Assembly: GCA_029721355.1 (NCBI GenBank)
Contig: CM056607.1
Span: 8,339,309 to 8,403,308 of the forward strand
From: Tegillarca granosa
Taxonomy: Eukaryota
Direction: 5' to 3'
Length of the DNA: 64,000 nucleotides
In this document: positions 1-64,000 of the stretch, piece after piece
Numbering within the stretch: the first letter of the stretch is position 1
How the letters are laid out: each line of letters starts with the position of its first letter
Made by a program: the position numbers and the translations under genes
The notes under the pieces: generated by a model
What the model saw: only the letters and a program-made list of their open reading frames with translations
The model's database searches: none
Told to the model about the DNA's origin: nothing

Positions 1-1631
1 TGCTGCATTGGATGGTTGACCTCTTTCTTGGGCACATGCTTCACAATGCTCGTTGCTGACTCTGTGAGGACAGTTAAGCTGACCATTTTGAATTTTAGCC
101 TTTAAAGTCCTACAATAAAATATTAAGTTTTTATAGACACAGAATTCTTTCTTCTCCTTTTGAGAGATAGACCAAGAGACAATAAGGAATTTTGGCACAG
201 TTGCAATAAAGAATATTAACTGCATTGTACTTCCATAATGTTTAAAATCTTTTTGATATAAAAAAGCAGCTTTTACAACTTCAATTTTATGTTACATGTA
301 CCATAATTCTCTTACACTCCCCATCAAAAAAAAAATTAAAAAAATAATAAAGCAAAATAATCTTCGATTACAACAGATAAATGAAAGTCATTATTCTATT
401 CTAACCGATTTTCTTAACATTCTTCTAGTATGTATAAACAACTTTTACAACACAATTTTTTTAAAGCTGAATTCTCTTGTCAACTGGAAATAATGTATAG
501 ATTTGATTTTGAAATTATTATTATTTAATAAGATTGGTCATTTAATATTTTGTGTAAATTGCATTACTGCACAGATGCATATTACTGCATAGAGTAAAAG
601 TTTCACACCAGACTTTCTCAAGAATTTGAAGGTCATATTTTTCTATATATAACAACACCATCCTTTAACCTAGAAAATTCTAACACCTAAAGTCACAAGC
701 TAAATTATGTGCACTTTCATTTTCAAAGTTATAATAAATGCAGGTTTTTCAGATTAAAACACCAATTCCTTATCCTGATTTCATTTTAATCAGATTAAAC
801 TCAGAGAAAGAAATGAGGTTTTAGTTCAAAAAATGATTCTATATATTAATAAATCTATAGATATGTCCTGATTAATAAAATAACTAAGAAACAAGACTGG
901 GAATTTAACATTGGTTTTCATCACCTTAATGCACTTATCACTCATATCTCCTGTCTTGGTCATCAGGAGTGGCTTCTTCAAAGTACAAACATATATTTGT
1001 TTACTAAAAGAAAATTCATCAGAATTCAAAATAAGATAATAAAGACATTTTATCAAATAAGGACATAAACAGGATTTACATGGGGCTAAAAATAGGTCAG
1101 ATATATATACATGTAATGCCAAGTATGTTGTAAATATGTCCTTATTTATACAGGAAAATGAATATCTTAACAGGAAGTGAGGTCTCCATGTCATAGTCTA
1201 ATATATACATGTACAATTAAAGGGGGCCTATAATTGCCAACTTTTCAAAATTACAGTGGGTACAAATCATTTAAACTTCATTTCTAAATACTTGTATTGA
1301 AACTTAAGTTTTTTATAGGTAATACAGAAGATGCTATTTAAATCATTAAATGTGGTAGTAACTTATGCAACAGGATGTCAGTCTACAAGCTTATATTGAG
1401 ATTGGAATGTTGTTTTTGTCATGGTCAAAGATTATTTCACCTAGGGTATATTTTCTAAATTAGTGTACATGTAATAATATACGACTTTAGCAAGTGTACA
1501 GGACATAATGCATGCAGTATGCTTGCTAAAATCATGCCATGTAAATAGAGTTACCTGCATATATAACTACTGTGGAATGTTTTAGTAATTTTCTTAGTAT
1601 ATATTTAAAATATAAAATTAGATGTAATAGA

Positions 1632-1966
1632 TGGTTTTTTACATCCCAGTCAAGATTCTTTCCCTTAAATGGAGGCAGTAAGTTCAGAAAAGGTGAATGA
1701 AAATGGAGTGCCCCCCCCCCCCCCAAAAAAAAAAAAAAAAAAAAAAAGTTGGACCAACTTCAAGCAAACTGTCAATCTTATTCACACCTGGATCTGCCTG
1801 AGTGGTAGACCTGAAATACATGGCTCCAATCAGTTTTTTATTATACTGATGTTGCCGTTAAATGAAAAAGCTGTTCTGTCCACCTGAGTGGGATTCAAAC
1901 CTTGGTGGTGTGAGGCACTTTGATTTATAAGCACATGCTTTACACTGCTTGGCCACCGAGGTCCCT
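1632..1966 (-). mobile_element. tRNA-derived SINE, family A, copy A1, with an internal C14-A23 homopolymer block
   Basis: Matches copies at 17.1 kb and 57.1 kb. The head on the minus strand is GGGACCTCGGTGGCCAAGCAGTGTAAAGCATGTGCTTATAAATCAAAGTGCCTCACACCACCAAGGTTTGAATCCCACTCAGG with a T-loop-like GGTTTGAATCC. Confidence 0.6.
1711..1747. repeat. C14 followed by A23 homopolymers inside SINE copy A1
   Basis: Direct reading. Confidence 0.95.
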
Positions 1967-2563
1967 TTTAGAATATAAGAGGTCTTACACTGAAACAAGT
2001 ACTTGTGAGTATTTCCCATATATAAATCCAACAGCCAATCAAAAGCATTTCGAGAAGTGGTAACATGCATGGAAATACTAATTCTACTTGAACTTTAATG
2101 TCAACAAAATGTCCTGTCTAAGAATCACATGTTTGGCAATTTGCCATGTTTTTTAACATGAGATTTAAAAAACTATTTTGTACTGGTCAGTAAGGACAAT
2201 ATATATACCGGTACATATATATCTATATATACTACATACCAATACATGTACACCAGTATTAATGACACTACATGTTACATGAATGCTGGTCCAGCAGGGA
2301 CAAATGAAAATACATGTACTGAGTTATAAATTACCAAGAAATAGATTTTTAGTTCTTATACTAGTAGATTTTTGTACCAGTACTAATACTTCAACTCATT
2401 CAACAAACCTTACTGCAATGGTCTAAAAAAAATGGTAAAAATAAGGAAAGTCCTCCAATTGTACCCTTAACTAATTTAAATTTAATTTCAATTAAAAAAA
2501 GTTAATATACCATAATAAAATAGTAATTACTGTAAGAGAATAATTATGACAAGTATAACTTAC

Positions 2564-2729
2564 AAATGTCCATTCTCTCTATCCCATGGTATCAATTGAA
2601 TGTAACGGTTTCCACAAGACCAGGCAAAATATGATCCATCAGGGGCCCAAGCACAAGACCGCGTTTCCAAGCCAGTCCTCTGACTCTGATAATATGGTGA
2701 AATTAAAACATCAGCCTGCTTTAATTTTT
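2564..2729 (-). CDS. WSB1/WSB2-like exon 2 (first WD repeat)
   Basis: Minus strand: ttttcag|AAAAATTAAAG.. ..GGACATTT|gtaagt. EKLKQADVLISPYYQSQRTGLETRSCAWAPDGSYFAWSCGNRYIQLIPWDRENGH ~ human WSB1 RENWTVAFAPDGSYFAWSQGHRTVKLVPWSQ. Downstream exons (lower coordinates) were not resolved. Confidence 0.7.
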
Positions 2730-3179
2730 CTGAAAATTCAAAATAAAATATTTTAGATCATTATATAATGATATTAGATGTTAATGGCTGTTATGTAATG
2801 GATAATTAGGGTTGTAAGTGTATTATACAGGGAATATATATATTTGAAACATAACTGAGTTAATGACTTCAACTAATGTCTAAAGAAATATCAGAAAGAT
2901 ACCAAAACCATTAGGGAAAATTCAAAATCTTCTATAAAATTCATATAAAACTTGGATCATATATTTTCATATGGATCATATGGAAAATAACTTGCATTTT
3001 TAAAATCTTTTTTTCCTAGAAAACCAGCTTAAATTAAGCAGAAATATTTAAAATTTCAAACTACAATACAGCCATACTTGACAGAGCTGATAATTATTAA
3101 TAATTTACAGTATTTTCAACATATATATTTTTTACTTAAATTCAAATTGTAAAAATTTCAATAAAATTCATTTAGTAAG

Positions 3180-3182
<3 letters not shown>

Positions 3183-3249
<67 letters not shown>

Positions 3250-3270
3250 TAGATAGATAGATATATATAT
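3183..3270. repeat. (AT)~32 followed by (ATAG)4 microsatellite
   Basis: Direct reading. Confidence 0.95.
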
Positions 3271-3677
3271 TAAATCTTACTCCGACTGACTTTAATTCTG
3301 GACTTACAAGTAAGAAATTTTACAAATTTGATAAAAATATAAACTTTCAAATGTTCTGTTTTAGAAAGATTGTTAAAGAATGATTAATCAATTAATAATG
3401 TCATTGTAAAAAAAATCACAAAATTATTGTTTTAATTTCAATTTTATTTAAAAACTTTCGGTAATGAAAACAAAGACAATTCAAAGAAAGAAACAAAAGA
3501 CATTTATGGGAAAATGGTTTAAATTTACCCTACATAGTTGTACAGGTGAGCTAAGACCTCTCGTGAAACTTGATAGCCAGTGTAGAGTAATGGCCAATTG
3601 ACCTCAATTACTAAAAGAAACAAGTGTGTGTGCCAAAAAGTCACAAAATAAACTGCCCAGATCAAATAGGAACTTAC

Positions 3678-3735
3678 CAATATCATCAGGGCCACTGTGT
3701 TCAAAACTACTACAAACTGGTTCGTTGTTCCTCAT
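3678..3735 (-). CDS. WSB1/WSB2-like (WD repeat and SOCS box) gene, first coding exon with ATG
   Basis: Minus strand: ATGAGGAACAACGAACCAGTTTGTAGTAGTTTTGAACACAGTGGCCCTGATGATATTG|gtaagt (MRNNEPVCSSFEHSGPDDI). Phase 1 joins the next exon in frame. Confidence 0.55.
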
Positions 3736-4857
3736 TGATTATAAAGGTCTATCTGTTGAAAAATAACTGGAATGTTTTTGCGTTGATGATGTTGATAATA
3801 AAAGGAAAATCAATATATGTAATATTTCACTGCCAACAAGCTTTGAACGATTTTTCAGACGATATTATTTCCTGATTTGAGAAGCGATAATATCCTCTAT
3901 TCCAGCAATTCTTACGTTAATCAAAATACAGAAGTTAATGTGAAACAGAATTGTATTCTTTTGACGACCTATTGAGGCAGCCGATAGCTTTATGCGTCAA
4001 GCAAATACGTTTCAAATGGCATGAAATTGGTTTATTTATAAACATACTTGACCTTCGTATTGCAGAATACGGTCCTTAGAACATTGCGGAAAACTTTAGC
4101 ACATCCAAATAAAGTTGGTATAAGTGGCGAATCGTTTTACAAATCTAGATAAAAAACTTATTAATTTAATTTCTGAGAGAATAACATAAATTAACAATAA
4201 AAAAGTTAATGTCAAAAGAGAAAAAAGTGTTGATAAAAAGTATAGTCTATTTCAAATTTCTTTTACTAGACCCGAGCCTTTCAGTCTTAACAGTTATCAC
4301 GCCTTCATAAATACGAATACAAAACAGGGGAGATAATTATCTGTCATTTACTGTTTACTTTCGTTTCTGCCTGTCATGTTTATTTTTGGGCTCGAGAAAA
4401 CGTATGACATAATTATGACATGTTAGAAAGGTAAGATTATTATGTATTCTGGACATGTCACTGGAGCATTCAGTCAATGTAACTATTTTTGCAAAAGTTA
4501 GGGGGAATGAAATCAGAGAAATTAATAAAGCAGAAAACGGGTGCTGGAAAATGGAAAATAATTGTCGGAAACACTCTCACTCTGCTCATGACAGTGATTC
4601 TTATATTAAGACAAGTTACAGAAATATCTAAAAATCCAATAAAGCTAGCTTTTTGTGCCACAAATTCACCTGAATCTATATCAAGCCCGTTTGCCTTGAT
4701 CTTATTTGAAAACAGATTTGGTTAGGATAATTTCACTAACTACAGTTACAGATTGAAAAATAGATTTGTCTTGTTCAATCTTCCAGACTTTGCCTTCAAC
4801 TTGTTTAACCTAGTGCCATTTTCTTTTTCTATTTCAGTTGATGTTTAAGACATCAAG
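3736..4857. promoter_or_regulatory. Putative bidirectional promoter/intergenic region between the WSB-like (-) and PARP4-like (+) start codons; locally CpG-retaining
   Basis: Start codons diverge at 3735 (-) and 4858 (+). CG dinucleotides (gcgttg, gacgat, gccgat, gcgtca, cggtcc, gcggaa, gcgaatcgtt, cccgag, ctcgag) are far denser here than in the surrounding CpG-depleted sequence. A TATA-like cataaata sits near 4307. Confidence 0.35.
4330..4430 (+). other. PARP4: Candidate non-coding 5' UTR exon of the PARP4-like gene (donor gaaag|gtaagatt at 4431; acceptor ..atttcag at 4835-4837 before the ATG)
   Basis: Strong donor GTAAGA at 4431 and an acceptor 21 nt upstream of the start codon. The first in-frame ATG after a stop is at 4858. 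Confidence 0.3.
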
Positions 4858-4983
4858 ATGATCTTCCAAGATTGTGTTTTTGTGTTAGAGTTTGACTCTT
4901 TTATGCCATTTAAAGAAAAGACAAAATGGAAAAAGAAGATTACAGACAATGGAGGGATTATTTCCTATATTGTAGGAAAAAAG
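4858..4983 (+). CDS. PARP4: PARP4-like coding exon 1 (start codon; BRCT N-part)
   Basis: ATG at 4858 is the first in-frame ATG after a stop; donor AAG|gttggt. MIFQDCVFVLEFDSFMPFKEKTKWKKKITDNGGIISYIVGKK ~ human MVMGIFANCIFCLKVKYLPQQQKKKLQTDIKENGGKFSFSLNPQ. Confidence 0.75.
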
Positions 4984-5493
4984 GTTGGTTATTTTACTCT
5001 GGTTGTAACATATTATAGTTCAGATGATTTTCCCTTCTAAGGGTTGATTCTCTACAAGCTTTAAAATGGGTATTTAAGCTTTCTTTTTTTTGGACCAAAC
5101 TTAACATACAAACGGAAAAAGTCATTTGGTCTTTCCAGTAAGATTTCAATAACCAAACTCCGAAGTCTCACATAGGACATAAAGGAAGATAACCCTTACT
5201 AGTCATTAGCATAAGAAAGTGTATTACGGTACATATGCTTATGGTTAGGCCTTATTCCAGTAGTACCATTATAATTACACTACATTTAACGTAGTGCCTA
5301 TTCAAAATTCAAATCAGTGGTTTGATTATGTTTTTTACTTTTCTTGTCTTGATTGGCTTTCTTAACTTATGACTAAATCCCACGGTAACTTGTATTGTTT
5401 CATGTTCTTGTTTGTGTTAGTGCTGCCAAGTACATATTTTTCAGTCTTCTTTTTTTGATATAGTCAGTAAGGGAGACAATCCTGATTACTGGA

Positions 5494-5830
5494 ATGTACT
5501 GTACCATACAACATTATTGTACTATACTGTATTGTACTGTACTATGCTACTGCACCTTTCTATACTGTTTTAACTATATATGTACTATACTACACTGCTG
5601 TACTGTACTGTACTATACATGTACTATACTTCATGGCTGTACTGTACTGTACTGTTCTATACTATACTATACTATACTATACTGTACTGTACTGTACTGT
5701 ACTGTACTGTACTTTGCTTTTGCACTTTTCTGTTTACATACTTTACATGTACTATACTTCATGGCTGTATTGTACTATACTGTACTATACTATACTGTAC
5801 TGTGCTGTAGAATTCTGTATCAAATATGAT
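5494..5830 (+). repeat. Pentanucleotide microsatellite (TACTG/TATAC)n ~330 bp, immediately upstream of the Tc1 insertion
   Basis: Direct reading; the ORFs at 5494-5839 are artefacts. Confidence 0.9.
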
Positions 5831-5951
5831 ATAACATAATTTATTCTTTAAAACCAGTCAGTATTAACATATAATAGTTTTATATATCATAATTATTAAA
5901 TAATTTGATAAATACCTAAAACTAAATTTTTTAACTTTTATCAGTCGTTTA

Positions 5952-7422
5952 TATACTAGCGGAAAAAAGTAACTGTTCATCAATAAAATTTATAATTTCG
6001 CTATTATTACTGAATGTATAAATCTTAAAATTTGCACCAATGGTAAGTGTATATACCTCTATCATATCATCAATTGCCCGTGATTTTTACGCTTCATGTG
6101 CACGGGTCGGTTTTCACGCAATTGTCGCCCAGCATTTCAGTGTGACAATATTTTAGGAATAATTTACTGTTGTTTGTTTGTTTGGACACCAGAAAACCAG
6201 AAAAGCAAGTTTATTCGGTTGAAAGCTTCCATAGTCTAATGCCTAGGCTAAATGAAAATGATCGCCTCTGCACAATTGGTATGCTTGAGGCTGGTATGAC
6301 CCAAAGCTTTGTCACTAGACATTTTGGTGTCCACAGAAACACTGTTTATGCTTTATGGAGACGATACCAACAGTTTGGCACCACTAGAGACCGCCCTCGT
6401 TCAGGACGTCCACACGTAACGACACGTCAGCAAGACAACCATATCCGGCTTGTGCACCCCCGGAATCGTTTCCAAACTGCCAGTACTACTGCCTGGAGCA
6501 TTCCTGGACTACGCCCAATCAGCCCCAGAACAGTAAGGAATCATTTACGGGAAAGACATATTGGCCCACGACATCCGGCAATCCGTCCAATTCTACAACG
6601 ACGTGATCGCACAGCTCGCCTTGCATGGTGCAGAACACATTTACGCTTCAATCTACGAGATTGGACACAAATTATGTTCACCGATGAGTCTAGATTTCAC
6701 TTGGACAGCAGTGACGGACGCTCCAGAGTGTATCAGCCCATTGGAGAACGTTTTCATGACGCGTGTGTGGTGGAACGACGTTGGTTCGACGGGGGCAGTG
6801 TAATGGTTTGGGGTGGCATCACAGCGAATGACAGAACTCCTCTGGTAGTCATCGTCAGGAATTTTACCAGTGTACGGTACCCTGATGAAATCCTACATAC
6901 CCATGTCATCCGATTCATTCAAGGACAGCAACGTAATGTCACTTTTCAGCATGATAATGCAAGACCACTCGTCACACGAGTTGCAATGGATTTTCTGGCA
7001 CAGCATAACGTCAATGTGTTACCATGGCCAGCCGTTTCACCAGACTTTTCTCCAATTGAACACGTATGGGATGAAATGGAACGTCGATTACATCATCTGC
7101 CTAATCAGCCTGTTACATTGCAAGGGTTGGCCCAAGCGTTAGACCAGATATGGAACAACATCCCTCAAGCATTCTTTAGGCATTTAATCAACTCTATGAG
7201 GCATCTCTGTCTCATGATACTGATCTTGTGAACTGACTTTTACTATCTGCTATGTTTCTAGTCCCCTGGGTATGAAATAACAATATCTAACCTTTTCAAT
7301 GACATGAATTTGTAAAGAAATATCTAATAAACAAATACGAAATTATTCATTGCTTTGCATTTTCAAATTATTTTATAATCACACATTTCAGTCATGCACA
7401 GTTACTTTTTTCCGCTAGTATA
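5952..7422 (+). mobile_element. Tc1-family (DD34E) DNA transposon, apparently intact, in PARP4 intron 1 about 85 bp upstream of exon 2
   Basis: Perfect 25-bp terminal inverted repeats TATACTAGCGGAAAAAAGTAACTGT (5952-5976) and ACAGTTACTTTTTTCCGCTAGTATA (7398-7422). TA dinucleotides at both ends are consistent with a TA target-site duplication. A single uninterrupted transposase ORF lies inside. Confidence 0.85.
6239..7231 (+). CDS. Tc1-like transposase (paired-like HTH + DDE catalytic domain, DD34E)
   Basis: MPRLNENDRLCTIGMLEAGMTQSFVTRHFGVHRNTVYALWRRYQQFGTTRDRPRSGRPH.. Catalytic motifs FTDESRF, QHDNARPLV and SPDFSPIEHVWDEM with 34 residues between the second D and E. The ORF track begins 23 codons earlier at 6170 via a non-ATG start. 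Confidence 0.85.
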   Translation: MPRLNENDRLCTIGMLEAGMTQSFVTRHFGVHRNTVYALWRRYQQFGTTRDRPRSGRPHVTTRQQDNHIRLVHPRNRFQTASTTAWSIPGLRPISPRTVRNHLRERHIGPRHPAIRPILQRRDRTARLAWCRTHLRFNLRDWTQIMFTDESRFHLDSSDGRSRVYQPIGERFHDACVVERRWFDGGSVMVWGGITANDRTPLVVIVRNFTSVRYPDEILHTHVIRFIQGQQRNVTFQHDNARPLVTRVAMDFLAQHNVNVLPWPAVSPDFSPIEHVWDEMERRLHHLPNQPVTLQGLAQALDQIWNNIPQAFFRHLINSMRHLCLMILIL

Positions 7423-7506
7423 CATGTATAATCTTCTATTGTGATTTTTCTTCGTTAGCTCTTATATCTGGACTATCCGTAATTATAGATGGGTTTACAT
7501 TTTTAG

Positions 7507-7705
7507 GTTTCCTATGTGGTATTGTTCAACAAAATGAAGGAGAAAACCACATTTAAAGTTAAACAAGCTCGGCGTTACAATATACCAGTTCTTAAGTCTG
7601 AATACATTGATGACTGTATGCTTCAGCAGGCACTCCTCGATAAGGATCAATACTTCATTGGTGAGCCAGCTGAAAAGAAGAATTTCAAATCCGGAAAAAT
7701 AACTG
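7507..7705 (+). CDS. PARP4: PARP4-like exon 2 (BRCT C-part)
   Basis: ttttag|GTT.. ..ACTG|gtatgt. VSYVVLFNKMKEKTTFKVKQARRYNIPVLKSEYIDDCMLQQALLDKDQYFIGEPAEKKNFKSGKIT, a BRCT end motif. Confidence 0.75.
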
Positions 7706-7963
7706 GTATGTGAATACATGTTATAAATAAGTTAGATTTTTTTATAGCTCTTCTATAGTAAGAATAACATAAATATAAACTGCAACCAAATTTTTAAATA
7801 ATAATGCTTACAATTTTATTGGGAATATTTATCTGTATTTGGAATCTTTATTATATAGTATGCATAGTGTATGTAGTAGTTTTCATTGCATATAGATTAG
7901 TACATAGCCTTTTCTATGTTACATCGTATATTGACCCAAGGCAATCATATCAGCCTGCAAGTT

Positions 7964-7994
<31 letters not shown>

Positions 7995-8527
7995 CTATTC
8001 TATTTTTTATAAAAATGTAGCAAATATCAATAAATAAAATCCCTAGAGAGTGTTAATGATTGATATAACATCTAAGTATATTCTTTGACCATAACCTTGC
8101 TGTGTGCCTATTTCTTCTATTGACCTCAAAACCTGTGAATGTAATTTATCAGTTTTTGATTCAGTCAAACCAGTTTAGCTGCATAGGCTCTGTGATTTAA
8201 AATTCAAAGAAACTGATCAACTTATATATGACAACTTGCCTATCAAAAAAGTAACCATCGGCTTCTAGTGTTAAATAAAAAGGAATATCTTAAACTAATG
8301 TTGTACTGATGGAGAATAATTTTGTACTTAAAAAATTATTTAATTCTAAAACAGCATGTTTTCTACAAAATTGGAAAATTAAAATTACACAAAATCTGCA
8401 AAATGGTGAGAATAGGTACACTGCAAGAATGGCTACAGTTCCAGTATGATTCAGATGTCCACAAAATGACAGGGTAGTACACAATGATAAAGGTTGGAAT
8501 TATAGTCTGTTTCGTTTTTATATTTAG

Positions 8528-8664
8528 CACAAAAAACAGCCAAGAAGAAACATAAACGATGTCAAGTAAACCTTAATTCTATCAAGTCATGGTTAGTAGA
8601 AGATGATGATGATGATTTGTTTAAAGATGATGTGTATGAGTTAGCCAAATGGTCTGTGTTAAAG
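8528..8664 (+). CDS. PARP4: PARP4-like exon 3
   Basis: tatttag|CA.. ..TTAAAG|gtaatg; phase-consistent. AQKTAKKKHKRCQVNLNSIKSWLVEDDDDDLFKDDVYELAKWSVLK ~ human ..DFEVAKYNTLEK. Confidence 0.7.
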
Positions 8665-8924
8665 GTAATGATTATTTTAAAACAAAAGTATGTATAAAGT
8701 GGCTGATGATTTTGCTTATTATAAAGTAAGCCATACATTGTTTTACCAGATTAACATGAGAAAAACACAATATTTTATGTAACCAGTGTAAATTGAAACA
8801 TACAGTTTCACTCATGTTCATACTGATAGATAATATACTGATATTCATACATAGATGTTCTTGGTGACATATTATACCATGGCTTGTACAAAAAGGCCCA
8901 TGATTAACCTGATTTTTTTTACAT

Positions 8925-9075
8925 GTAAAATTGGATTCGAGTCCTGGTTTGGCCGCTGCATTTTTTCCCTTTCCTGTTACTTTTGGAGCTTGTCTGACCC
9001 TTGAAAGTGGCTGACCAACAGGTTGGTCCCTGGGTGGAACCTGGTGGTTTTGATTCAGAGTGGTTGAATCAAAAA
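8925..9075 (+). mobile_element. SINE family B, 3' part (body + A13 tail)
   Basis: ggtttggccgctgcattttttccctttcctgttacttttggagcttgtctgaccc..ggttttgattcagagtggttgaatcaaaaaaaaaaaaa. Confidence 0.45.
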
Positions 9076-9117
9076 AAAAAAAAGGAAGGGAGGAATGTAG
9101 CGGGCCAGGCTTGATAG

Positions 9118-9262
9118 GTGGCTGGGTAGCTCAGTTGATAGAGCGTCCCGCTAGTATTGGGAAGGACCCGGGTTTAAGTCCCGGTTTGGCCACTGCATTT
9201 TTTCCCTTTCCTGTTACACTCTCTGCAGAGATATTGTATGGTAAATTTTTCCTGTTATTTCT
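9118..9262 (+). mobile_element. SINE family B, tRNA-like head + body start; abuts the exon-4 acceptor
   Basis: GGCTGGGTAGCTCAGTTGATAGAGCGTCCCGCTAGTATTGGGAAGGACCCGGGTTTAAGTCCCGGTTTGGCCACTGCATTTTTTCCCTTTCCTGTTAC. tRNA-like A and B boxes, but no paired acceptor stem, so not a functional tRNA. Confidence 0.5.
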
Positions 9263-9267
9263 TACAG

Positions 9268-9363
9268 TCAGATACTAATGTTCAAGTTTTAGAAGTTCAT
9301 ACCATTAAAGGAGCACTAAAATACAGATTATATAGCCAGAGTGGGAAACTAGACAAAGAGAAG
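9268..9363 (+). CDS. PARP4: PARP4-like exon 4
   Basis: cttacag|TCA.. ..GAGAAG|gtaata. SDTNVQVLEVHTIKGALKYRLYSQSGKLDKEK. Confidence 0.65.
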
Positions 9364-9607
9364 GTAATATTCAATAACATTTGTATTTTAACACTTTTGA
9401 TATAACAGACAGTCTAAATGTAACCTATAATATGTGTATTGTAAATTTATAATCTCCACTTTACAAAAGTTTTGTCACTTGCTTTGTTGCATTTTGTTAA
9501 ACTCTACAACAGCGGTTTATCAAGTGTCATTGATAAAAAAAAAGTTTTTTATTTATCTTTCAAGGATTAATTTGTACCCAAATCCCTTTTAGTATGTGGA
9601 TTGTTTT

Positions 9608-9610
<3 letters not shown>

Positions 9611-9670
<60 letters not shown>
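9611..9670. repeat. T60 homopolymer (PARP4 intron 4)
   Basis: Direct reading. Confidence 0.95.
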
Positions 9671-9674
<4 letters not shown>

Positions 9675-9920
9675 ATGTTGACTTTAAAGTGCTAGCACAC
9701 TGGGGCACAATATTGCGGATAAAGATGTTTGTACCATTTTCAATTTAACTGGTTTTAGGGAAAACCAGTAGAGTCTAATAATTGGTAAATCTTTTCACCA
9801 CATTCATTTAGTCAAAGGCAAGGAGGCATCATGGGATTGAAGACCAATCATTGGCCATGGGGTCTCTTGTTAATCACTTGAATAGGCATTAGGTTTCATT
9901 TCTTCTTGAATCTTTGTTTT

Positions 9921-9922
<2 letters not shown>

Positions 9923-9980
<58 letters not shown>

Positions 9981-10002
9981 ACACACACACACACACACAC
10001 AC
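9923..10002. repeat. (CT)~29 then (CA)~10 compound microsatellite, 45 bp upstream of the exon-5 acceptor
   Basis: Direct reading. Confidence 0.95.
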
Positions 10003-10045
10003 CTGATTAAATATTAATTAGTTTTGAAATTTTTTTATTTTGTAG

Positions 10046-10216
10046 AATCTTCTATCTACTGATGTTGCTGTTGTTTGGTATTTCAATACAACAGATGAAG
10101 TTTTAAGTGCCTATGAGCAACTTTATAAGCAATACTCATCATTTCCATATACACTGTTACCATGGTTACATCCAGTGTTCACTAGCAACAACATTGGTTC
10201 AAATAAGTTGAAAATG
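10046..10216 (+). CDS. PARP4: PARP4-like exon 5
   Basis: ttttgtag|AAT.. ..AAAATG|gtaagt. NLLSTDVAVVWYFNTTDEVLSAYEQLYKQYSSFPYTLLPWLHPVFTSNNIGSNKLKM. Confidence 0.65.
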
Positions 10217-10305
10217 GTAAGTTTAAATATGATTAAAAATTGCAGTTGTATAGTTTTTGTGTGATATATAAGTTAGAAAAATCATGTCATGTGACAAAAG
10301 AAACA

Positions 10306-10354
<49 letters not shown>

Positions 10355-10849
10355 CTTAAAAATTAAAAAAAAATCAGTGTACCATAGTAACTGATATTTA
10401 TGCAGAACTATGAAAAGAATTCTTCTGATAGTTAAATTTTCAGTTACTTAATTTATGGGATAACATTGTGGTTCCAAAACAGGTAGAAAAGATCTGTGTA
10501 ATCTCAAGAGTTATCACATTGTTTAACCTCACTTAGACATTAGGTAATATAGTGTCGAATTTTTGCAAATTCAGTTACAGTAAGAGAAATGATATACCAC
10601 CAGCTGCATTCATTTTCTAATAAAGATTGTATCCAACATGACTTTTATTCTTCAGAGCTACAGAGGAAACAAACAATTCTAAGTATAATGTGGGTAAAGA
10701 AAATGCAAATAATAGAAACAATATTTTAAAATAAGATGGGCACATAATTTTCTTCTATGTACATAAAGTTTAGATTATCAATCTAATGAAGTCTTTTAAT
10801 TTACATTTTTGCTTCTAAAAGTAAATTTTGGTAAATTAAATATATAAAA

Positions 10850-11460
10850 ACCATCATAAATTATCTTAAAACTTACTAGATATTGACACATGGTATCTTA
10901 AAACTTACTAGATATTGACACATGGTATCTTCAAACTTACTAGATATTGACACATGGTATCTTTAAACCAACTAGATATTGACACATGGTATCTTCAAAC
11001 TTACTAGATATTGACACATGGTATCTTTAAACCTACTAGATATTGACACATGGTATCTTAAAACTTTCTAGATATTGACACATTGTATCTTCAAACTTAC
11101 TAGATATTGACACATGGTATCTTCAAACTTACTAGATATTGACACATGGTATCTTCAAACTTACTAGATATTGACACATGGTATCTTAAAACTTACTAGA
11201 TATTGACACATGGTATCTTTAAACCTACTAGATATTGACACATGCTATCTTAAAACTTACTGGATATTGACACATGGTATCTTAAAACTTACTAGATATT
11301 GACACATGCTATCTTCAAACTTACTAGATATTGACACATGGTATCTGAACAGTAATTAGTTATTGACACATACATGTAGTATTTTTAAACTTACTAGATA
11401 TTGACACATGAGATCTGAAAAGTAACTAGATATTGACAAATTGAAAAACCAATTAGATTT
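10850..11460 (+). repeat. 32-bp minisatellite x ~19 (TATTGACACATGGTATCTTMAAACTTACTAGA) in PARP4 intron 5
   Basis: Direct reading. Confidence 0.9.
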
Positions 11461-11630
11461 CAAGAATTCACACAGAAGCATAATAGTTATTTAGTAGTGG
11501 CTGTGTTGTAAAAACCTTTGATATCATACATTTTATGTTAGATTTACAAATTTTAAATACCCTATCCACTGAGTAGTGATCAGTAAGACATTTATTTTTC
11601 ATTAATTTTTGTTCTATATTAATGTTACAG

Positions 11631-11768
11631 TTACTTGGTGAATTGTGTATTTTGACAAGTGAAATAATGCCAGAGATTGGTAGACTTGTTGAGATTGTTT
11701 GGAGGGAAGCTACGTATGAAGCTGAATCAAATTTGTCAATATCGACACAACACATAAAACCATCACAA
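11631..11768 (+). CDS. PARP4: PARP4-like exon 6 (PARP regulatory/helical region)
   Basis: tgttacag|TTA.. ..TCACAA|gtaagt. LLGELCILTSEIMPEIGRLVEIVWREATYEAESNLSISTQHIKPSQ ~ human SQEVSDLVEMIWAEALGHLE. Confidence 0.7.
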
Positions 11769-12407
11769 GTAAGTTTTTATTTTTAATATTCTTAAAATTA
11801 ATCATTGAGAGTCAGTTTTTCACACCCCCACCCCTAATGGCCATTCCTAACATATTAGTTAAAAAAAACCAGTTATTTTGATATTGTGATGGATTGTTGT
11901 TAGTAACCATGACAATATAAATTGCAGAATGATGAATTATAACTTGATGTTTGCAATGTCAGTGTATGTTTTCTGACGTTTAATTTAAATAGTCATATGC
12001 AGGGACAAAATTAATTATTTTGAATGAGATTTTTTATACTCTATATTGGTAGATTTCTCTTTACTACATTTCCATTATTTTAATATTAATAATCTATTAT
12101 ATGGTTTTCCAAACATTTCCATATAACATATTTCTATATTTCCCATTGATTTCCATTAGAAAATTCCTAAGGAGATTCTCATGTTGATAAGAACATCCCA
12201 TTTTTAACTGTCAACCTTAAGATAAGTTAAAAATTATCATGGTACATATCAAGCTGCCATTTTCAAGTTTCTAAACCAATGATTTCAATAATGCTTCACA
12301 GTTACCGATAGAGAGATATATTGGTCCTTGGATTGTACATGTATTTATTTAATATTTCAGCATTCTTTTACCACACCCTAATTAAATATACAAAATTTTA
12401 TCTGCAG

Positions 12408-12575
12408 GTTGAAGATGCAGAAGTAGCTTTAATGCAGCTGAAGAATTCTGTGTGTTCTGGAAATGATAAAAATAAACAACAACAATATACAGAGGAGTTT
12501 TATCAAGCCATTCCACATAAAATTAAATCCAGTTTAAATCTTAGACAAATCACAGCAAAACAAGATCTGTGTCAG
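12408..12575 (+). CDS. PARP4: PARP4-like exon 7; its 3' end is the founder of the 59-bp minisatellite
   Basis: tctgcag|GTT.. ..TGTCAG|gtatgt. VEDAEVALMQLKNSVCSGNDKNKQQQYTEEFYQAIPHKIKSSLNLRQITAKQDLCQ ~ human TAEQLQKMMTEFYRLIPHKGTMPKEVNLGLLAKKADLCQ. Confidence 0.85.
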
Positions 12576-15500
12576 GTATGTGATGAAGATATACCTTAGA
12601 CAAATTACAGCAAAACAAGCTCTGTGTCAGGTATGTGATGAAGATAAATAACCTTAGACAAATCACAGCAAAACAAGATATGTGTCAGGTATGTGATGAA
12701 GATAAATAACCTTAGACAAATCACAACAAAACAAGATCTGTGTCAGGTATGTGATAAAGATAAATAACCTTAGACAAATCACAGCAAAACAAGATCTGTG
12801 TCAGGTATGTGATGAAGATAAATAACCTTAGACAAATCACAGCAAAACAAGATCTGTGTCAGGTATGTGATGAAGATAAATAACCTTAGACAAATCACAA
12901 CAAAACAAGATATGTGTCAGGTATGTGATGAAGATAAATAACCTTAGACAAATCACAACAAAACAAGATCTGTGTCAGGTATGTGATTAAGATAAATAAC
13001 CTTAGACAAATCACAGCAAAACAAGATCTGTGTCAGGTATGTGATGAAGATAAATAACCTTAGACAAATCACAGCAAAACAAGATCTGTGTCAGGTATGT
13101 GATGAAGATAAATAACCTTAGACAAATCACAACAAAACAAGATCTGTGTCAGGTATGTGATGAAGATAAATAACCTTAGACAAATCACAACAAAACAAGA
13201 TCTGTGTCAGGTATGTGATGAAGATAAATAACCTTAGACAAATCACAACAAAACAAGATCTGTGTCAGGTATGTGATGAAGATAAATAACCTTAGACAAA
13301 TCACAGCAAAACAAGATCTGTGTCAGGTATGTGATGAAGATAAATAACCTTAGACAAATCACAGCAAGACAAGATCTGTGTCAGGTATGTGATGAAGATA
13401 ATACCTTAGACAAATTACAGCAAGACAAGATCTGTGTCAGGTATGTGATGAAGATAAATAACCTTAGACAAATCACAGCAAAACAAGATCTGTGTCAGGT
13501 ATGTGATGAAGATAAATAACCTTAGACAAATCACAGCAAGACAAGATCTGTGTCAGGTATGTGATGAAGATAAATAACCTTAGACAAATCAGAGCAAAAC
13601 AAGATCTGTATCAGGTATGTGATGAAGATAAATAACCTTAGACAAATCACAGCAAGACAAGATCTGTGTCAGGTATGTGATTAAGATAAATAACCTTAGA
13701 CAAATCACAGCAAAACAAGATCTGTGTCAGGTAGTGTGATTAAGATAAATAACCTTAGACAAATCACAGCAAGACAAGATCTGTGTCAGGTATGTGATTA
13801 AGATAAATAACCTTAGACAAATCACAGCAAAACAAGATCTGTGTCAGGTATGTGATTAAGATAAATAACCTTAGACAAATCACAGCAAAACAAGATCTGT
13901 GTCAGGTATGTGATGAAGATAAATAACCTTAGACAAATCACAGCAAAACAAGATCTGTGTCAGGTAGTGTGATTAAGATAAATAACCTTAGACAAATCAC
14001 AGCAAACAAGATCTGTGTCAGGTTGTGATGAAGATAAATAACCTTAGACAAATCACAGCAAAACAAGATCTGTGTCAGGTATGTGATTAAGATAAATAAC
14101 CTTAGACAAATCACAGCAAAACAAGATCTGTGTCAGGTATGTGATTAAGATAAATAACCTTAGACAAATCACAGCAAAACAAGATCTGTGTCAGGTATGT
14201 GATGAAGATAAATAACCTTAGACAAATCACAGCAAAACAAGATCTGTGTCAGGTATGTGATTAAGATAAATAACCTTAGACAAATCACAGCAAAACAAGA
14301 TCTGTGTCAGGTATGTGATGAAGATAAATAACCTTAGACAAATCACAGCAAAACAAGATCTGTGTCAGGTATGTGATTAAGATAAATAACCTTAGACAAA
14401 TCACAGCAAGACAAGATCTGTGTCAGGTATGTGATTAAGATAAATAACCTTAGACAAATCACAGCAAAACAAGATCTGTGTCAGGTTTGTGATGAAGATA
14501 AATAACCTTAGACAAATCACAGCAAAACAAGATCTGTGTCAGGTATGTGATTAAGATAAATAACCTTAGACAAATCACAGCAAGACAAGATCTGTGTCAG
14601 GTATGTGATTAAGATAAATAACCTTAGACAAATCACAGCAAAACAAGATCTGTGTCAGGTATGTGATTAAGATAAATAACCTTAGACAAATCACAGCAAA
14701 ACAAGATCTGTGTCAGGTATGTGATTAAGATAAATAACCTTAGACAAATCACAGCAAAACAAGATCTGTGTCAGGTATGTGATTAAGATAAATAACCTTA
14801 GACAAATCACAGCAAAACAAGATCTGTGTCAGGTATGTGATTAAGATAAATAACCTTAGACAAATCACAGCAAAACAAGATCTGTGTCAGGTATGTGATT
14901 AAGATAAATAACCTTAGACAAATCACAGCAAAACAAGATCTGTGTCAGGTATGTGATGAAGATAAATAACCTTAGACAAATCACAGCAAAACAAGATCTG
15001 TGTCAGGTATGTGATTAAGATAAATAACCTTAGACAAATCACAGCAAAACAAGATCTGTGTCAGGTATGTGATTAAGATAAATAACCTTAGACAAATCAC
15101 AGCAAAACAAGATCTGTGTCAGGTATGTGATTAAGATAAATAACCTTAGACAAATCACAGCAAAACAAGATCTGTGTCAGGTATGTGATGAAGATAAATA
15201 ACCTTAGACAAATCACAACAAAACAAGATCTGTGTCAGGTATGTGATGAAGATAAATAACCGTAGACAAATCACAGCAAAACAAGATCTGTGTCAGGTAT
15301 GTGATTAAGATAAATAACCTTAGACAAATCACAGCAAAACAAGATCTGTGTCAGGTATGTGATGAAGATAATAACCTTAGACAAATCACAGCAAAACAAG
15401 ATCTGTGTCAGGTATGTGATGAAGATAAATAACCTTAGACAAATCACAGCAAAACAAGATCTGTGTCAGGTATGTGATTAAGATAAATAACCTTAGACAA

Positions 15501-16530
15501 ATCACAGCAAACAAGATCTGTGTCAGGTATGTGATTAAGATAAATAACCTTAGACAAATCACAGCAAAACAAGATCTGTGTCAGGTATGTGATGAAGATA
15601 AATAACCTTAGACAAATCACAGCAAAACAAGATCCGTGTCAGGTATGTGATTAAGATAAATAACCTTAGACAAATCACAGCAAAACAAGATCTGTGTCAG
15701 GTATGTGATTAAGATAAATAACCTTAGACAAATTACAGCAAGACAAGATCTGTGTCAGGTATGTGATTAAGATAAATAACCTTAGACAAATTACAGCAAG
15801 ACAAGATCCGTGTCAGGTGTGTGATTAAGATAAATAACCTTAGACAAATCAGAGCAAAACAAGATCTGTGTCAGGTATGTGATTAAGATAAATAACCTTA
15901 GACAAATCACAGCAAACAAGATCTGTGTCAGGTATGTGATTAAGATAAATAACCTTAGACAAATCAGAGCAAAACAAGATCTGTGTCAGGTGTGTGATTA
16001 AGATAAATAACCTTAGACAAATCACAGCAAAACAAGATCTGTGTCAGGTATGTGATTAAGATAAATAACCTTAGACAAATCACAGCAAAACAAGATCTGT
16101 GTCAGGTATGTGATTAAGATAAATAACCTTAGACAAATTACAGCAAGACAAGATCCGTGTCAGGTGTGTGATGAAGATAAATAACCTTAGACAAATCAGA
16201 GCAAAACAAGATCCGTGTCAGGTATGTGATGAAGATAAATAACCTTAGACAAATCACAGCAAAACAAGATCCGTGTCAGGTATGTGATTAAGATAAATAA
16301 CCTTAGACAAATCACAGCAAACAAGATCTGTGTCAGGTATGTGATGAAGATAAATAACCGTAGACAAATCACAGCAAAACAAGATCTGTGTCAGGTATGT
16401 GATGAAGATAAATAACCGTAGACAAATCACAGCAAAACAAGATCTGTGTCAGGTATGTGATTAAGATAAATAACCTTAGACAAATCACAACAAAACAAGA
16501 TCTGTGTCAGATATGTGATTAAGATAAATC
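12537..16530 (+). repeat. 59-bp minisatellite x ~67 (TTAGACAAATCACAGCAAAACAAGATCTGTGTCAGGTATGTGATGAAGATAAATAACC); the first unit is the last 39 nt of PARP4 exon 7 plus the first 20 nt of intron 7
   Basis: Direct reading. Near-identical units with point variants (gaag/taag, caaa/caag, ctt/cgt). Every unit retains TGTCAG|GTATGT. Confidence 0.95.
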
Positions 16531-17099
16531 TACAAGTCAGTGCTTAGTTAGTAGCATAACCATTTCTTTATATTGCTTTACAGTTTGAGTAGAAAAATCT
16601 CTGTTTGAAATGATTAAAAATAAAAATATTTATTGACCCCTTGAAAAAAAAATAGAAAAACAAAAGTCTGGATCAGATTGGATTACATTAACCTGTGTTT
16701 TACCAAAAGTCAAGATTCTTTAAGTTTTACTGAGGCAGTCAATTCTTGGATGGTAGAGTGTCCACTGACCTTCATCAAGTGAACTGACAAAGTTAAACGA
16801 TAGAGACAACTGAAAAGATATTTTGACATCAACTTTATCCTCAATGAACAAATGCTTGAATGTTACCAACATACTGTGCAAAAAAATTGATGTTAAAAAA
16901 TTTGGCAAATTAAAATCAGTGGGTGTATGAATACGAAAGTGAATTTAGAAGTGAAATTCTGGAAACACAATTTGTGCTTGAATGAGTAAGTGATTTCTGT
17001 ATCTTATTTGTCAATTGAAATCTTTTACATTACTTCTTCAGCACCATTGATCAAATAACACAACTTTAAGTCAGCATATATGGTCCTATAAAGAACCAA

Positions 17100-17292
17100 A
17101 TATTCAAATTTAACATGTACAGAAAAGGAGTGGAGTGGAGTAATGGTGTTTTATGCTTCAGTCAAGATTCTGACAAACTTCCTCACACTAGGATCTGTAC
17201 CAAGTGGGATTCAAACTTAGGTGATGAAAGGCACTATGATCTGTAAGCACACGCTTTAGACTATTCAGCTGTGGAGGCCCCCTGGATTGGAT
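17100..17292 (-). mobile_element. tRNA-derived SINE family A copy A2 (PARP4 intron 7, just upstream of exon 8)
   Basis: ggagtggagtaatggtgtttta..cagtcaagattctgacaaacttcctcacactaggatctg..gggattcaaacttaggtgatgaaaggcactatgatctgtaagcacacgctt.. Confidence 0.6.
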
Positions 17293-17371
17293 TAATATCT
17301 GAGTCTAATATTAATCTGAGAAAAACATTTACATGTACAACAAGTGAAAATTTTTATATTTTCTGTTCTAG

Positions 17372-17532
17372 TTGATACATGATATACATGGTGCAAGTGA
17401 AGCTACAGATTGGTCTGAAGATGCCACAACATATGCAAAGTTCAGGGCATTAAGATGTCATGTGACCTATCTTGACCAACCAGATCAAGGATATCATGAT
17501 GTCAAAAACATGGTTGAAAGCACTTCTCCAGG
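17372..17532 (+). CDS. PARP4: PARP4-like exon 8 (catalytic domain start)
   Basis: tgttctag|TTG.. ..CCAGG|gtatgt. LIHDIHGASEATDWSEDATTYAKFRALRCHVTYLDQPDQGYHDVKNMVESTSP ~ human LIRDMVNVCETNLSKPNPPSLAKYRALRCKIEHV. Confidence 0.85.
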
Positions 17533-18301
17533 GTATGTGTATGTTTTACTTAGTATTGCACTTAAGAAATTATTTAAAAGTTTTGAGTTTCATTAAGGAA
17601 TAATGTGTAAATGGTATGTTGCAGAAAATTTCTTAAAATGTCATAGTTATTTCCTATTGACTGATTAATAATATATTAAAGATTATTTGAAACATGAAAA
17701 TTGATAATTGCAATCAAAATGAGGTTTTTACAAAACAAAGAAAGAAAAATATGATGTACTACATGACATTATAAATAACCCATCACTACATATTTTTCTT
17801 TCATTGTCAGGTGATTTTTATGATAAAAGTTTAAGTTAAAGGTAAAACATTTGATTGACTATCTGTTGTCTTGTTTATAATTACATTTACGGTATATCTG
17901 TACAGATATACATGTACTACATTCATCTGATTTTTTAAGACACTAACAAATAACTTCATTTAATAATTTCACCAAACAGAAAATTATATTTTCATCCTTA
18001 CTTCAATTGTGAGACAAGTAAGTGAATTTACAGGTCATTCCTTCAATTATCAAGGGTCTCAGTGACTAATCTTACTATGGAATGCAATACCTATGATCAT
18101 GACCACCTTAGTTAAAATCTAGATCTTAATGCTAAAAAGATTGTCAGTGTTCTTGGTGAAACATCGGTGGTTTCCTCAGGGCACTGTAGTTTGCCACCAT
18201 CTTTGAACTGTGCATCTTGATGTAGTAAAAAAGAATAATGACTTGTGTCTGTGGCACCATTAATCGACTTCTGTAGTTATCAATCATATTATTTATTGTA
18301 G

Positions 18302-18433
18302 TGTAAAGATTTTGAATATATACAAAGTAGGAAGAACGGCAGAAGATATACAGTTTAACACAAATGGAACTAGAAATGTACATCTGCTCATGCACTCCTC
18401 TGCTGCTTATAACTTTCTAGGTATTCTCTCAAG
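18302..18433 (+). CDS. PARP4: PARP4-like exon 9 (catalytic His)
   Basis: ttattgtag|TGT.. ..TCAAG|gtatgt. VKILNIYKVGRTAEDIQFNTNGTRNVHLLMHSSAAYNFLGILS ~ human VDVLQIFRVGRVNETTEFLSKLGNVRPLLHGSPVQNIVGILCRG. Confidence 0.85.
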
Positions 18434-18999
18434 GTATGTATGGTATGTTAGTCACAAAATTAATTCTGCCACCCTCTCATTTAGAAATAATAAACCATTT
18501 GGCTAGTTCCGTTATTCAATTTGTATTTTACAATTACAACTGTCAACTTATGTACTTCCAACAAAAAAGAGTTTCACTTGATAAGTGTGTTTTTTTTTAC
18601 GTATTGAATGGCCTTTTATAAACTGTCAACTGAACAACCAGCTGTTCCCAAAGTTTGTCCAGTCTGCAACTTTTGTAAAAATAATGTGTCCAGTTTAACT
18701 TCTTAGGAAATGGATAATTTACAATTCTTTATTGAATGAATTCAAACATAAGTATACAGAGTTAGAACCCAAAAATTGCTTTTATCATTCAAAAACAAAA
18801 GAATTGCAATATGTCATTCATATATGACCATGTAATTACCCCAATGGCTGCATCACTTCATGAAATATTCGTTGACATGTGAAAGCCAGTTTGTGTTATT
18901 CGATGATAAAGCACAGGTAGATACTTATTTTTTTTTTTTATTGAAAACCTCAAATTCCAAATTCACTCAGTTCTAAATTACACATTTATTTTTTTTCAG

Positions 19000-19098
19000 A
19001 GGGTTATTACTACCAAATATAGCTGTAGACCAGTATGGAGTAAGTCAGACTGATGCTGGTATGTTAGGTGCTGGGATATATTTCTCTAATTCACTTAA
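19000..19098 (+). CDS. PARP4: PARP4-like exon 10 (catalytic Tyr, GIYFS)
   Basis: ttttttcag|AGG.. ..CTTAA|gtaagt. RGLLLPNIAVDQYGVSQTDAGMLGAGIYFSNSL ~ human RGLLLPKVVEDRGVQRTDVGNLGSGIYFSDSL. Confidence 0.85.
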
Positions 19099-19309
19099 GT
19101 AAGTATGATTTTTATCTCATCTGCAAAAAGGGCAAAAAAAGTTATTTCCTCTCATATCACACTTTTAAAAATTGATTTTGTCTGTGACAAGCCTTTGGGT
19201 TTACTGTATTTTCTGAACCAACAAAATAGCCATGATTTCATCCACACATGTGAAAGAGTCTTTTAGCCTTACACCTGGTATTTGTGATAGCATAAGTGTC
19301 CAATGCTAA

Positions 19310-19795
19310 AGAACAACCTCAATAAAATGATCCATCCATACAGTTAAGTTTTCTGATCCATCCATACAGGTAAGCTTTTTGATCCATACATACATATAAG
19401 CTTCTTGATGCATCCATTCAGGTAAGCTTTCTGATGCACCCATACAGGTAAGTTTTCTGATGCACCCATACAGGTAAGCTTTCTGATGCATCCATACAGA
19501 TAAGCTTTCTGATGCATCCTTACAGGTAAGTTTTCTGATGCACCCATTCAGGTAAGCTTTCTGATGCATCCATACAGTTAAGCTTTCTGATGCACCCATA
19601 CAGGTAAACTTTCTGATGCACCCATACAGGTAAGCTTTCTGGTGCATCTAAACAGGTAAGTTTTCTGATGCATCCATACAGGTAAACTTTCTGATGCACC
19701 CATACAGGTTAGCTTTCTGATGCATCTATACAGGTAAGTTTTCTGATGCATCCATACAGATAAGCTTTCTGATGCATCCATACAGGTAATTATCT
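19310..19795 (+). repeat. 26-bp minisatellite x ~18 (CATACAGGTAAGYTTTCTGATGCAYC), each unit containing the consensus 5' splice site CAGGTAAG; PARP4 intron 10
   Basis: Direct reading; period 26 measured between successive catacaggta. Confidence 0.9.
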
Positions 19796-20505
19796 AAACA
19801 TGCTAGACTGTTAAGACATTTCATTATTAATTGGCAATATCTCTTTAAATGTTTCCTGTTAACGAGCCCAGTGCAATTAGGAACTTCCAGAAGTAGAAAA
19901 TTCATGTGTCTGAAATGAATTCCACCTTTTCCAATCAAGTGACCCAGATAAACTCTTCAAATGGGAAGGGAAAAAAATGTAAAAAATGGCAACTTCCATT
20001 ATGGAATTTTAGCATTTTGATGAACATTTAAATAGTTTTTAAGAAGATTTTATACTCCAATTGGTGAAAATGAAAACCTGCTTATTTTATTGCTTTTAAA
20101 TAGGCAAGTATTTTATGTATAGTTAACAGTTGTATTCGCTGAGTCCTCCATATTTTAAGCATGTGACATGCATATCTTCTGAAATTATGCCCGATTTTTA
20201 AAAGAGTCAGAAATGCTTCTGGAAAAGGAAGTTGCCCAGTCAAAAATTCAGAAGGCATTTTACGTGAGTAACTCGTGTTTTCTACTTCTGGAAGTTCCCA
20301 ATCGCATCAGGGTCTAGTAATAAGGCATCACTTGTTACAGTGATGAATACCATTGACCATCAGTTTTAGACCAATATTAAAGATAATACACTGCTGTATT
20401 GTAAATTCATTGGCAAAAAAGTTTAATGATTGTTTGTAAAAATATTGCATAAAATATGGTGTCAAATTATTTCAGAATTTTAATGATTTTCTATTTTCAT
20501 TTCAG

Positions 20506-20683
20506 TATAAGTAATCTTTACTCAAAACCAAGTGTTCATACTGGTTCAAGATTTGTACTTCTCTGTGAGGTTGCTCTTGGAAAATCTTGTAAATTTTCAA
20601 AGCCTGATCCAAAATTGAAAGCACCACCTGTAGGTTATGACAGTGTTTGTAGAGTTTTAAGTGAAGAAAATCACAGTATTGAG
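20506..20683 (+). CDS. PARP4: PARP4-like exon 11
   Basis: catttcag|TAT.. ..ATTGAG|gtaaga. NISNLYSKPSVHTGSRFVLLCEVALGKSCKFSKPDPKLKAPPVGYDSVCRVLSEENHSIE ~ human YSHPGETDGTRLLLICDVALGKCMDLHEKDFSLTEAPPGYDSVHGV. Confidence 0.85.
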
Positions 20684-21312
20684 GTAAGAATGTTTTTATT
20701 GCATAACATGTCCCTTCTATTTGTGTCACTGTAATTTTGTCAATGAATTATTTAGAATTTTCATAGAAATTTCAATGAACTATAATTCAGCATCTTTTAC
20801 TCGCTTAAGTCTAGTCATAACTGAAAATCAGGTATCCGCAATTACCATAGAAGAATACACACAGTAAAAATATGTCTCTTTGGGGGTTTTACTTGTTAAA
20901 AAACAAGGCAAATGGTAAATTCTTTTGCACATTTAATGTAATGCAACACTAAAACATCACTTTCAGTGTAAAAACCACCATTTTCAACATATAGAATCCC
21001 CATAGCAGCAATGTTTTACTTTCTACAGAAATAATTTATGACATTTGCAGATGCCCATAGCGATTTCCAGTTACGACCAATTAATTGTAGCAAGACCATA
21101 TAATAAAAAACATAATACACAGATGAAGTATCGCTGTCATTTCCATGGTAACTGTGTAGTTTTAAATGAAGAAAATAGCAATATTGAGGCACGAATTTTT
21201 CGTTATGCATATCCTGTCCCTAAATCCATATAGCAAAATCCTAAACATATTTGTGAACAAATGTTTTGACTAATGACTCTTTAATTATCATCAGCTGTAT
21301 ATTTTATTTTAG

Positions 21313-21466
21313 GAATTGGAGTATGTCATTTATAATCCCAGTCAACATAGAATGAAATATTTAGTAGAATATGCACTCCCAACAGATGAAATCTCACAGA
21401 TTGAAAACTTCACTGTTACCATGGAAACTGATGAAGAAGTTTTACAGAAAAATTTATCAAAAATTG
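21313..21466 (+). CDS. PARP4: PARP4-like exon 12 (catalytic Glu region)
   Basis: attttag|GAA.. ..AAATTG|gtatgt. ELEYVIYNPSQHRMKYLVEYALPTDEISQIENFTVTMETDEEVLQKNLSKI ~ human DEFVVYKTNQVKMKYIIKFSMPGDQ. Confidence 0.8.
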
Positions 21467-22150
21467 GTATGTTATTGCAAATTCAGCAACTTTAATCCCA
21501 ATAGCTTAATTATATGACATTCAATAGTTAGTTTATACAGTTTTAAGTATACTAATGTATAAGGAAATACAGTGCAGCCTGTTCAACTGAACACATGTAG
21601 ACCAAAGATTTGGTTTGGTTTAGGAAGGAATATGGTTTACACAGGTTATTTTAACAAATGATTTTAAAAATCAATGAAAATTGATCAGGTAATACCTTTT
21701 TTTGGTTAAGTTGACCAGTTGCACTATAGGCTGATAAATAATGGTTTAAATAAACACTTTATAAGAACATGATTTCAGGTTGTTTTATTGTTATAGATAC
21801 ATGCTTATTGTTAAAATTCATACAAAATTAAAGTTTGTCAACATATGATAAATTCTTGGTTTGGATACTTTTCAAGTACCAGTACATTGTATTTCAATAT
21901 TTTCTAGTTTGATGAGGGTTTTTCTTAATCTAAACCCAGGTGAAACAATTAACTAACAGAATAATTTTTTTTGTGTCATCTGAATAAAATGAGGCAAATT
22001 TATCAAAAATTGCTAGGTAAAAATTGAATAACCAGGTAAAAATTGCTAACCAGGTAACTTATGTCAAAGATTATGGTAATCTTGAGCTTGTGCATTGATA
22101 AATTGTATGTTAAAACTTAAAATTTTACAGGAATATTATTTTTGCTTTAG

Positions 22151-22281
22151 ATATAAATGATGTTAAAGACATTCCTGATCCATTAGCTAAAGTGGAGGCA
22201 GGTTTAATTGGAGGAAAGAAAAATTCTGTACCTCTGAAAAGTGTTCATATCAGAGCTAAATTACTGGATCTTGTAGGACAG
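22151..22281 (+). CDS. PARP4: PARP4-like exon 13
   Basis: tttgctttag|AT.. ..GGACAG|gtaaat. DINDVKDIPDPLAKVEAGLIGGKKNSVPLKSVHIRAKLLDLVGQ ~ human NLVPLEDVHIKGRIIDTVAQ. Confidence 0.75.
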
Positions 22282-22360
22282 GTAAATATATGGAATTTTA
22301 ATTCAGTATCTTACTGGATCTTGTAGGACAGGTAAATATATGGAAGTCTAATTCAGTATC
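22261..22360 (+). repeat. 50-bp tandem duplication of the exon-13 3' end + donor (TTACTGGATCTTGTAGGACAG|GTAAATATATGGAA.T.TAATTCAGTATC x2)
   Basis: Direct reading; the second copy carries an intact GACAG|GTAAAT. Confidence 0.9.
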
Positions 22361-22700
22361 TCCTACAGACATGTGAGATCATTATTCAACAAATAGAACT
22401 AAAGGAAAATATATGGTGTTTTGTGCCCCATTCGAGATCATTTTTCTCACTTATATCAAGGTGGTGTAGGACAACAGAGTACTTGGTTAAAAACCACTGA
22501 CACTCCATAAGTAAACTGACAAACTTTAGAGGTAATCGGGCAAAACTCTTTGAAAAAATATGATAATATGTATTTGAAATATCTGTTATCAAATATAAAT
22601 GTTATAAAAAGATAGAATTTACAAAGTTTAATTTTTTCACTTTTATCATCATCATCATCATCATCAAGTGTCACTCTATCAAATCAAAATTTTATTTTAG

Positions 22701-22827
22701 GTAGTAGTTTTACAGTCTTACAGAAATGACAATAGTGTAAACATAGAAGCTAAGTATGTATTCCCCCTGGATGATACGGCAGCTGTTTGTGGATTTGAAG
22801 CTTTTATAAATGGAAAACACATTATTG
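22701..22827 (+). CDS. PARP4: PARP4-like exon 14 (VIT domain)
   Basis: tttattttag|GTA.. ..ATTATTG|gtcagt. VVVLQSYRNDNSVNIEAKYVFPLDDTAAVCGFEAFINGKHII ~ human VIVFQTYTNKSHVPIEAKYIFPLDDKAAVCGFEAFINGKHIVG. Confidence 0.9.
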
Positions 22828-23248
22828 GTCAGTATTTAAGAATTGTGCTATAAAGTTGTGTTTTTATTTCTTCTACAATCTTTGTTCTCAAAAGCTCACT
22901 TATGATTTCAAAAACTTTCTTTTTCTAATTGTTCTAGATAAGAGTTTGACACCCTGACAAAAGTTGATGTCTTCCTCCTGGTAAAAATATAGATACATGT
23001 ATAGTGTCTACTTGGTGAAACTTGTGTATTTAGTTCTGAATGATATCATGTGATAACTGATAAACAAATGTCACCTTTGGTCTTTAAGCTTTACATTTGG
23101 TGAACCTCCCTTTTTAGATTGAATAATCTGTATAGACATAGAATATGTAAAACACAAATCTTGTTCATTGTTGTATTTTGATATTAGACTGAAAGAGGAA
23201 TTTAACTTCAATAACCATTTAAGTTAACAGTATACATATTTTTTACAG

Positions 23249-23340
23249 GGGAGGTTAAAGAGAAAGCCAAAGCTCATAAGGAGTACAAAGAGGCTGTTAG
23301 TAAAGGTCATGGTGCTTATCTGATGGATGAAGAAGAACCA
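23249..23340 (+). CDS. PARP4: PARP4-like exon 15 (VIT)
   Basis: ttttacag|GG.. ..GAACCA|gtaagt. GEVKEKAKAHKEYKEAVSKGHGAYLMDEEEP ~ human GEIKEKEEAQQEYLEAVTQGHGAYLMSQDAP. Confidence 0.85.
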
Positions 23341-23845
23341 GTAAGTAACATGTGTGTACACATACAATATAGTGCACTTACTCATACATGCATATGTATA
23401 CATATAAAATAATGAAAAATGAGACAAAAACAGAAATACTGTCAATCAGATTTTGTACATTTTGACAGAGTAAATGGTGAACATTTAAAAAATCTCAAAA
23501 GAGAGGGAAAGAGAGAAAAATGTAGCCAAAAGGTCCCATGAAAAATTAAAAATTCTTCTTTTGCTTGGCCTACTGGACCCCCAGTAGGGCTCAGTGCCTT
23601 TAGTGGCCCAACGACCATTTACCACTTTGTGCTTGTGCTTTTGAGGCTTGCAATATTTCATTAAAAAATCTCACCCCCCCCCTCATAAAAATAATGGTTT
23701 CGCCCCATTGTAGTGCTTAAAATGCATGCTGGTTTACATTGATAAAATACAGATCAAGATCAAGTTTGAATTTTAGTTTTTTATATGAACCAATTTTAAA
23801 AATTTGTCATTATCAGTGATGCCTCTTATTTTGATTGAATTTTAG

Positions 23846-24010
23846 GATGTTTTTACAGTGAGTGTTGGAAATCTTCCACCAAAGGCAGATGTACTTATCA
23901 AGATTACCTATATAACTGAACTACAGGTAGAGGGCGAAAATATCAGTTTTACAGTGCCATCTAGTGTTGCACCTTGGGTTAAAGATATGGCCTTAGCACA
24001 ACAAACTCAG
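23846..24010 (+). CDS. PARP4: PARP4-like exon 16 (VIT)
   Basis: aattttag|GAT.. ..ACTCAG|gtatgt. DVFTVSVGNLPPKADVLIKITYITELQVEGENISFTVPSSVAPWVKDMALAQQTQ ~ human DVFTVSVGNLPPKAKVLIKITYITELSILG..ATVAPW. Confidence 0.9.
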
Positions 24011-24580
24011 GTATGTTGTGTTCATTTGTTTTTGTTGTTGTAGTGTTTATTTTTATAATTAAATTTAAGGGTCAAGTCCATGCAGGGCCTTAAGCTCATC
24101 TGGTCTGTACTGCTTATCTTTTTATATTTATTGCATGAATTCATTGAGAGAAAAATGCTGTCTTTTTACTGGGGTGACACTCAGTCAAAAGGACTCAAAA
24201 TAACCAACATCAATTCTGCTTATACATTCATTTATCAGCAGGGACAAGTGAAGTTTATGTCTTTATGGACATTTTTCAATTTGGCATAGAGAGTAACATG
24301 ATAATGTAACAGATGTCATGGCTGATTTTCGTATTTGTAACACAAAACAGTTCATTTTGTTGATAAGAGCTGATAATTCAAAATGGAGGTTACTAGAGAT
24401 AGCAATAAGATTAAACAAAAGTCTTTTTATTTTCTATTTGTATGAGATATGTGTTGTACACTTTGTTTCCCAACTTTTGATTACTGCTAATGGCATCATT
24501 GCCAAAAAATATCTTTTTCATACTAAATAAATTTCTTATCGCTACATGCATATATTTTATAATTTTTGTCCTTTTTTAAG

Positions 24581-24703
24581 GATAATTTACAAACTTTGAA
24601 AATACATAACAGTAGCAGATGTGAAGTGTCGTTACATGTTTCTGTGGAAATGCCGTTTGATATTAGACGTTTATACTCACCTACACATGTCATCAAATAT
24701 AAG
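24581..24703 (+). CDS. PARP4: PARP4-like exon 17
   Basis: ctttttttaag|GAT.. ..TATAAG|gtaact. DNLQTLKIHNSSRCEVSLHVSVEMPFDIRRLYSPTHVIKYK ~ human KQSFSLTMSIEMPYVIEFIFSDTHELKQK. Confidence 0.75.
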
Positions 24704-25743
24704 GTAACTATGAGATGATGATAAACATTAATATATCTGAAATCATAAAATTCCAAGGTGTCCCAAGTCGAATTTACGTTAGGTCATTACATGTATTTAT
24801 CCATTTTGTACACACTGTTGTCAATGAATTCTCGTGTACATGTACATGTACCAATATTTCTTAAAGTCTATAGGTCCATGAATCTATTGTTTATCTCGGC
24901 CTCATTGACACAAAGTCCTAAAAGTAATTACTAGAACTTCTGTCAAAGTTTAGAGTTGTACCCACCATTACAATTAAAATTTTGACTGAAGAAGCCTCAA
25001 CATCATGGAATCATTTAAACATTTCTTTAATAATCATTTGTCACATATAGAATTAAGTGATTAGGGATATTAAAGGAAGTTGTATCTTCACCAAAAGTTT
25101 AAATCTCAGCATTCCTACCATTCCTTCCTTCGACTGGGTGTTCTGGGACAATCAATCTGGCTTAACCAACTATCTATTAATCCTGCAGTGGTTACTTCTT
25201 AGCAAAAGAAACGGTATTGTGTAGTTGTTTATTTTTGTGGAGTGCAAATTTTGGCATATTTTGGCAAAAGTATTAAAATCGCAAAATTCAAATTGTAAAA
25301 ATATTTTTATACCAGTCGATCAGTAGTAAGTCATTTTAGATCAGGAGAATAAATACGCTAAAATTGTCAATCAATCTTTTCTTGTCAAAATTGCCAAAAA
25401 TTTAGCCCTGCTATTTTTTAGCCTTATTTTTTGTATGCTAGTTTTCTAATTAGACTTAAATTTACCCATATAAAAATGACAGTTTTCATCAATTAGAATA
25501 AACAACTTTAAATAAACTTATATATAATGCATGCACTATAAAGCCAAATACTGTGTTTGAAATTTTTAAGGGTTTGAAGTACTTAACTGTTCTGCCTAAA
25601 GAAACTTTCATGATATACTGTTTTGCTACAAAAAACATTAAAAATAAACCTTTTTTGGCATATACATATGGTTTATTTTTTTTGTGGTAAATATGCTGAT
25701 TTTGTTTTACGATAAAGTTGTAATAATTATCTATCTATTCCAG

Positions 25744-25878
25744 AAAACTGCAACCAAAGCTGTACTACAATTACCAAAGAATGCACAACTAGATGAAGGT
25801 TTTCAGCTACTGATTATGTTGTCAGAAATACATGTACCCAGAATGTGGGTAGAAAGACATCCAGACAAAGATAGTCAG
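25744..25878 (+). CDS. PARP4: PARP4-like exon 18
   Basis: ctattccag|AAA.. ..AGTCAG|gtatca. KTATKAVLQLPKNAQLDEGFQLLIMLSEIHVPRMWVERHPDKDSQ ~ human ..SAAYLPRMWVEKHPEKESE. Confidence 0.8.
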
Positions 25879-26100
25879 GTATCACATCTGTTTGTGTCGG
25901 GGAGGGGACAAAAAGTTTTGGGTGTTAGGGGAATAAAATGGTAGAAAGACACCCAGACAAAGCTAGTCAGGTATGGCATCTGTTTATGTGTTGGGGGATG
26001 AAAAGTTATGGGTGTTAGAGGAATTAAATGGCAAAAGGACATCCAGACAAAGATTGTCACATATTACATCTGTTTGTTTGTTTGGGGGGGGAGGGTTGAA
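25850..26100 (+). repeat. ~85-bp unit x 3 comprising the exon-18 3' end + donor (GTAGAAAGACAYCCAGACAAAGMTAGTCAGGTATSRCATCTGTTT..GGGG..GTTAGGGGAATAAAATGG)
   Basis: Copy 1 is the real exon end (25850-25935). Copy 2 (25940-26025) retains GTCAG|GTATGG. Copy 3 (26028-26105) has GTCACATATT, so its donor is lost. Confidence 0.8.
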
Positions 26101-26329
26101 AGGTTGTGGGTGTTAGGGGAATTAAATGGTACAAAGAGGAGGGGGGTAGGACATGGCAGAAACAGGGATGGTGGTGTAGCTTCATTGGAATGAATATGGG
26201 TAGAGGCCACTTAGGTAGATAGCTATGACATTTGTTTGTGTGTGCGTGTGTGTGTGTGTGTGGGGGGGGGGGGTTTACATAAGAATTACAATTCATACAA
26301 ATTCAGACAAATAGTAAGAATTAATCCCC

Positions 26330-26910
26330 CATGGACATTTATGATTTTCTAGTATTTCATAGTTGTATTTTTTCCAGTATTTCATAGTTGTATTTTCCCT
26401 GTATTTCATAGTTGTATTTTCCCTGTATTTCATAGTTGTATTTTTCCCAGTATTTCATAGTTGTATTTTCCCTGTATTTCATAGTTGTATTTTCCCTGTA
26501 TTTCATAGTTGTATTTTTTTCCAGTTTTCCAGTAATTCATAGTTGTATTTTTCCCAGTATTTCATAGTTGTATTTTTTCCAGTATTTCATAGTTGTATTT
26601 TCCCTGTATTTCATAGTTGTATTTTCCCTGTATTTCATATTTGTTATTTCCCAGTATTTCATAGTTGTATTTTCCCTGTATTTCATAGTTGTATTTTCCC
26701 TGTATTTCATAGTTGTATTTTTTTCCAGTTTTCCAGTATTTCATAGTTGTATTTTTCCCAGTATTTCATAGTTGTATTTTCCCTGTATTTCATAGTTGTA
26801 TTTTTCCCTGTATTTTATAGTTGTATTTTTTTCCAGTATTTCATAGTTGTATTTTCCCTGTATTTCATAGTTGTATTTTTTACAGTATTTCGTAGTTGTA
26901 TTTTTAGGAC
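26330..26910 (+). repeat. 24-27-bp minisatellite x ~22 (GTATTTCATAGTTGTATTTTCCCT) in PARP4 intron 18, ending 25 bp before the exon-19 acceptor
   Basis: Direct reading; ORFs 26543-26959 (both strands) are artefacts of it. Confidence 0.9.
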
Positions 26911-26933
26911 ATTATTATTTAACTATTTTACAG

Positions 26934-27053
26934 GCCTGTATGGTGTCTTTTTATCCTGAGTTTGAAGCAGATACAGATGAAGAAGCAGAAGTTATATTTC
27001 TATTAGATATGTCTAATTCTATGTCAGGCCAGGCTGTTTTAGATGCCAAAAAG
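26934..27053 (+). CDS. PARP4: PARP4-like exon 19 (VWA domain start, D-x-S-x-S MIDAS)
   Basis: attttacag|GCC.. ..AAAAAG|gtaaaa. ACMVSFYPEFEADTDEEAEVIFLLDMSNSMSGQAVLDAKK ~ human ACMLVFQPDLD..EVIICLDCSSSMEGVTFLQAKQ. Confidence 0.85.
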
Positions 27054-27647
27054 GTAAAATATATTACCTCACATGAAGTAATTATTATACAGTGTAACCC
27101 CTTTTTCGGTTTGAGTGATTAAGTCACTGTGTATTATTGTTTAAAGCTGCCTCAGCATTATTTCTGCTATTCAAGGCTATCTGGTTTGAAGTCTCCTTTA
27201 TTCACCCGTTTTCATTTGATGATTTATATCAGTCTAGTAGTTCTGTAGATATATGAATTATTTCAGAGTTTTATTTATGTTATCATTATCCAGATGTATG
27301 TCAATGATAGTTTTGAATTTTCTATGCTAGATATCATAATATTACTTTAAGCCTTATCCAAGGTACAAGATGTAGATCCTGTTTTGCTGTACATGTATCT
27401 CAAAAATATAATTTTTGGGTTATTTACGACTTGAACCAGGCTTTAGTTCAGATTTCAAGTGAGATTTTTGTTAATTATTAACATATCAGTGTGACTGAAC
27501 CACAAATTCAAAATGTTGTGAACCAATTCTTACAAAAAGTGCCACAAAAATAACAAATAGATAGGCCTATTGTAAGAATTCATCTTCTAGATTTTTAATT
27601 TCATTATTATTATTATTACTTTTATTATTATTGTTATTATTATATAG

Positions 27648-27788
27648 GTTTTGTTGCTGGCACTAGAACAATTGTCAGAGAAAGCTGTATTTAACATTGT
27701 GATGTTTGGAACATCTTTTAAAGAATTGTTTCCAGCTCCACAGAAAAAATCAAAATTAACAGAAGAAAAAGCCGACAAATTTATACAG
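27648..27788 (+). CDS. PARP4: PARP4-like exon 20 (VWA)
   Basis: tatatag|GTT.. ..ATACAG|gtatgt. VLLLALEQLSEKAVFNIVMFGTSFKELFPAPQKKSKLTEEKADKFIQ ~ human IALHALSLVGEKQKVNIIQFGTGYKELFSYPK. Confidence 0.8.
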
Positions 27789-28254
27789 GTATGTGATGTT
27801 TTGTGTATTTGATCTTGATCAGTTTAAAATTTTTGCCCAGCTTTTAGAGTTGTAAAGTGGTTATCCAGGTTTAAGTAATGTAAATAACCACCCCAACACC
27901 CTACTCCCTGGGTTATACCCAGGATATTTGCTGCTCTTTTACATGGAAACTTGGTGAACTTGACCAGCAAAAAGCTACTTGCCTTGATGGAAGTCATATT
28001 ATATAGCCAAGCTGGTGTTGAACTCATAACTCTTGAATCATGTGTCCTTGGCCTTAATCAATTATCCTCATTATAGTAGTAAAAATATTCTTTAGATTTT
28101 TAAAATATTTATTTATTTATTTATTTATTTTATTTAATTTATTTATTTATTTATTTCATTTCATTGTTTTGTCTTGTTTCGTTTTGTTTTATTTTATTTT
28201 TATTTTTTTTTTTTTTCATGTTTAATATTGTTTGTTATCTAAATGTATTTATAG

Positions 28255-28442
28255 ACAGCCAGTCCTAACATGGGTTGTAGTAATGCCTGGTCTCCATTAC
28301 ACTCCTTGTTTTTATTGTCACCACTAGAGGGCAGTAGAAGTATATTCCTAATATCAGATGGATTTTTAAACAACAAGGATATATTGATCACATCCAGCAG
28401 GAAATTTACAAGCAAAAACAGATTATTTGTTCTTGGAGTAGG
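28255..28442 (+). CDS. PARP4: PARP4-like exon 21 (VWA)
   Basis: gtatttatag|ACA.. ..GAGTAGG|gtaagt. TASPNMGCSNAWSPLHSLFLLSPLEGSRSIFLISDGFLNNKDILITSSRKFTSKNRLFVLGV ~ human TPTMGNTDFWKTLRYLSLLYPARGSRNILLVSDGHLQDESLTLQLVKRSRPHTRLFACGI. Confidence 0.8.
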
Positions 28443-28857
28443 GTAAGTGGTTAGTCATTTATATGGTAATATTCATTTGGCATATGCTTATTCTGGTTTC
28501 AGTAAATTGAAGCAACTGAAAATTCTAGACTCTCTCTTTCTTTCTGAACTTTGTAACTGTAATATTGTTTGTTGTATATAAATATAAATTTTGAAGCATA
28601 ATTTTATTTATTTTATCCAAAATCATGATCTAGATAAATTATTCTCTCCGTCTTAAGAATCAAATGTTACCATGGCAACATTAAGAGTTGCTTTACCTTT
28701 GTTGTTACTAGAAATAAGTTACAGAGAGCTTGTTTGAATTATTTTTTTTCATATTTAGGATATGAGCATGTAATAAGCTTTTAATTTTCATATTTAATAT
28801 TCTTATGTCCATAAGGATTTATGTATGAGCAGATTTTACATTAATTGGCTAAATTTT

Positions 28858-29045
28858 GGGATACAGACCTCATTGCCTTTCGCTGTTTGGGTTCAAATCC
28901 AACTAAGGCAGATTCTAGTATGAGAGAGTTTGTCAGTTTGTTTGTTGAAGGGTGGTATTTTTTCTGGGCATTCCTGTTTTCTCCACCATTCTAGAACTGA
29001 CTTTTAAAGTAAAAAGAATCTTGACCAAGGTGTTAAACACTCTAT
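28858..29045 (+). mobile_element. tRNA-derived SINE family A copy A7 (plus orientation)
   Basis: ..gggttcaaatccaactaaggcagattctagtatgagagagtttgtcag..ccaccattctagaactgac..aagaatcttgaccaaggtgttaaacac. Confidence 0.5.
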
Positions 29046-29336
29046 TGTTAAAGGAAATCTTAATATAATGTGATCAGGTTACTGCTTACAATGTCTGTAA
29101 CAAAATGTTATCCTGGGACATTTTTAATTTTCCTTTTCTTAAGAGTATTTTTGATTTATTTGGTAGGCATAACAGAATTTTATGCCCAAGGGTAGATTAT
29201 TTAATTTATATTGAGATGGTCAGTTTTAGAATGGTACAGGAAACTGGAATAAACACAACTATCTTTCAGCAAGATCTCTAACTTACCCAATGGGATTCAA
29301 CCTTTGACAGAGGTACCATCATTTGTAACATGATTT

Positions 29337-30510
29337 TAGACCAAAAGGTCATATGAGCTTATGGCATGGCGTGGCATGTGTATGTGCATGCATGTGTGCA
29401 TTGTTAACACCTATTTTCAACTTCTCCTCCAAAACTGCTGGACAGATTTCAATGATACTTAGTCAGAAGCATATATGGGCCGGTGCAATTCAGATTTGTT
29501 CAAAACTAGGTCAAGGTGACCTAGGGGCCAAAAATCTTAAAAAAAAACTTCTTCTCCCAAACCGATGATGGGAGAAAAAATTTGATGTGATATTTGGCTT
29601 CTCTAGGGTCTTAAGCCTATAGTTTGTTTATTTCTTGAAATTAGGTCGAAAATCGGGTTACGGTACACGTTTTTGCATTTAATTTTAAAAATGGCTTCAA
29701 ATTGTTATAACTTGACTATTTGAACAGATAATGACATGAGGTTTTCAGTTTTGACTTTTTCTTGAAATGACCTTTAAATTAGGGCCAAGGTCACAAATCA
29801 AGGTCATGACCTAATTTATGATTTATGCAGTTTTAGGCAATTTTATTGCAAATATTAAGAGATATATGATTTCAAAACATTGTTAAAATGTTCAGCATGA
29901 CAAAATTTAAAAAGGTACAAAGTTTCATAACTATATGATAATCCATGTAGGAGTTGTTGCCCCTGAAATGTTACTTTTGGCTTATAAATACTAAAATTGT
30001 GCATTAGCTTGAAAACTTTAATTTTTTTTGTATAGGCATGTATATTAGAATATTGTAGGTATTGTAACAACGATCATTTTGATATATAGTTCAAGGTCTT
30101 ATGGTCAAAGGTCAAGATAACAGCTGCAAAAAAAGACTTAAATTGCTAATTATCTTGAATACTGTTAACTTTTTGTACAAGCATGTATATTAGAATATTG
30201 TAAGTATTGACATGAAGATCTTATATAGTTCAAGATCATATGTGTTCAAAGGTCAGGGACATAGCTGCATAAGTATACTGAAATTTGTTAATGATTTGGA
30301 AATTATTCATTGCACTACAGTTACTTCATGCATATTATATAAGATACGTATAAATGAAATGTGACTGGATATATTTCTGATTAAGTTTTGTGGGAGTTCT
30401 TAACTTGAGAAAACTTGTAAAGTTTCTGTACTTAATATATTGTCTATTGCATTTTGCAAACAATTTTTTACATATCCTCAGGTGAGCGTTAAGGCTCATG
30501 AGCCTCTTGT
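29337..30510 (+). mobile_element. Helentron-like non-autonomous element copy T1 (5'-variant), carrying internal ~140-150-bp satellite monomers; PARP4 intron 21
   Basis: Shares the body (..ggtcatatgagcttatggcatggcg.., GT-rich tract, ..ttctcctccaaaactg..cagatttcaatgatactt..) and the 3' end CCTCAGGTGAGCGTTAAGGCTCATGAGCCTCTTGT with T2-T5. Confidence 0.5.
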
Positions 30511-30676
30511 TTCATAAATTTCTGGAAAAAACATTGTTGTGAACTGATTTTACTTAGACTGGTTACTGATATGCAACTTTATTGTTATTGATAAAATACA
30601 GGTCAAGTTTGAGTTTTAGTTTTGATTGTTTAGTGATACTGTTGCTCTGAAGTTAATACAATTTAATGATTTCCAG

Positions 30677-30776
30677 GTCTACAGTCAATCAACATTTATT
30701 ACGCAAGATGGCATCATGTGGAGGAGGTACCTATGAGTACTATAATTACAAAACTAGATCTAACTGGGAACAGAAG
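30677..30776 (+). CDS. PARP4: PARP4-like exon 22
   Basis: tgatttccag|GTC.. ..CAGAAG|gtaata. GSTVNQHLLRKMASCGGGTYEYYNYKTRSNWEQK ~ human GSTANRHVLRILSQCGAGVFEYFNAKSKHSWRKQ. Confidence 0.85.
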
Positions 30777-31075
30777 GTAATATAAATCAGTTACATCTAC
30801 CTAAATCTTTAATACAGTATGATGTAATATAAATGTTCCATATTCATATATATACATAAGAATGAAAAAATTTCCCAGATTATAACATATTTTTATGTAA
30901 ACCATCAAATTAATTAACTTTATACAATGTGTTAACTTTACAAAATCAGCCCAACAATTAATGATATTTTACAATAAACTAAGATAGTCTGACAATCATC
31001 TAGTGTTACTAATGGTTACCTGCCATACATAATGTATGAAATAGCAAAATGCTCATATCAAGTTTGCTGGGAAAC

Positions 31076-31150
31076 TTCATTCATTCATTCATTCATTCAT
31101 TCATTCATTCATTCATTCATTCATTATTTATTTATTTATTTATTTTTGTG
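31076..31150. repeat. (CATT)13(ATTT)4 microsatellite, 15 bp upstream of exon 23
   Basis: Direct reading. Confidence 0.95.
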
Positions 31151-31164
31151 ATCTTTATATATAG

Positions 31165-31335
31165 GTGAAATCACAGGTAGAGAAAGCTTGTCAGCCAGGT
31201 ATATCTGGTGTTAATGTACAATGGCAGCAGTATACAGACAGTGTGGCTAGGCCAATACAAGCACCTGCTTACATACCAAGCTTGTTTAATGGTTGTAGAC
31301 AAATTGTTTATGGATTTGTACCCAACTGTACACAG
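31165..31335 (+). CDS. PARP4: PARP4-like exon 23
   Basis: tatatatag|GTG.. ..ACACAG|gtaaat. VKSQVEKACQPGISGVNVQWQQYTDSVARPIQAPAYIPSLFNGCRQIVYGFVPNCTQ ~ human IEDQMTRLCSPSCHSVSVKWQQ..QAPAQVPSLFLNDRLLVYGFIPHCTQ. Confidence 0.85.
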
Positions 31336-32193
31336 GTAAATAATTACATCACAGGTAAAATGTCAGTAGTAAATAAGGAGTTTCAGGTTAGGATGAGTTT
31401 AGTTGAGTAGAAGAATACTGATGTTTTGTTGCCAAGTCAGAATTCTTTAACTTATATTGAGAAAGTCAGTTCTGAGATGGTGGAGGAATCTGAAGTGCCT
31501 GGAAAATACATGTATAACAAATGAATGAACAAACTTTCTCAAACTAGGATCTGCTAAAGTTGGATTTGAATTTAAGCTGTAAGAGGCACTTTGATCAGTA
31601 ATTGTGTTCTATAAATTACTCAGCTATTGGTGTCCCAGATTTATATAAAAATGTGTGCAAAGATCGTTACCGTTTTGATTTGTGGATATATTTAGGTTTC
31701 TCTCAATCGTAAATATGTTAATGTTAAATGACTTTCAATTAAAGTTTGTATGCAAATTTCTTTTTAAGACTTTTAGTCAGCAAACTGATGTTAAAATAAA
31801 TTGCAAAATGTTTCTTTGTTATTTTGTTTTTATTTCAAATCTGAATTAAAAAATTGCCAAATTATTATTTGAAGCACATATTTTTTTTTTCATCTTTTCA
31901 AATATGATAAATACATGTAGTACTCTTTAAAGTCAAAGTCAGTATTGCTTTCATTTAAGTCTCAAAACTATAGCTTTGAATTCTTAGCTTTTATTTCTTT
32001 TCTAAGATATTGAATGACTGCTAATACCTTCACTTTTTCAAGAAAGTTTAATTTGATCCAAAGGGGTCAAATGAAGTTTAGAAGGGGTCAAATGGGGTAT
32101 AGGTCAAAATCAAAGTCATTACACATTAAGTTATCACTTTTCTAAAGTTTTGTTTTACATACCTATCATAGCTTTGTCTTTTTTCATATGTAG

Positions 32194-32274
32194 GCCGAGC
32201 TAAAAGCAATGGTAGATGGTCAAGAATTCAGTACAACTGTATCTACAGCAGAATTAAACATTACAAGTGGAAAG
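32194..32274 (+). CDS. PARP4: PARP4-like exon 24
   Basis: tcatatgtag|GCC.. ..GGAAAG|gtaaac. AELKAMVDGQEFSTTVSTAELNITSGK ~ human ATLCALIQEKEFRTMVSTTELQKTTGT. Confidence 0.8.
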
Positions 32275-32318
32275 GTAAACTTTTATTTTAATAAAATCAT
32301 TCTAAATAAAAGTGTTAT

Positions 32319-33250
32319 TAGTCCCCTACCAGCGAAAACCGAAGGGGACTTTAAGTTTGCGCTCCGTCCATCCCTCCATCCATCCCTTCGTCCATCTGTC
32401 ACACCTCAGTTTTCCACACTTATTTTCTAAAATCTTTTAGATAATGAACTGATTTTTAATATGTGAGTCTACCATGATAAGTTGCAGATCAAGTTAGCAT
32501 TTCATTCTGGTCCGCAAATTTTTACACGAGTTATGGCCCTTTGAACTTTGAAAATTCACTGAAATTTCAGTTTTCCGCTCTTTTTTTCTAAATGCTTTTA
32601 GATAATGAACTGAATTTTGGTATATGAGTCTACCATGATGAGTTACAGATCAAGTTTACGTTTCGTTTCCATCTGCTAATTTTTACCGGAGTTATGGCTC
32701 TTTGATCTTTAAAAATTCACAGAAATTTTAGTTTTCTGCACTTTTTTCTACACGCTTGCAGAAATGGAACTAATGTTTGGTATGTGACTACCATGATGAG
32801 TTACAGATCAAGTTTATGTTTCGTTTCCATCTGCTAATTTTAACGGGAGTTATGGCCCTTTGAACTTTGAAAATTCAATGAAATTTAAGTTTTTTGCACT
32901 TTTTTCTACATGCTTGCAGATAATGAATTGTTTTTTTTTGGTATATGAGTCTACCATGATGAGTTACAGATCAAGTTTACGTTTTCATTTTTGTCCGCTA
33001 ATTAGGGCCCCCTCAACAGGCGATGGCTCTATAGTAATCAGTCTGTCCATGCGTCCATCTGTCCATAGCAGAATCAGTTTTCCGCAAGTATATGAGTCAG
33101 GTATGATGACTTACAATTCAAGTTTACGTTTCATTCCGCTCCGCCAATTTTTGACCAAGTTATGACCCTTGGACTTTGAAAATTTCCTGTTGACTGTACA
33201 TTTTACCTAAAACTTTGGGATTAGTGAAATATGCGACCCGTAGGGGACTA
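32319..33250. mobile_element. TIR-bounded MITE-like element (11-bp TIR TAGTCCCCTAC / GTAGGGGACTA, TA-flanked) carrying a ~140-bp x 5 internal tandem array; starts 45 bp after the exon-24 donor
   Basis: Left end ttaTAGTCCCCTACcagcgaaaaccgaaGGGGACT (itself a hairpin) and right end gcgacccGTAGGGGACTAtg. Internal repeats ..ctaaatgcttttagataatgaactga..tatgagtctaccatgatgagttacagatcaagtttacgtttc.. Confidence 0.5.
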
Positions 33251-33886
33251 TGTATTGTTTTGCAATACTCTCAGAATGCTTGTTCATTGTTAATATACAA
33301 TAAAACCTTGTTTTAAATGCCCCTAGGTAAGTTAGCTTGCTTGCTTTTTGCCACATTAAAGTCCAAAATAACTATTGTTCTATGTTTTTCTTAATAAGCC
33401 TTACTCAATTTTTTCCCAAATACCTTTATGATGTCAAAATTTGACTGAACAAATGTTGGCAATAAGTCAAGGTTTTACATATTTATGGTAATACAGGTGT
33501 TTTTAAATAGGTTGGGCACATCATGTATGTAGGTGTATTTATCTTTGTTAAAAGAATTTCTCAACAGGAATTTTTATATAAATAAACATTTTTTAAAACT
33601 ACAAAGTAATAATCACATCAATTTAGATAACTTGAATTAACCTAAAACTTGTTTGAATGTAGTTTTTTAAAAAAGGCAAAATTTAAATTCCTGATTTATT
33701 CATGGAAATTCTTTTAAATTGGAGAATCTGGAAAATAAAAGAAATCAACCCCATAGTTGAGATTTCTATTTCTCCACTAAAAAAGTACATGGTAGGTTCT
33801 GTTTGCATTTTTAAAGGTGTTTCAGTGATTTTATTTTATGATTAAATTTTTATCGGCTTTTGTTAAAATTTCCAACTTTTTTATAG

Positions 33887-33967
33887 ATGTTACATCAATT
33901 GACAGCCAGAGCCGTTATCAGAGATTATGAGAATGGAATTCTTGATGACGACAACATACAGCAACAG
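33887..33967 (+). CDS. PARP4: PARP4-like exon 25
   Basis: ttttttatag|ATG.. ..CAACAG|gttaga. MLHQLTARAVIRDYENGILDDDNIQQQ ~ human MIHKLAARALIRDYEDGILHENE. Confidence 0.8.
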
Positions 33968-34416
33968 GTTAGAGTAGAGTTTTATTATGTTCTCTAAATT
34001 TTTAAGTAATTTGTAGGTATCAAAATGGTAATGCAATAAAGTGTATTGTAGTTTTTACAGTGACTGACTGGATAAATGAACCAGAGATGATAAGCTATTT
34101 TGTTTACATTTTAAGGCATGGTTCTTGTCTATCCAAAAAATTTTCAGAACTCTCTCTATAAATTTATTAAAAATCTCAAGCTTGTGTAAAAATTAACTGA
34201 TTGATTTAAAAATAGATGAATGAATTTATTTTATATACATGTACCTCTAAGGATTCTATAACATATTGATGTATTTTCCATGTGAGCTAGCTGTATGTGA
34301 AGTTGAATAAAAATATTTTTGAAAATTAAAAGATTCCTCTACTTATTGTTCAACATTAAATAATTGGGTATACCTACATGCATGATATATAATCTTTTAT
34401 TTATCTTTTTTTCTAG

Positions 34417-34518
34417 ATTTTAAAAATAAAGAGAAAACAGTACATTATTAATTTGAGTACCCAGTATTCCATTGTGACACCATATACAAGTTTCGTAGCT
34501 ATCGAAGAAAGGTCAAAG
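34417..34518 (+). CDS. PARP4: PARP4-like exon 26
   Basis: tttttctag|ATT.. ..TCAAAG|gtcagt (donor chosen so the next exon stays in frame). ILKIKRKQYIINLSTQYSIVTPYTSFVAIEERSK ~ human TLKSLIIKLSKENSLITQFTSFVAVEKR. Confidence 0.75.
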
Positions 34519-35588
34519 GTCAGTACAACTTCCTATGAAAACATAAGAATTTATTTTTGTAAGTGTTCAAAAGTGATTCAATAAATATGCATACACTATA
34601 AACCATTGTAAATTGGCTTTTGGTTTGAAAAACCAGTGGCTAGGTGATTAAGACTGCAAATTCATACCATAATTAAAAAAGACTTGAGGTTGTATGATGT
34701 TACTTTTAGCAAGACTTTTAATCTCAAATTGCTCCAATTCATTTAACTATTAATGGGTGTCAACTTTATTTCTTGTAATTAATATTAAGATAGAATGACC
34801 TCTCATCCAAGATGGAGTCTTGTAATCTTATTTTCTTCCATCACTGAAACCATGAGTAAGCACTGAGGCCCGTTCAAGATACACTATGTATGCTTGCGAG
34901 TGCAAGTGAGTGACTGTTATCAATATTTGAAGGTTTTTCGCCTTAGATTCAAGATGGCGTCTCTCGGACAAAGTTTGTAAGAAATAGCTTAAATAAATTC
35001 TGAAACCAGCATGCATTTCAATTTATATTCAGTCCAAGGGTATGGTTTCTTTCTAGAAGGGATTTGAATGATAGGATTAGTTAAAACTTATGTACAGATG
35101 TCCGATTTAATTTATATATTGACATTTTCTCTCCCGTTGAGTGTCGGTGTCTAAATCTAGATGATTATGATTAGTCAGTACTCACCTCCATTCAATAGAC
35201 ATAAAAAATGTATTCGCAAATGCATTGGAAAGCAACCAGTAACTTGAACACACCTTTGATTGGCGAACAAGCTTATAGGCACTGGACAGACTTAATTTTA
35301 ACTGTAAATACTGTAAAACCTTTGTATTATGCTCACAATCTCTTCATATCACTAAAACTAAGGCTAAGTACTTGACTGATGAACAAGCCTATAAGCCTTA
35401 GACAGACATTATCTTTTTGTTTAACTGTGAAATTATGTAAAACCTATGTTTCGTACTCAGTCTCTCCACATACTTAACCAGAAAATACACCTGTATATTG
35501 AGCCTATAGCTGAGATGCTGACCAAAGGAAGCTTAAACTATGGGAAATTTTGAAATATAAAGAGTTGGCAAAATTGAGCTTTGTTTTT

Positions 35589-38047
35589 AGCTCACCTGAC
35601 CGAAAGGTCATGTGAGCTTATGGCATGGCGAGGCGTGTATGTGCGTGCGTGTGTGTGTGCGTGCGTGTGTGCGTACGTCGTTAACACCTATTTTCGACTT
35701 CTCCTCCAAAACTGTTGGGCAGATTTCAATGATACTTGGTCAGAAGCATATATGGGCCGGTGCAATTCAGATTTGTTCATGGCATTGCCATGGCTACCAA
35801 AACTAGATGAAGGTGACCTAGGGGTCCAAAAATCTTAAAAAATCTTCTTCTCTAAAACCGATGATGAGAGAAAAAATCTGATGTGATATTTGGCTTCTCT
35901 AGGGTCTTAAGCTTATAGTTTGTTCATTTCGTGAAATTTGGTCGAAAAATGGGTTACACGTTTTTGCGTTTAATTTTAAAAATTTCGTAAAATGGCTTCA
36001 AATTGTTATAACTTGACTATTTGAACAGATATTGACATGGGGTTTTCAGTTTTGACTTTGTCTTGAAATGACCTTTAAAATAGGGTCAAGGTCACAAATC
36101 AAGGTCATGACCTAACTTGTGATTTGTGCAGTTTTAGGCAGTTTACTTGAAAAATATTAAGAGATATATGGAATCAAAACATTGTTAAAATGTTCAGCAT
36201 GACAAAATTTAGCAAGGTACCAAGTTTTGTAACTATATGATAATTCATGTAGGAGTTGTTGCCCCTGAAATGTTATTTTTTGCTTACAAATACTAAAATT
36301 GTGCATTAGCTTGAAAGCTATAAACTTTTTGTATTAGTGTGTATATTAGAATATTGTAGGTATTGATATGATGATCATTTTGATATATGGTTCAAGGTCA
36401 TAACTGCAGAAGAAGACTGAAATTGTTAATCATCTTGAAAACTATGAACTTTTTGTATAGGCATGTATATTAAAATATTGCAAATATTTATATAACAATC
36501 ATTTTGATATATGGTTCAAGGTCATATGTTCAAAGGTCAAGGACATAGCTGTAGAAGAAGGCTGAAATTGTGAATTATCTTGAAAACTATTTGTATAGGC
36601 ATGTATATTAGAATACTGTAAATCAGGAAATTAATGCGTCATGAAATTTATGCGAATTGCCGATTTTGAAGTAAAATGCCTATCTATATTAATGTGAATT
36701 TGTTAAATTCCATTTTTTTAAAGCAGACGCTAACAGCGTCAGCTTTATTGCGATCAGGAAGGTTGACGGAAGTGTTGGATTGAGACCTCTATCGGCCAGA
36801 TTTGACTGTTTTAGCGGGACATTCAAATGTTTGATAAGGCATTTTCCACAAACACCAATATATATCTACGAGACTCTTGACAGAAATTACATAAATAAAG
36901 AGAACAGTAATAATTAAATGTATAATAATTAACAACTCAACTGGATACGTGAATAAAATTGTCGGATTTTCCACCCTCCGTTTTTTTTTTTTACATTTTC
37001 CCCACAACGATTCCCCCCTTACCTTGTGCCGTCGAACTTTTGGTACAAAGTTTCATAACTATATGATAATCCATGTAGGAGTTGTTGCCCCTGAAATGTT
37101 ACTTTTGGCTTATAAATACTAAAATTGTGCATTAGCTTGAAAACTTTAATTTTTTTTGTATAGGCATGTATATTAAAATATTGTAGGTATTGACATGATG
37201 ATCATTTTGATATATGGTACAAGGTCATATGTTGAAAGGTCAAGGTCACAGCTGCAAAAGAAGACTTAAATTGCTAATACTTTTGAAAACTAATAACTTT
37301 TTGTATAGGCATGTATATTAGAATATTGTAGGTATTGCAACAATGATCATTTTAATATATGGTACAAGGTCATATGTTGAAAGGTCAAGGTCACAGCTGC
37401 AAAAAAAGAGTTAAATTGCTAATTATCTTGAAAACTATTTATTTTTTGTATAGGTATGTATATTAGAATATTGTAGGTATTGCGACAATGATCATTTTGA
37501 TATATGGTACAAGGTCATATGTTGAAAGGTCAAGGTCACAGCTGCAAAAGAAGAGTTAAATTGCTAATTATCTTGAAAACTATTAACTTTTTGTATAGAA
37601 ATATATATTAGAATATTGTAGGTATTCGACAACAATCATTTTGATATATGGTACAAGGTCATATGCTGAAAGGTCAAGGTCACCGTTGCAAAAGAAGACT
37701 TAAATTGCTAATTATCCTGAAAACTATAAACATTTTGTACAAGCATGTTTATTAGAATATTGTACGTATTGATATTAAGACCATTTTGATATAAGGTTCA
37801 AGTTCACATGTTCAAAGGTCAAAATCATGGCTGCATAACCATATGGTTAATGATTTGGAAATTATCTATTGTACTATAGTTAAATGGTGCATATGAGCTA
37901 TTATAAATGAAATGTGACTAGAGATTTCTGATTAATTATTGCAGGATTTTCCAAAACTGAGGAATTTTGTGAACTTTTTGTATTTAAGTTCTTTGTAAGT
38001 TTTTGGATATGTCCTCAGGTGAGCGTTAAGGCCCATGGGCCTCTTGT
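35589..38047 (+). mobile_element. Helentron-like non-autonomous element copy T2 with an internal satellite array (~139-bp unit x ~6) and a nested unrelated ~430-bp insertion (36610-37040); PARP4 intron 26
   Basis: 5' end tttttAGCTCACCTGACCGAAAGG; 3' end CCTCAGGTGAGCGTTAAGGCCCATGGGCCTCTTGT|t. The subterminal AGCTCACCTG / CAGGTGAGCG are inverted repeats. A palindromic GGCCCATGGGCC hairpin sits 8 nt from the 3' end, flanked by T...T, as in Helitron2/Helentron insertions. Confidence 0.5.
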
Positions 38048-38335
38048 TAAAACATTATGATCAGTAAAAAGTTGGTCAAAGGGATTTTTGTACTGAAACA
38101 CATTTGATGAATAAAAAGCTGTTCAAATGGAGCTTTTTAATTAAATGCATTTTGATTATAAAATCTTGACCAAAATGAGTTTTTTCACTAAAACATTATA
38201 ACAAATAAAAAGTAGGCCAAAGTGAGGCTTGGATTGACCTTATTCAATCATTGCTTTTCTACTTTTAGATAAATCACTTAGATTCAAAGCAAATATGTTC
38301 TGAAATGCATTTTGCTAAATTATGTATATTTTTAG

Positions 38336-38443
38336 GATGAAGAAAAACAGGATGGACCTTCAATAGATGAATTGGTTGCCATGGAATCAGTAGATATATT
38401 ACAATACATGGGATGGGAAAATGCTGATTTATTTGCAGAAAAG
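38336..38443 (+). CDS. PARP4: PARP4-like exon 27
   Basis: tatttttag|GAT.. ..GAAAAG|gtaaat. DEEKQDGPSIDELVAMESVDILQYMGWENADLFAEK ~ human DENESPFPDIPKVSELIAKEDVDFLPYMSWQGE. Confidence 0.75.
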
Positions 38444-38815
38444 GTAAATATTTTGCATTGGCTGGTTGCAGTTTTAAGTTGAAAAAAGTTAGTTAAGAAG
38501 CAAAGAGTTTGAAACTAAATCAATCAAGTAAAAATAATATATTTTTGAGAAATAAATATACATGTAAAGACTAACTAAATAATTTGCTGTTTCATAGAAG
38601 CAATACTAAAACAATTTTTCAGTGTTAGGCCAAAATATCATGGAAGCAAAACTAGCCATTTTATCAGGAATGCATTTGTTTGACAGAGAATTTGCATTAT
38701 AAATAGTGACAAGTATGATTAGTTGTTTGTCAAAATTTTAAATAAAAGGTTGTTTGTTTAAATTTTTTCACTGCATGGTATTTGAAATCAAATGGTGTTT
38801 TTCGCTTGTTTTCAG

Positions 38816-38962
38816 GAACCATCAGAACTGGTAGAGGAACTTCTAAGAAAAGGGGCCATTGCTGAAAGCTTTTCCCAGATGGAAGCTGAAAGATGCTATG
38901 CCTCCATTTTAGATTACTTTGAAGAATTGAAAAAAGAGGAAAACAAAGATCTTAAAGATAAG
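38816..38962 (+). CDS. PARP4: PARP4-like exon 28
   Basis: ttgttttcag|GAA.. ..GATAAG|gtaaac; in frame. EPSELVEELLRKGAIAESFSQMEAERCYASILDYFEELKKEENKDLKDK. Confidence 0.6.
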
Positions 38963-39249
38963 GTAAACAACTTAGATTTATTTCCCCTGAAATTAAAGGC
39001 CAAGACAAAGCAGTTATTTGGTCATCAAAGTTGGTGTACTTGATCTTGGTTTAAGTTTTTAAAGTTAAATGCCATGTGATCCACTTATCTGTTTTCTTAT
39101 ACATTTCCTAGTCTCATATAGTTTAGGAATACATGTATTTGTATTTAACAAATGTACATGTATTTGAAAACAAAGTTTAAAAATGAGGGGATGGCTTTTA
39201 CTTGAACCTAGTTGTAACAGAAAATGACTCTCTTGGGGAAAAAAGGGAT

Positions 39250-39445
39250 CAATGGCTGAGTTGCCTAAAATACATGCTTATGGATCATTGCCTATCACTG
39301 CCTTGAGGCAAATCCCACTTAAAAAGATCCTAGTCTGAGAAAGTTTGCCAGTTCATGAAGGTTGATGGTTTTGTCCACCACCTCTGAACTGACCACCTTG
39401 ATATAAGAGAAGAAACCTTGACTAGAGGTAAAACACCATTAATCC
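39250..39445 (+). mobile_element. tRNA-derived SINE family A copy A6 (plus orientation; PARP4 intron 28)
   Basis: ggctgagttgcctaaaatacatgcttatggatcattgcc..ggcaaatcccactt..gatcctagtctgagaaagtttgccagtt..ccaccacctctgaactgac..cttgactagaggtaaaacaccatta. Confidence 0.5.
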
Positions 39446-39621
39446 TATCATATCTACCGGTATCTTAGAACAGAAAATAACATGCCTACTGTCACTGTGC
39501 TAGTTTTAATATGGTGAAACATAAAAATGCAAAGTGATGTTGTTGTTTACATATGATTCATCACCAAGACCTTTACTTCTCTTGTTTTCTGTAAGTTTAC
39601 AAATAAAAATGTTTTCTATAG

Positions 39622-39709
39622 GTATGTGATGTAGTTGAACGATTTTGTCAACAAAGTGAAACTGAAAGAAGCAAGGAACTTTGGCAGTATTTTAAAAACA
39701 CATTCCCAG
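39622..39709 (+). CDS. PARP4: PARP4-like exon 29
   Basis: ttttctatag|GTA.. ..CCCAG|gtaagt. VCDVVERFCQQSETERSKELWQYFKNTFP. Confidence 0.6.
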
Positions 39710-40275
39710 GTAAGTTAAATTTTTAGCTTCCATGAACCATATGTTATCTATAGATACAGAATATACTGTTACATGAAGTTTTGTTAGGAGATTTTGGATA
39801 TTTGTTTATCATAGTCAGTAAACCAGTATAGTCTTTAAGGAAATTTAAACATTTCAAATGTCTTTAGAATTCATAGAAGGCTCTAAAATTTTCAACTCAA
39901 AATTAAATTAAACATGTCAGTACTTAAGCTTGCATGAAAAAAAGCCTGCCGTTGTAGACTGAAGTAATTATGGTAATGCCTCAGTCATAATTTTCTCAAT
40001 TATATTGAGGCTCTCAGGTCTGATAGAGGAAGAGGAAACCAGAGTTCCTAGAGAAAATCACTTACCTTCAGCAATTAAGCTGGCAAAGTTTCTTACAAGA
40101 GGACATGTGATTGTGTGATTTTCACCTAGGAATTGGATTTCTTGTGATCTGTAAGCTAAATCCTCTTGGCCACCATGGACTCTTAAAGTATTAGAGGAAC
40201 AACAAAATAATGCAATCTATTTGATTTGAATTGTTATTTATTATAATTTATTATGTAAATCTCTTTTTATTACAG

Positions 40276-40452
40276 AACCAATAACACTGTGTGTAAAAAC
40301 ACTGTCTGGTAAAACTCTAGGTGTTGGTGCAATGAGGAACCAGACAATCCGAGATCTAAAGGACCTGATATTTGACAGGGAAGGGATACCCCCAGAAACC
40401 CAGAGACTTGTCATGGGGGGAAAACAAAGAACAGATGATGAATTAATCCAAG
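40276..40452 (+). CDS. PARP4: PARP4-like exon 30: N-terminal half of a ubiquitin-like domain
   Basis: tattacag|AA.. ..TCCAAG|gtacta. EPITLCVKTLSGKTLGVGAMRNQTIRDLKDLIFDREGIPPETQRLVMGGKQRTDDELIQ ~ ubiquitin [32 protein letters not shown]. Confidence 0.75.
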
Positions 40453-40486
40453 GTACTATATCATTTAAAAAAAGACTACTCAATTG

Positions 40487-40517
40487 TAATTTTTTTTTTT
40501 TTTTTTTTTTTTTTTTT
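40487..40517. repeat. T30 homopolymer, 35 bp after the exon-30 donor
   Basis: Direct reading. Confidence 0.95.
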
Positions 40518-40599
40518 GGTTATAAATCTTTGTCTTTGTAATCAGTAAATAAAATATCAAGAATTTCAAATTTTTGTACAGAAAAAATTATAAACTGTT

Positions 40600-43500
40600 C
40601 AATTTTTATTTAGCCACCCCCTTATCACTACAAAATACACATATCATGTGAAATACAGTTACAGCTGCTCTACAGTTAAACATGTCTAAAAGCCATACCT
40701 GTTTTAGCCATCCCCTAATCACTAAAAGATACACATATTATATGAAATACAGTTACACCTGCTCTACAGTAAAACCTGTCTAAAAGCCATACCTGTTTTA
40801 GCCATCCCCTAATCACTATAAGATACACATATTATATGAAATACAGTTACACCTGCCCTACATTAAACCTGTCTAAAAGCCATACCTGTTTTAGCCATCC
40901 CCTAATCACTATAAGATACACATATTATATGAAATACAGTTACACCTGCTCTACAGTAAAACCTGTCTAAAAGCCATACCTGTTTTAGCCATCCCCTAAT
41001 CACTATAAGATACACATATTATATGAAATACAGTTACACCTGCCCTACATTAAACCTGTCTAAAAGCCATACCTGTTTTAGCTGTCCCCTAATCACTATA
41101 AGATACACATATTATATGAAATACAGTTACACCTGCCCTACAGTAAAACCTGTCTAAAAGCCATACCTGTTTTAGCTGTCCCCTAATCACTATAAGATAC
41201 ACATATTATATGAAATACAGTTACACCTGCTCTACAGTAAAACCTGTCTAAAAGCCATACCTGTTTTAGCTGTCCCCTAATCACTATAAGATACACATAT
41301 TATATGAAATACAGTTACACCTGCTCTACAGTAAAACCTGTCTAAAAGCCATACCTGTTTTAGCCATCCCCTAATCACTATAAGATACACATATTATATG
41401 AAATACAGTTACACCTGCTCTACAGTAAAACCTGTCTAAAAGCCATACCTGTTTTAGCTGTCCCCTAATCACTATAAGATACACATATTATATGAAATAC
41501 AGTTACACCTGCCCTACAGTAAAACCTGTCTAAAAGCCATACCTGTTTTAGCCATCCCCTAATCACTAAAAGATACACATATTATATGAAATACAGTTAC
41601 ACCTGCCCTACATTAAACCTGTCTTAAAGCCATACCTGTTTTAGCCATCCCCTAATCACTATAAGATACACATATTATATGAAATACAGTTACACCTGCC
41701 CTACATTAAACCTGTCTAAAAGCCATACCTGTTTTAGCTGTCCCCTAATCACTATAAGATACACATATTATATGAAATACAGTTACACCTGCCCTACAGT
41801 AAAACCTGTCTAAAAGCCATACCTGTTTTAGCCATCCCCTAATCACTAAAAGATACACATATTATATGAAATACAGTTACACCTGCCCTACATTAAACCT
41901 GTCTAAAAGCCATACCTGTTTTAGCTATCCCCTAATCACTAAAAGATACACATATTATATGAAATACAGTTACACCTGCTCTACAGTAAAACCTGTCTAA
42001 AAGCCATACCTGTTTTAGCCATCCCCTAATCACTATAAGATACACATATTATATGAAATACAGTTACACCTGCTCTACAGTAAAACCTGTCTAAAAGCCA
42101 TACCTGTTTTAGCCATCCCCTAATCACTAAAAGATACACATATTATATGAAATACAGTTACACCTGCTCTACAGTAAAACCTGTCTAAAAGCCATACCTG
42201 TTTTAGCCATCCCCTAATCACTAAAAGATACACATATTATATGAAATACAGTTACACCTGCTCTACAGTAAAACCTGTCAAAAAGCCATACCTGTTTTAG
42301 CCATCCCCTAATCACTAAAAGATACACATATTATATGAAATACAGTTACACCTGCTCTACAGTAAAACCTGTCTAAAAGCCATACCTGTTTTAGCCATCC
42401 CCTAATCACTATAAGATACACATATTATATGAAATACAGTTACACCTGCTCTACAGTAAAACCTGTCTAAAAGCCATACCTGTTTTAGCTGTCCCCTAAT
42501 CACTATAAGATACACATATTATATGAAATACAGTTACACCTGCTCTACAGTTAAACATGTCTAAAAGCCATACCTGTTTTAGCTGTCCCCTAATCACTAA
42601 AAGATACACATATTATATGAAATACAGTTACACCTGCTCTACAGTAAAACCTGTCTAAAAGCCATACCTGTTTTAGCCATCCCCTAATCACTATAAGATA
42701 CACATATTATATGAAATACAGTTACACCTGCTCTACAGTAAAACCTGTCTAAAAGCCATACCTGTTTTAGCTGTCCCCTAATTACTAAAAGATACACATA
42801 TTATATGAAATACAGTTACACCTGCTCTACAGTAAAACCTGTCTAAAAGCCATACCTGTTTTAGCTGTCCCCTAATCACTAAAAGATACACATATTATAT
42901 GAAATACAGTTACACCTGCTGTACAGTAAAACCTGTCTAAAAGTCATACCTGTTTTAGCTGTCCCCTAATCACTAAAAGATACACATATTATATGAAATA
43001 CAGTTACACCTGCTCTACAGTAAAACCTGTCTAAAAGCCATACCTGTTTTAGCTGTCCCCTAATCACTATAAGATACACATATTATATGAAATACAGTTA
43101 CACCTGCCCTACATGAAACCTGTCTAAAAGCCATACCTGTTTTAGCCATCCCCTAATCACTATAAGATACACATATTATATGAAATACAGTTACACCTGC
43201 CCTACATTAAACCTGTCTAAAAGCCATACCTGTTTTAGCTGTCCCCTAATCACTATAAGATACACATATTATATGAAATACAGTTACACCTGCTCTACAG
43301 TAAAACCTGTCTAAAAGCCATACCTGTTTTAGCTGTCCCCTAATCACTATAAGATACACATATTATATGAAATACAGTTACACCTGCCCTACATTAAACC
43401 TGTCTAAAAGCCATACCTGTTTTAGCCATCCCCTAATCACTATAAGATACACATATTATATGAAATACAGTTACACCTGCCCTACATTAAACCTGTCTAA

Positions 43501-43975
43501 AAGCCATACCTGTTTTAGCCATCCCCTAATCACTATAAGATACACATATTATATGAAATACAGTTACACCTGCCCTACATTAAACCTGTCTAAAAGCCAT
43601 ACCTGTTTTAGCTGTCCCCTAATCACTAAAAGATACACATATTATATGAAATACAGTTACACCTGCTCTACAGTAAAACCTGTCTAAAAGCCATACCTGT
43701 TTTAGCTGTCCCCTAATCACTAAAAGATACACATATTATATGAAATACAGTTACACCTGCTCTACAGTAAAACCTGTCTAAAAGCCATACCTGTTTTAGC
43801 TGTCCCCTAATCACTAAAAGATACACATATTATATGAAATACAGTTACACCTGCTCTACAGTAAAACCTGTCTAAAAGCCATACCTGTTTTAGCTGTCCC
43901 CTAATCACTATAAGATACACATATTATATGAAATACAGTTACACCTGCCCTGTAAAACCTGTCATACAGTTGAAA
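40600..43975 (+). repeat. 93/94-bp satellite x ~36 in PARP4 intron 30 (CCATACCTGTTTTAGCYRTCCCCTAATCACTAWAAGATACACATATTATATGAAATACAGTTACACCTGCYCTACAKTAAAACCTGTCTAAAAG)
   Basis: Direct reading. Two unit subtypes (acagtaaaacc / acattaaacc) alternate. ORF 43367..43687 is a translation of it. Confidence 0.95.
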
Positions 43976-44003
43976 CTGTCTAACATCCACCCTTATATGA
44001 TAA

Positions 44004-44393
44004 ATGGGAAATTTTGAAAATAATGGAGTCAGGCTGATATACCAACAAGGAACTCTTTATGATCTAGCTTACGCACTTGATGGAAAAGTGACACCAAGTC
44101 TGGAGGATTCTGAAATAAAGACAACTATCAAAAGTCACAAGAAGAAAAGAAAGCCTAAGAGGGAACAAGAAAAATATCAGACACAATTAGCTGAATCTAG
44201 TAAGGAACAAACACCACCAAGTTCAAGGTCGCCAAGTATGCAACCAGTAAAATACCATTTATGTATCAGTGAGGAACCATTGATGGGAGACTTGGAACAA
44301 GGATTACAGGATGTTGAAATGGGAATATCAAAGACCAAGCAAACAAGCATCCAAATTCAGTCTGAAATTAAATCTCAAGGTACACATTATTTA
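44004..44393 (+). CDS. Candidate upstream exon or ORF of the HSP70-fragment gene; non-HSP70, low-complexity, K/R-rich
   Basis: Open 130 codons ending ..SQ G|gtacac, a phase-1 donor compatible with the phase-1 acceptor of exon A. Starts 30 bp after the 93-bp satellite. No recognisable homology. Confidence 0.25.
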
Positions 44394-44689
44394 TATTTAT
44401 AGTTTATATCACCTGTAACTATGGTAGCTCACCTGGAGACATCTCTGACAACAGTGAAAAAAGTACCATATACATGTATATGTAGGTGAGCTACACATTG
44501 TTATGACAGGTCTTATTTAGATGACTGTTATATATATAAGATAGCATTAAATGGAAAAGTTTTAAAATACTGTCGAAATCCAATATTTATATATGAATCT
44601 TATACTTGGCTGTATCTTTTATTTACCACCCTTTTTTGAAGTAACAAAAATATTTTATTGCCTCAGTTGAAGTAAAGTGAAGTAAAGCC

Positions 44690-44925
44690 ACATATTGTGT
44701 TTAACACCCAAATTAAGGTTTTTTCACTGATATCAAGGAGGTCAGTTCTAAAATGGTGGAGGAAACAGGAGGGTCAAAGTCTTCATCAAATGAACTGACA
44801 ACCTTTTTCACATAAGGATCTGTCTTATCAGAAGTGGACCCAGTTATTAGAGGTTCTGTGATTTATGGGCTGGTGCTTTAGACCTCTTGGCTACAAAGGT
44901 CCTGCCCCAGCCTGAGCCATGATGA
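44690..44925 (-). mobile_element. tRNA-derived SINE family A copy A4
   Basis: gtttaacacccaaattaagg..aaaatggtggaggaaacaggag..gaactgacaacctttttcacataaggatctg..ggctggtgctttagacctcttggctacaaaggtcctgcccc. Confidence 0.5.
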
Positions 44926-45318
44926 ACATCATTGTTATTGCTAGGTTTCAATGTTAGTTTTTTCAACTAAACCAAAGGCTCAGATAATTTATTGTGATGG
45001 TTTACTATCTGCAATGTTATTTATTTTATGCTATAGTTATTTATTGATGTACAAGAGATCTAGGCAATGTATTAGTATGCTGTACTTCTGATTTATCCTT
45101 TTTTTTTTTTTTTTTTTGTTACTATAGTGTTCTTCTAATCCTTATATAGAAAATCATGTTTAAAGTTACATAAAAAAAAATTAATAAATAATAAAAATAA
45201 AACAATAAAAGAAATTTGTTCAAGAAGCAAAAAGCCTAATTAAATGACCTTAAGATACAGATATTGGTTAGTTTTGACTAGTAAAACTAATTTTTATTAT
45301 CTCCTATATATGTTTCAG

Positions 45319-45750
45319 ACTTAGAAGAAGAGGACAATTTAACCAATGATGATTTTAATGCAGAGTTAAGATGGTCCGAAGCAGATCAAATTCATTGTCT
45401 TCTCTTGCTTGATGTTACACCATTATCGTTGGGTATCGAAACAGCGGGTGGCCTTATGGATGTAATAATAAAACGAAACTGTACCATACCAACCAGAAAA
45501 TCTAAAAAATATTCCACATATTGTGATTATCAGACAAAAATAGTGATAAAAATATTTGAAGGTGAACGAGCATTAACCAAAGACAATAACTATTTAGGAG
45601 AATTTGAAATCCATAATATAATGCCTGCTCCCTATGGTGAGCCCCAGATTGAAGTCACTATGGATATTGATGCAAATGGTATTCTTACTGTGTCAGCAGT
45701 CGATAAATCTACAGGAAATGGCAACAAATTGTGTATTACTAATGACAAAG
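45319..45750 (+). CDS. HSP70-family fragment, exon A: substrate-binding domain (SBD-beta); no nucleotide-binding domain found nearby
   Basis: tgtttcag|AC.. ..GACAAAG|gtaaaa. (D)[143 protein letters not shown] ~ HSPA8 [118 protein letters not shown]. Confidence 0.75.
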
Positions 45751-46133
45751 GTAAAATAAAATCTTCACTCATCAAAACTGTGTCGATTTCTGATGTATCT
45801 AATTTTATCTAATTGCCAAAAGTAGTCTAAAATTTTTTTTTTTTAAATTTCACTAGAGTTAATTAGTTCAGCTTTCCCTTTTTCAAAAGCATTTTTAAAC
45901 AGAGATTGTTTGCTATTGTTTCAACATGTTTGAAAACTCTTAAAAATGTTTCTTTTAAACTACTAATATTTATAAAGTACTGTGAATGTCATGTGAGATG
46001 GCATGCAGAGGAATACATGTTTAATTAACATTAAAGCAAAGATTTTTCTTCTGAAAACTTTTAAACTTTTCTGAACTTTGTAGCTGATGCATAATTAGTT
46101 AATTTTTTTCCAAATTCATAAGTTCTGGCATTT

Positions 46134-46138
<5 letters not shown>

Positions 46139-46204
<66 letters not shown>
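46139..46204. repeat. (CT)33 microsatellite, 30 bp upstream of HSP70-fragment exon B
   Basis: Direct reading. Confidence 0.95.
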
Positions 46205-46208
<4 letters not shown>

Positions 46209-46233
46209 GACTACTTACACTTTCTGTTTTAAG

Positions 46234-46601
46234 GTCGCCTTACCAAAGATGAGATTGAGAAAATGATTAATGATTCTGAGAAATTTTGCAAGAAAGATAA
46301 AATTTGGCAACATTGTATCAGAGAGAGACTTATATCTGCAAACAGGAAGTACACAAAAGAATCATATTTTACAGAACAAACAATGATAAATGATATAGAC
46401 ATTTTTGACACTGATGATAAAGTCGCCAAATGGTTGGAGTCAGAAAAAACAAATTTATTTACCTCTGTGGAGCCAGTATTAGATCAACATAGTGATGGTC
46501 AAAAATGCAAAACTTTATCTGACCTTTCTTTGGACAGGTCAAATGAAAAATCACTGTCTAAAGGATACAAAAATGAAACAAAGATTGAGGAAGTTGACTA
46601 A
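46234..46601 (+). CDS. HSP70-family fragment, exon B: helical lid and C-terminal tail ending in EEVD, stop TAA
   Basis: gttttaag|GT.. A phase-1 acceptor matches the exon A donor. GRLTKDEIEKMINDSEKFCKKDKIWQHCIRERLISANRKYTKESYFTEQ..KGYKNETKIEEVD* ~ HSPA8 [48 protein letters not shown]. Confidence 0.7.
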
Positions 46602-46842
46602 TTTTTCTTAAACGTTTACCTGAGAATTGACATTTTTGTAATTTTTATTCATGAAAGTATAAGAATAACAATGCTGCCAGTTCAAATTACATAAATTGTA
46701 AAGCTGAAAAAAAAATTAAAAAAAAACAACAAATCTTGTTGATTGATCACCATCATTAGCTCAAATCTAAACATTATTAATGGTGATTAATTAAGATAGA
46801 ATTACTGTAAAATCACAAATATTTGCAGGGGATTAAATTTTT

Positions 46843-48577
46843 AGCTCACCTGAGCTGAAAGCACAGATGAGCTATTGCTATCCATCTTCGTCGATCGTGT
46901 GTCGTGCGTAAACTTTTCATTTTAATCTTCTCCTCCAAAACCACTGGGCCAAATTTAATGAAACTTGGTAACCATCATGCCTGGGTGAAGCCCTTTCAGA
47001 TTTGCACAAATAAAGGAGTAATGTCCCCTTGGGGCCCCATAAGGGGGGAAAGAGTGAAAAAATTTGAAATCTTCTCCTCTGAATCTACAAGAGATATACC
47101 TTAGTTATTTCATTTATAACATCCTTATGTCATCTATTTTCAGATTTGCACAAATGGTAGCCGTGGGGCTCAAAATGGGGAAATTGTAAGGCACTGAGTG
47201 GGGAAATTACTAAAAATTATATATTTGTCACTATATCTTGAAAACTATCAACTTTTTGTATAGGCATGTATATTAGAATATTGTAGGTATTGACATGCCA
47301 ATGATTTTGATATATATTGTTCAGGGTCATACATTCAAAGGTCAAGGTCACAGCTGCAAAAGAAGACATAATTTGCTAATTATCTTGAAAACTATTAACT
47401 TTTTACAGGCATGTATATTAGAATATTGTAGGTATTGCAACAACGATCAATTTGATATATGGTTCAAAGTCATATGTTGAAAGGTCAAGGTCACAGCTGC
47501 AAAAGAAGACTTAAATTGCTATTTATCTTGAAAACTTAAACTTTTTGTATAGGCATGTATATTAGAATATTGTAGCTATTGACATGCCAATCATTTTGAT
47601 ATATGATTCAAGGTCATACGTTCAAAGGTCAAGGTCACAGCTGCAAAAGAAGACTTAAATTGCTAATTATCTTGAAAACTAATAACTTTTTGTATAGGCA
47701 TGTATATTAGAATATTGTAGCTATTGACATGCCAATCATTTTGATATATGATTCAAGGTCATACGTTCAAAGGTCAAGGTCACAGCTGCAAAAGAAGACT
47801 TAAATTGCTAATTATCTTGAAAACTAATAACTTTTTGTATAGGCATGTATATTAGAATATTGTAGGTATTGTGACAAGGATCATTTTGATATATGGTTCA
47901 AGGTCATATGTTGAAAGGGCAAAGCAGCAAAAGAAGACATAAATTGCTAATTATCTTGAAAACTATTAACTTTTTGTATAGGCATTGCCACAACGATCAT
48001 TTTGATAAATGATACAAGGTCATATGTGGAAAGGTCAAGGTCACAGCTGCAAAAGAAGACTTAAATTGCTAATTATCTTGAAAACTATTAACTTTTTGTA
48101 TAAGCATATATATTAGAATATTTTAGGTATTGACATGACAATAATTTTGATACATGGGTCAAGGTCATATGTGGAAAGGTCAAGGTCATATCAACATAGG
48201 AATACTAAAAATACTAATTATCTTGAAAGCCTTTAATTTCATGCATAGGCATGTATATTAGAATAATGTAGGTATTGACATGACAATCATATATGGTTCG
48301 AGGTCATATATGTTCAAAGGTCAAGGACATAGCTGCATAAGTATACTGAAATTGATTTATGATTTGGAAATTATTCATTGCGATACAGTAACTTCATGCA
48401 TATTATATAAGCTACTTATAAATGAAATTTGAGTGGATATATTTCTGATTAAATTTGTGGAAGTTCTTAATTTGAGAAAAATTTTCAAGTTTCTGTACTT
48501 AATACATTGTCTATTGCACTTTGCATACAATATTGGACATATCTTCAGGTGAGCGTTAAGGCCCATGGGCCTCTTGT
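46843..48577 (+). mobile_element. Helentron-like non-autonomous element copy T3 with internal satellite monomers; PARP4 intron 30
   Basis: The 5' AGCTCACCTGAGC.. and 3' ..CTTCAGGTGAGCGTTAAGGCCCATGGGCCTCTTGT termini match T2. Internal ..tgtataggcatgtatattagaatattgtaggtattgacatg..caaggtcatatgttcaaaggtcaaggtcacagctgcaaaagaagac.. monomers. Confidence 0.5.
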
Positions 48578-48894
48578 ATTATTTTTGTGGGTAAGTAAAA
48601 ACCATGAAATTAAATGTCAATGAATTTTTTTAATTACCAAGACTCCCAGTGGGATGTTTTATCATAAACCCCAAATTTTCTCCCAACAAAACTTTTTAAT
48701 TGCATAACCATAAAAACTTAAATTGGAAGAATATGAATGATTCTAAAGTTTAAAATACAAACATAGAAGCCATGGATTTTTGGGTTTCAAAATACCATGG
48801 TGACAAGAGTTATTAATAAGCTTGCAAACAAATTATTACTTTATGTCATAAATAGTAATTGTGTTAATAGTTGATTATTGTTAAATCATTTTTA

Positions 48895-51083
48895 GCTCAC
48901 CTGGCTTTAGCCAGCGTGAGCTTATGGTATGATGCGGCGTGTGTATGTGCGTGCGTGCGTGCGTGCGTCCGTAAACTTTACATTTTAATCTTCTTCTCCA
49001 AAACCACTGGGCCAAATTTGATGAAACTTGGTTACCATTATGCCTGGGTGAAGCCCTTTCAGATTTGCAAAAATGAAAGAGTTATGTCCCCTTGGGGCCC
49101 CATAAGGGGGGAAATAGTGAAAAACTTTAAAAATCTTCTCCTCTGAATGTACAAGAGATATACCTTAGTTATTTCATTTATACCATCCCTAGGTCATCTA
49201 GTTTCAGATTTGCACAAATGGTAGCCATGGGGCTCAAAATGGGGAAATTATAAGGTACTAAGTGGGAAAATTGCTTAAAATTATATATTTGTCACTATAT
49301 CTTGAAAACAATTGACTTTTTGTATAGGCATGTATATTAGAATATTGTAGGTATTGACATGACAATCATTTTAATATATGGTTCAAGGTCATATGTTGAA
49401 AGGTCAAGGTCACAGCTGCAAAAAAAAAACTTAAATTGCTTATTATCTTGAAAACAATTGACTTTTTGTATAGGCATGTAAATTAGAATATTGTAGGTAT
49501 TGTGACAAAGATCATTTTGATATATGATACAAGGTCATATGTTCAAAGGTCAAGGTCACAGCTGCAAAAGAAGACATAAATTGCTAATTATCTTGAAAAC
49601 TATGAACTTTTTGTATAGGCATGTATATTAGAATATTGTAGGTATTGACATGACAATCATTTTGATATATGGATCAAGGTCATATGTTTAAAGGTCAAGG
49701 TCACAGCTGCAAAAGAAAACTTAAATTGCTAATTATCTTGAAAACTATAAACTTTTTGTATAGGCATGTATATTAAAATATTGTAGGTATTGACATGACA
49801 ATCATTTTGATATATGGTTCAAGGTTATATGTTGAAAGGTCAAGGTCACAGCTTCAAAAAAGACTTAAAATGCTAATTATTTTGTAAACTATGAACTTTT
49901 TGTATGGGCATGTATATTAGAATATTGTAGGTATTGACATGACGATCATTTTGATATATGGTTCAAGATCATATGTTCAAAGGTCAAGGTCACAGCTTCA
50001 AAAAAGACTTAAAAGGCTAATTATCTTGTAAACTATGAACTTTTTGTATAGGCATGTATATTAGAATATTGTAGGTATTGACATGACGATCATTTTGATA
50101 TATGGATCAGGGTCATATGTTGAAAGGTCAAGGTCATAGCTGCAAAAGAAGACTTAAATTGCTAATTATCTTGAAAACTATAAACTTTTTGTATGGGCAT
50201 GTATATTAGAATATTGTAGGTATTGACATGACAATCATTTTCATGTATGGTTCAAGGTTATATGTTGAAAGGTCAAGGTCACAGCTGCAAAAAAAAAGAC
50301 TTAAATTGCTTATTATCTTGAAAACAATATTGAGTGCGGAAGGTCCTTAGGTGGTATAGATTCAAAATTGTATCCAACATGTCTGTCAGAAATCCAAGAT
50401 GGCTGCCGTTACTCTAAATAACAAAAATAAAAAAATGGCCATTTTGGGTTTATTTTTGTACTGATTTTGTTGAAATTTGAAACATAGAAAATAGATGTCG
50501 AGGGATAAAACATATATAACGGGTTTTTCCTTACGATTTTTCATTTGTGTAATAATTACGTAATATGCAAATAAGGTTTATTTTTAGCCATAATCTTTGA
50601 AAATCTTCTCTTAAAGTACGTGGCCAATTGAAAGGATATGGAAGTGTGGAAGGTCCTTGGGTGGTATAGATTCAAAATTGTATCCGACATGTCTGTCGGA
50701 AATCCAAGATGGCCGCCATAGCAAAAATCGAAAAATGGCCATTATGGGTTTATTTACATGTATATACTGATTTTGTTGAAATTTATAACATAGAAACTAG
50801 ATGTTGGGGATAAAACATATGTAATGGGTTTTTCTGTACAATTTTCCTTTTTTGCAATAATTATGTAACATGCAAATAAGGTTTATTTCAGCCTAAATCT
50901 TCTGAAAGTACATGGCCAATTGAAAGAAATTTTATGATTCATAGCGCTTGAAATAATAGAAAATAAGGATATTGCTAGTGAGTTTGTTTTATATTTTATT
51001 GATTGAATATATTTAAAAAGAAAAAGCAAAGAACAAATAAGGATGTGCCAGGTGAGCGATACAGGCCCTATTGGGCCTCTTGT
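48895..51083 (+). mobile_element. Helentron-like non-autonomous element copy T4: same termini and satellite, plus a different cargo (a ~310-bp direct duplication at 50330-50940) and a variant 3' hairpin; PARP4 intron 30
   Basis: 5' tttttAGCTCACCTGGC..; 3' ..GCCAGGTGAGCGATACAGGCCCTATTGGGCCTCTTGT|t (hairpin AGGCCCTATTGGGCCT). Confidence 0.45.
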
Positions 51084-51689
51084 TTCAAACTGTTTAAAGA
51101 ACTTGTATACATGTATTAATAAATTCTTTTTATTGAATTGGTGTGTAAAGTTATGTGTTTTTTAAGAGGGGGAAGAACAGGCCTTCACAAACACCGATTT
51201 TTGGCAAAAAATTCCGATTCAAACTTAAAAAAACTGATTGAAAAATAGCCAAATCGGCTTTTTTCTCCATAATAGTAAGACAAAATCTGATTAAAAATTC
51301 TTTAATGCCGGCTTGTTAACAATTAAAATTACTCAGGACATTGTCACGATTCACTGAACTTCCCTATTCACAGGTTTTTAAGGTCTCATTCCAAGATCCC
51401 TGTGCCTCTGAAAATATGAGCGTAAAAGAAAAGATACGGCTGATTTCTTATGTTCTGCTCCATATTTGGTCTTATTGTATTATCATGACACTTAAAAAGG
51501 CCACTGTTTAAGCTATATAACAAACGTGATGTCTTAACTTGGAGCAGTATACTTGCTTCTCCAGCTTAAAATGTGTTGGTTCCACAGTTAATATGGTATG
51601 ATAGAGCTTGTTCCAGGAATTAATATAAATTAATTCATAAATACAACAAAGCAAGCTGCTTACAAATAAATTGACTCAGGGATATTGCA

Positions 51690-51835
51690 AGCCTAGGTTT
51701 ATCAAGGCCCTTAAAAGTTATATGGCTGCCATTATTCCTTCCTGTCAGATAGTCCTGGACTGGGATCAAATCTGGAACCTCCCATGTTACTGATAAGTGC
51801 TCTACTGAATGAGCTACCCAGACCATTACACAATG
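51690..51835 (-). mobile_element. SINE family B copy (minus), 160 bp upstream of exon 31
   Basis: Reverse complement reads AATGGTCTGGGTAGCTCATTCAGTAGAGCACTTATCAGTAACATGGGAGGTTCCAGATTTGATCCCAGTCCAGGACTATCTGACAGG, matching the 9118 head. Confidence 0.5.
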
Positions 51836-51992
51836 ACTTCAATACATTGAACACTAGGATGACAAACAAACTTTGATCTGTTGATATATAACTTGATCTT
51901 TTTACAAAACCCTGATCAATATTTTTATATATCTGATGGTTTGTTTAGAGCTTTAAGAGAAATACTGTTTATTTTTCTTCTTTACTTTGTAG

Positions 51993-52054
51993 ATTTACCA
52001 GAAGATGCCACTGTTTATTTAGTGTTACGTTTACGAGGAGGACCTGGTCCCTCA
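51993..52054 (+). CDS. PARP4: PARP4-like exon 31: C-terminal half of the ubiquitin-like domain (LVLRLRGG)
   Basis: tactttgtag|AT.. ..CCCTCA|gtaagt. A phase-1 acceptor matches the phase-1 donor at 40452. DLPEDATVYLVLRLRGGPGPS ~ ubiquitin ..STLHLVLRLRGG. Confidence 0.75.
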
Positions 52055-52792
52055 GTAAGTACTGTACAAGTTGGCTTTTCTGTGTATCACTTGATTTACT
52101 GTAACATTTGTGAATCTTTTTTTCTTGCTGGTTATGGAATTGCTTTTTCCTGGAATAACATACATTTTATAGAAAATATTAAACTGCCATCACTTTTACA
52201 CTTATGATGACACTTCTGTACTTAGTTAAAGTAGGTCCTTCACTTTTATGCTGGCAAATATCATTTTACATTATACTAAATGTATTTGTTTATAAAAAAG
52301 CCCTTTGTTTCTTTTATATAAGCATGCATGCATCCATCAGTCCATACATAAACTTTAATCTTCTCCTCTGAAACTACAGGGCCAAACAGAACCATATTCA
52401 GGTTGGAAGGTCCTTAGTGGAGTAGTTTAAAATTTGTACCAGATTCCACTGTAGCTTGGTTTAGATAGGTCGTTAATTTGGTTTAGCTTTGTCAGGTTCC
52501 ACTGCAGTTTAATATAGACAGGTTTTAACCATGGTTTAGTTTTCCCAGGTTCCTTTGCATATCAGTATAGACAGGTTCAATTTTGATACAGCTTTTACAG
52601 GTACTACTTTTCTTTGAACTGTGACAGCTGGATCTAAATTATGCTTTTAAATCAACTTTAGGAAGAAAGTTCACTTTAAGGCTACATCGGGAATTAACAT
52701 GAAAATATGTTCTAACAAGTTAATTTTAGACTAAATAAAATGCAGGTTTAATGTTGTTCTTCAAAATCTACTGGTTTTTTCTTCATTAACAG

Positions 52793-55218
52793 GACAATTT
52801 GAGTATCAGATCAGATATGTCCAGTGAGTTACCAGATCAAGTTCCTGTCCAAAAGGCTAACTTAATTGGTAAAAAAATAATTGCTACAAAAGGTGCAAGA
52901 AAATCTAGTTTTGAAGAAAGTGTCCCCACCTCAAAAGATCAAGTTGTTGACCAAGATGATGTTGATATTCCTAGTGACAGTTTAGATGAAAGTGATTACT
53001 CAGAGGAAGCTGAGTGTCCCATACAACAACCTATTCCTAAAAAAGAACTCCCTAAATATGCTGCCAGAAAGTCTGCACCAATAGCCAATATTATTACTGT
53101 TGACTATTCAGATGAGGCCGAGGATGATGAAGGTGAGAGCATTATGGGAACAGAAGATTCTCCGCCAGCTTCAGAAGACTTTTCTTATGCTTTCCAGTAT
53201 GCAGATAGAAAGGATAGCTTGCTGGATGAAGGTTCTTTTTCACCAGGGTTACAAAGTTATGACAAAAAAATCGATGCAATTGACATTGAAAAAGGGAGTT
53301 TGAAAACAGGTTCAGCCAATAAGAAGGCAAAAAAATCCAAAATGTCTGATATAAATGTTTCAGCTGATATGTCACCAACAAATGGTCCTTTTGAGGATAG
53401 TTCACTACCATCACATTTATTTGGTCTTGGATCATCTTCACTGTTGGAAACAACAAATGCATTGGATATTGAGGGTGAAATAGATTTGTCAGACTTCCTG
53501 AATGGAACTGTTGCTACACCATTGTTCCAAAGTCAAGATAGTACTACTTTTAATGATGCTCTCATGAATGAATCAGAACCCCCTGCAGATGTTCCAACAC
53601 AATCATTTCAAGCATTTGAGCTAGCATCACCTATGTACCAGCAAGTATCACCATGTTATAACCCCACATCTCCATCCTATAGTCCCACATCTCCATCTTA
53701 CAGCCCCACATCACCAGCATATAACCCTGCAACTCCAGCATACAGTCTAACATCTCCAGCATACAAACCCTCTTCATCGTCCTTTGACAAGACAGGTCAT
53801 AGTGACATGCATACTCTTACAGTTCAGTCTGCTGGATTTGAACCAGAAAAAGATGAAAGACATGTATCTGATATGTATTTTGCTCCAGACTTTGATCCTG
53901 TTTTGTTACCAGCAAAGTTACCATCAAAACCAAGCAAGCATACTGCCTTTGGTTTGAGTGGATATGGGTCACTGGACCAGTCAGGGTTTGATTCTAGTGA
54001 ACTGAGTCGTCTTCATTTCCCTGGTTTCAGTTCTGAAGGATATAGCTCCCAGAGCCAGTCAAGATTTGATTCCAGTGGAACAAAAAAACCACATGCATTT
54101 GGTTTTGGGGGAAATCTTGAACTTCAAAATCAAATCCAACAATGTATACAACCACCACCACCACCACCAGTCAGAAAGAGAACAATAAGACAGACATTTA
54201 TTGATAAAGAATTGATGCAAGAAGTGGATCCTCATACTGAAGAAAATATTAACCACACATTTCAACCTCAGGTACAGCCTTCTTTACAAGACATACCTTT
54301 GCCACCAGAATCACCTCTGTGGAAATCATCAGATGAATCATACTTACATGCTCTTGACAAAAATTCAGCACATTATGATCCAAAAACCAGATTGATGATT
54401 ACTGCTGAGAGTAGATTAGTGGATACAGACAGTAGGGTCAAAGGTTTTCAGGACAGAGATCTTTCCCATAAATTTGTAATAAACAAGAGAGGTAGAGGAA
54501 GGGGAGGTAAAGTAATCAGAATGTCAGTATCAAGTGAGCAAAATGTACAAGAAAAAAGGAAGAGAGAGGGCAAACATAGGAGCCCTGATTCAGAAAGTAG
54601 ATCAAGAAATAGAAATGTGAGGCAATGGCAAGGTAGTAGAAGCTGGTCTATAAGTAGGTCTAGAAGCAGAAGTCATGGACATAGGGTAGAAAGAAGAAGG
54701 TCAAGAAGCAGAAGTCGTGAACCTAGGGTAGACAGGAGAAGTAGGTCAAGAAGCAGAAGTCATGAACCTAGGGTAGACAGGAGAAGTAGGTCTAGAAGCA
54801 GAAGTGATGGACATAGTGTAGACATGAGAACTAGGTCAAGAAGCAGAAGTCCAGAGCACAGGGATAGATGGTCAAGAAGACGGTCTAGTAGCAGAAGTCA
54901 TGAACATAGTGTAGACATGAGAACTGGGTCAAGAAGTGGAGGTTTTGGTTACCAAAGTGACAGAGGAATAGGGTTTAGAAATAGATCAAGAAGCAGAAGT
55001 TATGATCACTCTGCCACTAAAAAGAGGGGAAAAAGTAGGTCTAGAGAAAGGGGACAAAAAGATGAAGGAACCAGAAAATCAAGGAGTAGAGACAAGGATA
55101 GACAAAGACATAAAGATAGACAGTTAGCTGTTAGTCCAGAGAGACATGTTTCTTTTCTAGATGCTGCTACATCAAGAGAAAGCATGGGCAGAGATGCTAG
55201 GAAAGATGAAAATAAACA
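52793..55218 (+). CDS. PARP4: PARP4-like exon 32: 2.4-kb exon encoding an acidic/S-P-rich low-complexity region, 6 RNA-Pol-II-CTD-like YSPTSPS heptads, a PPPPPP tract and an Arg/Ser (RS) domain
   Basis: cattaacag|GAC.. Open for 808 codons. The TAA at 55220 overlaps a consensus donor ca|GTAAGT at 55219, which must be used to reach the conserved C-terminal exons. Contains [41 protein letters not shown] and [36 protein letters not shown]. Confidence 0.75.
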
Positions 55219-56287
55219 GTAAGTATTTTATATGATTTATCTTTAAAATATTTGTAAAATCATTTGTTAAGGTTACAAGCCAAAAAATGGTTTTATCTCC
55301 AATCATTACCAAAATATATTAATATAATGAAAATACAAGAGCCCCAATTTGATTTAAGTCTTTAGAAAGGATCCTGCTTATTGAGGCTTTTGGGGGCCCA
55401 TCTTCCAGATAACTTTTTTATCTTAAAATATTTATGGATAATTATACCAGCACTACCATATGCAATATCACACACCCTAAATATGACATGGGTCTTTACA
55501 TAATTGATTTTTTGCATTGTACATCAGCAGACCAACTTGATGATTCAGCTGTTGATGTACAGGGCTAATATCACCATATACCTTAATCATTTGCTAGAAA
55601 ATTCTGTTACTGCCTGATCCCTTGTTGAGATTAATTCTATTTCTGCCCTTAACTAAACTTCCTGATTTTCAATCACTACGTGATTGTCTATTACTTTGAA
55701 CATCTCAGACAATTACTTAAATCAGTTTTGACAATAGAATAGGAGTTGTATTCTTGTCTGTGACATATTTGCTTGGCAAGCTAGCCACTCAACAAAGAGT
55801 CAACCTGAGTGTATGCTTGTATAAAGCAGACAATAACACACACCTGCACATACATGTAATCCTTAGGATTAATAAAACTTGCTCTTTTCACAAATAGCTG
55901 AAAAATTGCTGAGGTTTAACAATGTAAAAGTCAATCCATGTTCCAAGGGTGTGACATGACCTTGAATCATGTCATGTGTAAGGTCAAGGTCATGGAGTGC
56001 CTGTCTGCAGGGGTATTAGAAAGTACTGGGGGTATTACTGGAGAAAATTCTAATTAATCTTGGTAAGAAAACATCATCATTAATATCTTTTAAAATTCAA
56101 TTTTCCTTAAATATTTTTTACCACAAAATGTTTTGACTTGTATTTTTAGATTGCTATTTTTTTACAACTAGAGCAATGAAATTGGCATTGTATTTATATC
56201 AAAAGATTTTCATGCCAGTGTAGACTATGTATTGAGTCTATTGACAGTCAGTACTCTTTTTTATTGAATTTACTTATGTAATTCCAG

Positions 56288-56372
56288 ATACATTGAGAAC
56301 AGTTTATGGAAGAACATAAAAATTGGCAATGAGGACAAAAACTTTAATCAGAAATTACCTGCTTTAACAGAG
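56288..56372 (+). CDS. PARP4: PARP4-like exon 33 (candidate)
   Basis: taattccag|A.. ..ACAGAG|gtatgt. Phase 2->0 links exon 32 to exon 34. QYIENSLWKNIKIGNEDKNFNQKLPALTE; similarity is weak. Confidence 0.5.
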
Positions 56373-56849
56373 GTATGTTTCCCCATCAGTTTTGTCATTG
56401 TACTTTTAGCAGTTAAACTTTATAGTTTTTGAAGCTGGACGCATTGTCTGCCCAACTTGTTAATCTTTCAAATTTTTCAACTAAAATAAAGTTTATACAT
56501 ATTCATGAACTTCTATGCAACTAAGGAGATTTTTTCTCATCAAAATTTTATAATCTGGCAGGCAACTGGGGTTAGAGCCTAATTGGGTCTTAAATACTAG
56601 TACATTACTACTGTAAACTTACTGTGTACTAAGAGGTGTTTTAGCTATGCCTCTGCCTTTGCCCCTTTTAAACACAGTAGTCTTGAAGAAATTTTGTGAA
56701 TTTTTACTGCAAATTATAAATTGTATCAAGTTTTGAATAGCAATCTTGACATGAACACAGGTCTTTCAAAACACTAACAGATCGATTATTCTTTGCAATT
56801 TTATTGTAAGCAATATATATATATATATTTTTTTTTTCACATTTTTCAG

Positions 56850-56949
56850 AACAAATATTGGGAATTGACCCCCGACCTTTGTAAGGTTTTAGGTGTGTCA
56901 TGTGATTCGATAAAGAAAATTTTACGACAACAAGGATTATACTCTTTAG
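56850..56949 (+). CDS. PARP4: PARP4-like exon 34 (MVP-binding-like C-terminal region)
   Basis: catttttcag|AAC.. ..CTTTAG|gtaagt. NKYWELTPDLCKVLGVSCDSIKKILRQQGLYSL ~ human DGFWKLTPELGLILNLNTNGLHSFLKQKGIQSLG. Confidence 0.8.
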
Positions 56950-57049
56950 GTAAGTTTAATTTTAGATGCAAGATTTCTGTAATTTTATCGAACTTTCTGA
57001 CAGCATTCTATAATGGTGGATACTTTAAATTGTTCACAAATGATCTAGT

Positions 57050-57312
57050 AGATGCCAGAAGTGAAGTTGAGTGGAGTAATGGTGTTTAACACCCCAGTCA
57101 AGATTCTTTCACTTATACCAAGGCAGTCAGTTCTGTAATGATGAAGAATCTTGAGTGCCTGAAGAAAATATCTGACCTTTGACAAGCAAACTGACAAACT
57201 ATCTCACACTAGGATCTGCCCAAATGGGTTTGAAGCTAGGCAGTGCAAGGCATTGTGATCCGTAAGTGCACACTTTAAACCTTATGTCCACCAAGTCCCT
57301 GGTAGAGGCAGG
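57050..57312 (-). mobile_element. tRNA-derived SINE family A copy A3 (PARP4 intron 34)
   Basis: gagtggagtaatggtgtttaacaccccagtcaagattctttcac..caaactgacaaactatctcacactaggatctgcccaaatgggtttgaagctaggcagtgcaaggcattgtgatccgtaagtgcacactttaaacc.. Confidence 0.6.
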
Positions 57313-57919
57313 AGGTTATATTACATTGTTTTACATTTTTCATTTCAGGTGGCTCGTTCGATAAATAGTCTGACATAAAAATATCATTTCAAGCTAATGT
57401 AATAACCTTTGATGTGTGCAACTTTTTGTCAATAAAATCTATTTAATCTTTATGCTACTAGTAAATTCAACTCTTCACTGTGTTGATATTCAAAACCAAA
57501 CCACCAATTAACTTTTATGGTTTAACAACAGCGAGTCAGTCCTCAAGAATGTTAAATTCAAGGCCAAAGAAGCCCTGCTGGAAATGACCCAAGTGGTTTA
57601 GAGATCTGCATTATGGATTACAGTGCTTCTCAATGCCTAAAATTTGAATCCAACTTGGGCATATCCCAGTGTTTAAAACCTCGTCAGTTGGCTTGCCCAA
57701 GGATCTATTATTCTGGGTATTCCAATTTCCTCCACCATTCCAGAATTGACCACCTCCATACCCATGCATAAAATTAGCACTACTCCTATTAATATCATTG
57801 GTTATTTTTTTTATTGTCACTTTGGCCAGATTACTTATTATATTTTTGTTAGTTTATTTTTTATACTTGATCTTGACCCCTTTTAGATTGTTGATATGCA
57901 TTTTATTTATTGGCCTTGA

Positions 57920-58240
57920 TCTCTTTGAACATTATTATTTTCAATTTTGTTTCTTAACCTTGACCTCTTATACTCGTACATTGTTTGATTACATTTGTGT
58001 GTTGAGCTTAACTTCTTTTTGTTGGTTTGAATTTTATTTGACCTTGACCTCTTGTACTTGCACATTGTTTGTTTGTATTTTTTGTGTTGACTTAACCTTA
58101 ACCTCTTGTTGTTGGTTTGAATTTCATTTGACCTTGACCTTTTGTACTCGTACATTGTTGCTTTACATTTTTTGTGTTGATCTTAACCATCTTGTTGTTG
58201 GTTTAAATTTTATTTGACCTTGACCTCTTTCATATTTTTG
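57920..58240 (+). repeat. ~60-bp tandem repeat x ~5 (..TTGACCTTGACCTCTTGTACTYGYACATTGTTKG..TTTTTGTGTTGA..) ending 20 bp before the exon-35 acceptor
   Basis: Direct reading; ORFs 57798-58217 (+) and 57907-58155 (-) are artefacts. Confidence 0.8.
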
Positions 58241-58262
58241 ATTTACATTTTGTTTGTTTTAG

Positions 58263-58582
58263 CTGCCTCAGTGTCATTAATGGGAGAGAGACTTCTCGCC
58301 ACACTACTGGTTATAATACACCGAATAAAACAACATAAACATTTTCAAGAATGGATAAAAGATGGAAACTTATATGAAATATATGTTGAAATAGACAAAA
58401 ATGTTCTTAGATTTGATAGAGGAAAACATGGATCAATTTCACTGATTTTAGAAAAAAGCATGGAACAACCTTTAATCTGGTTAAAGGAGACTCATAAAAA
58501 AATTCCAAGTTTGTGTGTTGACCTTGAACTTGGAAAGAGTATAAAAGATTTTCTGTGGAAATTATATTTGTCTGTTTCATGA
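58263..58582 (+). CDS. PARP4: PARP4-like terminal coding exon 35 (stop TGA 58580-58582)
   Basis: tgttttag|CT.. AASVSLMGERLLATLLVIIHRIKQHKHFQEWIKDGNLYEIYVEIDKNVLRFDRGKHGSISLILEKSMEQPLIWLKETHKK..LSVS* ~ human VKGRECLLDLIATMLVLQFIRTRLEKEGIVFKSLMK. Confidence 0.8.
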
Positions 58583-60029
58583 TACAGTGCAATCTTTATA
58601 TTATAAAACCAACTTTAAATAGCATATTATTAACTTTCACATACTTTTGAGAGATTTCATTTATGAAAGCATTTGATCATAGAATTTATTATTGCATATA
58701 TCTTTATATATCTATATATATATATATATTTATTCTGTTTTTGAAGATATATATATATATATTGTTTTTGCAGATTTGCTTGTGAAAGTTTTGTAGTCGA
58801 GATGTATTTTTATTAAGATACCTCAAGAGGCAATAGCTACTATGAAAGTTGGTTTATTTATACATGTATATGTAAATTAACAAATCCAAAGTAAACCAGA
58901 AGATTCCCATAATTGAACAATTTTTGGAAAACATGCCATTAAAATTATTAAATTTATAAATTATGTAAACTAAAAACTTGCCTAATCAGTCCAGCAAATG
59001 TTATGCTTTACATGTAATTAGGTACATTGTACTTTATACATTTATTTGTTTTATGAATGAGATTATTGTCACTAAAAACGAAATTAAATGTAAATATAAT
59101 GCAGTAGTGATTTATTTTGTGTATGTTGTTGCATTAAGGCTGTGATGATTGTTGAAGAGTATACATGTAAGGGACTATATTTGGCCTAAATTTCAAACGA
59201 AATGCATTTTGATACAGTTATTACAAAAACCATATATGACATAGACTTGACATGAACACAAATTTCTCTTGTAAATACATGATATCGTTGATGTTTTAGT
59301 ACTGATTTTAAGAGATTTTCCAGGAAAATTTGGAAGCGAGTCTTTTGCAAGCTTCTTGTCATTGAGCTTTTCTCGTACAATCCAAGGAAAAACTTTTTCC
59401 TTTCAAATGTAGAATTCGATCCCAATGGGCTGGGTGTGATGTTGAATCTTCCAGTGTTGATCAGACAATAGCTTGCTATATTAAGCATGCATTCAATATT
59501 TCAAGAAATATTTATCATAAAATTTCTTTCAATTGGCCATGTACTCTCAGAGAATTACTTCTCTACGGCATTTTGGACAGACACGTCAGAAATAATTTTC
59601 AATCTACAACTAAGGACTTTCCATATCAAATTTAATTTGATTCTGGCAATTAGTTTCAGAGGAGGAGGTTAAAGTTTACAGTTGCACTTACACTTTATTA
59701 TGCCTTAAGCTCACCCTGGTTTTGCTAGGTGAGCTAAAAACTACCTGCTTATATGGCTGTATGGGTATCTATAAACAATGAAATACATTTACCATTTCAT
59801 AAGATATGAAACATGAAATGCACAAGCAAGAATATTTTACTTGTACCCATCAATCTTAAATGGTGAGGGTTGAAAACTGGTCAAGCAGCTTAATAAATTC
59901 ATCAAAACAGCAACCCTTACCAAGATGACAAGAAAGGAGCAATAGAGTTTAATCTACCAGTCACAATCTTTCACTTAAAATCAAGTCAAGTTAGGGGTGG
60001 TGGAGAAAACCTGTGCCCAGAGAGAGAGA

Positions 60030-60195
60030 GAGGATATTATCAACCTTGAGCATCCAAAATGACAATTATCAACCTTGGGCATCCAAACTGACAAACTTTC
60101 TCACAAAGGAATTGTTCCAAGTTTGATTCAAACCTAACAATGAGGCACTGTGTTTTGTAAGCATGGGATGCACCACTCTAACAGAGGTCATTAAA
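60030..60195 (-). mobile_element. tRNA-derived SINE family A partial copy A5 (PARP4-Piwi intergenic/3'UTR region)
   Basis: ..catccaaactgacaaactttctcacaaaggaattgttccaagtttgattcaaacctaacaatgaggcactgtgttttgtaagcatgggatgcaccactctaacagagg. Confidence 0.45.
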
Positions 60196-61572
60196 ACATT
60201 CCACGCCTGGTGAATATATATAATATATGATCTTAAAGTTCTATATTTTGTATCAAGAAAGAAAACAAAAAACTTTTTATACCAATATAAAATGCTAGAT
60301 TTATTAACAATATAAAATGACATTATGAAGATGTATTTACATACATACATTTTTTATGACAACTTTCATTAGGCACTTGCAAATTGCATACAATCAATGA
60401 TTTGTGATCGATATGAAACACTTCCAAACTTTCTTGCAAAAGATGAATATTGTTTAAATTAAAAACCAAAAAAAACTTTTATTTAACCTGCATAAACTTC
60501 ATACAAAGTTTCTTTCAACAATGCTAATTAAGAAAAGGTTGAAATTTCAAGAATACTTAACTGTATTTCCTTTTATAACAGAGAAATCTAAACTTTTTAA
60601 CATACCTATTATGAACAAGGTAAGATGAAAACAGTTCAATATTCAATTTTTAACAGGCAAATCCACGATATACCAGTATTTATATTTTTCTTTAAACTAC
60701 CCTTCCACAGACATAAATCTCTTTATAACAAAAACATTTTCAACAAAGAAAGAAAACAATAACAGTGATATTAACCTAATCTACATTACTAGAAACTACA
60801 CTACAATCTTGTTAGTACTACTAAGTGAATAAACAAAGATTATAATTGCTAATGCCTCAACATGAAATAATAAAGAATAAGAGTAACTTTTCTCCAAATC
60901 TTTTAATATCTATTTCTTTGTTTGTTTCTTTCCAACAACCTCTTCAAACAGTGAAATGTCCAAGATTCAATCATTAATCTTGAGAACAGTTTATTGTCAT
61001 TTTATGAAGCAGACTTTTTCATAGTTTATATATATAAAAAGTTTATTTTGTATTGAAATACTGATTATAAAAATATTTTCATAAAAGATTTTTTTTCCAT
61101 AAAGTCTACACTATCTGTGTTTCACAGAAATGAAAACAAAAATGAACACATGTTCAATGAAAATGAAAATAAATGGACTTAACTTTCATCCAATTTTGAT
61201 GAATATCAATGGAATGTGATAACTCAAAATCAAATCTTAAACAATGACCGTTAAAAAAAAAAAGAAATGCTGTTTGATTTTTGATTATGCTATAATGTTT
61301 TGAACTTATTGCACTTTTTCAGAGATTTTTTTTTCTCAAAATTTATTTGTTAGCATAAATTGCCTTAGGAATCTGTAATCTGTTTTGATTTAAGGCTGTA
61401 CGTCCATCATACAACATAACTCTCGGTAACAATACATCTCCAACATTATCAAAATCTTTCGAGAAAAACCTTGAAGCTATAATCTGATTGAAACAGCACC
61501 AATTCCAACACTTTCAGTAACTAACTTCAGCAGTTTGAATTTTTTTTACCCATGAAATTTCTTTATTAATCT

Positions 61573-61734
<162 letters not shown>

Positions 61735-62198
61735 TCAGTGTGTGTGCATGCATGCGCAAGTGTGTCAACCTGACAACATTTGAAAGTAGCTTTAAGATAA
61801 AGATTTGTGTTACAAACACAATTTCTTTTATTTTGACATTTCCAATAAGTTGTTTAAAGTATAAGCCCTTGTACCATTAAAAGAATGATTCTTATTTTGA
61901 ACACCATGTTTTAACAGCTTATTTTATTGCAGGCTTTACTTATCTAATGTAAATACAGCTGTTATGTGATGAATTAAAAATTATAAATTTATATTGGTGG
62001 TAATTCATAAATAAATTCAAACCCATGCCAGGCTGCATGAAACAGACTAAGCAAGATGGGTCCATCTGTAAAATGGGAGATACCAAAACATGCTACAAAT
62101 GAAGAAAAGTAAACAGTTAATAGGGGTAATTTTTCTGCTGCTTCAATATGATGGAAAATGGGATAGGTACAGTTTAAATGTGTTGGACAGTTACTTAC

Positions 62199-62346
62199 CG
62201 GCCAATTGTAATAAAGATGAGTCAGCTTGTAAGTCAATCTCTGCATATGATCTGGTTTTAATCCAGTTGTATCCCACACAACATTGTAGTGAGTTGGTGT
62301 AACTGTACCCTGTCTAACTGATTGAGACACCAAGAAGAAATCATAC
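62199..62346 (-). CDS. Piwi-like gene, penultimate exon (PIWI domain)
   Basis: Minus strand: ttttag|GTATGATTTC.. ..TGGCCG|gtaagt. [49 protein letters not shown] ~ human [51 protein letters not shown]. Confidence 0.85.
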
Positions 62347-62879
62347 CTAAAACATCAAATATAATTAAACAATGAATATTATTCTATTGCTCTGGATTGT
62401 CCATTCTACTTTAGATTAATTAACTTATGATCAACTCCAGGTCACATAAATGACACCCACTAAACACAATGCAACTGAGTAGAGGGATTAATCTAGGTTT
62501 TAGGGAAAACTACAATTTTGTTAATGGTGAAAAATCTGGAGTGGTCACTAACAGTTGATGCAGAGGATAAACAAGTTGTGGATGGGGGTGAAGTTCCCTC
62601 CTAGCACAAAACTAATTTTATCATTTTATTATCTTAAAAAGAAGACATAGAGTACCCTCCAAAACAAGGTGAAAAAGGACATAAGGGAATGCAAATTTTA
62701 TTGATGACTTAAAAAAAATATTACCAAATGAAAACATTAATTTCCAACCTCATCTTCAACTGACAGATCTACTGCGAACTTACAACACAAAACTATCATA
62801 ATCAAAATGTAATGCATGCATGACAGGATGTCTCAAATTTTTTTTATGTCACTTATCTTATTTCCATCATTTCCAGAAA

Positions 62880-63300
62880 AAGGTTAGTTCTCCCAAAACC
62901 TGATTAATCCCTGCAGCCATGGCAAATGAAGCTCCCCAAAACCAAGATATATCCCTGTAGCCATGGCAAATGAAGTTCCTCCAAAATCCAGATTAATCCC
63001 TGCAGCCATGGTAAATGAAGTTCCCCCAAAACAAAGATATATCCCTGTAGCCATGGCAAATGAAGTTCCCCCAAAACAAAGGCCATGGTAAATGAAGTTC
63101 CCCCAAAACCAAGATATATCCCTGTAGCCATGGCAAATGAAGTTCCCCGAAAATCCAGATTTATCCCTGCAGCCATGGTAAATGAAGTTCCCCCAAAACA
63201 AAGATATATCCCTGTAGCCATGGCAAATGAAGTTCCCCAAAAATCCAGGATTAATCCCTGCAGCCATGGCAAATGAGAAAACAATAATTTCCCTGGTGTA
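62880..63300 (+). repeat. ~60-bp tandem repeat x ~7 (CCCTGYAGCCATGGYAAATGAAGTTCCYCMAAAYCMAGRTWTAT) inside the Piwi-like intron
   Basis: Direct reading; ORFs 62884-63417 / 62904-63335 (-) and 63085-63276 (+) are its translations. Confidence 0.85.
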
Positions 63301-63313
63301 TATATAAACATAC

Positions 63314-63439
63314 CACTCTGGTCTGGTAACATCACTATCTATAACTGTTCCTGGAGGTGGATTGGTCAGGGAAGGTCCAGTCCTAGCAAAAAATCTTGTA
63401 TTAATCCTCTTCTTCACAACAACTACTCCAACCTTGGGA
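63314..63439 (-). CDS. Piwi-like gene, antepenultimate exon (PIWI domain)
   Basis: Minus strand: ttttcag|TCCCAAGG.. ..GAGTG|gtatgt. PKVGVVVVKKRINTRFFARTGPSLTNPPPGTVIDSDVTRPEW ~ human [41 protein letters not shown]. The next exon begins with G, completing the W codon. Confidence 0.8.
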
Positions 63440-63470
63440 CTGAAAAAAAAGATAAAGAATCAGATATTAA

Positions 63471-64000
63471 ACAAGAGGCCCATGGGCCTTAACGCTCACC
63501 TGAGGACATGGCCAACCTGAGGATATATCCAAAATCATTTGCAAAAATACATAAAATATTCTAATATACATTCCTACAAAAAAGTTAATAGTTTTCAAGA
63601 TAATTAACAATTTGAGTCTTTTTATGCATCTTTGACCTTGACCTTTAAACGTAAGACCTTGAATCTTATATCAGAATAATCACCATATCAATTCGTACAA
63701 TATTCTAATATACATGCCATACAAAAAGTTAACAGTTTCCAAGATAATAAACAATTTCAGTCTTTTTATGCACCTATGACCTTGACCTTTGAATGTATGA
63801 CCTTGAGCCACATACCAAAATGATTGTCATATCAATACCTACAAAATTCTAATATATATACCTTTGCAAAAAGTTAATAGTTTTCAAGATAATTAACAAT
63901 TTTGAGTCTTCTTATGCATCTATGACCTTGACATTCAAACGTAAAACCTTGAATTTTATATCAGAATGATCACCGAATCAATTCCTACAATAATCTAATA
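63471..64000 (-). mobile_element. Helentron-like element copy T5 (minus orientation; 3' end at 63471, runs off the window) with satellite monomers
   Basis: The + strand reads ACAAGAGGCCCATGGGCCTTAACGCTCACCTGAGG, the reverse complement of the T2/T3 3' end. It is followed by ..atattctaatatacat..gaccttgacctttaaac.. monomers in reverse. Confidence 0.5.

Follow-up and report, generated by a model that had tools for sequence, protein, structure and literature searches.

An intron of a predicted PARP4 gene in the window (the whole 64,000-nt stretch of Tegillarca granosa DNA that we analysed) carries 69 head-to-tail units of a 58-bp sequence that spans the exon/intron boundary and repeats its 5' splice site. 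We consider it probable that this array is a neutral or nearly neutral minisatellite derived from the junction, of the type described as 'mirage' or F7-IVS7, and that splicing from the first donor removes it. Its class is a known one and not a new kind of element; with 69 units, it is an extreme natural example of that class. The features on which the argument rests are the following:

12408–12575, forward strand: predicted PARP4 coding exon, phase 0, frame-0 translation VEDAEVALMQ...EEFYQAIPHKIKSSLNLRQITAKQDLCQ, part of the PARP regulatory domain
12573–12581, forward strand: authentic 5' splice site CAG/GTATGT, with the exon end at 12575 and a phase-0 junction with the exon at 17372
12576–17371, forward strand: array-bearing intron of 4796 nt, donor at 12575 and acceptor ttctgttctag/TTG at 17372, both phase 0
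17372–17532, forward strand: next coding exon, LIHDIHGASEATDWS...STSPG, placed by tblastn matches of P0006 and P0032, splice sites and alignment
12540–16532, forward strand: minisatellite, 69 x 58 bp, head-to-tail, unit 1 being the authentic junction (Tandem Repeats Finder, unit table, motif counts)
12597–12599, forward strand: first in-frame stop, TAG, closing the open frame 12312–12596 (..DLCQVCDEDIP, stop)
16475–16532, forward strand: last unit, degenerate, with a dead donor (CAGATATGT at 16508–16516) and a 3' end that diverges into unique intron sequence

Judged by its sequence, the host gene is a PARP4 orthologue, as the earlier note had proposed: on the forward strand the Pfam matches to the exon translations follow the PARP4 domain order (BRCT, PARP_reg, PARP, VIT, vWA), and the top database matches of a query covering the catalytic and VIT regions are PARP4 proteins at ~47–50% identity. 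The PARP_reg match, obtained with exon 12408–12575 plus the next exon as the query, is sub-threshold (22.9 bits against a Pfam cut-off of 26.8, E = 1e-4), and a protein search with exon 12408–12575 alone returned no match. For this exon and the one starting at 17372, support comes from the reading frame, the splice consensus and homology that extends across their junction, where ..DLCQ/LIHD aligns with the (D/E)LCQ(L/M) conserved in other PARP4 proteins. The exon ending at 12575, which can be counted as the 6th or 7th coding exon, is 168 nt long and is flanked by the acceptor ttatctgcag/GTT and the donor CAG/gtatgt; the 9-mer of this donor also serves as the donor at 24010 and 27788, and its type has the top PWM score among the donors of the gene. 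L001, the locus of P0012, was rejected as an intron comparison, its source being an intron-poor distant eukaryote. The GC content is 32%, and a Tc1 transposase present in the window has a best match of 73%, with oysters as the closest named relatives (55–64%).

The repeat is well defined. Tandem Repeats Finder places it at 12540–16529 with a period of 58, 68.9 copies, 97% matches and a score of 7346, and segmentation yields 69 units, each made of 36 nt of exon end and 22 nt of intron start; the earlier note was right that the array is real, and its period of 59 bp and its division into 39 exonic and 20 intronic nt are corrected here. The 36-nt exon part has 65 matches at no more than 3 mismatches, all of them within the array, as compared to 0 in shuffled sequence. 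The derivation from an exon/intron junction also stands: the exon part of unit 1 is the authentic exon end itself (12540–12575, CTTAGACAAATCACAGCAAAACAAGATCTGTGTCAG, encoding LRQITAKQDLCQ), and it runs directly into the intron start. The coding sequence of the exon end is ancestral, being conserved in distant PARP4 proteins, and the exon therefore gave rise to the repeat rather than the repeat to the exon. In total, the array fills 3957 nt (82%) of the intron.

We infer that a 58-bp segment across the boundary was duplicated in tandem, and that replication slippage or unequal exchange then raised the number of units to 69, mainly by expansion from internal units. Unit 1 was not the source of the expansion, as it differs from all the others by a 3-nt indel in the intron part, being 3 nt shorter. 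Overall there are 30 unit types, and 18 units are identical to the consensus. The centre (units 27–45) is nearly uniform; the first three units differ from the consensus at 3.7 positions, the last three at 2.7 and the middle ones at 1.3, and 17 of the first 19 units retain the ancestral G of unit position 46. This pattern of divergent edges around a uniform centre is the signature of a neutrally evolving minisatellite.

Long arrays of 97% identity are prone to collapse or expansion during assembly, and units 15, 26, 49, 52, 59 and 66 carry 1-nt deletions in A-runs that resemble long-read homopolymer errors; the array, or its length, could be a product of mis-assembly of a shorter repeat. We regard this as very improbable. 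Neighbouring units share combinations of variants (T12 with G20 in units 16, 56, 57 and 63; C29 in units 54, 57 and 63–65; a G-type block in units 1–19), and such structure is not expected from random error or naive expansion; the array joins unique sequence cleanly at both flanks; and the gene contains four other junction copies, which show that duplications of this kind really do occur here. The copy number is that of a single assembly, and by analogy with related arrays the length probably varies between individuals.

Within the window, the unit is private to the array: the remaining 60 kb contain no copy of the 36-mer. A 25-mer taken from the unit did not occur in the metagenome contigs searched, a literature search by the satellite sequence returned unrelated primer matches only, and an Rfam search of 11500–27500 gave no family match. 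We rejected a dispersed transposable element or satellite family, given that there is no unit copy elsewhere in the window. While the regularly spaced identical repeats resemble a CRISPR array, no spacers separate the units, cas genes are absent and the setting is an intron of a spliced eukaryotic gene, so the earlier note's dismissal of this likeness stands. Five units fold modestly better than shuffled controls (z = -2.6) into a diffuse ensemble, the sole feature being a 6–7 bp pairing of AATCACA in the exon part with TGTGATT at donor positions +4 to +10.

Nearly every unit carries a plausible donor. The exact 9-mer CAGGTATGT is present in 61 of the 69 units, that is, in the authentic donor and 60 decoys, and CAGGT is kept in 68 (the authentic donor and 67 decoys, 7 of which lack the exact 9-mer). 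The altered donors, found in 8 of 69 units, read GTGTGT in three cases, GTAGTG in two, and GTTGTG and GTTTGT in one each, with the dead GATATGT in the last unit. The earlier description of ~67 units each bearing the authentic donor is corrected accordingly. Decoy strength equals that of the best real donors of the gene. As previously claimed, use of any decoy would introduce a premature stop, through the in-frame TAG at 12597. The stop that the note had put within 7 codons, as a TAA, is correct for G-type units (codon 7), but T-type units reach theirs at codon 4 (GAT TAA), and read-through past the authentic donor meets TAG at codon 8, unit 1 being 3 nt shorter.

These properties invite the idea, also raised in the note as a U1 sponge or a rheostat based on nonsense-mediated decay, that the array is functional: ~67 strong 5' splice sites would bind U1 snRNP and tune PARP4 output according to copy number, either in cis, by unproductive splicing with nonsense-mediated decay, slowed intron removal or chromatin retention, or in trans, by titrating U1. 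The 60 decoys identical to an authentic donor of the top-scoring type and the premature stop that follows from every decoy use both speak in its favour, as does the wide association of human tandem-repeat length with splicing variation (PMC10078293), and the first pseudo-sites of the IFI6 and CBS genes are indeed used (PMC1557585). The variation within the array, however, points the other way. The donor 9-mer accounts for 8 of 101 variant cells (15.5% expected by length) and its share of variable columns matches that of the remainder of the unit; it is no more conserved than that remainder, 8 of 69 donors are altered, variant counts across the 69 units give no detectable sign of selection on the decoys, and the uniform centre and divergent edges are those of neutral evolution. 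Titration in trans is implausible, since one intron cannot deplete U1, which is among the most abundant nuclear RNAs, with something like a million copies in each mammalian cell. Finally, the pseudo-sites of F7, which have been tested experimentally, do not compete at all (PMC1557585). A U1 sponge or an expression rheostat thus finds no support in the sequence, and a functional decoy-donor array is improbable.

The closest precedents are minisatellites that span an exon/intron boundary and repeat the donor, described in the human genes F7, IFI6, CBS, LMNB2 and PDGF (PMC1557585) and, as 'mirages', in amphioxus (PMC3087553, PMC3902484); the verdict 'highly unusual' in the earlier note does not survive these descriptions. 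In F7, the intron 7 VNTR consists of 5–9 copies of 37 bp, the first monomer spans the boundary, and the identical pseudo-sites are functional yet silent, with the most upstream site winning (Borensztajn et al. 2006, PMC1557585). As in F7, an authentic donor is followed here by sequence-identical pseudo-sites, most of which would give a premature stop; unlike in F7, where 4 nt of exon and a weak donor (UGG/gugggu) are repeated in 5–9 units, the PARP4 array repeats 36 nt of exon and a near-consensus donor in 69. The silence of the pseudo-sites is experimental in F7 and would extend to PARP4 by analogy. The other human arrays share the boundary-spanning, donor-repeating organisation, but are found in vertebrate genes and have fewer than 69 copies: 25 pseudo-sites in intron 2 of IFI6 (6-16), 15–20 repeats in CBS IVS13, 10–15 x 100 bp in LMNB2 and 16–18 x 81 bp in PDGF intron 4 (PMC1557585). 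In LMNB2 and PDGF the authentic site alone is used, whereas IFI6 and CBS constitutively use pseudo-sites as well, but only the first two (PMC1557585). The amphioxus mirages, boundary duplications at several loci including Adh3, the globins BflGb6/9, TnC and PGBD5, leave regular splicing undisturbed, are unstable in length and have a homogenised centre with divergent boundary units (PMC3087553, PMC3902484). Across the human and amphioxus cases, splicing relies wholly or almost wholly on the most upstream donor. They share with the PARP4 array both the tandem duplication of a boundary and the contrast between centre and edges, but involve 5' as well as 3' boundaries and usually few copies (3–6 in BflGb6); in PARP4 only donors are affected, and one array reaches 69 units. 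The birth of introns from tandem arrays or from duplication of AGGT segments (Zhuo et al. 2007 PNAS and the Rogers model, as cited in PMC3488318 and PMC3087553) likewise involves tandem units bearing splice signals within a gene. As represented in those citing papers, the repeats there create new introns or alternative splicing, whereas the PARP4 array sits inside a pre-existing ancient intron, and nothing in the sequence of the array shows a new one.

By analogy with these systems, the junction-derived minisatellite, lying wholly downstream of the authentic donor, would be removed with the intron. The spliceosome would pick the authentic donor, which is transcribed first and forms a pair, over the 168 nt of the exon, with the 3' splice site upstream, and the identical downstream pseudo-sites would be silent or rarely used, as in vertebrates and amphioxus. 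Transcripts made from a decoy (+55 nt, +113 nt and so on) would run into the stop at 12597 (TAG), and nonsense-mediated decay should remove them. Use of decoys 2 and 3 would yield exons of 223 and 281 nt, sizes compatible with exon definition, which alone would not reject them; since these decoys are also strong, some unproductive splicing is likely. The array may therefore be neutral or slightly costly.

The unit structure also permits a more elaborate route, in which the array is removed stepwise, unit by unit, or is re-spliced after decoy use so as to restore the exon end. Each unit, read as GTATGTGAT...TCTGTGTCAG, starts with GT, ends with CAG and contains branch-like motifs (AATAAC, TTAGAC); in formal terms, each CAG/GTATGT joins a 3' splice site directly to a 5' splice site; and the loss of any whole number of units regenerates ..CAG/GTATGT. 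However, A-rich sequence precedes CAG, and its one short TCTGTGT stretch makes a weak pyrimidine tract; an intron of 58 nt would be far below the intron sizes of this gene (~400 nt or more). Recursive splice sites are known from very long introns, and this one is only 4.8 kb; on the A-rich upstream sequence and the intron length we rejected the assignment to that class, and we find stepwise removal scarcely credible.

The array is not the only junction copy in the gene. Four further donor junctions have copies in their own introns, and this shows that such copies are tolerated in PARP4:

22261–22360, forward strand: donor-junction duplication, 50 bp x2 (Tandem Repeats Finder, sequence; 96% identity, E 7e-20), each copy with 21 nt of exon end (..LLDLVGQ), 29 nt of intron and CAG/GTAAAT
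25853–26088, forward strand: donor-junction duplication, ~90 bp x2.6 (Tandem Repeats Finder, sequence; blastn 91% and 90%), with exon end (..HPDKDSQ) and intron start; copy 2 reads CAG/GTATGG, copy 3 is without GT
21153–21221, forward strand: diverged copy (81%, E 1e-12) of the junction at exon end 20683, placed 505 nt downstream within the intron that follows, with 31 nt of exon and 32 nt of intron, GT decayed to GC
21996–22057, forward strand: copy of exon end 21466 (AAATTTATCAAAAATTG), 546 nt downstream (E 2.5e-6), and next to it, on the 3' side, a 19-bp x2.3 mini-array with AAAAATTG..GGTA repeated in its units

Thus 5 of ~20 donors, and 0 of 19 acceptors, have been copied. One candidate explanation of this donor excess is that the 5' splice-site sequence, or its co-transcriptional recognition, promotes local duplication or templated insertion, which is compatible with our explanation of what the array does at present. 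Beyond the asymmetry itself, 3 of the gene's 10 arrays begin at a donor as compared to 0.29 expected under uniform placement (~10-fold, P = 0.002), a hint that chance alone does not govern their origin or retention, although P is ~0.03 once the ascertained array is discounted, and the tests are post hoc and concern one locus. CAGGTA[AT]G is found in two further arrays, in most units of 19328–19789 and in all units of 40609–43963, although 48 kb of other sequence contain just two occurrences of this 8-mer (P = 5e-5). The copy at 21153–21221 is compound, adjoining an inverted copy (21140–21167) of a part of the next exon (21400–21427), as expected from template switching. Against a donor-linked origin, selection alone suffices to explain the asymmetry between donors and acceptors, detection is biased in that exon-derived copies stay recognisable for longer because their source does not drift, and amphioxus mirages form at both kinds of boundary (PMC3087553). 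We judge such an origin unlikely. The arrays at 26351–26905, 40609–43963 and 19328–19789 were rejected as junction-derived, as no exon boundary of the window lies inside them; the first of these ends 29 nt before an acceptor.

In the PARP4 array, ~67 copies of a strong donor, each with 36 nt of real exon before it, follow the first one in an unchanged local context. As a natural experiment, RNA from this animal would offer a stringent test of whether the first 5' splice site always wins, as in the scanning or first-come model derived from F7, and would also gauge the cost of unproductive splicing. It is doubtful that the copying of donors is non-random, reflecting either a donor-linked seeding process or selection of the decoys as a copy-number-tunable brake on PARP4 expression. 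If it is, the five donors as compared to no acceptors and the two orphan arrays of consensus donors would mark a genome-wide phenomenon, and would extend the amphioxus mirages to another animal lineage. For the biology of PARP4 itself the array is probably of little importance. Five donor-junction copies in one gene suggest that mirage formation may be widespread outside cephalochordates, which would bear on models of intron gain and on the origin of minisatellites.

As judged by Pfam domains found in order on the translated plus-strand exons (BRCT, PARP_reg, PARP, VIT, vWA) and by a catalytic-plus-VIT query that retrieved PARP4 proteins from vertebrates, molluscs and rotifers at 42–50% identity, the gene is a real PARP4 and its exon at 12408–12575 a real exon, as the earlier note held; the PARP_reg match, which covers this exon and the next, scores 22.9 bits, under Pfam's 26.8-bit cut-off. 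About 20 exons were mapped by tblastn with vertebrate, mollusc and rotifer PARP4 proteins, and splice sites were set from frame and consensus. Exon 12408–12575 ends in phase 0 at CAG|gtatgt and the following one opens, also in phase 0, at 17372; the protein over this junction (..AKQDLCQ|LIHDI..) lines up with the (D/E)LCQ(L/M)..D stretch conserved in distantly related PARP4 proteins. This marks the exon end as ancestral coding sequence: the repeat that follows it derives from the exon, not vice versa. On the same strand, the first PARP4 intron holds an intact 330-aa ORF for a Tc1/mariner-type transposase (6239–7231, plus strand; DDE_3, HTH_Tnp_Tc3_2), the top database relatives of which are about 72–73% identical, the named ones being from oysters; another PARP4 intronic feature is an uninterrupted stretch of 60 T at 9611–9670.

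Tandem Repeats Finder reports a single array at 12540–16529 (period 58, 68.9 copies, 97% matches, score 7346). Splitting at the unit start yields 69 units, an exact copy number taken from one assembly, with the sequence CTTAGACAAATCACAGCAAAACAAGATCTGTGTCAG, then GTATGTGAT(T/G)AAGATAAATAAC. Unit nucleotides 1–36 are identical to 36 nt at the 3' end of exon 12408–12575 (..LRQITAKQDLCQ), and the other 22 nt are the beginning of the intron; the array reported earlier is thus confirmed, with its figures (59 bp, 39 + 20 nt, about 67 copies) each slightly off. The exon-end 36-mer has 65 matches at ≤3 mismatches, all within the array, as compared to 0 in shuffled sequence, and the 4 units outside this set show 1-nt deletions in the part copied from the exon. 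The array occupies 3957 nt of the 4796-nt intron and displays all three structural hallmarks of boundary-spanning minisatellites.

The existence of this class does not bear out the description of the array as 'highly unusual'. In the human F7 intron 7 VNTR, pseudo-sites with the same sequence as the authentic donor lie downstream of it; they are functional but silent due to selection of the most upstream site (Borensztajn et al., PMC1557585). The same layout is found in IFI6/6-16 (25 pseudo-sites, the first two in use), CBS (15–20 repeats, two pseudo-sites in use), and LMNB2 and PDGF, where the authentic site alone is used (PMC1557585). Amphioxus mirages, tandem duplications that span exon boundaries, leave regular splicing undisturbed, are unstable in length, and have cluster boundaries left out of homogenisation (PMC3087553, PMC3902484). 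The PARP4 array is a new, unusually large example of an already known kind of element. Overall, the earlier interpretation holds in part.

The array comprises 30 unit types, with 18 units matching the consensus and units 27–45 nearly uniform. Mean differences from consensus amount to 3.7 positions in the first three units and 2.7 in the last three, against 1.3 in the rest, and G at unit position 46, the authentic intron state, is present in 17 of units 1–19 vs 15 of the other 50. Unit 1, the authentic junction, lacks 3 nt present in every other unit, and expansion therefore proceeded from internal units. This pattern is typical of slippage or unequal exchange in which the edges escape homogenisation, and the variation looks neutral. 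An assembly artefact is very unlikely, since neighbouring units share structured variant combinations.

Exact CAGGTATGT is found in 61 units including the authentic one, so the previously claimed identity to the real donor holds for 60 downstream decoys; CAGGT is found in 68. Altered donors are GTGTGT (three units), GTAGTG (two), GTTGTG and GTTTGT (one each) and, in the last unit, a dead GATATGT. CAG|GTATGT, also used at 24010 and 27788, is the highest-scoring donor type on a weight matrix built from 16 other donors of the gene, and the decoys are thus as good as real sites. Past the authentic donor the first stop is TAG at 12597–12599, so that, as anticipated, use of any decoy yields a premature stop, with many exon junctions still far downstream; the 168-nt exon would grow to 223 nt with decoy 2 and 281 nt with decoy 3. 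The earlier proposal that the array acts as a U1 sponge or expression rheostat is improbable and finds no support in the sequence: the donor 9-mer (8 of 101 variant cells, with the same share of variable columns as the rest of the unit) is under no extra constraint by these measures, and the abundance of U1 makes its titration in trans implausible. The array fits no other type of element: no Rfam family matches its region, and folding of five units beats shuffled sequence by only a modest margin (z = -2.6). One pairing stands out: in every unit AATCACA in the exon part (12548–12554) can pair with TGTGAT(T) at donor +4 to +10 (12579–12585), over 7 bp in units with T at position 46 and over 6 bp in the authentic unit and those of G type; this small hairpin could partly mask decoy donors.

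Most probably, a duplication across the exon/intron boundary expanded inside the intron. The authentic donor would be used because it is transcribed first and paired with the upstream acceptor over a normal-sized exon; the array would be excised together with the intron, and NMD would remove rare decoy products. Analogy suggests both this donor choice and length polymorphism of the array. Removal unit by unit or recursively, formally possible given that every unit runs GT...CAG, seems scarcely credible with a weak pyrimidine tract and a unit of 58 nt.

Two further arrays contain no exon boundary of the window, yet carry a consensus 5' splice site:

19328–19789, plus strand: minisatellite, 26 bp × 17.8, CAGGTAAG in 9 of ~18 units
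40609–43963, minus strand: minisatellite, 94 bp × 35.7, CAGGTATG in 35 of ~36 units

The 8-mer CAGGTA[AT]G recurs in most or all units of these arrays vs only twice in 48 kb of other, non-repeat and non-donor sequence (P = 5e-5). At 26351–26905 lies a T-rich 24/49-bp minisatellite (about 22 and 11 copies) whose units resemble 3' splice sites (..TTGTATTTTTTCCAG, ..TATTTCATAG); it stops 29 nt short of the real acceptor at 26934, and the exon lies outside it. A satellite of about 145 bp (..GGTTCAAGGTCATATGTTGAAAGGTCAAGGTCACAGC..) forms short arrays at 36292–37822, 47234–48333, 49298–50328 and 63546–64000, and also at about 30194–30361, in both orientations and often beside the same flanking sequence; it looks MITE- or Helitron-associated. 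Three more coding features lie downstream of PARP4:

40230–40450 and about 44004–44399, plus strand: ubiquitin-family exon (Pfam E 2e-10), with the 94-bp array in its intron
45291–46598, plus strand: pair of HSP70-like ORFs (Pfam E 2e-42)
52790–55219, plus strand: 810-aa open frame in which 21- and 45-bp coding repeats occur internally; it weakly matches the Rpb1 C-terminal repeat

Four further donor junctions of PARP4, each comprising an exon end and the intron start, have a copy in their own downstream intron, two in tandem and two ~500 nt away:

21153–21221: 65-nt copy, now decayed, of the 20683 junction (20653–20715), 505 nt downstream
21996–22018: exon-end copy (source 21450–21472, where the exon stops at 21466), 546 nt downstream, followed by a 19-bp mini-array to 22057
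22261–22360: tandem donor-junction copy, 50 bp × 2
25853–26088: tandem donor-junction copy, about 90 bp × 2.6

None of the gene's 19 acceptor junctions is copied. Donor junctions mark the start of three of the 10 arrays across the gene vs 0.29 expected (P = 0.002, or about 0.03 once the array that first singled out this gene is discounted). Selection explains the donor/acceptor asymmetry, as a copy does no harm downstream of the first donor but does upstream of an acceptor, and exon-derived copies stay recognisable longer, which leaves the size of the excess to be explained. A 28-nt inverted repeat, 89% complementary, joins 21140–21167, which is intronic and directly adjoins the decayed copy of the preceding exon's 20683 junction, with 21400–21427, within the next coding exon. 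This inverted exon fragment fused to a donor-junction copy points to template-switching repair; the repeat could be a compound templated insertion or reflect intron–exon RNA pairing. While the array itself is of modest interest, the recurrent copying of donor junctions at the PARP4 locus is the part most worth pursuing.

Follow-up and report, generated by a model that had tools for sequence, protein, structure and literature searches.

The PARP4-like gene of Tegillarca granosa lies on the forward strand of the 64,000-nucleotide stretch of DNA that was analysed (hereafter the window), 24.75% of which consists of tandem repeats. Its identity, proposed in an initial annotation made from the letters alone, was confirmed by the agreement of homologue search, tblastn, Pfam and a colinear spliced model. 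Pfam recognised BRCT, PARP regulatory and catalytic, VIT and VWA domains, and the introns range from 0.4 to 4.8 kb. Segments carrying an exon end and its 5' splice site (donor) recur downstream of five exons, all five events falling in exons 7-18 of this one gene, and a further array occupies intron 10. The features are listed below; a slash marks the exon-intron boundary within a donor and the exon-exon junction within a peptide.

4849-39043, + strand, PARP4-like gene (homologue search, tblastn exon map, Pfam)
12408-12575, + strand, exon 7, PARP regulatory domain (...FYQAIPH...DLCQ), authentic donor CAG/GTATGT between 12575 and 12576
12540-16529, + strand, exon 7 minisatellite (TRF: period 58, 68.9 copies, 97% matches)
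19328-19792, + strand, intron 10 array, 26 bp x about 18 (TRF 17.8 copies at 19328-19789), unit TGATGCATCCATACAGGTAAGCTTTC, carrying CAGGTAAG(C/T)
20506-20683, + strand, exon 11
20648-20715, + strand, exon 11 source segment, last 36 nt of exon 11 and 32 nt of intron 11, donor GAG/GTAAGA
21153-21221, + strand, exon 11 displaced copy, in intron 11, 505-506 nt downstream of its source
21313-21466, + strand, exon 12
21450-21472, + strand, exon 12 source segment, exon end AAATTTATCAAAAATTG (21450-21466) and donor GTATGT
21996-22057, + strand, exon 12 displaced copy and mini-array (local alignment, TRF)
22151-22281, + strand, exon 13
22261-22360, + strand, exon 13 duplication, 50 bp x 2, 48/50 identical (TRF and alignment)
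25744-25878, + strand, exon 18
25852-26132, + strand, exon 18 triplication, unit 91-98 nt (about 92; TRF 90 bp x 2.6 and alignment)

The in-silico gene model comprised exons 7-28 only. When spliced, these exons encoded 994 amino acids with a single stop at the terminus, and the product was colinear with homologues P0001 (52% identity over 632 amino acids) and P0006. Reading frame and this colinearity anchored the ends of exons 7, 13 and 18, and the affected junctions aligned without gaps with intron-free homologous proteins. In silico, an intact frame across every duplicated junction required the first donor each time, while splicing from the second donor gave stops 7-22 codons after the junction. 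Reading frame and homology thereby point to use of the upstream-most donor at the duplicated junctions.

At exon 7, the first unit of the minisatellite comprised the last 36 nt of the exon and about 20 nt of intron, joined at CAG/GTATGT. The initial annotation had described this array as 67 copies of 59 bp; the array and its place were upheld, and its unit and copy number were corrected by TRF to 58 bp x 69. Unit lengths were 58 nt (n=57), 57 nt (n=7), 56 nt (n=3) and 59 nt (n=2), and unit-by-unit alignment revealed that the GT was kept in 68 of 69 units. A 7-nt microhomology, TAAATCT, was present before unit 1 and after the end of the array. Variants were arranged in blocks, and the pattern of units 1-2 was re-copied at 13349-13462, which fits multi-unit exchange. 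The authentic junction DLCQ/LIHD aligned with DLCQMLQD in P0006, while splicing from the second donor would read ...DLCQVCDEDIP and then a stop.

The two shorter tandem duplications were found where the initial annotation had placed them. At exon 13, the first copy consisted of the last 21 nt of the exon and 29 nt of intron in total, with CAG/GTAAAT at the junction; the surroundings of the donor were unchanged in the second copy, and read-through to the second donor ran into a stop. At exon 18, the first copy held the last 27 nt of the exon and about 65 nt of intron in total around CAG/GTATCA, and the three copies were 76-83% identical. Copy 2 retained CAGGTATG, and copy 3 had lost its donor, with CACATATT in place of CAGGTAT and CACAT at that position. 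The microhomology GGTA[G/C]AAAGA was seen before the first and after the last copy. The junction DSQ/ACM was colinear with P0001, and read-through again hit a stop.

The dispersed copy reported for exon 11 was confirmed to be real, lying in intron 11 at about 80-82% identity to its source (BLAST 82% over 65 nt, E = 1e-12; 56/70 identical in alignment). Source and copy formed a pair of repeat families (D1 and D3) with a spacing of 505-506, and the donor of the copy was mutated from GGTAAG to GGCACG, i.e. from GT to GC. An unbiased scan of all junctions surfaced a second such case, at exon 12, that was absent from the initial annotation. Here the terminal 17 nt of the exon were repeated exactly at 21996-22012, 546 nt downstream (21/23 overall), with a local alignment score of 36 against a shuffle maximum of 23. 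This copy adjoined a 19-bp x 2.3 mini-array at 22015-22057 (AGGTAAAAATTG...), which reiterates AAAAATTG and AGGTAA.

The intron 10 array began 229 nt past the true exon 10 donor (19098/19099). Its 26-bp unit matched none of the donor junctions of the gene, in agreement with the earlier view that it is not exon-derived, and had no further copy within the window. GGTA was kept in 13 of 18 units; the +1 G, lost in the other 5, was among the most variable columns of the array. CAGGTA was in excess among tandem-repeat units (6/37 loci, P = 6e-5), an excess that disappeared once the junction-derived arrays were set aside, the other arrays being at chance level; a sense CAGGTA in one non-junction array is itself at chance level (P = 0.2). 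The origin of the unit as a transposon-derived satellite was rejected on its single locus within the window, and that of the junction units on their being copies of the unique exon sequence next to them. Transposon-derived satellite arrays do occur elsewhere in the window, as 145-bp blocks. Recursive splicing (ratchet points) was likewise rejected, the introns being 0.4-4.8 kb long and the sequence before AG/GT not being pyrimidine-rich (AAAACAAGATCTGTGTCAG in the 58-bp unit, TGATGCATCCATACAG in the 26-bp unit).

All five items of the initial annotation were hence present in the sequence, four of them junction-derived. The exonic breakpoints, claimed to lie near exon ends, fell 17-36 nt upstream of the donor, and the identities of 97%, 96%, about 80% and 76-83% bore out that the duplications were independent and of different ages.

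Features of this kind are known from human genes, which contradicts the suggestion that the kind is novel; it is their clustering in one gene that is unusual. In the 37-bp VNTR of human F7 intron 7 the first monomer spans the exon-intron boundary, and experiments have shown that only the upstream-most donor is used (PMC1557585, Borensztajn et al. 2006). Exons 7, 13 and 18 have the same architecture, i.e. a head-to-tail intronic array between exons mapped by homology, a first monomer with exon end and donor, and reiterated pseudo-sites, whereas the first monomer of the intron 10 array lacks this boundary. As in F7, an authentic donor is followed by identical pseudo-donors, and here the frame is intact only with the first. 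F7 differs in having 5-9 copies with 4 nt of exon per unit, as against up to 69 copies with 21-36 nt here, in involving one junction rather than several of one gene, and in that first-donor use is experimental there and deduced here. Boundary-spanning minisatellites have also been described in IFI6 (6-16) intron 2, CBS intron 13 (31 bp), LMNB2 (100 bp x 10-15) and PDGFA intron 4 (81 bp x 16-18) (PMC1557585). These too reiterate the donor, in units of 12-100 bp; unit size and copy number overlap with those found here, but there is one array per human gene as compared to five junctions in one gene. In IFI6 and CBS, the first one or two pseudo-sites do get used (PMC1557585). The 25-bp VNTR of ABCA7 intron 18, with 12 to about 427 units, includes the donor of the exon, and its length affects splicing of neighbouring exons and disease risk (PMC5954066). 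It resembles the exon 7 array in being a large intronic array that includes the donor, with a cryptic donor one unit on that is out of frame, but its unit begins exactly at GT, without exon sequence, and the present case is known from the sequence of one haplotype.

In a model of intron gain, an AGGT-containing exonic segment is tandemly duplicated with both breakpoints exonic (PMC3265369, PMC4974935). An AG/GT segment is tandemly duplicated and the duplicated copy spliced out in both situations, but that process creates a new intron, whereas here pre-existing donors are straddled and none is new. Intron gain was rejected for this locus: the introns that hold the copies continue to the usual following exon, and the junctions of the spliced product, which is colinear with homologues, show neither insertion nor deletion. 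In the Solemya orthologue, separate exon blocks flank the region matching the exon 18/19 junction.

The copies are probably junction-spanning intronic duplications and minisatellites of the F7 intron 7 kind, born by slippage, tolerated only at donors and decaying neutrally. Tandem duplication would have taken in a short stretch that runs across the 3' end of an exon and its 5' splice site, the likely route being slippage during replication or a template switch between short direct repeats. Slippage templated by microhomology had been put forward earlier as well, and seed candidates were found at two of the three tandem arrays (exons 7 and 18). Variant patterns suggest that slippage or unequal exchange then expanded some duplicates, that of exon 7 to 69 units; others would have stayed at 2-3 copies or landed about 0.5 kb from their source. 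Under the rule drawn from the F7 experiments, the spliceosome would pair an exon with the first donor past its acceptor. Later copies would leave with the intron because the exon-proximal donor is used, and splicing from any of them would run into a stop codon. Were such a duplication to hit the interior of an exon or an acceptor, the mRNA would be expected to suffer and selection to remove the duplication, so that only events spanning a donor would survive to be seen. The copies then decay neutrally, the older ones having lost the donor dinucleotide. Clustering most likely reflects a repeat-rich genome, a constrained source that eases detection, and the choice of this locus as unusual, acting together.

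We compared donors with acceptors and with chance. A downstream copy was found at 5/26 donors as compared to 3/152 non-repeat intronic 80-mers (Fisher P = 0.002, post hoc), and no acceptor out of 20 had a copy in its upstream intron. No downstream copy was detected in the window at the 21 other PARP4 donors, the Ubl exon donor or the Piwi exon donor. With repeat families placed uniformly within their own introns, about 1.1 donor-spanning families were expected and 5 were observed (Poisson-binomial P = 0.003; P = 0.005-0.03 for the three tandem arrays alone), all P values being post hoc for a locus chosen for its odd look. Purifying selection together with first-donor choice predicts the donor-acceptor asymmetry, so a donor-specific mutational mechanism is not needed for it. 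Tolerance alone accounts for the asymmetry with acceptors but not for the excess of 5 over 1.1. Detectability could contribute about two-fold at most, and the excess, roughly 4.5-fold relative to uniform placement, is explained only in part.

This excess, together with the donor and tile counts, favours the rival view that donor junctions or the beginnings of introns are hot spots where mutation in this genome creates short tandem duplications. DNA breaks coupled to transcription or splicing, or stalling of the polymerase close to the 5' splice site, might be the cause, with repair by fill-in or template switching. The clearly different ages of the events would make such a tendency persistent, several further intronic repeat families begin in the first quarter of their intron, and the array in the Piwi gene begins 40 nt past its donor. 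Against this, the counts come from one gene picked as unusual-looking, and the literature searches found no mechanism that prefers donors for duplication. The exonic share of the units ranges from about 0.27 to 0.74 and looks uniform, which is the expectation if duplications are random and include a donor by chance. Comparison with the orthologous PARP4 locus, which the initial annotation had proposed, gave junction duplications at none of about 10 donors in Solemya velum, and other donors in the window have none either. We consider a hot spot rather unlikely. The same holds for its wider form, in which tandem duplications in this genome would be born preferentially at 5' splice-site junctions or early within introns, by a process coupled to transcription or splicing, and exon-end-plus-donor minisatellites would be a genome-wide class with PARP4 as its most visible example; this too we doubt.

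The extra donors might instead be selected, as decoys or as sites that recruit U1 snRNP. They would then reinforce the definition of the exon upstream, keep polyadenylation from occurring too early where introns are AT-rich, or adjust the output of PARP4 by leaky use and nonsense-mediated decay. Downstream of exon 7 there are indeed 68 intact strong donors (CAGGTATGT), and some intron 10 units are perfect CAGGTAAGT, stronger than the real exon 10 donor TAA/GTAAGT. In humans, ABCA7 repeat length alters splicing of the flanking exons (PMC5954066), and F7 pseudo-sites rescue exon inclusion once the authentic site is mutated (PMC1557585). However, the donor was not conspicuously better conserved than the rest of the unit within the young 58-bp array, with 6 variants in its 9 donor columns against 90 in the other 49, 37 of which fell in a single column. 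In the older 26-bp array few positions vary more than the +1 G, which is lost in 5/18 units, and a copy without GT occurs in each of the two junction duplications whose identity is about 80%. Any pseudo-donor use would also truncate the protein, as judged by in-silico splicing. The proposal of decoy-donor selection was not sustained: nothing suggests it, because the older copies lost GT, and we regard it as quite improbable.

The two displaced copies (exons 11 and 12) might have arisen otherwise than by tandem duplication, if about 440-520 bp had been inserted a short way past the donor and were flanked by long target-site duplications or by templated fill-ins. Unrelated sequence of 437 nt and 523 nt lies between the paired copies, and the exon 12 copy, at 17-23 nt, has a length that target-site duplications of retroelements can have. 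The intervening segments, however, are single-copy in the window and dissimilar to each other, they lack terminal inverted repeats and a poly(A) tail, and 68 nt would be unusually long for a target-site duplication; we regard such an insertion as quite unlikely. Long near-identical arrays are generally difficult to assemble, but mis-assembled or over-expanded repeats are a most implausible source, since the 58-bp array has structured, non-random variants and unit lengths, and the short duplications (x2, x3 and displaced) are diverged and embedded in unique sequence.

On present evidence, ordinary duplication of the F7 kind, tolerated at donors, is favoured over a donor-targeted bias, and such a mutational bias is possible. 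If true, it would be an undescribed link of splicing signals with genome instability, with a bearing on the evolution of alternative 5' splice sites and of intron length. The locus offers a natural experiment in splice-site choice: exon 7 is followed by 68 near-identical further donors over 4 kb, each carrying 36 nt of exon context, and position alone tells the real donor from its copies. The human F7 model, with its 5-9 sites, is thereby extended by an order of magnitude. Arrays of this kind probably vary in length between individuals and could influence PARP4 expression, in the way that the ABCA7 and F7 repeats act in humans.

With a GC content of about 0.32 the window is rich in AT, and tandem repeats account for 24.75% of it. 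In a protein search, concatenated open exon-like frames matched proteins that carry VIT, VWA and PARP catalytic domains. Some of these bear the name PARP4, among them sequences of Crassostrea gigas and Solemya velum. The matches, each of 655 aa or less, included no close relative of the window species, and top identities were 59-71% over partial matches. A colinear exon series was mapped by tblastn using ten of the matched proteins as queries, and Pfam assigned BRCT to the first coding exon and PARP_reg to the exon at 12408-12575. The gene was placed as follows.

About 4849 to 39043, + strand: PARP4 homologue (protein matches, tblastn, Pfam)

Splice sites were set by reading the junctions, and exons 7-28 were then joined, giving 994 codons in a single open frame with a stop at the end only. 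The product of exons 7-28 showed 52% identity with the homologous protein P0001 over 632 residues, free of gaps at the relevant junctions, and the alignment with another homologue, P0006, was also gap-free there. The exon numbering of the initial annotation agrees with this model.

The initial annotation had described recurrent duplication of exon ends with their donors (5' splice sites) across this one gene, and every item it listed is present in the sequence. The largest is the array at exon 7, for which only the figures needed correction, the period being 58 bp rather than 59 and the units numbering 69 rather than 67.

12540-16529, + strand: exon 7 array, period 58, 69 units, 97% matches

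Unit 1 of this array is made up of the final 36 nt of exon 7 with the donor CAG|GTATGT and some 20 nt of intron. GT is intact in 68 of the 69 units, and one 9-mer, CAGGTATGT, is shared by most units. At exon 13, the last 21 nt and 29 nt of intron occur twice in tandem (48/50 identical). At exon 18 there are three copies (25852-26132) of a segment comprising the last 27 nt of the exon and some 65 nt of intron; they are 76-83% identical, and the third has lost the donor and reads CACAT. The last 36 nt of exon 11 together with 32 nt of intron were found again 505 nt downstream, with about 80% identity to the source (E = 1e-12) and GT changed to GC. To these we add exon 12, whose last 17 nt, AAATTTATCAAAAATTG, are exactly repeated 546 nt downstream, adjoining a 19-bp x 2.3 array (AGGTAAAAATTG..., 22015-22057, TRF); since the copy of the exon end abuts this array, the array is also junction-derived. 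The spacers at exon 11 and exon 12 were rejected as transposons, being without other copies in the window, mutual similarity or terminal repeats. The observation is thus slightly larger than originally described, with five junction-derived duplications and one unrelated donor-containing array. The donors of exons 7 and 20 (12573-12585 and 27786-27798) have 13 identical bases, CAGGTATGTGATG, in common, which is probably a coincidence given 26 donors.

The unrelated array, 26 bp x 18, lies in intron 10 and starts 229 nt past the true exon 10 donor. As had been proposed, it is not exon-derived: its unit matches no donor junction of PARP4, and such an origin was rejected at a best score of 18. The unit has no other occurrence in the window. 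CAGGTA is present in the unit of 6 of the 37 tandem-repeat loci of the window, as compared to 0.73 expected (P = 6e-5). Repeat units are thus enriched for CAGGTA, but four of the six arrays are junction-derived and carry the motif as a copy of real donors; the remaining two, that of intron 10 and one of 94 bp x 36, are both at chance level. For non-junction PARP4 arrays, one or more sense CAGGTA would occur with a probability of 0.2. With no junction match, no other copy and the motif within chance, the intron 10 array was treated as an unrelated minisatellite which happens to hold a good donor consensus.

40609-43963: 94-bp x 36 array, motif antisense to the + strand gene, in the intron that follows a ubiquitin-like exon (donor 40452)

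On the minus strand the 94-bp unit contains CAGGTATGG and CAGGT twice more; it also has an internal 17-nt sub-repeat (ACCTGTCTAAAAGCCAT / ACCTGTTTTAGCCAT). Other features of the window were as follows.

6146-7228, PARP4 intron 1: 361-codon open frame with DDE_3 and Tc3-type HTH transposase domains
9120-9192, PARP4 intron 3: tRNA-like sequence (Rfam tRNA, 52.5 bits)
26351-26905: 24-bp x 22 array AGTATTTCATAGTTGTATTTTTCCC, ending 28 nt upstream of the exon 19 acceptor (26934)
30003-30400, 36292-36526, 37131-37822, 47234-48333, 49298-50328 and 63546-64000: 145-bp satellite blocks
40278-46598, + strand: ubiquitin-family exon (Pfam E = 2.5e-10) and HSP70 substrate-binding-domain exon (45291-45809; E = 2.3e-42)
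63459-63314, minus strand: Piwi-domain exon (Pfam E = 6e-9; region 62886-63459)

The 361-codon frame resembles a Tc1/mariner-like element with a C-terminus that looks degenerate, and the public collection contains no exact copy of it. The tRNA-like sequence, the sole match in an Rfam scan of the window, has next to it a local duplication (at about 8945 and 9185) and a stretch of 60 nt of poly-T (9611-9670); it is probably a SINE of tRNA origin and not a tRNA gene. The 24-bp array contains acceptor-like motifs (a pyrimidine tract with CAG, and TTCATAG); derivation from the exon 19 acceptor was not detectable (score 24 vs 18 for the control). Several 145-bp blocks are found near a conserved segment of about 200 nt (29329-29565, 35578-35835, 46871-47101, 48871-49143), an arrangement suggestive of a composite transposable element that contains a tandem array and has at least five copies in the 64 kb. 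The ubiquitin-family and HSP70 substrate-binding-domain exons appear to belong to one gene, with no HSP70 ATPase domain found between them; if so, the combination of domains is unusual. A 45-bp x 8.7 intronic array begins 40 nt past the donor of the Piwi-domain exon and excludes it, and there is another Piwi-like exon at about 62354-62230 on the minus strand.

The 80 nt around each well-defined junction were locally aligned with the remainder of its own intron; reversed and shuffled queries served as controls. Five of the 26 PARP4 donors stood out, those of exons 7 (score 138), 18 (79), 13 (70), 11 (65) and 12 (36), the shuffle maxima being 20-30. None of 20 acceptors had a copy in the upstream intron (maximum score 25), a downstream copy was seen for only 3 of 152 80-mers from non-repeat intron sequence (two events), and among neighbouring genes the donors of the ubiquitin-like exon (40452) and of the minus-strand Piwi-domain exon (63314) were without copies. 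In a placement null, 20 PARP4-intron repeat families were distributed uniformly within their own introns at pre-expansion lengths; 1.1 donor-spanning families were expected and 5 were observed. The P values for the donor excess are nominal, as the locus was flagged for looking odd: 0.003 for the placement null (Poisson-binomial), 0.005-0.03 for the three tandem arrays alone in a gene-wide placement model, 0.048 for donors against acceptors (one-sided Fisher) and 0.002 for donors against intronic tiles. With tens of thousands of genes per genome, some at this level are expected by chance. Moreover, constraint acts on the source copy at a junction, so that old duplicates stay recognisable longer than pairs in which both copies drift, and up to about two-fold of the donor excess is expected on this account. 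Within the PARP4 introns (4984-38335), first repeat copies tend to lie at the donor or in the first quarter of the intron (+87, +131, +229, +280 and +534 nt), which may reflect a 5' skew in the origin of tandem repeats.

The nominally significant clustering in one gene leaves room for a mutational bias linked to donors; our literature search found no mechanism targeting donors for duplication, and we consider such a bias unlikely. It leaves room also for a selected role of the duplicated donors, which we consider slightly less probable still; the copies show no sign of it. Of the variants in the young 58-bp array, 6 fall in the nine donor columns and 90 in the other 49, 37 of the latter in one column, which is no clear difference. 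The +1 G of the older 26-bp array ranks with its most variable positions and differs in 5 of 18 units. As donor columns are not clearly kept, and GT has given way to GC in the exon 11 copy and to CACAT in the third exon 18 copy, the proposed selection for decoy donors was not borne out. What is observed looks like neutral decay, not upkeep of decoy donors.

As to the probable origin of the arrays by neutral tandem duplication, the suggestion that slippage was seeded by short homologies finds support at exons 7 and 18, where direct repeats that could have acted as seeds flank the founder unit; exon 13 shows only 1 nt. TAAATCT sits just before the first unit at exon 7 and then just after the last; at exon 18, GGTAGAAAGA precedes the founder unit and GGTACAAAGA follows it. 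Variants in the 58-bp array are grouped in blocks, and the distinctive pattern of units 1-2 recurs at 13349-13462, as would be expected from multi-unit unequal exchange or slippage.

The junction comparison with other species rests on Solemya velum (locus L003), an intron-bearing bivalve orthologue. The duplications did not extend to this gene: none of about ten donors or acceptors had copies, and the few tandem repeats at the locus included none at junctions. They are thus lineage-specific, and Solemya velum is too distant for dating them. The best ENA matches, P0010 and P0007, are PARP4-like ORFs without introns (1596 nt for 531 aa) and hence of no use for junction analysis.

L001 6538-11596 and L002 8435-11785: intronless PARP4-like frames, PARP_reg/PARP then VIT/VWA, on large ENA metagenome-derived eukaryotic contigs

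The L001 frames adjoin reverse-transcriptase ORFs. The frames at both loci may be retrocopies or come from an intron-poor lineage.

The kind of element, which the initial annotation held to be perhaps the most novel feature of the window, has already been described in human genes. First monomers spanning an exon boundary are known from F7 (37 bp x 5-9), IFI6/6-16 (25 pseudo-sites), CBS (31 bp x 15-20), LMNB2 (100 bp x 10-15) and PDGFA (81 bp x 16-18) (PMC1557585), and the 25-bp VNTR in ABCA7 intron 18, with 12 to about 427 units, takes in the donor of exon 18 and has an effect on splicing (PMC5954066). The exon 7, 13 and 18 arrays share the three sequence-level features that characterise the human boundary-spanning minisatellites. 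We found no literature report of several boundary duplications within one gene. Intron gain by tandem duplication (PMC3265369, PMC4974935) was excluded as no new intron has formed, and the arrays are unlike recursive splice sites.

Use of the next donor would lead to a stop after 7 codons at exon 7, 14 at exon 13 and 22 at exon 18. With these stops, a functional protein is predicted from the first donor only, a prediction supported by homology across DLCQ|LIHD, LVGQ|VVVL and DSQ|ACM. In the F7 array, identical pseudo-donors (downstream copies of the real donor) are functional yet silent, the most upstream site being chosen by position (PMC1557585), and by analogy the same rule would hold for the PARP4 arrays. 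A duplication within an exon or across an acceptor would change the mRNA and be lost to selection, and such losses would leave a donor-only pattern without any donor-specific mutational mechanism. We therefore consider it rather probable that these arrays arose by neutral tandem duplication in a repeat-rich genome, in which only donor-spanning events survive, kept silent through use of the first donor.

Follow-up and report, generated by a model that had tools for sequence, protein, structure and literature searches.

Minisatellite-like tandem duplications of exon-intron boundaries have been described in the amphioxus Adh3 and globin genes under the name 'mirages' (Ebner et al. 2010, PMC3087553), and repeats of this type have hitherto been known mainly from amphioxus. 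In intron 7 of the human F7 gene (IVS7), the pseudo-sites carried by a VNTR were found experimentally to be functional and to be out-competed by the most upstream site (PMC1557585). Recursive splicing has been described for long introns (PMC8605326). The locus described here lies in an intron of a PARP4 (vault PARP)-like gene on the plus strand of the window, by which we mean the whole 64-kb stretch of eukaryotic DNA that was analysed (32% G+C), and consists of a short tandem unit that contains a donor-like motif.

Full-length PARP4 proteins from a representative search were mapped by tblastn to at least 22 exons between positions 4861 and 38422. The nearest named PARP4 proteins in NCBI/UniRef are those of Hydra vulgaris, Helobdella robusta, a frog and a fish, with 45-75% identity per exon. 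The label 'exon 10' follows the numbering of an earlier, sequence-only reading of this DNA, and the 5' exons of the PARP4-like gene are partly mapped. Pfam assigns the PARP catalytic domain to both of the exons that flank the array. The features of the host intron and its borders are as follows, with a slash marking the exon-intron boundary.

19000..19098, plus strand: upstream exon ('exon 10'), PARP catalytic domain (...GAGIYFSNSL), donor CTTAA/GTAAGT at 19098/19099 (tblastn, 52-63% identity; Pfam PF00644).
19099..20505, plus strand: host intron, 1407 nt.
19333..19790, plus strand: 26-bp x ~18 minisatellite, consensus CATCCATACAGGTAAGCTTTCTGATG (TRF, in-register units, exact motif search and search with up to 3 mismatches).
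19872..20306, no strand assigned: MITE-like insertion in the host intron, with 29-nt terminal inverted repeats (TGCAATTAGGAACTTCCAGAAGTAGAAAA) that are 93% complementary (inverted-repeat search).
20506..20683, plus strand: downstream exon ('exon 11'), acceptor tttcatttcag/TATAAG, donor ATTGAG/GTAAGA (Logan contig L001, tblastn).

The array begins 234 nt past the exon-10 donor and its last GT site lies about 690 nt past it, on the sense strand of the gene; the earlier placement of the repeat as intronic, sense and 200-700 bp downstream of the real donor is thus borne out. Past the end of exon 10 the reading frame stays open for a single codon of the intron (K, then stop), so that use of an array donor in place of the exon-10 donor would give a non-productive message. 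The MITE-like element, whose repeats (19872-19900 and 20278-20306) are 377 nt apart and which measures 435 nt in all, is separate from the array and starts 80 nt downstream of it. Together the two make up about 890 of the 1407 nt of the intron. When both are subtracted (458 nt for the array, 435 nt for the element), about 515 nt remain, and this is a typical intron size for the PARP4-like gene, in which the mapped introns are mostly 400-770 nt long. An early intron of the same gene holds an intact-looking Tc1/mariner-type transposase ORF of 353 aa (6170-7231, plus strand; Pfam DDE_3 and HTH_Tnp_Tc3_2).

TRF reports the array at 19328-19789 with a period of 26, 17.8 copies, 87% matches and 0% indels, and gives its consensus as TGATGCATCCATACAGGTAAGCTTTC; when the units are set in register from 19333 the consensus reads CATCCATACAGGTAAGCTTTCTGATG. 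Sixteen units lie within 3 mismatches of this consensus, exclusively on the plus strand, where shuffled sequences give an expectation of 0, and as a tandem array the repeat is far above chance. The tandem repeat of 26 bp x 18 that the sequence-only reading described is therefore real. Its edges are degenerate in the usual pattern: GATCCATCC replaces GATGCATCC in the first units, and the final unit breaks off after CAGGTAAT. With a head-to-tail unit inside the range of roughly 10-100 bp, this is a minisatellite, and its sole special point is the near-perfect 5' splice-site consensus in the unit.

The same reading had placed a perfect CAGGTAAG in every unit, and in this it was wrong. The exact motif search finds the 8-mer nine times in the array, that is, at 9 of the 18 in-register motif positions, and four of these nine are the full 9-mer CAGGTAAGT. 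(The sequence CAG/GTAAG, which had been called a 9-mer, is an 8-mer.) Weaker forms that keep the GT occupy four positions (two CAGGTAAA, one CAGGTTAG and one CAGGTAAT), and at the remaining five the GT is gone (two CAGTTAAG, two CAGATAAG and one CATATAAG), which leaves GT present in 13 of 18 and absent from 5. These 13 GT-bearing pseudo-donors are found 271-690 nt downstream of the authentic exon-10 donor, on the plus strand; among the GT positions are 19370, 19422, 19448, 19474, 19526, 19552, 19630, 19656 and 19734. Nine units have CAG/GTAAG and 13 have CAG/GT, juxtaposing the cores of a 3' and a 5' splice site in the form AG/GT(A/G)AGT; the unit thus has an AG directly 5' of the GT, and in addition a branch-point-like CTGAT pentamer.

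The strength of the motifs was assessed with a gene-specific weight matrix (PWM) trained on 18 real donors of the PARP4-like gene. With this matrix the scores are 6.3-13.9 for the 13 array sites that bear GT and 8.8 ± 2.6 (leave-one-out) for the real donors. A generic metazoan PWM assigns 12.5-13.0 to the intact copies and 5.8 to the authentic donor of exon 10. By PWM the intact array motifs are therefore as strong as real donors and beat most of them, including that of exon 10; they are genuine donor look-alikes, as the earlier description of 'strong donor motifs' had it.

The motif shows no sign of having been conserved for its own sake. Together the 17 full units depart from the consensus 33 times. 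Of these substitutions, 9 fall in the eight motif columns; a run of eight adjacent columns holds 10.2 on average, and in 10 of the 26 such column windows the number is 9 or lower. The indispensable G at +1 is changed in five units, and only the two C/T-polymorphic columns are equally or more variable. Since the donor columns are as much substituted as the rest of the unit, and G(+1) is among the most variable positions, we infer no constraint, and purifying selection on the donor motif was rejected.

We next consider where the motif came from. Each of 18 junctions of the gene, taken as 22 exon and 12 intron nucleotides, was aligned to the unit, with shuffled flanks as the null. The exon-10 junction gives a local alignment score of 6.0 against a null of 6.4 ± 1.3, and at none of the 18 exon/donor junctions does local alignment find similarity to the unit beyond the donor core. 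Derivation of the unit from the exon-10 junction or from another of the 18 was thus rejected, in agreement with the earlier remark that the array was 'not obviously derived from the neighbouring exon'. In homologues exon 10 is joined directly to exon 11 with no conserved segment missing (tblastn), and the 110 nt upstream of the array have stops in all three frames. Three other arrays of the gene do begin in the 3' end of an exon, with its donor included.

12540-16529, sense strand: junction array, 58-mer x 69, 97% identity, exon ...CTGTGTCAG/GTATGT (TRF, tblastn).
22257-22361, sense strand: junction array, 50-mer x 2, ...GGACAG/GTAAAT (TRF, tblastn).
25853-26088, sense strand: junction array, 90-mer x 2.6, ...ATAGTCAG/GTATCA (TRF, tblastn).

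The largest of these, in a 4.8-kb intron, has 64 donor-like sites on the sense strand, and its first unit consists of the exon 3' end plus the donor. When the criterion is relaxed, 17 arrays include three of the junction type where 1.09 would be expected, an excess only weakly beyond chance (P = 0.08).

The frequency with which donor-like motifs should turn up in repeat units by chance was estimated from the window itself. The TRF output comprises 64 rows; some 29 arrays have a period of at least 10, and tandem repeats take up about 25% of the bases; because the window is so rich in minisatellites, one more array is to be expected. In the background outside tandem repeats, donor-like sites scoring at least 12 occur at 0.12/kb per strand, and the probability that one 26-nt unit holds such a site is 0.003. 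The probability, per strand, that at least one of 29 arrays contains such a site is 0.19 for a score of at least 12, and 0.44 for a score of at least 10. The presence of the motif inside the 26-mer unit is therefore within chance. For a score of at least 8, the expectation is 1.46 arrays with donor-like sites per strand; the sense strand has four (P about 0.05) and the antisense strand has one. Three of the four sense-strand arrays are the junction duplications, which are no evidence for selection because their donors come from the way in which the arrays arose. A general enrichment of donor motifs in the repeat units of the window was accordingly discarded, three of the four arrays being junction-derived and the 26-mer array lying within chance. 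From two intronic donor arrays in one gene, the sequence-only reading had argued for 'selection or a mechanism rather than coincidence', and for the 26-mer array this is not supported, with the GT lost from 5 of 18 copies, 9 substitutions against 10.2, and a chance probability of 0.2-0.4. A mechanism can be named for the gene's other arrays that bear donors, namely junction duplication, and it is inapplicable to the 26-mer array.

Further copies of the 26-mer (up to 3 mismatches) or of the array flanks were absent from the 64-kb window, and no inverted repeats bracket the array in a search of the window, the only clear pair being that of the MITE-like element; on these two grounds, which cover the window, a dispersed element was judged improbable. 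The exact 26-mer had 0 matches in JGI metagenome contigs. An antisense ORF of 113 aa runs stop-free through the array, and neither a homologue among 5.8 billion proteins nor a Pfam family was found for it. The closest relative found, Logan contig L001, has 87% nucleotide identity, confined to exon 11; it reaches 204 nt upstream of that exon, and about 100 nt of the intron are alignable. Contig L002, distant, apparently intronless and transcript-like, was left out of the comparison. Two PARP4 orthologues on ENA contigs (L003 and L004), in which exon 10 and the first VIT exon are about 900 nt apart, have compact introns and no tandem repeat between these exons. The array is thus no old feature of the PARP4-like gene, although these orthologues, with 83-86% identity to the window in the VIT exon and 62-66% in exon 10, are too distant to bear on its recent history.

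Several other repeats and coding regions were recorded in the window. On the minus strand, which is antisense to the PARP4-like gene, a 94-bp x 36 array at 40609-43963 (96% identity) has 35 donor-like sites (CAGGTATGG). A dispersed tandem-repeat family of about 145 bp (motif ...CAAGGTCATATGTTGAAAGGTCAAGGTCACAG...) occurs at 36292-36526, 37131-37822, 47234-48333, 49298-50328 and 63546-64000, the last of these arrays being inverted, and has the look of a satellite spread by a mobile element. The 22-mer context ATATCCTCAG/GTGAGCGTTAAG is found three times on the plus strand, at 30479, 38016 and 48546, and probably belongs to a dispersed repeat with a strong donor-like site. There is also an Hsp70 fragment at 45405-45812 (plus strand; PF00012, E = 4e-41), an open frame of 807 aa at 52799-55222 (plus strand) in which SR/RS and SPxYSPT-like repeats abound, and a Piwi-domain exon at 61989-62333 (minus strand; PF02171).

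Taken together, the array is probably a neutral, lineage-specific intronic minisatellite with silent pseudo-donors. Replication slippage or unequal exchange would be the likely mechanism by which a 26-nt stretch of AT-rich intron was multiplied where it lay, and a CAG/GTAAG that lay by chance inside this stretch would have been copied along with it. The copies would then have diverged neutrally to 87% identity, with the donor motif decaying at the rate of the unit as a whole. The 13 surviving GT sites would be at most silent pseudo-donors in the pre-mRNA: the donor of exon 10 precedes them, is transcribed before they are and belongs to a defined exon, so that the acceptor of exon 11 would be joined to this donor, and the array would leave with the intron. 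The surviving copies are expected to be silent because this authentic upstream donor would be used first, an expectation modelled on the human F7 IVS7 VNTR (PMC1557585); similar behaviour is reported for the amphioxus mirages (PMC3087553). Two observations run counter to a neutral minisatellite: the nine intact 8-mers, four of them the full 9-mer CAGGTAAGT, are stronger than most real donors, and there are four sense-strand arrays scoring at least 8 where 1.46 are expected (P about 0.05).

Two alternatives concern the origin of the array. It might be the remnant of a 'mirage', in which the 3' end and donor of an exon now lost, or of an alternative or poison exon, were duplicated from just upstream. 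Junction-spanning duplications recur in this very gene (12540-16529, 22257-22361 and 25853-26088), arrays of this kind are known from amphioxus (PMC3087553) and human F7 (PMC1557585), and the 26-mer unit has the full donor consensus from -3 to +5. However, the nearest exon is 234 nt from the onset of the array, none of the 18 junctions matches beyond the core (the exon-10 junction scoring below the mean of its null), homologues pass from exon 10 to exon 11 contiguously, the stretch of 110 nt before the array is closed by stops in three frames, and the number of junction arrays, three among 17, is itself only weakly beyond the 1.09 expected (P = 0.08); a mirage remnant therefore seems unlikely to us. 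The array might instead be one copy of a satellite, or of a repeat inside a mobile element, that is scattered over many sites irrespective of genes. The window does contain further families of dispersed tandem repeats, among them the 145-bp one with its five sites, and the MITE-like element lies only 80 nt downstream. Yet the unit, even with 3 mismatches allowed, and its flanks are single-copy in the 64 kb, no inverted repeats bracket it, the metagenome contigs of JGI gave 0 matches, and the antisense ORF is without a homologue among 5.8 billion proteins, which makes a dispersed origin improbable.

A third alternative gives the array a function in RNA. It would be a cluster of U1 snRNP sites, or of juxtaposed AG/GT dual-specific or recursive sites, that modulates PARP4 expression, whether through decoy or poison splicing that ends in NMD, by enhancing the donor upstream, or by suppressing premature polyadenylation; we regard this as very unlikely. 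The 13 sense GT sites score within or above the range of real donors, and each unit combines an AG directly before the GT with the CTGAT pentamer. The use of dual-specific sites in tandem repeats has been reported (PMC10809524), as has that of ratchet points in Drosophila (PMC8605326). Speaking against such a function, the motif is without constraint, G(+1) being lost in 5 of 18 units, and the AGs are poor acceptors: with an acceptor PWM built from the small training set of 18 real acceptors of the gene, the CAG sites of the units score -8.2 to +0.1, whereas the real acceptors score 8.6 ± 2.7 (leave-one-out) with a minimum of 3.3. The fraction of T at -20..-5 is 0.44 in the unit versus 0.60 in real acceptors. 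Recursive or dual-specific splicing was rejected on this ground. Telescripting has been described for long introns. The host intron, at 1407 nt, falls short of the long introns in which ratchet points lie, and 1.4 kb is small beside those typical of recursive splicing (PMC8605326) and telescripting. An AATAAA at 19321, directly upstream of the array, could be a signal to be suppressed, but poly(A) hexamers occur at 2.5/kb on the same strand anyway. The array RNA folds better than shuffled sequences (-124 kcal/mol versus -104 ± 6, z = -3.6), but the array is self-complementary because GATGCATC and AAGCTT, both palindromes, are present in each unit, and the folding can be traced to them. In the predicted fold the donor motifs pair between different units, and one may speculate that such pairing helps to silence them. 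No Rfam family was found over 18800-20800, and the array is absent from the two PARP4 orthologues. In its strongest form, a functional reading would have a working cluster that recruits U1, or acts through AG/GT sites, tuning PARP4 by sending part of the transcripts into non-productive splicing or by suppression of the AATAAA, and forming with the junction arrays a lineage-specific tendency towards donor arrays; this we hold to be highly unlikely. The non-productive products that it predicts, either pseudo-exons of 26n nt or an extension of exon 10 with an immediate stop, are correspondingly a long shot.

As an intronic minisatellite the array, as it stands, matters little, being one more of its kind. 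It is a useful natural example of pseudo-donors that fit the consensus better than does the authentic site 270 nt before them, and that are presumably ignored by the splicing machinery. Were its sites used, a short intron would here hold decoy or dual-specific splice sites in a naturally occurring tandem array. The junction duplications are the more interesting lead. Three exon/donor-junction duplications in one PARP4 gene, one of them repeated 69 times, suggest that 'mirage'-type minisatellites are frequent in this genome.

Comparison with the known systems places the two kinds of array differently. Like the 37-bp VNTR in intron 7 of human F7 (Borensztajn et al. 2006, PMC1557585), the 26-mer array has donor-consensus copies on the sense strand past an authentic donor. 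In F7, however, the first unit spans the boundary of exon 7 and intron 7, so that the pseudo-sites copy the real donor, whereas the 26-mer array starts 234 nt into the intron; its motif CAG/GTAAGY differs from the real donor TAA/GTAAGT, and its unit is unrelated to the exon-10 junction. The array shares with the amphioxus mirages (PMC3087553) intronic tandem units, in the size range of 10-160 bp and often with AG/GT signals, that leave normal splicing undisturbed in the mirages and presumably do so here. A mirage by definition includes part of the adjoining exon, and this is true of the three junction arrays of the gene but not of the 26-mer: same-strand donor copies lie downstream of the exon, and the first unit does not span a boundary. 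With ratchet points (PMC8605326) and dual-specific AG/GT sites, including those of the UBC tandem array (Duan et al. 2024, PMC10809524), the array has in common the juxtaposed ...CAG/GTAAG in tandem. It is unlike them in its weak, T-poor acceptor half and 1.4-kb intron, and its 26-nt spacing is far too short for a workable intron or exon and is not divisible by 3. The closest likeness is to a generic intronic VNTR, with about 18 head-to-tail copies of 26 bp, 87% identity, degenerate edges and a single locus in an array-rich region. The 58-mer x 69 array, in contrast, is a very large 'mirage' or F7-IVS7-type array, and it is this array that is the true F7 analogue of the window.

Follow-up and report, generated by a model that had tools for sequence, protein, structure and literature searches.

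What is a ubiquitin-like domain (UBL) doing in the middle of a vault protein? To our knowledge, no enzyme other than PARP4 has been described from vaults, and all experimental work on it of which we know concerns vertebrate proteins, which have no UBL. In the clam Tegillarca granosa, an earlier reading of a genomic stretch from its letters alone (the sequence-only reading) proposed that two PARP4 exons encode such a domain and that it had been inserted into a PARP4 ortholog. The stretch, referred to here as the window, is 64,000 nucleotides long. In this paper we ask whether the UBL belongs to the PARP4 gene, how old it is, and what an internal ubiquitin unit may do there.

Exon structure of the clam PARP4 gene

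Exons were mapped by searching the window with tblastn, the queries being PARP4s from bivalves and hemichordates together with the deposited protein model KAJ8312382.1 (2383 aa). Junction checks followed, and the map agrees with the exon numbers 30 and 31 given previously. The features are listed below, with a slash at each exon boundary.

4858-39709, + strand: PARP4 exons 1-29, encoding BRCT, a WGR/HD-like region, PARP catalytic domain, VIT, vWA, a C-terminal part resembling ITIH and a short helical segment, a 14-3-3-like remnant
39622-39709, + strand: exon 29 (tttctatag/GT ... CCCAG/gtaagt), phase 1 at its end
40276-40452, + strand: exon 30, acceptor ttattacag/AA, donor CAAG/gtacta, phase 1 in and phase 1 out (symmetric); N-terminal 59 codons of the UBL, ubiquitin positions about 1-57
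40453-51992, + strand: intron 30, 11,540 bp
40609-43963, in intron 30: satellite, 94-bp unit, 35.8 copies
45291-45809, in intron 30: HSP70 fragment, substrate-binding domain (Pfam HSP70 positions 381-504, E 2e-42)
46233-46598, in intron 30: probable HSP70 C-terminal piece
46903-50338, in intron 30: a tandem pair of units, each about 2.06 kb long and with 145-bp arrays
51993-52054, + strand: exon 31, acceptor ctttgtag/AT, donor TCA/gtaagt, phase 0 at its end; C-terminal strand and tail of the UBL (DLPEDATVYLVLRLRGG), then PGPS
52793-55218, + strand: exon 32, about 809 codons (a tail of about 810 aa), disordered, with acidic stretches
53648-53773, in exon 32: YSPTSPS heptads resembling the RNA polymerase II CTD
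54575-55123, in exon 32: Arg/Ser-rich region
56288-56372, 56850-56949 and 58263-58582 (including the TGA stop), + strand: exons 33-35, PARP4 MVP-interaction domain
To at least 58732, + strand: 3' UTR, from a spliced RNA contig

The host gene is a PARP4. Its protein matches PARP4 orthologs best, with E values as low as 1e-261, and Pfam places BRCT at residues 2-80, PARP at 386-555, VIT at 615-725 and VWA at 863-1017 of KAJ8312382.1, that is, the BRCT, mid-protein PARP, VIT and vWA succession of clade-5 PARPs. The motifs LLMHSS (from residue 427), GIYFS (468) and LEYVIY (537) were located in the model by string search only, and by eye they resemble the contexts of PARP1 H862, Y896 and E988, the H-Y-E catalytic triad.

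A spliced RNA contig (L001; SRR27896762) confirms the 3' part of the gene: it covers 53092-55218 of exon 32 and continues through exon 35. Its first 212 nt have no match in the window and their boundary does not fall at a splice acceptor, and this piece was treated as an assembly chimera. An in-frame TAA at 55220 was considered as the stop of the gene and rejected: the contig splices at CA/GTAAGT into three further exons, and because the TAA lies within this exon 32 donor sequence it is spliced out. The product derived from the contig has a precomputed match to PF26156 (PARP4_MVP-ID), and phmmer matches it to some 40 vertebrate PARP4s at their C-terminal ends, with E 9e-8 at best; a scan with the local Pfam copy did not detect the MVP-interaction domain. 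At the level of sequence likeness, the protein would then end in the C-terminal MVP-interaction (MINT/MVPID) domain of clade 5. With BRCT, PARP, VIT and vWA upstream and this domain downstream, the UBL is in frame within a true PARP4 ortholog, as had been proposed. In the 2383-aa model it spans residues 1288-1362, within the linker that joins the catalytic and ITIH-like body to the long disordered tail ending in the MVP-interaction domain.

Read directly from the sequence, the splice sites of exons 30 and 31 are canonical and their phases compatible; exon 29 leads in frame onto exon 30, and exon 32 begins in phase 0, which fits the end of exon 31. The joined exons translate as PITLCVKTLSGKTLGVGAMRNQTIRDLKDLIFDREGIPPETQRLVMGGKQRTDDELIQ/DLPEDATVYLVLRLRGGPGPS, letter for letter the peptide reported before. 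An identical join is already present in KAJ8312382.1, so the UBL is not new as an annotation. We also considered that the UBL exons form a separate nested gene, and rejected this, since their phases fit the PARP4 chain only, no ATG precedes the exon 30 acceptor in frame, and a single open reading frame encodes the same architecture in transcripts of Euglena and Diplonema, as do the gene models of gastropods.

No T. granosa transcript across the junction 40452^51993 was found, the sole RNA contig found beginning at 53092. Exon 30 alone, or exons 29-31 together, could be skipped in frame according to their phases, and the 3' end of KAJ8312382.1 is wrong relative to the RNA contig. These points would suit a view in which exons 30-31 (or 29-31) are a rarely included cassette, or their join is a gene-prediction artefact. 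We consider this very improbable, because both exons have strong splice sites, the frame is open and evidently constrained, with the ubiquitin tail intact, the model of a unionid ortholog contains this domain with an identical deletion, and the transcript-derived reading frames of Euglena and Diplonema contain the UBL. We place high confidence in the structure of the PARP4 gene, including an integral ubiquitin-derived domain made by exons 30 and 31.

The two halves of the domain are separated by the largest intron of the gene, as the sequence-only reading stated (the second largest is 12579-17371), and both the satellite and the HSP70 fragment that it had described there were recovered. The 11.5 kb of this intron are repeat filler. 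According to the gene structures of two gastropods, the intra-UBL intron is absent from Aplysia, where one exon encodes the whole UBL, and from Nucella, where one exon encodes it as far as an intron falling at the GG codons. Since both encode the UBL without this intron, the split has no evident functional meaning; the intron is probably a later acquisition of the bivalve lineage that was swollen by repeats.

The domain and its distribution among PARP4 proteins

The Pfam ubiquitin profile (PF00240) matches the joined exons with 47.3 bits (E 1.7e-12), well over its gathering cut-off of 25.4 bits and across profile positions 1-72 of 72, and scores 40.8 bits within the full protein model. Together with the translation, this search, which had been suggested as a check, agrees with the description of a complete ubiquitin fold ending in LRLRGG and followed by PGPS. 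The closest solved relatives are ubiquitin itself (about 58 bits, E about 5e-15 per monomer), and from the 46% identity to ubiquitin across the whole fold a beta-grasp structure is predicted. The ubiquitin patch L8-I44-V70 reads L, V, V in the clam, the change at I44 being conservative, and L8, V70, K48 and the LRLRGG tail are common to both proteins. K29 is replaced by Leu, K63 is lost, and two residues are deleted at ubiquitin positions 59-60. T66 is kept in the window, and R42 is kept in seven of eight mollusc sequences. After GG1362, KAJ8312382.1 continues with Pro and 1,021 more residues (a count affected by the differing 3' end of the model), so that the clam UBL has neither the mature C-terminal GG nor the short removable extension of a conjugatable modifier. 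Its RGG-P junction has instead the cleavage-blocking residue of ubiquitin-fusion-degradation (UFD) type fusions.

A survey of PARP4 orthologs, likewise suggested earlier, was carried out, with the PARP4 of Solemya as the query of its representative search. PF00240 was found in PARP4s of the unionid Sinanodonta woodiana (KAL3858028.1), eight gastropods (Biomphalaria and seven others, including Littorina, Nucella and Aplysia), Euglena gracilis (EG_transcript_154), two Diplonema transcripts and seven environmental eukaryotic proteins. The Sinanodonta gene range is 162 kb. The UBL is absent from the PARP4 models examined from Ruditapes, Potamilus, Saccostrea, Magallana, sea urchin, sponge, cnidarian and vertebrates, and the distribution is therefore patchy. 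None of the vertebrate sequences retrieved here matches the UBL profile, and family surveys list no such domain in human PARP4 (PMC10450202, PMC2964712), in accordance with the earlier statement. A homology search with the UBL and its flanking exons returned polyubiquitins only; its candidates were chosen by word index, which makes it silent on orthologs.

Every UBL-bearing PARP4 scanned with Pfam has the order BRCT-PARP-VIT-vWA-UBL, the UBL being placed at about residues 1270-1320. In the other bivalve, the eight gastropods and the Euglenozoa taken together the UBL lies at about residues 1270-1400, some 230-280 residues past the vWA domain. At ubiquitin positions 25-27, where ubiquitin has N-V-K, 16 of 20 PARP4-UBLs have [DE]-L-K. 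Pro follows the GG in half of them (10/20), namely in the window and in nine of the 19 others, including Euglena and D. japonicum; heterobranch gastropods have a further Gly (GGG). The window UBL is only 36-50% identical overall to the other mollusc UBLs in the comparison of tails, yet L69, V70, R72, L73 and R74 are invariant in the eight mollusc sequences and G75 and G76 are present in seven. Across molluscs no stretch of the domain is better conserved than RLRGG, which is also kept in Euglenozoa. The window and Sinanodonta UBLs are 54% identical and have the two-residue deletion in common. The tails beyond the UBL carry acidic motifs like those of the ribosomal P-stalk in gastropods and Euglena, and CTD-like and RS-rich regions in the clam.

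These comparisons do not bear out the view of the UBL as an insertion peculiar to this lineage, as it occurs at the same site, with shared derived residues, in molluscs and Euglenozoa. It appears to be an old part of the clade-5 (vault) PARPs, lost in vertebrates and several other lineages. Judged from the recurring domain order, the [DE]-L-K motif, the near-invariant RLRGG tail and the Pro after GG in 10 of 20 sequences, a module inherited from the ancestor and lost in vertebrates fits better than an insertion.

The alternative is that a ubiquitin unit was captured recently and separately into the PARP4 tails of bivalves, gastropods and protists, the similarities being convergent. The patchy distribution would fit such a history, as would the differing intron positions, with single-exon UBLs in Aplysia and Nucella, and several environmental UBLs that are 75-78% identical to ubiquitin. 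A neighbour-joining tree also groups the window with bivalve paralog clade A and the gastropod proteins with clade B, and on this account repeated gain keeps some probability; the tree has no support values. Separate captures would have to account for a UBL position relative to vWA that is equal in all proteins scanned, for the [DE]-L-K and GG-Pro residues recurring across supergroups, and for the deletion common to the window and the unionid. We regard them as quite improbable.

Possible functions of an internal ubiquitin

Pro is the only residue known to leave a ubiquitin fusion uncut when it follows the GG. Given this junction, the kept patch (L8, V44, V70) and the kept K48, we propose that PARP4 is permanently 'mono-ubiquitylated'. 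A UBL with a native-like RLRGG tail and a blocking Pro would not be removed, and the enzyme would carry a genetically encoded 'mono-ubiquitin' that ubiquitin-binding proteins may read, or that may be extended at K48 in the manner of UFD substrates. Either route could control the partners or the turnover of the vault PARP. As far as can be judged from the sequence, the most likely function is that of a cis-encoded, non-removable ubiquitin moiety serving as a docking or degradation signal. The whole statement, an integral UBL of ancient origin acting by this mechanism, is given about even odds (a probability of roughly 0.5). A broader form of this reading, in which clade-5 PARPs ancestrally carried a deubiquitylase-resistant ubiquitin (RLRGG-Pro, from Euglenozoa to molluscs) between enzyme body and vault-docking tail and vertebrates lost it, is put forward more tentatively, as less likely than not.

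Ubiquitin-Pro fusions are known not to be deubiquitylated and to be degraded via K29 and K48 of the ubiquitin moiety, and ubiquitin placed between two domains also acts as a degron (PMC9703124). Engineered Ub-Pro reporters, UbG76V-GFP and UFD substrates are likewise non-removable through their junction residue. Such fusions are artificial, with few natural substrates known, and the likeness of the clam UBL to them is one of sequence. Against a degron stands the Leu at K29, which leaves a strict UFD-type signal only half preserved. Human PARP4 sits inside the vault cage, docked there through its MVP-interaction domain (PMC12280208); such a location would limit the access of proteasome or shuttle factors to the UBL, and this speaks against the docking or degradation reading. 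The polyubiquitin, Ub-eL40 and Ub-eS31 fusions are N-terminal and cleaved, whereas the clam UBL is internal and ends in GG followed by Pro. In the unprocessed UBLs of the Rad23 or ubiquilin type, the L8-I44-V70 surface binds ubiquitin receptors of the proteasome or others; the clam UBL, with L, V and V in this predicted patch, differs from typical members in being internal and in its full RLRGG tail.

The main rival makes the UBL a processing site. Ubiquitin-specific proteases would cut after G76 and part a BRCT-PARP-VIT-vWA-UBL product with a free GG from the tail and its MVP-interaction domain, which would release PARP4 from vault docking or yield two products per mRNA. Ubiquitin-ribosomal protein fusions and the ubiquitin insertions in pestivirus polyproteins are parallels. 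Deubiquitylases and E1 recognise ubiquitin by R72, L73, R74, G75 and G76, and RLRGG is not needed for the fold, so its strict conservation from molluscs to Euglenozoa is what would be expected if a protease or E1 reads the tail. The GG-Gly junction of heterobranch gastropods is the kind processed in NEDD8 and ISG15 precursors. Nevertheless, the window and nine proteins of very distant lineages have Pro after GG, and the Ub-Pro junction is the classic uncleaved case (PMC9703124); processing is therefore unlikely.

A further possibility is that the ADP-ribosyltransferase of PARP4 itself uses the UBL as a cis acceptor or as an allosteric partner, which would make the domain a modification platform rather than a docking signal. 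Other transferases ADP-ribosylate ubiquitin on Arg42, Thr66 or Gly76. The conserved R42 and the T66 of the window would suit such a role, as would the three catalytic-type motifs found by string search, and PARP-ubiquitin connections are widespread (PMC4245714, PMC10450202). The argument is one of analogy: plain retention of ubiquitin residues explains the sequence equally well, and modification of the Gly76 carboxylate requires a free C-terminus, which a Pro-linked tail does not offer. We see this role as a long shot.

Vault PARPs and ubiquitin

Vertebrate PARP4 (vPARP; 1724 aa in human) and the clam protein have in common the BRCT, PARP, VIT and vWA order and the C-terminal MVP-interaction domain (PMC10450202, PMC12280208), with about 45% identity in the core. 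The clam protein, unlike the vertebrate one, has a tail of 810 aa that carries CTD-like heptads and an RS-rich region. Perina et al. (2014; PMC4245714) described clade-5 PARPs with extra 14-3-3 and actin domains and 'ubiquitin-related' domains in two Acanthamoeba castellanii proteins, and stressed PARP-ubiquitin links. The mollusc and euglenozoan UBL forms and the RLRGG-Pro junction do not appear there, and the Acanthamoeba proteins are compared here by description only. We found no experiments on any UBL-bearing PARP4 in the literature, such forms being known as database models and transcripts.

The UBL thus appears to be an old and barely studied part of the vault PARP family rather than a one-off insertion. 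If it is an ancient, non-removable cis-ubiquitin, it would offer a handle on the ancestral role of vault PARPs, whether in partner recruitment, turnover or self-modification. These proteins would then count among the few internal ubiquitin fusions found in nature. They might even be the first physiological counterparts of UFD-type fusions to be widespread, and would link vault biology and ADP-ribosylation directly to the reading of ubiquitin.

A ubiquitin-like domain within the PARP4 gene

The PARP4 ortholog occupies the + strand from approximately 4858 to 58582, where tblastn with bivalve and hemichordate PARP4s places BRCT, catalytic, VIT and vWA exons in that order. Counting exons along the gene reproduces the numbers 30 and 31 that a sequence-only reading had given to the two exons of a ubiquitin-like domain (UBL), and on the exon map the intron splitting this domain is, as had been claimed, the largest of the gene.

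Exons around the UBL
39622-39709 (+): exon 29, 88 nt, strong splice sites, ends in phase 1
40276-40452 (+): exon 30, acceptor ttattacag/AA, donor CAAG/gtacta
between 40452 and 51993 (+): intron 30, 11,540 bp
51993-52054 (+): exon 31, acceptor ctttgtag/AT, donor TCA/gtaagt, ends in phase 0
52793 onward (+): exon 32, strong acceptor, approximately 809 codons, entered after the phase-0 end of exon 31

Exons 30 and 31 join through a split GAT codon in the only frame that is open, with the product PITLCVKTLSGKTLGVGAMRNQTIRDLKDLIFDREGIPPETQRLVMGGKQRTDDELIQDLPEDATVYLVLRLRGGPGPS, and re-reading of the splice sites and frame gave a peptide identical to the one first proposed. Its assignment to the ubiquitin family is borne out by Pfam PF00240, which matches over profile positions 1-72 of 72 (47.3 bits, E 1.7e-12; cut-off 25.4 bits). 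In a search of solved structures the nearest were those of ubiquitin itself (approximately 58 bits per monomer), to which the UBL is 46% identical. The Pfam score, the structure matches and this identity rule out a chance open reading frame.

The exon at 38816-38962 ends in phase 0, and 39622-39709 is the sole sensible connection from it to exon 30. Downstream, the three exons 3' of exon 32 encode a domain with a precomputed Pfam entry, PF26156 (PARP4_MVP-ID, the MVP-interaction domain), which also matches the C-termini of approximately 40 vertebrate PARP4s. The UBL thus has the ITIH-like body on one side and the vault-docking domain on the other, all in one PARP4 gene, and is internal; a gene end would be the likely site of a fusion artefact.

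No RNA contig across 40452^51993 was found in homology searches with the UBL and flanking exons or with the tail. The tail search retrieved P0139, the 98% identical product of an RNA contig (Logan, SRR27896762); the 90% cluster of P0139 includes KAJ8312382.1 ('hypothetical protein KUTeg_009755 [Tegillarca granosa]', 2383 aa; UniRef name 'Poly [ADP-ribose] polymerase'). This deposited model is 97-100% identical to the window exons, so the window is blood-clam DNA, and it contains ...KNTFPEPITLCVKTLSGK..., UBL join included, so that the junction was already part of the public annotation. Its error is confined to the extreme 3' end, where an extra splice is mispredicted (…LELGKNIYIYIV…); the RNA contig L001 (SRR27896762) there reads …LELGKSIKDFLWKLYLSVS and then stops at TGA (58580-58582). 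L001 aligns in blocks at 53092-55218, 56288-56372, 56850-56949 and 58263-58732, and in it an apparent in-frame TAA stop at 55220 is spliced out at CA/GTAAGT. Nucleotides 1-212 of L001 have no match in the window and are joined to the PARP4 exon at 53092, a position that lacks a splice acceptor; they are probably an assembly chimera, or they may be an unrelated 5' exon.

The disordered tail in exon 32 carries RNA-polymerase-II-CTD-like heptads at 53648-53773 (+), with Pfam RNA_pol_Rpb1_R at 21 bits, barely above cut-off, and a long Arg/Ser-rich region at 54575-55123 (+) whose length differs between window and RNA contig. Both are kept in P0140, a 41%-identical relative.

Intron 30 and other elements of the window

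Elements of intron 30
45291-45809 (+, same strand as PARP4): HSP70 fragment, substrate-binding domain, Pfam HSP70 positions 381-504, E 2e-42
46233-46598 (+): second HSP70-like ORF, resembling the C-terminal lid (GRLTKDEIEKMI…), 0 Pfam matches
satellite: 94-bp unit, 35.8 copies, by repeat analysis
two tandem units: 2.06 kb each, carrying 145-bp arrays

The satellite and the HSP70 fragment, both noticed beforehand, were recovered by repeat analysis and Pfam, and the length of the intron stems from its repeats. A (TC)33 microsatellite lies between the two HSP70 ORFs, and no HSP70 nucleotide-binding domain was seen at the fragment. The intron adjoins a 2-residue deletion in the clam UBL. In Aplysia the UBL is one exon (genomic stretch L003, 42357-42620), and in Nucella (L002, 54902-55171) it is uninterrupted as far as the GG codons, where an intron falls; with no counterpart in either gastropod genome examined, the intra-UBL intron would most simply be a later gain.

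Other elements of the window
12540-16529 (+): intron 7, 58-bp satellite, 68.9 copies, 97% matches, beginning within the 3' end of exon 7
6146-7228 (+): intron 1, intact-looking 361-aa ORF with Tc1/mariner-type transposase domains DDE_3, HTH_Tnp_Tc3_2 and HTH_28
61992-63459 (-): exon-sized ORFs matching Pfam Piwi positions 186-278 (E 8e-18 and 4e-9)

Because the intron 7 satellite unit consists of the last approximately 36 nt of exon 7 plus the donor site (…CTGTGTCAG/GTATGT…), the exon end, together with a donor-like GTATGT, recurs approximately 69 times in the intron. The Piwi/Argonaute gene lies tail-to-tail with PARP4, and its ORF at 62887-63459 (-) continues through a short tandem repeat.

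UBLs in other PARP4s and their ancestry

Family surveys list BRCT, (WGR, HD,) ART, VIT, vWA and MVPID domains for human PARP4 and clade 5, the vault PARPs, with no UBL among them (PMC2964712, PMC10450202). Clade-5 PARPs bearing additional 14-3-3 and actin domains were described by Perina et al. 2014, who also reported 'ubiquitin-related' domains in two Acanthamoeba proteins (PMC4245714). A literature search found no paper on the mollusc or euglenozoan UBL-PARP4 form or on the RLRGG-Pro junction. The PARP4 tails of Ptychodera (P0024), Amphiura (P0027) and Pinctada B (P0041) have a 14-3-3-like helical segment and a peptide nearly identical to the N-terminal region of actin (…GFAG.…), appendages of the kind described in that survey; of these, the clam retains just a short helical remnant in exons 28-29.

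Among the best 120 PARP4 homologs, PF00240 was found in seven that also align through the query end, all gastropods (Littorina, Nucella, Batillaria, Aplysia, Plakobranchus, Elysia and Bulinus; residues 1077-1454, local phmmer). The matches listed by the word-indexed protein search included no PARP4 above approximately 1553 aa, and many of 1,700-2,500 aa came from the representative library; long orthologs, the window gene's own model included, seem to have been missed by the word-indexed search. Because the first database gave no PARP4 above approximately 1550 aa, a second scan was made with the Solemya PARP4 against 50%-identity representatives, and the best 150 matches were searched with the UBL profile. 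This added Sinanodonta woodiana (KAL3858028.1, 2293 aa), Biomphalaria glabrata, Euglena gracilis (EG_transcript_154), Diplonema japonicum and D. ambulator (Trinity transcripts), and seven proteins from environmental or unlabelled assemblies. The ortholog survey suggested with the original claim thus finds UBL-bearing PARP4s in Sinanodonta and gastropods, and also in Euglenozoa. By Pfam the order BRCT-PARP-VIT-vWA-UBL is common to clam, Sinanodonta, Euglena and Diplonema, the UBL starting at residues 1291, 1318, 1271 and 1269, respectively. The profile found no UBL in full-length or long models of Potamilus, Saccostrea, Magallana, Lytechinus, Sycon, Nematostella and vertebrates, and the Ruditapes model, which extends beyond the corresponding position, likewise has none.

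Just after the UBL, four gastropod PARP4s (P0034, P0048, P0105, P0026) carry acidic motifs similar to the C-terminus of the ribosomal P-stalk (…EESDEDMGFGLFD…), and in Euglena P0341 such motifs match Pfam Ribosomal_60s at 35.7 bits. The clam counterpart is weaker, possibly an EIDLSDF(GF) motif at 53477-53536 with a GF indel between window and RNA contig.

We favour a UBL ancestral in PARP4, with losses. Its position is alike in all UBL-PARP4s compared; 16 of 20 PARP4-UBLs have [DE]-L-K at ubiquitin positions 25-27, where ubiquitin has N-V-K and NEDD8 R-I-K; GG is followed by Pro in half (10/20), across molluscs, Euglena and Diplonema; and the clam and unionid Sinanodonta UBLs, 54% identical, have the 2-residue deletion in common. 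These features oppose acquisition on more than one occasion, to which the patchy distribution and the differing intron positions (split internally in clam, one exon in Aplysia, at the GG codons in Nucella) would point, as would a neighbour-joining tree in which the window falls among the bivalve 'clade A' paralogs (Mytilus coruscus, Solemya, Pinctada A, Ruditapes) and the gastropod UBL-PARP4s fall with bivalve 'clade B'.

The conserved tail and its possible role

The window UBL is 36-50% identical overall to the other seven of eight mollusc UBLs; L69, V70, R72, L73 and R74 are invariant in all eight, and seven retain G75 and G76. A flexible RLRGG tail is unneeded for folding yet conserved, and is therefore under selection. 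The clam UBL keeps L8, V44, V70 and K48 and has lost K29 and K63. Our preferred reading, held at a probability of roughly 0.5, is ubiquitin mimicry: the tail would be retained because readers or ligases have to see the domain as ubiquitin-like, and the Pro after GG would block removal and keep the UBL attached to PARP4. Ub-Pro fusions are degraded without ubiquitin removal, via lysines of the ubiquitin moiety, and the same holds for ubiquitin positioned between two domains (PMC9703124). Retention as a cleavage site would suit the heterobranch GGG junction but not GG-Pro in ten lineages, and we consider it unlikely. That the UBL serves as a cis acceptor for PARP4's own ADP-ribosylation is a possible but speculative alternative. 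Because the MINT domain docks PARP4 within the cage of human vaults (PMC12280208), large ubiquitin readers may have limited access to vault-bound PARP4.

The original observation is confirmed and its interpretation partly supported. UBL-PARP4 sequences are already public with the Pfam domain attached. The form is real and probably ancient, a variant in the domain architecture of an enzyme family already described; the data are not new, and neither is the kind of system. Under the mimicry reading, vault PARPs might, as a tentative suggestion, be natural carriers of a non-removable ubiquitin in cis.

Follow-up and report, generated by a model that had tools for sequence, protein, structure and literature searches.

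A candidate HSP70 paralogue without a nucleotide-binding domain, inside a PARP4-like intron of the blood clam Tegillarca granosa

The HSP70 class closest by sequence to the clam gene described here is that of the cytosolic Hsc70/Hsp70 proteins (HSPA8/HSPA1A; substrate-binding domain (SBD) structures 7HSC/1CKR and 4PO2), with which it has in common the linker LLLLDV, a full SBD-beta, lid helices A/B and a C-terminal IEEVD. Unlike these proteins, it encodes a 125-aa orphan N-terminus in the place of the nucleotide-binding domain (NBD), its distal lid and its tail, which is neither GGMP- nor Gly-rich, can hardly be recognised, and substitutions affect the latch arginine and several loop residues that are otherwise invariant. 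The same linker, SBD-beta and lid content is found in the laboratory SBD-only constructs of DnaK, Hsc70, Hsp70 and BiP (1DKZ, 7HSC, 4PO2, 5E85), which fold and bind peptides without an NBD. These are engineered truncations rather than genes, however, with no orphan N-terminus and, in most cases, no EEVD tail. Literature searches on natural NBD-less or 'SBD-only' HSP70s, and on isolated-SBD holdase work and bivalve hsc70 intron maps, returned nothing usable.

Loss of a module from an HSP70 has precedents in HSPA13/STCH, which is an ATPase core without an SBD, and in the HSPA8 splice variant HSC54, which lacks part of the SBD/lid; both are modulators rather than full chaperones. Whereas HSPA13/STCH and HSC54 keep the NBD, the clam gene is their reciprocal, the SBD and EEVD having been kept and the NBD lost. 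The HSP70 family of T. granosa comprises 65 genes, including 'HSPa B2' and HSPA12 groups, with predicted lengths of 173 to 944 aa and an EEVD in some paralogues only; both NBD and SBD are reported for all 11 HSPa B2 genes (Kim et al. 2024, PMC10939072). The clam gene resembles this expanded bivalve family in being from the same species and family and a product of lineage-specific duplication, but differs from the HSPa B2 genes in having no NBD and in lying alone in a PARP4-like intron instead of in a tandem cluster.

The three-exon locus and its PARP4-like host

The locus lies in a 64-kb window (the whole stretch of DNA that was analysed), on the same strand as a PARP4-like gene and inside an 11.5-kb intron of that gene (40453-51992) which splits its ubiquitin-like domain (UBL). 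The features of the region are:

40276-40452, + strand: host exon encoding the first about 59 ubiquitin-like residues; donor CAAG/GTACTA, phase 1
40609-43963, no strand assigned: 94-bp satellite, 35.8 copies, 96% matches, ending 40 nt before the exon 1 ATG
44004-44379, + strand: exon 1, coding for the orphan N-terminus from an ATG at 44004; 125 codons + 1 nt, donor in phase 1
44380-45318, + strand: intron 1, 939 nt, phase 1
45319-45750, + strand: exon 2, encoding an acidic pre-linker, a remnant of the last NBD helix, the interdomain linker CLLLLDV and the complete SBD-beta to ...ITNDKG
45536-45540, + strand: A5 homopolymer within exon 2
45751-46233, + strand: intron 2, 483 nt, phase 1, GT..AG, inside the Gly codon of NDK-G-RL
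46234-46601, + strand: coding part of exon 3, encoding lid helices A/B, distal lid, tail, IEEVD and stop
46715-46720, + strand: ATTAAA, possible polyadenylation signal, 114 nt past the stop
51993-52054, + strand: host exon encoding the remainder of the ubiquitin-like domain (D-LPEDATVYLVLRLRGGPGPS); acceptor TTTGTAG/AT, phase 1; donor GTAAGT at 52055

The host exon map, which was built by tblastn, bears out the PARP4 intron context of the original prediction. Exon-wise Pfam searches of the host gave BRCT (8e-4 and 5e-5), PARP_reg (1e-3), PARP (1e-6 and 3e-3) and VIT (3e-4), and the concatenated exons match PARP4 orthologues at 2e-106 to 2e-83. The encoded architecture appears to be BRCT - PARP regulatory/catalytic - VIT - vWA, the vWA domain being placed from orthologue alignments only. 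The exon at 40276-40452 has counterparts in P0189, the Mytilus coruscus orthologue, and in P0168, and the two host UBL exons, when joined, match Pfam ubiquitin over profile positions 1-72 of 72 (E=1.7e-12). Searches for a T. granosa model returned only generic ubiquitins for the host UBL together with the 810-aa exon, and only a 48%-identical paralogue (KUTeg_006934) for the PARP/VIT/vWA exons, so the host locus seems to be unannotated in the deposited protein set. Satellite arrays flank the island on both sides, and the 94-bp satellite accounts for the markedly negative GC skew of 40-44 kb. We considered and rejected capture by a transposon with terminal repeats, since 43.96-46.9 kb is not bracketed by any convincing repeats, direct or inverted.

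Exon 1 begins directly 3' of a TAA, in a K/R-rich frame that is open as far as 44399. The open frame and phase-1 donor are as originally predicted but the end of the exon is not: its donor is CAAG/GTACAC at 44379/44380, and position 44394 does not start a GT, so that the exon ends at 44379 rather than 44393. The donors at 40452 and of exon 1 and the acceptor at 45319 are indeed all phase 1, G + AC giving Asp. This acceptor follows a long pyrimidine tract (...TATATATGTTTCAG/AC); the 'AC' finishes the phase-1 codon and is succeeded in exon 2 by 143 full codons and a final G that opens a Gly codon. Intron 2, bordered by AAAG/GTAAAA ... TTTTAAG/G, occupies a position equivalent to HSPA8 codon 508, which presumably coincides with intron 7 of human HSPA8. 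Exon 3 starts with lid helices A/B (RLTKDEIEKMINDSEKF...), continues through a distal lid that is strongly diverged, yet keeps the invariant Trp (KWLE), and a tail that is not Gly-rich, and finishes with ...TKIEEVD and a TAA stop at 46599-46601. In the window sequence the three-exon product is 391 aa long, with all codons open and all splice sites canonical GT-AG. Because no start codon occurs inside the SBD exon ahead of M172, some upstream coding exon is required. In an AT-rich genome the ATTAAA at 46715-46720 is a weak candidate for the polyadenylation signal.

HSP70 identity and the orphan first exon

The joined 266 aa of exons 2 and 3 match Pfam HSP70 (PF00012) at E=1.1e-50, over profile positions 381-570 of 599 only. 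Among solved structures they match the rat Hsc70 SBD best (1CKR/7HSC; E=1.8e-58), cytosolic Hsc70/Hsp70 being followed in the PDB by BiP, mortalin and DnaK in order of declining match. When human HSPA8 was used as tblastn query against both strands of the 64 kb, its residues 380-510 aligned to 45366-45758 (64% identity, E=1e-49) and residues 508-586 to 46233-46451 (30%, E=0.019). No NBD segment was found by this search on either strand, the best non-SBD match having E=2.2; since all matches outside the SBD are at E of at least 2, we conclude that the window contains no NBD. The proposals that 45319-45750 and 46234-46601 encode SBD-beta, lid and a terminal IEEVD followed by TAA, and that no NBD exons lie upstream, therefore both stand. 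Nor do exon 1 and intron 1 conceal remnants of an NBD, as judged by tblastn and by the Pfam search, in which exon 1 had no HSP70 match at E<=1.

The figure of ~55% identity given originally is fair overall, identity rising to 64% in the beta domain and falling to about 25-30% in the lid; against database HSP70s identity is 49-65%, and among 5.8 billion proteins no relative closer than 58% was found except the species' own model. Compared with the eukaryotic HSP70 consensus, SBD-beta is identical at 82/119 residues (69%), the lid at 25/111 and the distal lid at only 12/71, while all five residues of the IEEVD are preserved within a tail otherwise about 17% identical. Linker residues L154-V158 (of CLLLLDV, aa 152-158) match columns that do not vary in any of 49 aligned sequences, with Cys in place of the initial Asp of (D)LLLLDV, and the motifs LLLLDV, ETAGG, EGER, PAPxGxPQ and TNDKGRL are retained among the 63 columns invariant in that set. 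Pocket and arch positions, their equivalence to DnaK/HSPA8 read off an alignment (A1), are kept or conservatively changed (I165, T167, M172, F->Y190, Y193, V->I200, I202 and I236). At HSP70 residues that are at least 95% conserved, on the other hand, the product departs at 22 of 90 positions in SBD-beta and 23 of 36 in the lid, compared with at most 8.6% and 27%, respectively, in other family members. The near-invariant residues replaced include R231Y, T173D, G225N, P227M and V233E, the first of which we take to be the lid-latch arginine (equivalent to HSPA8 R469 / DnaK R467, own numbering). These departures suggest that constraint has been relaxed or redirected.

Foldseek returned HSP70 SBDs as the top matches. 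The AF2 model is of moderate confidence only (mean pLDDT 52.9). Strands within 189-265 have pLDDT values of 67-84 and the lid A/B helix (274-322) 70-84; beta-domain residues 160-186 are below 50 and the distal part below 57. In the product of exon 1, AF2 predicts disorder over residues 1-93 and a helix at 93-123.

Lys and Arg abound in this orphan N-terminus, which includes an NLS-like KKKRKPKR (aa 46-53). It is 100% identical to residues 1-125 of a deposited T. granosa protein, KUTeg_009021; a search of 1.84 billion representative proteins gave no further homologue, and there is no Pfam match. An ORF of at least 132 codons on the + strand of 43964-45318 arose in 0.14% of Markov-1 simulations, and GC content falls across codon positions (GC1>GC2>GC3, 0.46/0.35/0.29) as in real exons, introns being flat. 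Such an ORF would thus seldom arise by chance (P about 0.001), and by these sequence measures exon 1 looks coding. Exon 1 and the host UBL exon both end CAAG/GTAC; we nevertheless reject exon 1 as a duplicate of the latter since it has no DNA or protein similarity to any other part of the window.

Selective constraint and competing readings

The three exons correspond to the GenBank model KUTeg_009021 ("hypothetical protein", 385 aa). An independent gene and a PARP4 isoform had both been thought possible and both splicings are, but the independent gene is already on record, as unreviewed automatic annotation; the NBD-less architecture is recorded there as an automatic prediction. Inserting one A into the window sequence and removing 45543-45561 reproduces KUTeg_009021 exactly (385/385 aa), and the GenBank assembly behind the model evidently has A6 where the window has A5 (45536-45540). 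The A6 introduces a frameshift with a stop at aa 206, which the model bridges by a 19-nt GT..AG pseudo-intron (45543-45561), implausible as an intron. If real, the A6 frameshift would be a null allele; the difference may be a homopolymer sequencing error. An exact-protein look-up found no genomic context on record for KUTeg_009021, nor for a bat HSPA8 isoform that was consulted on vertebrate intron positions.

We lean, with modest confidence, towards a lineage-specific NBD-less HSP70 paralogue, an independent gene of three exons that shares the strand of the PARP4-like host and lies within its UBL intron. Under simulated neutral mutation to the observed protein divergence, indels uncounted, SBD-beta remained free of stops in 5% of runs (0.053) and the lid in 0/1000, an argument from frame retention that presumes the divergence arose after truncation. 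Replacements in SBD-beta are significantly conservative, with a mean BLOSUM62 score of +0.16 against -0.56+-0.26 under neutrality; those in the lid are not (-0.73 against a neutral expectation of -0.76). Neutral decay is hard to square with the open frame, the conservative SBD-beta changes and the intact IEEVD; together with the coding-like composition of exon 1, these favour a translated, constrained product of a gene that looks selectively maintained.

The strongest competitor, which we regard as doubtful but by no means negligible, is a non-functional relic: a partial HSP70 duplicate in the PARP4-like intron, decaying or recently dead, whose ORF and gene model would be ab initio artefacts. 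Such a relic would fit a fragment confined to one species and a family whose 65 members reflect massive lineage-specific duplication, the exceptional departures at otherwise invariant positions, a lid at its neutral BLOSUM expectation, an orphan exon 1 without homologues, the embedding between satellite arrays and the apparent A6 frameshift in the deposited assembly, hidden by the pseudo-intron. Nor is there a canonical heat-shock element near the gene, the one perfect trimer in the window, a number expected by chance, lying away from it at 60541. Against decay stand the 391 open codons over three exons with GT-AG sites intact, the frames that neutral simulations seldom or never hold open, the conservative SBD-beta replacements with a perfectly kept IEEVD and stop, and the exon-like periodic composition of exon 1, while the A6 is possibly just a sequencing error. 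Were the locus not expressed, it would be a decaying fragment of an expanding family and a caution on automatic models, in which a 19-nt pseudo-intron can mask a frameshift.

Improbable, in our view, is that the SBD exons serve as alternative 3'-terminal exons of PARP4, spliced from 40452 to 45319 and polyadenylated after 46601, which would give a BRCT-PARP-VIT-vWA-...-half-UBL-SBD-IEEVD protein with a client-binding module and a TPR-docking tail. What speaks for this fusion is essentially compatibility of phase: the exons lie on the host strand within its intron, and a join of the host and SBD exons keeps one open frame with no stop (...DDELIQ-D-LEEED...), as the original prediction had it, both sites being phase 1. 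The acceptor at 45319, with its strong pyrimidine tract, also precedes the constitutive one at 51993, and the host would supply the upstream coding exon that the SBD exon needs. However, phases agree with a prior probability of about 1/3 and the phase at 45319 is inherited from the parental hsc70 intron; the ubiquitin fold would be cut after about 59/76 residues and is unlikely to be stable; the orthologues (Mytilus P0189, P0168) run on into a complete UBL; and the in-phase, coding-like exon 1, 940 nt upstream of 45319, would be left unexplained. An assembly artefact that mis-joined HSP70 3' exons here, as long and hard-to-assemble flanking satellite arrays might allow, is very improbable given that the SBD is too diverged (<=65% identity to any other HSP70) for a collapsed normal copy, that the longest contig in the record of the GenBank model is 53 kb, shorter than the window, and that KUTeg_009021, differing by an indel, shows the exon 1 + SBD arrangement in a second, non-identical and independent sequence.

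Proposed origin and function of the paralogue

A processed retrocopy is ruled out as the source of the paralogue because the copy keeps the 483-nt GT-AG intron within its SBD, and the acceptor at which it begins is phase 1, like that of the parental-type intron. More plausibly, it arose by DNA-level duplication of the 3' exons from a cytosolic gene of the hsc70 type that contained introns, the copy starting at or near a conserved phase-1 intron that precedes the '...AVQAAIL' codons, about 15 residues ahead of the linker. A phase-1 intron directly before AVQAAIL (HSPA8 codon 374) is present in an unrelated eukaryotic hsc70 locus (L002) and the places where the ORFs of P0029 and P0100 start point to the same intron; the barnacle hsc70 locus L001 is intronless and uninformative on intron positions. 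An intron conserved at this point would explain why the copy begins almost exactly at the NBD/SBD boundary with a phase-1 acceptor. The start codon would then have come from a new first exon, specific to the species, whose donor is in phase.

The product would consist, in order, of a disordered basic N-terminus, a predicted helix, an acidic stretch, the linker, SBD-beta, lid A/B, a degenerate lid and IEEVD-COOH. With no ATPase domain there can be no nucleotide-driven opening, and binding should be like that of an isolated SBD: extended hydrophobic segments would be held in slow exchange, the product probably acting as an ATP-independent binder, or holdase, or as a TPR-cochaperone adaptor. The IEEVD might recruit HOP, CHIP and class-B J-proteins, or compete for them with full-length HSP70/HSC70; given the conserved pocket residues and the IEEVD, a role as holdase or CHIP/HOP decoy is a reasonable inference. 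The site of action may be the nucleus. Tentatively, then, and as a possibility rather than an expectation, we picture a selected, NLS-bearing 'half-HSP70' working in a stress-tolerant clam as an ATP-free nuclear holdase, or as an adaptor or decoy that alters the access of HOP/CHIP/DNAJB to full-length HSP70s, or, if spliced to PARP4, physically linking vault PARP with the chaperone-ubiquitin triage machinery. If expressed and functional, the gene would be a natural experiment in which an HSP70 binds clients and docks co-chaperones apart from the ATPase cycle, a separation so far studied almost only with engineered fragments, and a clear instance of a new gene formed by exon capture and a de novo first exon in a host intron. 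The locus bears also on the diversification of the very large HSP70 repertoires of bivalves.

Both introns carry repeats of their own: an interspersed repeat at ~44694-44827 in intron 1 has other copies at 57079-57146, 28904-29040, 39325-39439 and 31443-31553, and a (TC)33 tract occupies 46138-46204 within intron 2.

Exons and domain content of the SBD gene

The window is AT-rich eukaryotic DNA (G+C ∼32%), in which the SBD (substrate-binding domain) gene comprises three exons:

44004-44379, + strand: exon 1; donor CAAG/GTACAC at 44379/44380; 125 codons plus one base, phase 1
45319-45750, + strand: exon 2; donor side AAAG/GTAAAA
46234-46601, + strand: exon 3, coding part; acceptor side TTTTAAG/G; C-terminus ...TKIEEVD-TAA

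The intron between exons 2 and 3 is canonical (GT..AG). Together these two exons encode 266 residues that match Pfam HSP70 with E=1.1e-50, the match being confined to profile positions 381-570 of 599, which bears out the original prediction of two HSP70 SBD exons ending in IEEVD. The best solved-structure match of this peptide was the isolated SBD of rat Hsc70 (1CKR/7HSC; E=1.8e-58), with cytosolic Hsc70/Hsp70 scoring above BiP, mortalin and DnaK. A nucleotide-binding domain (NBD) had been claimed to be missing. A tblastn comparison of human HSPA8 with all 64 kb, on either strand, gave matches for residues 380-510 (64% identity, E=1e-49) and residues 508-586 (30% identity, E=0.019), and no other segment matched better than E=2; since only these residues are represented, the claim holds for the whole window on either strand.

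Exon 1 and the two SBD exons form one uninterrupted coding sequence of 391 codons. The first methionine within the SBD exon is residue 172, so a complete SBD needs some upstream coding exon. The AF2 model, built on a shallow alignment, has a mean pLDDT of 52.9: residues 1-93 are disordered and followed by a helix (93-123), beta strands at 189-265 (pLDDT 67-84) and a helix at 274-322 (70-84), with low confidence for residues 160-186 and the distal lid. Its top Foldseek matches in the PDB were all HSP70 SBDs.

Exon 1 opens with an ATG (44004) directly after a TAA, and its frame stays open to 44399. Its donor had been placed at 44393, wrongly, as GT is absent there. Among 1.84 billion representative proteins the only homologue of the 125 exon-1 residues was KUTeg_009021, the GenBank automatic model of the SBD gene itself; Pfam gave nothing significant (best E=0.021, under the curated cut-off), and nothing resembling them was found elsewhere in the window. 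In Markov simulations of the 1.35 kb between the upstream satellite and the SBD exon, 0.14% gave a + strand ORF of 132 codons or more, and G+C by codon position (0.46/0.35/0.29) declines as in the bona fide exons of the window, whereas it is flat in neighbouring introns. By both measures exon 1 does not look like a chance ORF. Its product contains an NLS-like KKKRKPKR.

Deposited model and apparent constraint on the protein

The top database match of the protein is 'hypothetical protein KUTeg_009021 [Tegillarca granosa]' (385 aa, E=3e-164, 97% identical), named 'Heat shock protein 70' in UniRef; all remaining matches are generic HSP70s of 49-65% identity covering at most 82% of the query. By this match the window is DNA of the blood clam or of a source almost identical to it. 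KUTeg_009021 consists of exactly exon 1 and the two SBD exons, and the exon arrangement of an independent gene is already deposited as a gene model. The sole difference from the window is 'IVIKIFEG' to 'NS', and KUTeg_009021 is recovered exactly (385/385) by two edits of the window, an extra A in the A5 run at 45536-45540 and removal of one short piece:

45543-45561, + strand: 19-nt GT..AG piece, absent from KUTeg_009021 as an 'intron'

With the extra A kept and this 'intron' unspliced, the frame stops at residue 206. Because KUTeg_009021 can be derived from the window only with both edits, the deposited assembly appears to carry a frameshift at the A5 run, whether as a genuine allele or through a homopolymer error, and the annotation pipeline seems to have masked it with an impossibly, or at least implausibly, short intron.

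In an alignment of the 391-aa protein with 48 HSP70s, 63 columns are kept invariant in 49/49 sequences, including LLLLDV, ETAGG, EGER, PAPxGxPQ and TNDKGRL. SBD-beta is identical to the consensus at 82/119 positions, and its 37 replacements have a mean BLOSUM62 score of +0.16, compared with −0.56±0.26 under simulated neutral mutation to similar divergence, where only 5% of simulations lacked a stop. The lid retains 25/111 identities with neutral-looking replacements (mean −0.73), and 0/1000 neutral simulations stayed open at its divergence; the terminal IEEVD is identical at 5/5. Domain content, conserved pocket residues, IEEVD tail and constraint signatures are all evident at the sequence level. 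Read together, these data suggest a constrained beta domain followed by an open but variable spacer and a preserved terminal motif, as a translated protein using its pocket and EEVD tail would show.

This constraint nonetheless appears altered, near-invariant sites having changed in both SBD-beta and the lid. At sites at least 95% conserved in other HSP70s, the protein deviates at 22/90 in SBD-beta (others, at most 8.6%) and 23/36 in the lid (others, at most 27%); deviating residues include R231Y (the lid-latch arginine), T173D, G225N, P227M and V233E. A relic, decaying or recently inactivated, is therefore a reading to which we give real weight while judging it unlikely: otherwise invariant residues are changed, a frameshift allele is possible in the deposited assembly, the SBD gene is a singleton and a heat-shock element looked for near it was not found, but the ORF-retention statistics argue against decay.

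The PARP4-like host gene

Exon by exon, the + strand host matches the Pfam BRCT, PARP regulatory, PARP catalytic and VIT domains; its concatenated exons match PARP4 orthologues at 2e-106 to 2e-83, and tblastn of these orthologues placed host exons at 17.4-34.5 kb. Two further exons encode a ubiquitin-like domain (UBL) with the C-terminal end LRLRGG:

40276-40452 and 51993-52054, + strand: host UBL exons; complete UBL, Pfam ubiquitin 1.7e-12, positions 1-72 of 72

We assign the UBL to the host because post-vWA PARP4 exons and UBL are joined in single polypeptides, P0189 from Mytilus coruscus and P0168, a metagenomic VIT-vWA-UBL protein. Vertebrate PARP4 is not known to have a UBL. Protein searches found no T. 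granosa model for the host locus, only a 48%-identical paralogue, KUTeg_006934. The host exon after the UBL (52790-55219, + strand; 810 open codons) has heptads resembling those of the RNA polymerase II CTD (Pfam RNA_pol_Rpb1_R, 3e-4) and a long SR-protein-like tail rich in Arg and Ser, an unusual C-terminus for PARP4; no T. granosa protein model was found over it.

The HSP70 island lies inside the 11.5-kb host intron (40453-51992) that divides the UBL. The donor at 40452 and the acceptor at 45319 are phase-compatible, as originally predicted, and their fusion is in frame, so the SBD exons might be alternative terminal exons of PARP4. We consider this improbable, since the UBL fold would be cut and the in-phase first exon left without explanation. 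Misassembly is hardly credible, because the indel difference of KUTeg_009021 means that the same arrangement is present in a second, non-identical sequence.

Origin, proposed function and repeat setting

A retrocopy origin was rejected, as the copy keeps an intron. This internal intron is phase 1, in the Gly codon of NDK-G-RL (HSPA8 codon 508), a position that, judged by human HSPA8 exon sizes, is probably that of HSPA8 intron 7. The 5' acceptor of the SBD exons is phase 1, 16 codons upstream of the residue aligned with HSPA8 L380. The hsc70 locus L002, eukaryotic but unrelated, has a phase-1 intron directly before AVQAAIL, within codon 374 (CCAG/CT GTC CAG), and the ORF starts of two database proteins (P0029 and P0100) point to the same boundary. 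At its 5' end the clam exon has 10 additional codons (acidic EEED...NDD), which could reflect an insertion or an acceptor moved upstream. In the simplest history, DNA-level capture would have taken in the final exons of an hsc70-type gene with introns, the copy beginning in the intron preceding the linker-coding exon. Such a capture would explain why the NBD/SBD break is clean and the acceptor phase 1, and the phase agreement of this acceptor with the host donor (40452) would then be partly an inherited coincidence. Outside the window, the marine-catalogue HSP70 P0002 repeats the segment AAVQAAIL...NDKG with breakpoints at exactly the two exon-boundary positions of the clam gene, presumably HSPA8 exon boundaries too; such a repeat suggests exon-level duplication or an artefact of back-splicing.

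On balance, we favour a nested gene in its own right whose product would bind clients without ATP; expression, folding, binding and localisation of this product are inferred. The IEEVD tail would bind TPR co-chaperones and class-B J-proteins or compete for them, the EEVD role being that outlined in a passage of PMC10939072 citing PMC8913300. The protein may work in the nucleus, and the invariant LLLLDV linker, kept without an NBD to dock onto, could act as a pseudo-substrate. Stand-alone SBDs are familiar in this form as laboratory constructs, and truncated HSP70 models are abundant in automatically annotated bivalve genomes. Kim et al. (PMC10939072) count 65 HSP70 genes of 173-944 aa in T. 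granosa. More unusual is that complete loss of the NBD is combined here with apparent constraint on pocket and IEEVD and with an NLS-bearing first exon that looks de novo.

The island (∼43.96-46.9 kb) has repeat regions on both sides, and other elements lie elsewhere in the window:

40609-43963, upstream of the island: 94-bp satellite, 35.8 copies, 96% identity
44694-44827, SBD-gene intron 1: interspersed repeat, diverged copies (69-79%)
46903-50340, downstream of the island: two duplicated ∼2-kb blocks, 88-92% identity, each then 145-bp repeat arrays
6146-7228, + strand: Tc1/mariner-type transposase ORF, 361 codons, intact-looking; DDE_3 2e-11, HTH_Tnp_Tc3_2 1e-7
12300-16450: long minisatellite, units open on both strands (ITLDKSQQNKICVRYV...), strong A-over-T skew
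61992-62354 and 62887-63459, − strand: Piwi-domain C-terminal part in two exons; Pfam Piwi 8e-18 and 4e-9

The satellite is strongly skewed towards C over G (GC skew of −0.30 to −0.43 across the 40-44 kb bins) and ends 40 nt from the SBD-gene start codon; the ∼2-kb blocks and their arrays occupy the host intron 3' of the gene. The intron 1 repeat, with copies at 57079-57146, 28904-29040, 39325-39439 and 31443-31553, is probably a SINE/MITE-like element. The transposase ORF sits in an early host intron between two BRCT exons, and the minisatellite directly follows an ORF (12312-12596) that weakly matches the PARP regulatory domain. The piwi/argonaute gene runs convergently towards the 3' end of the PARP4-like host.
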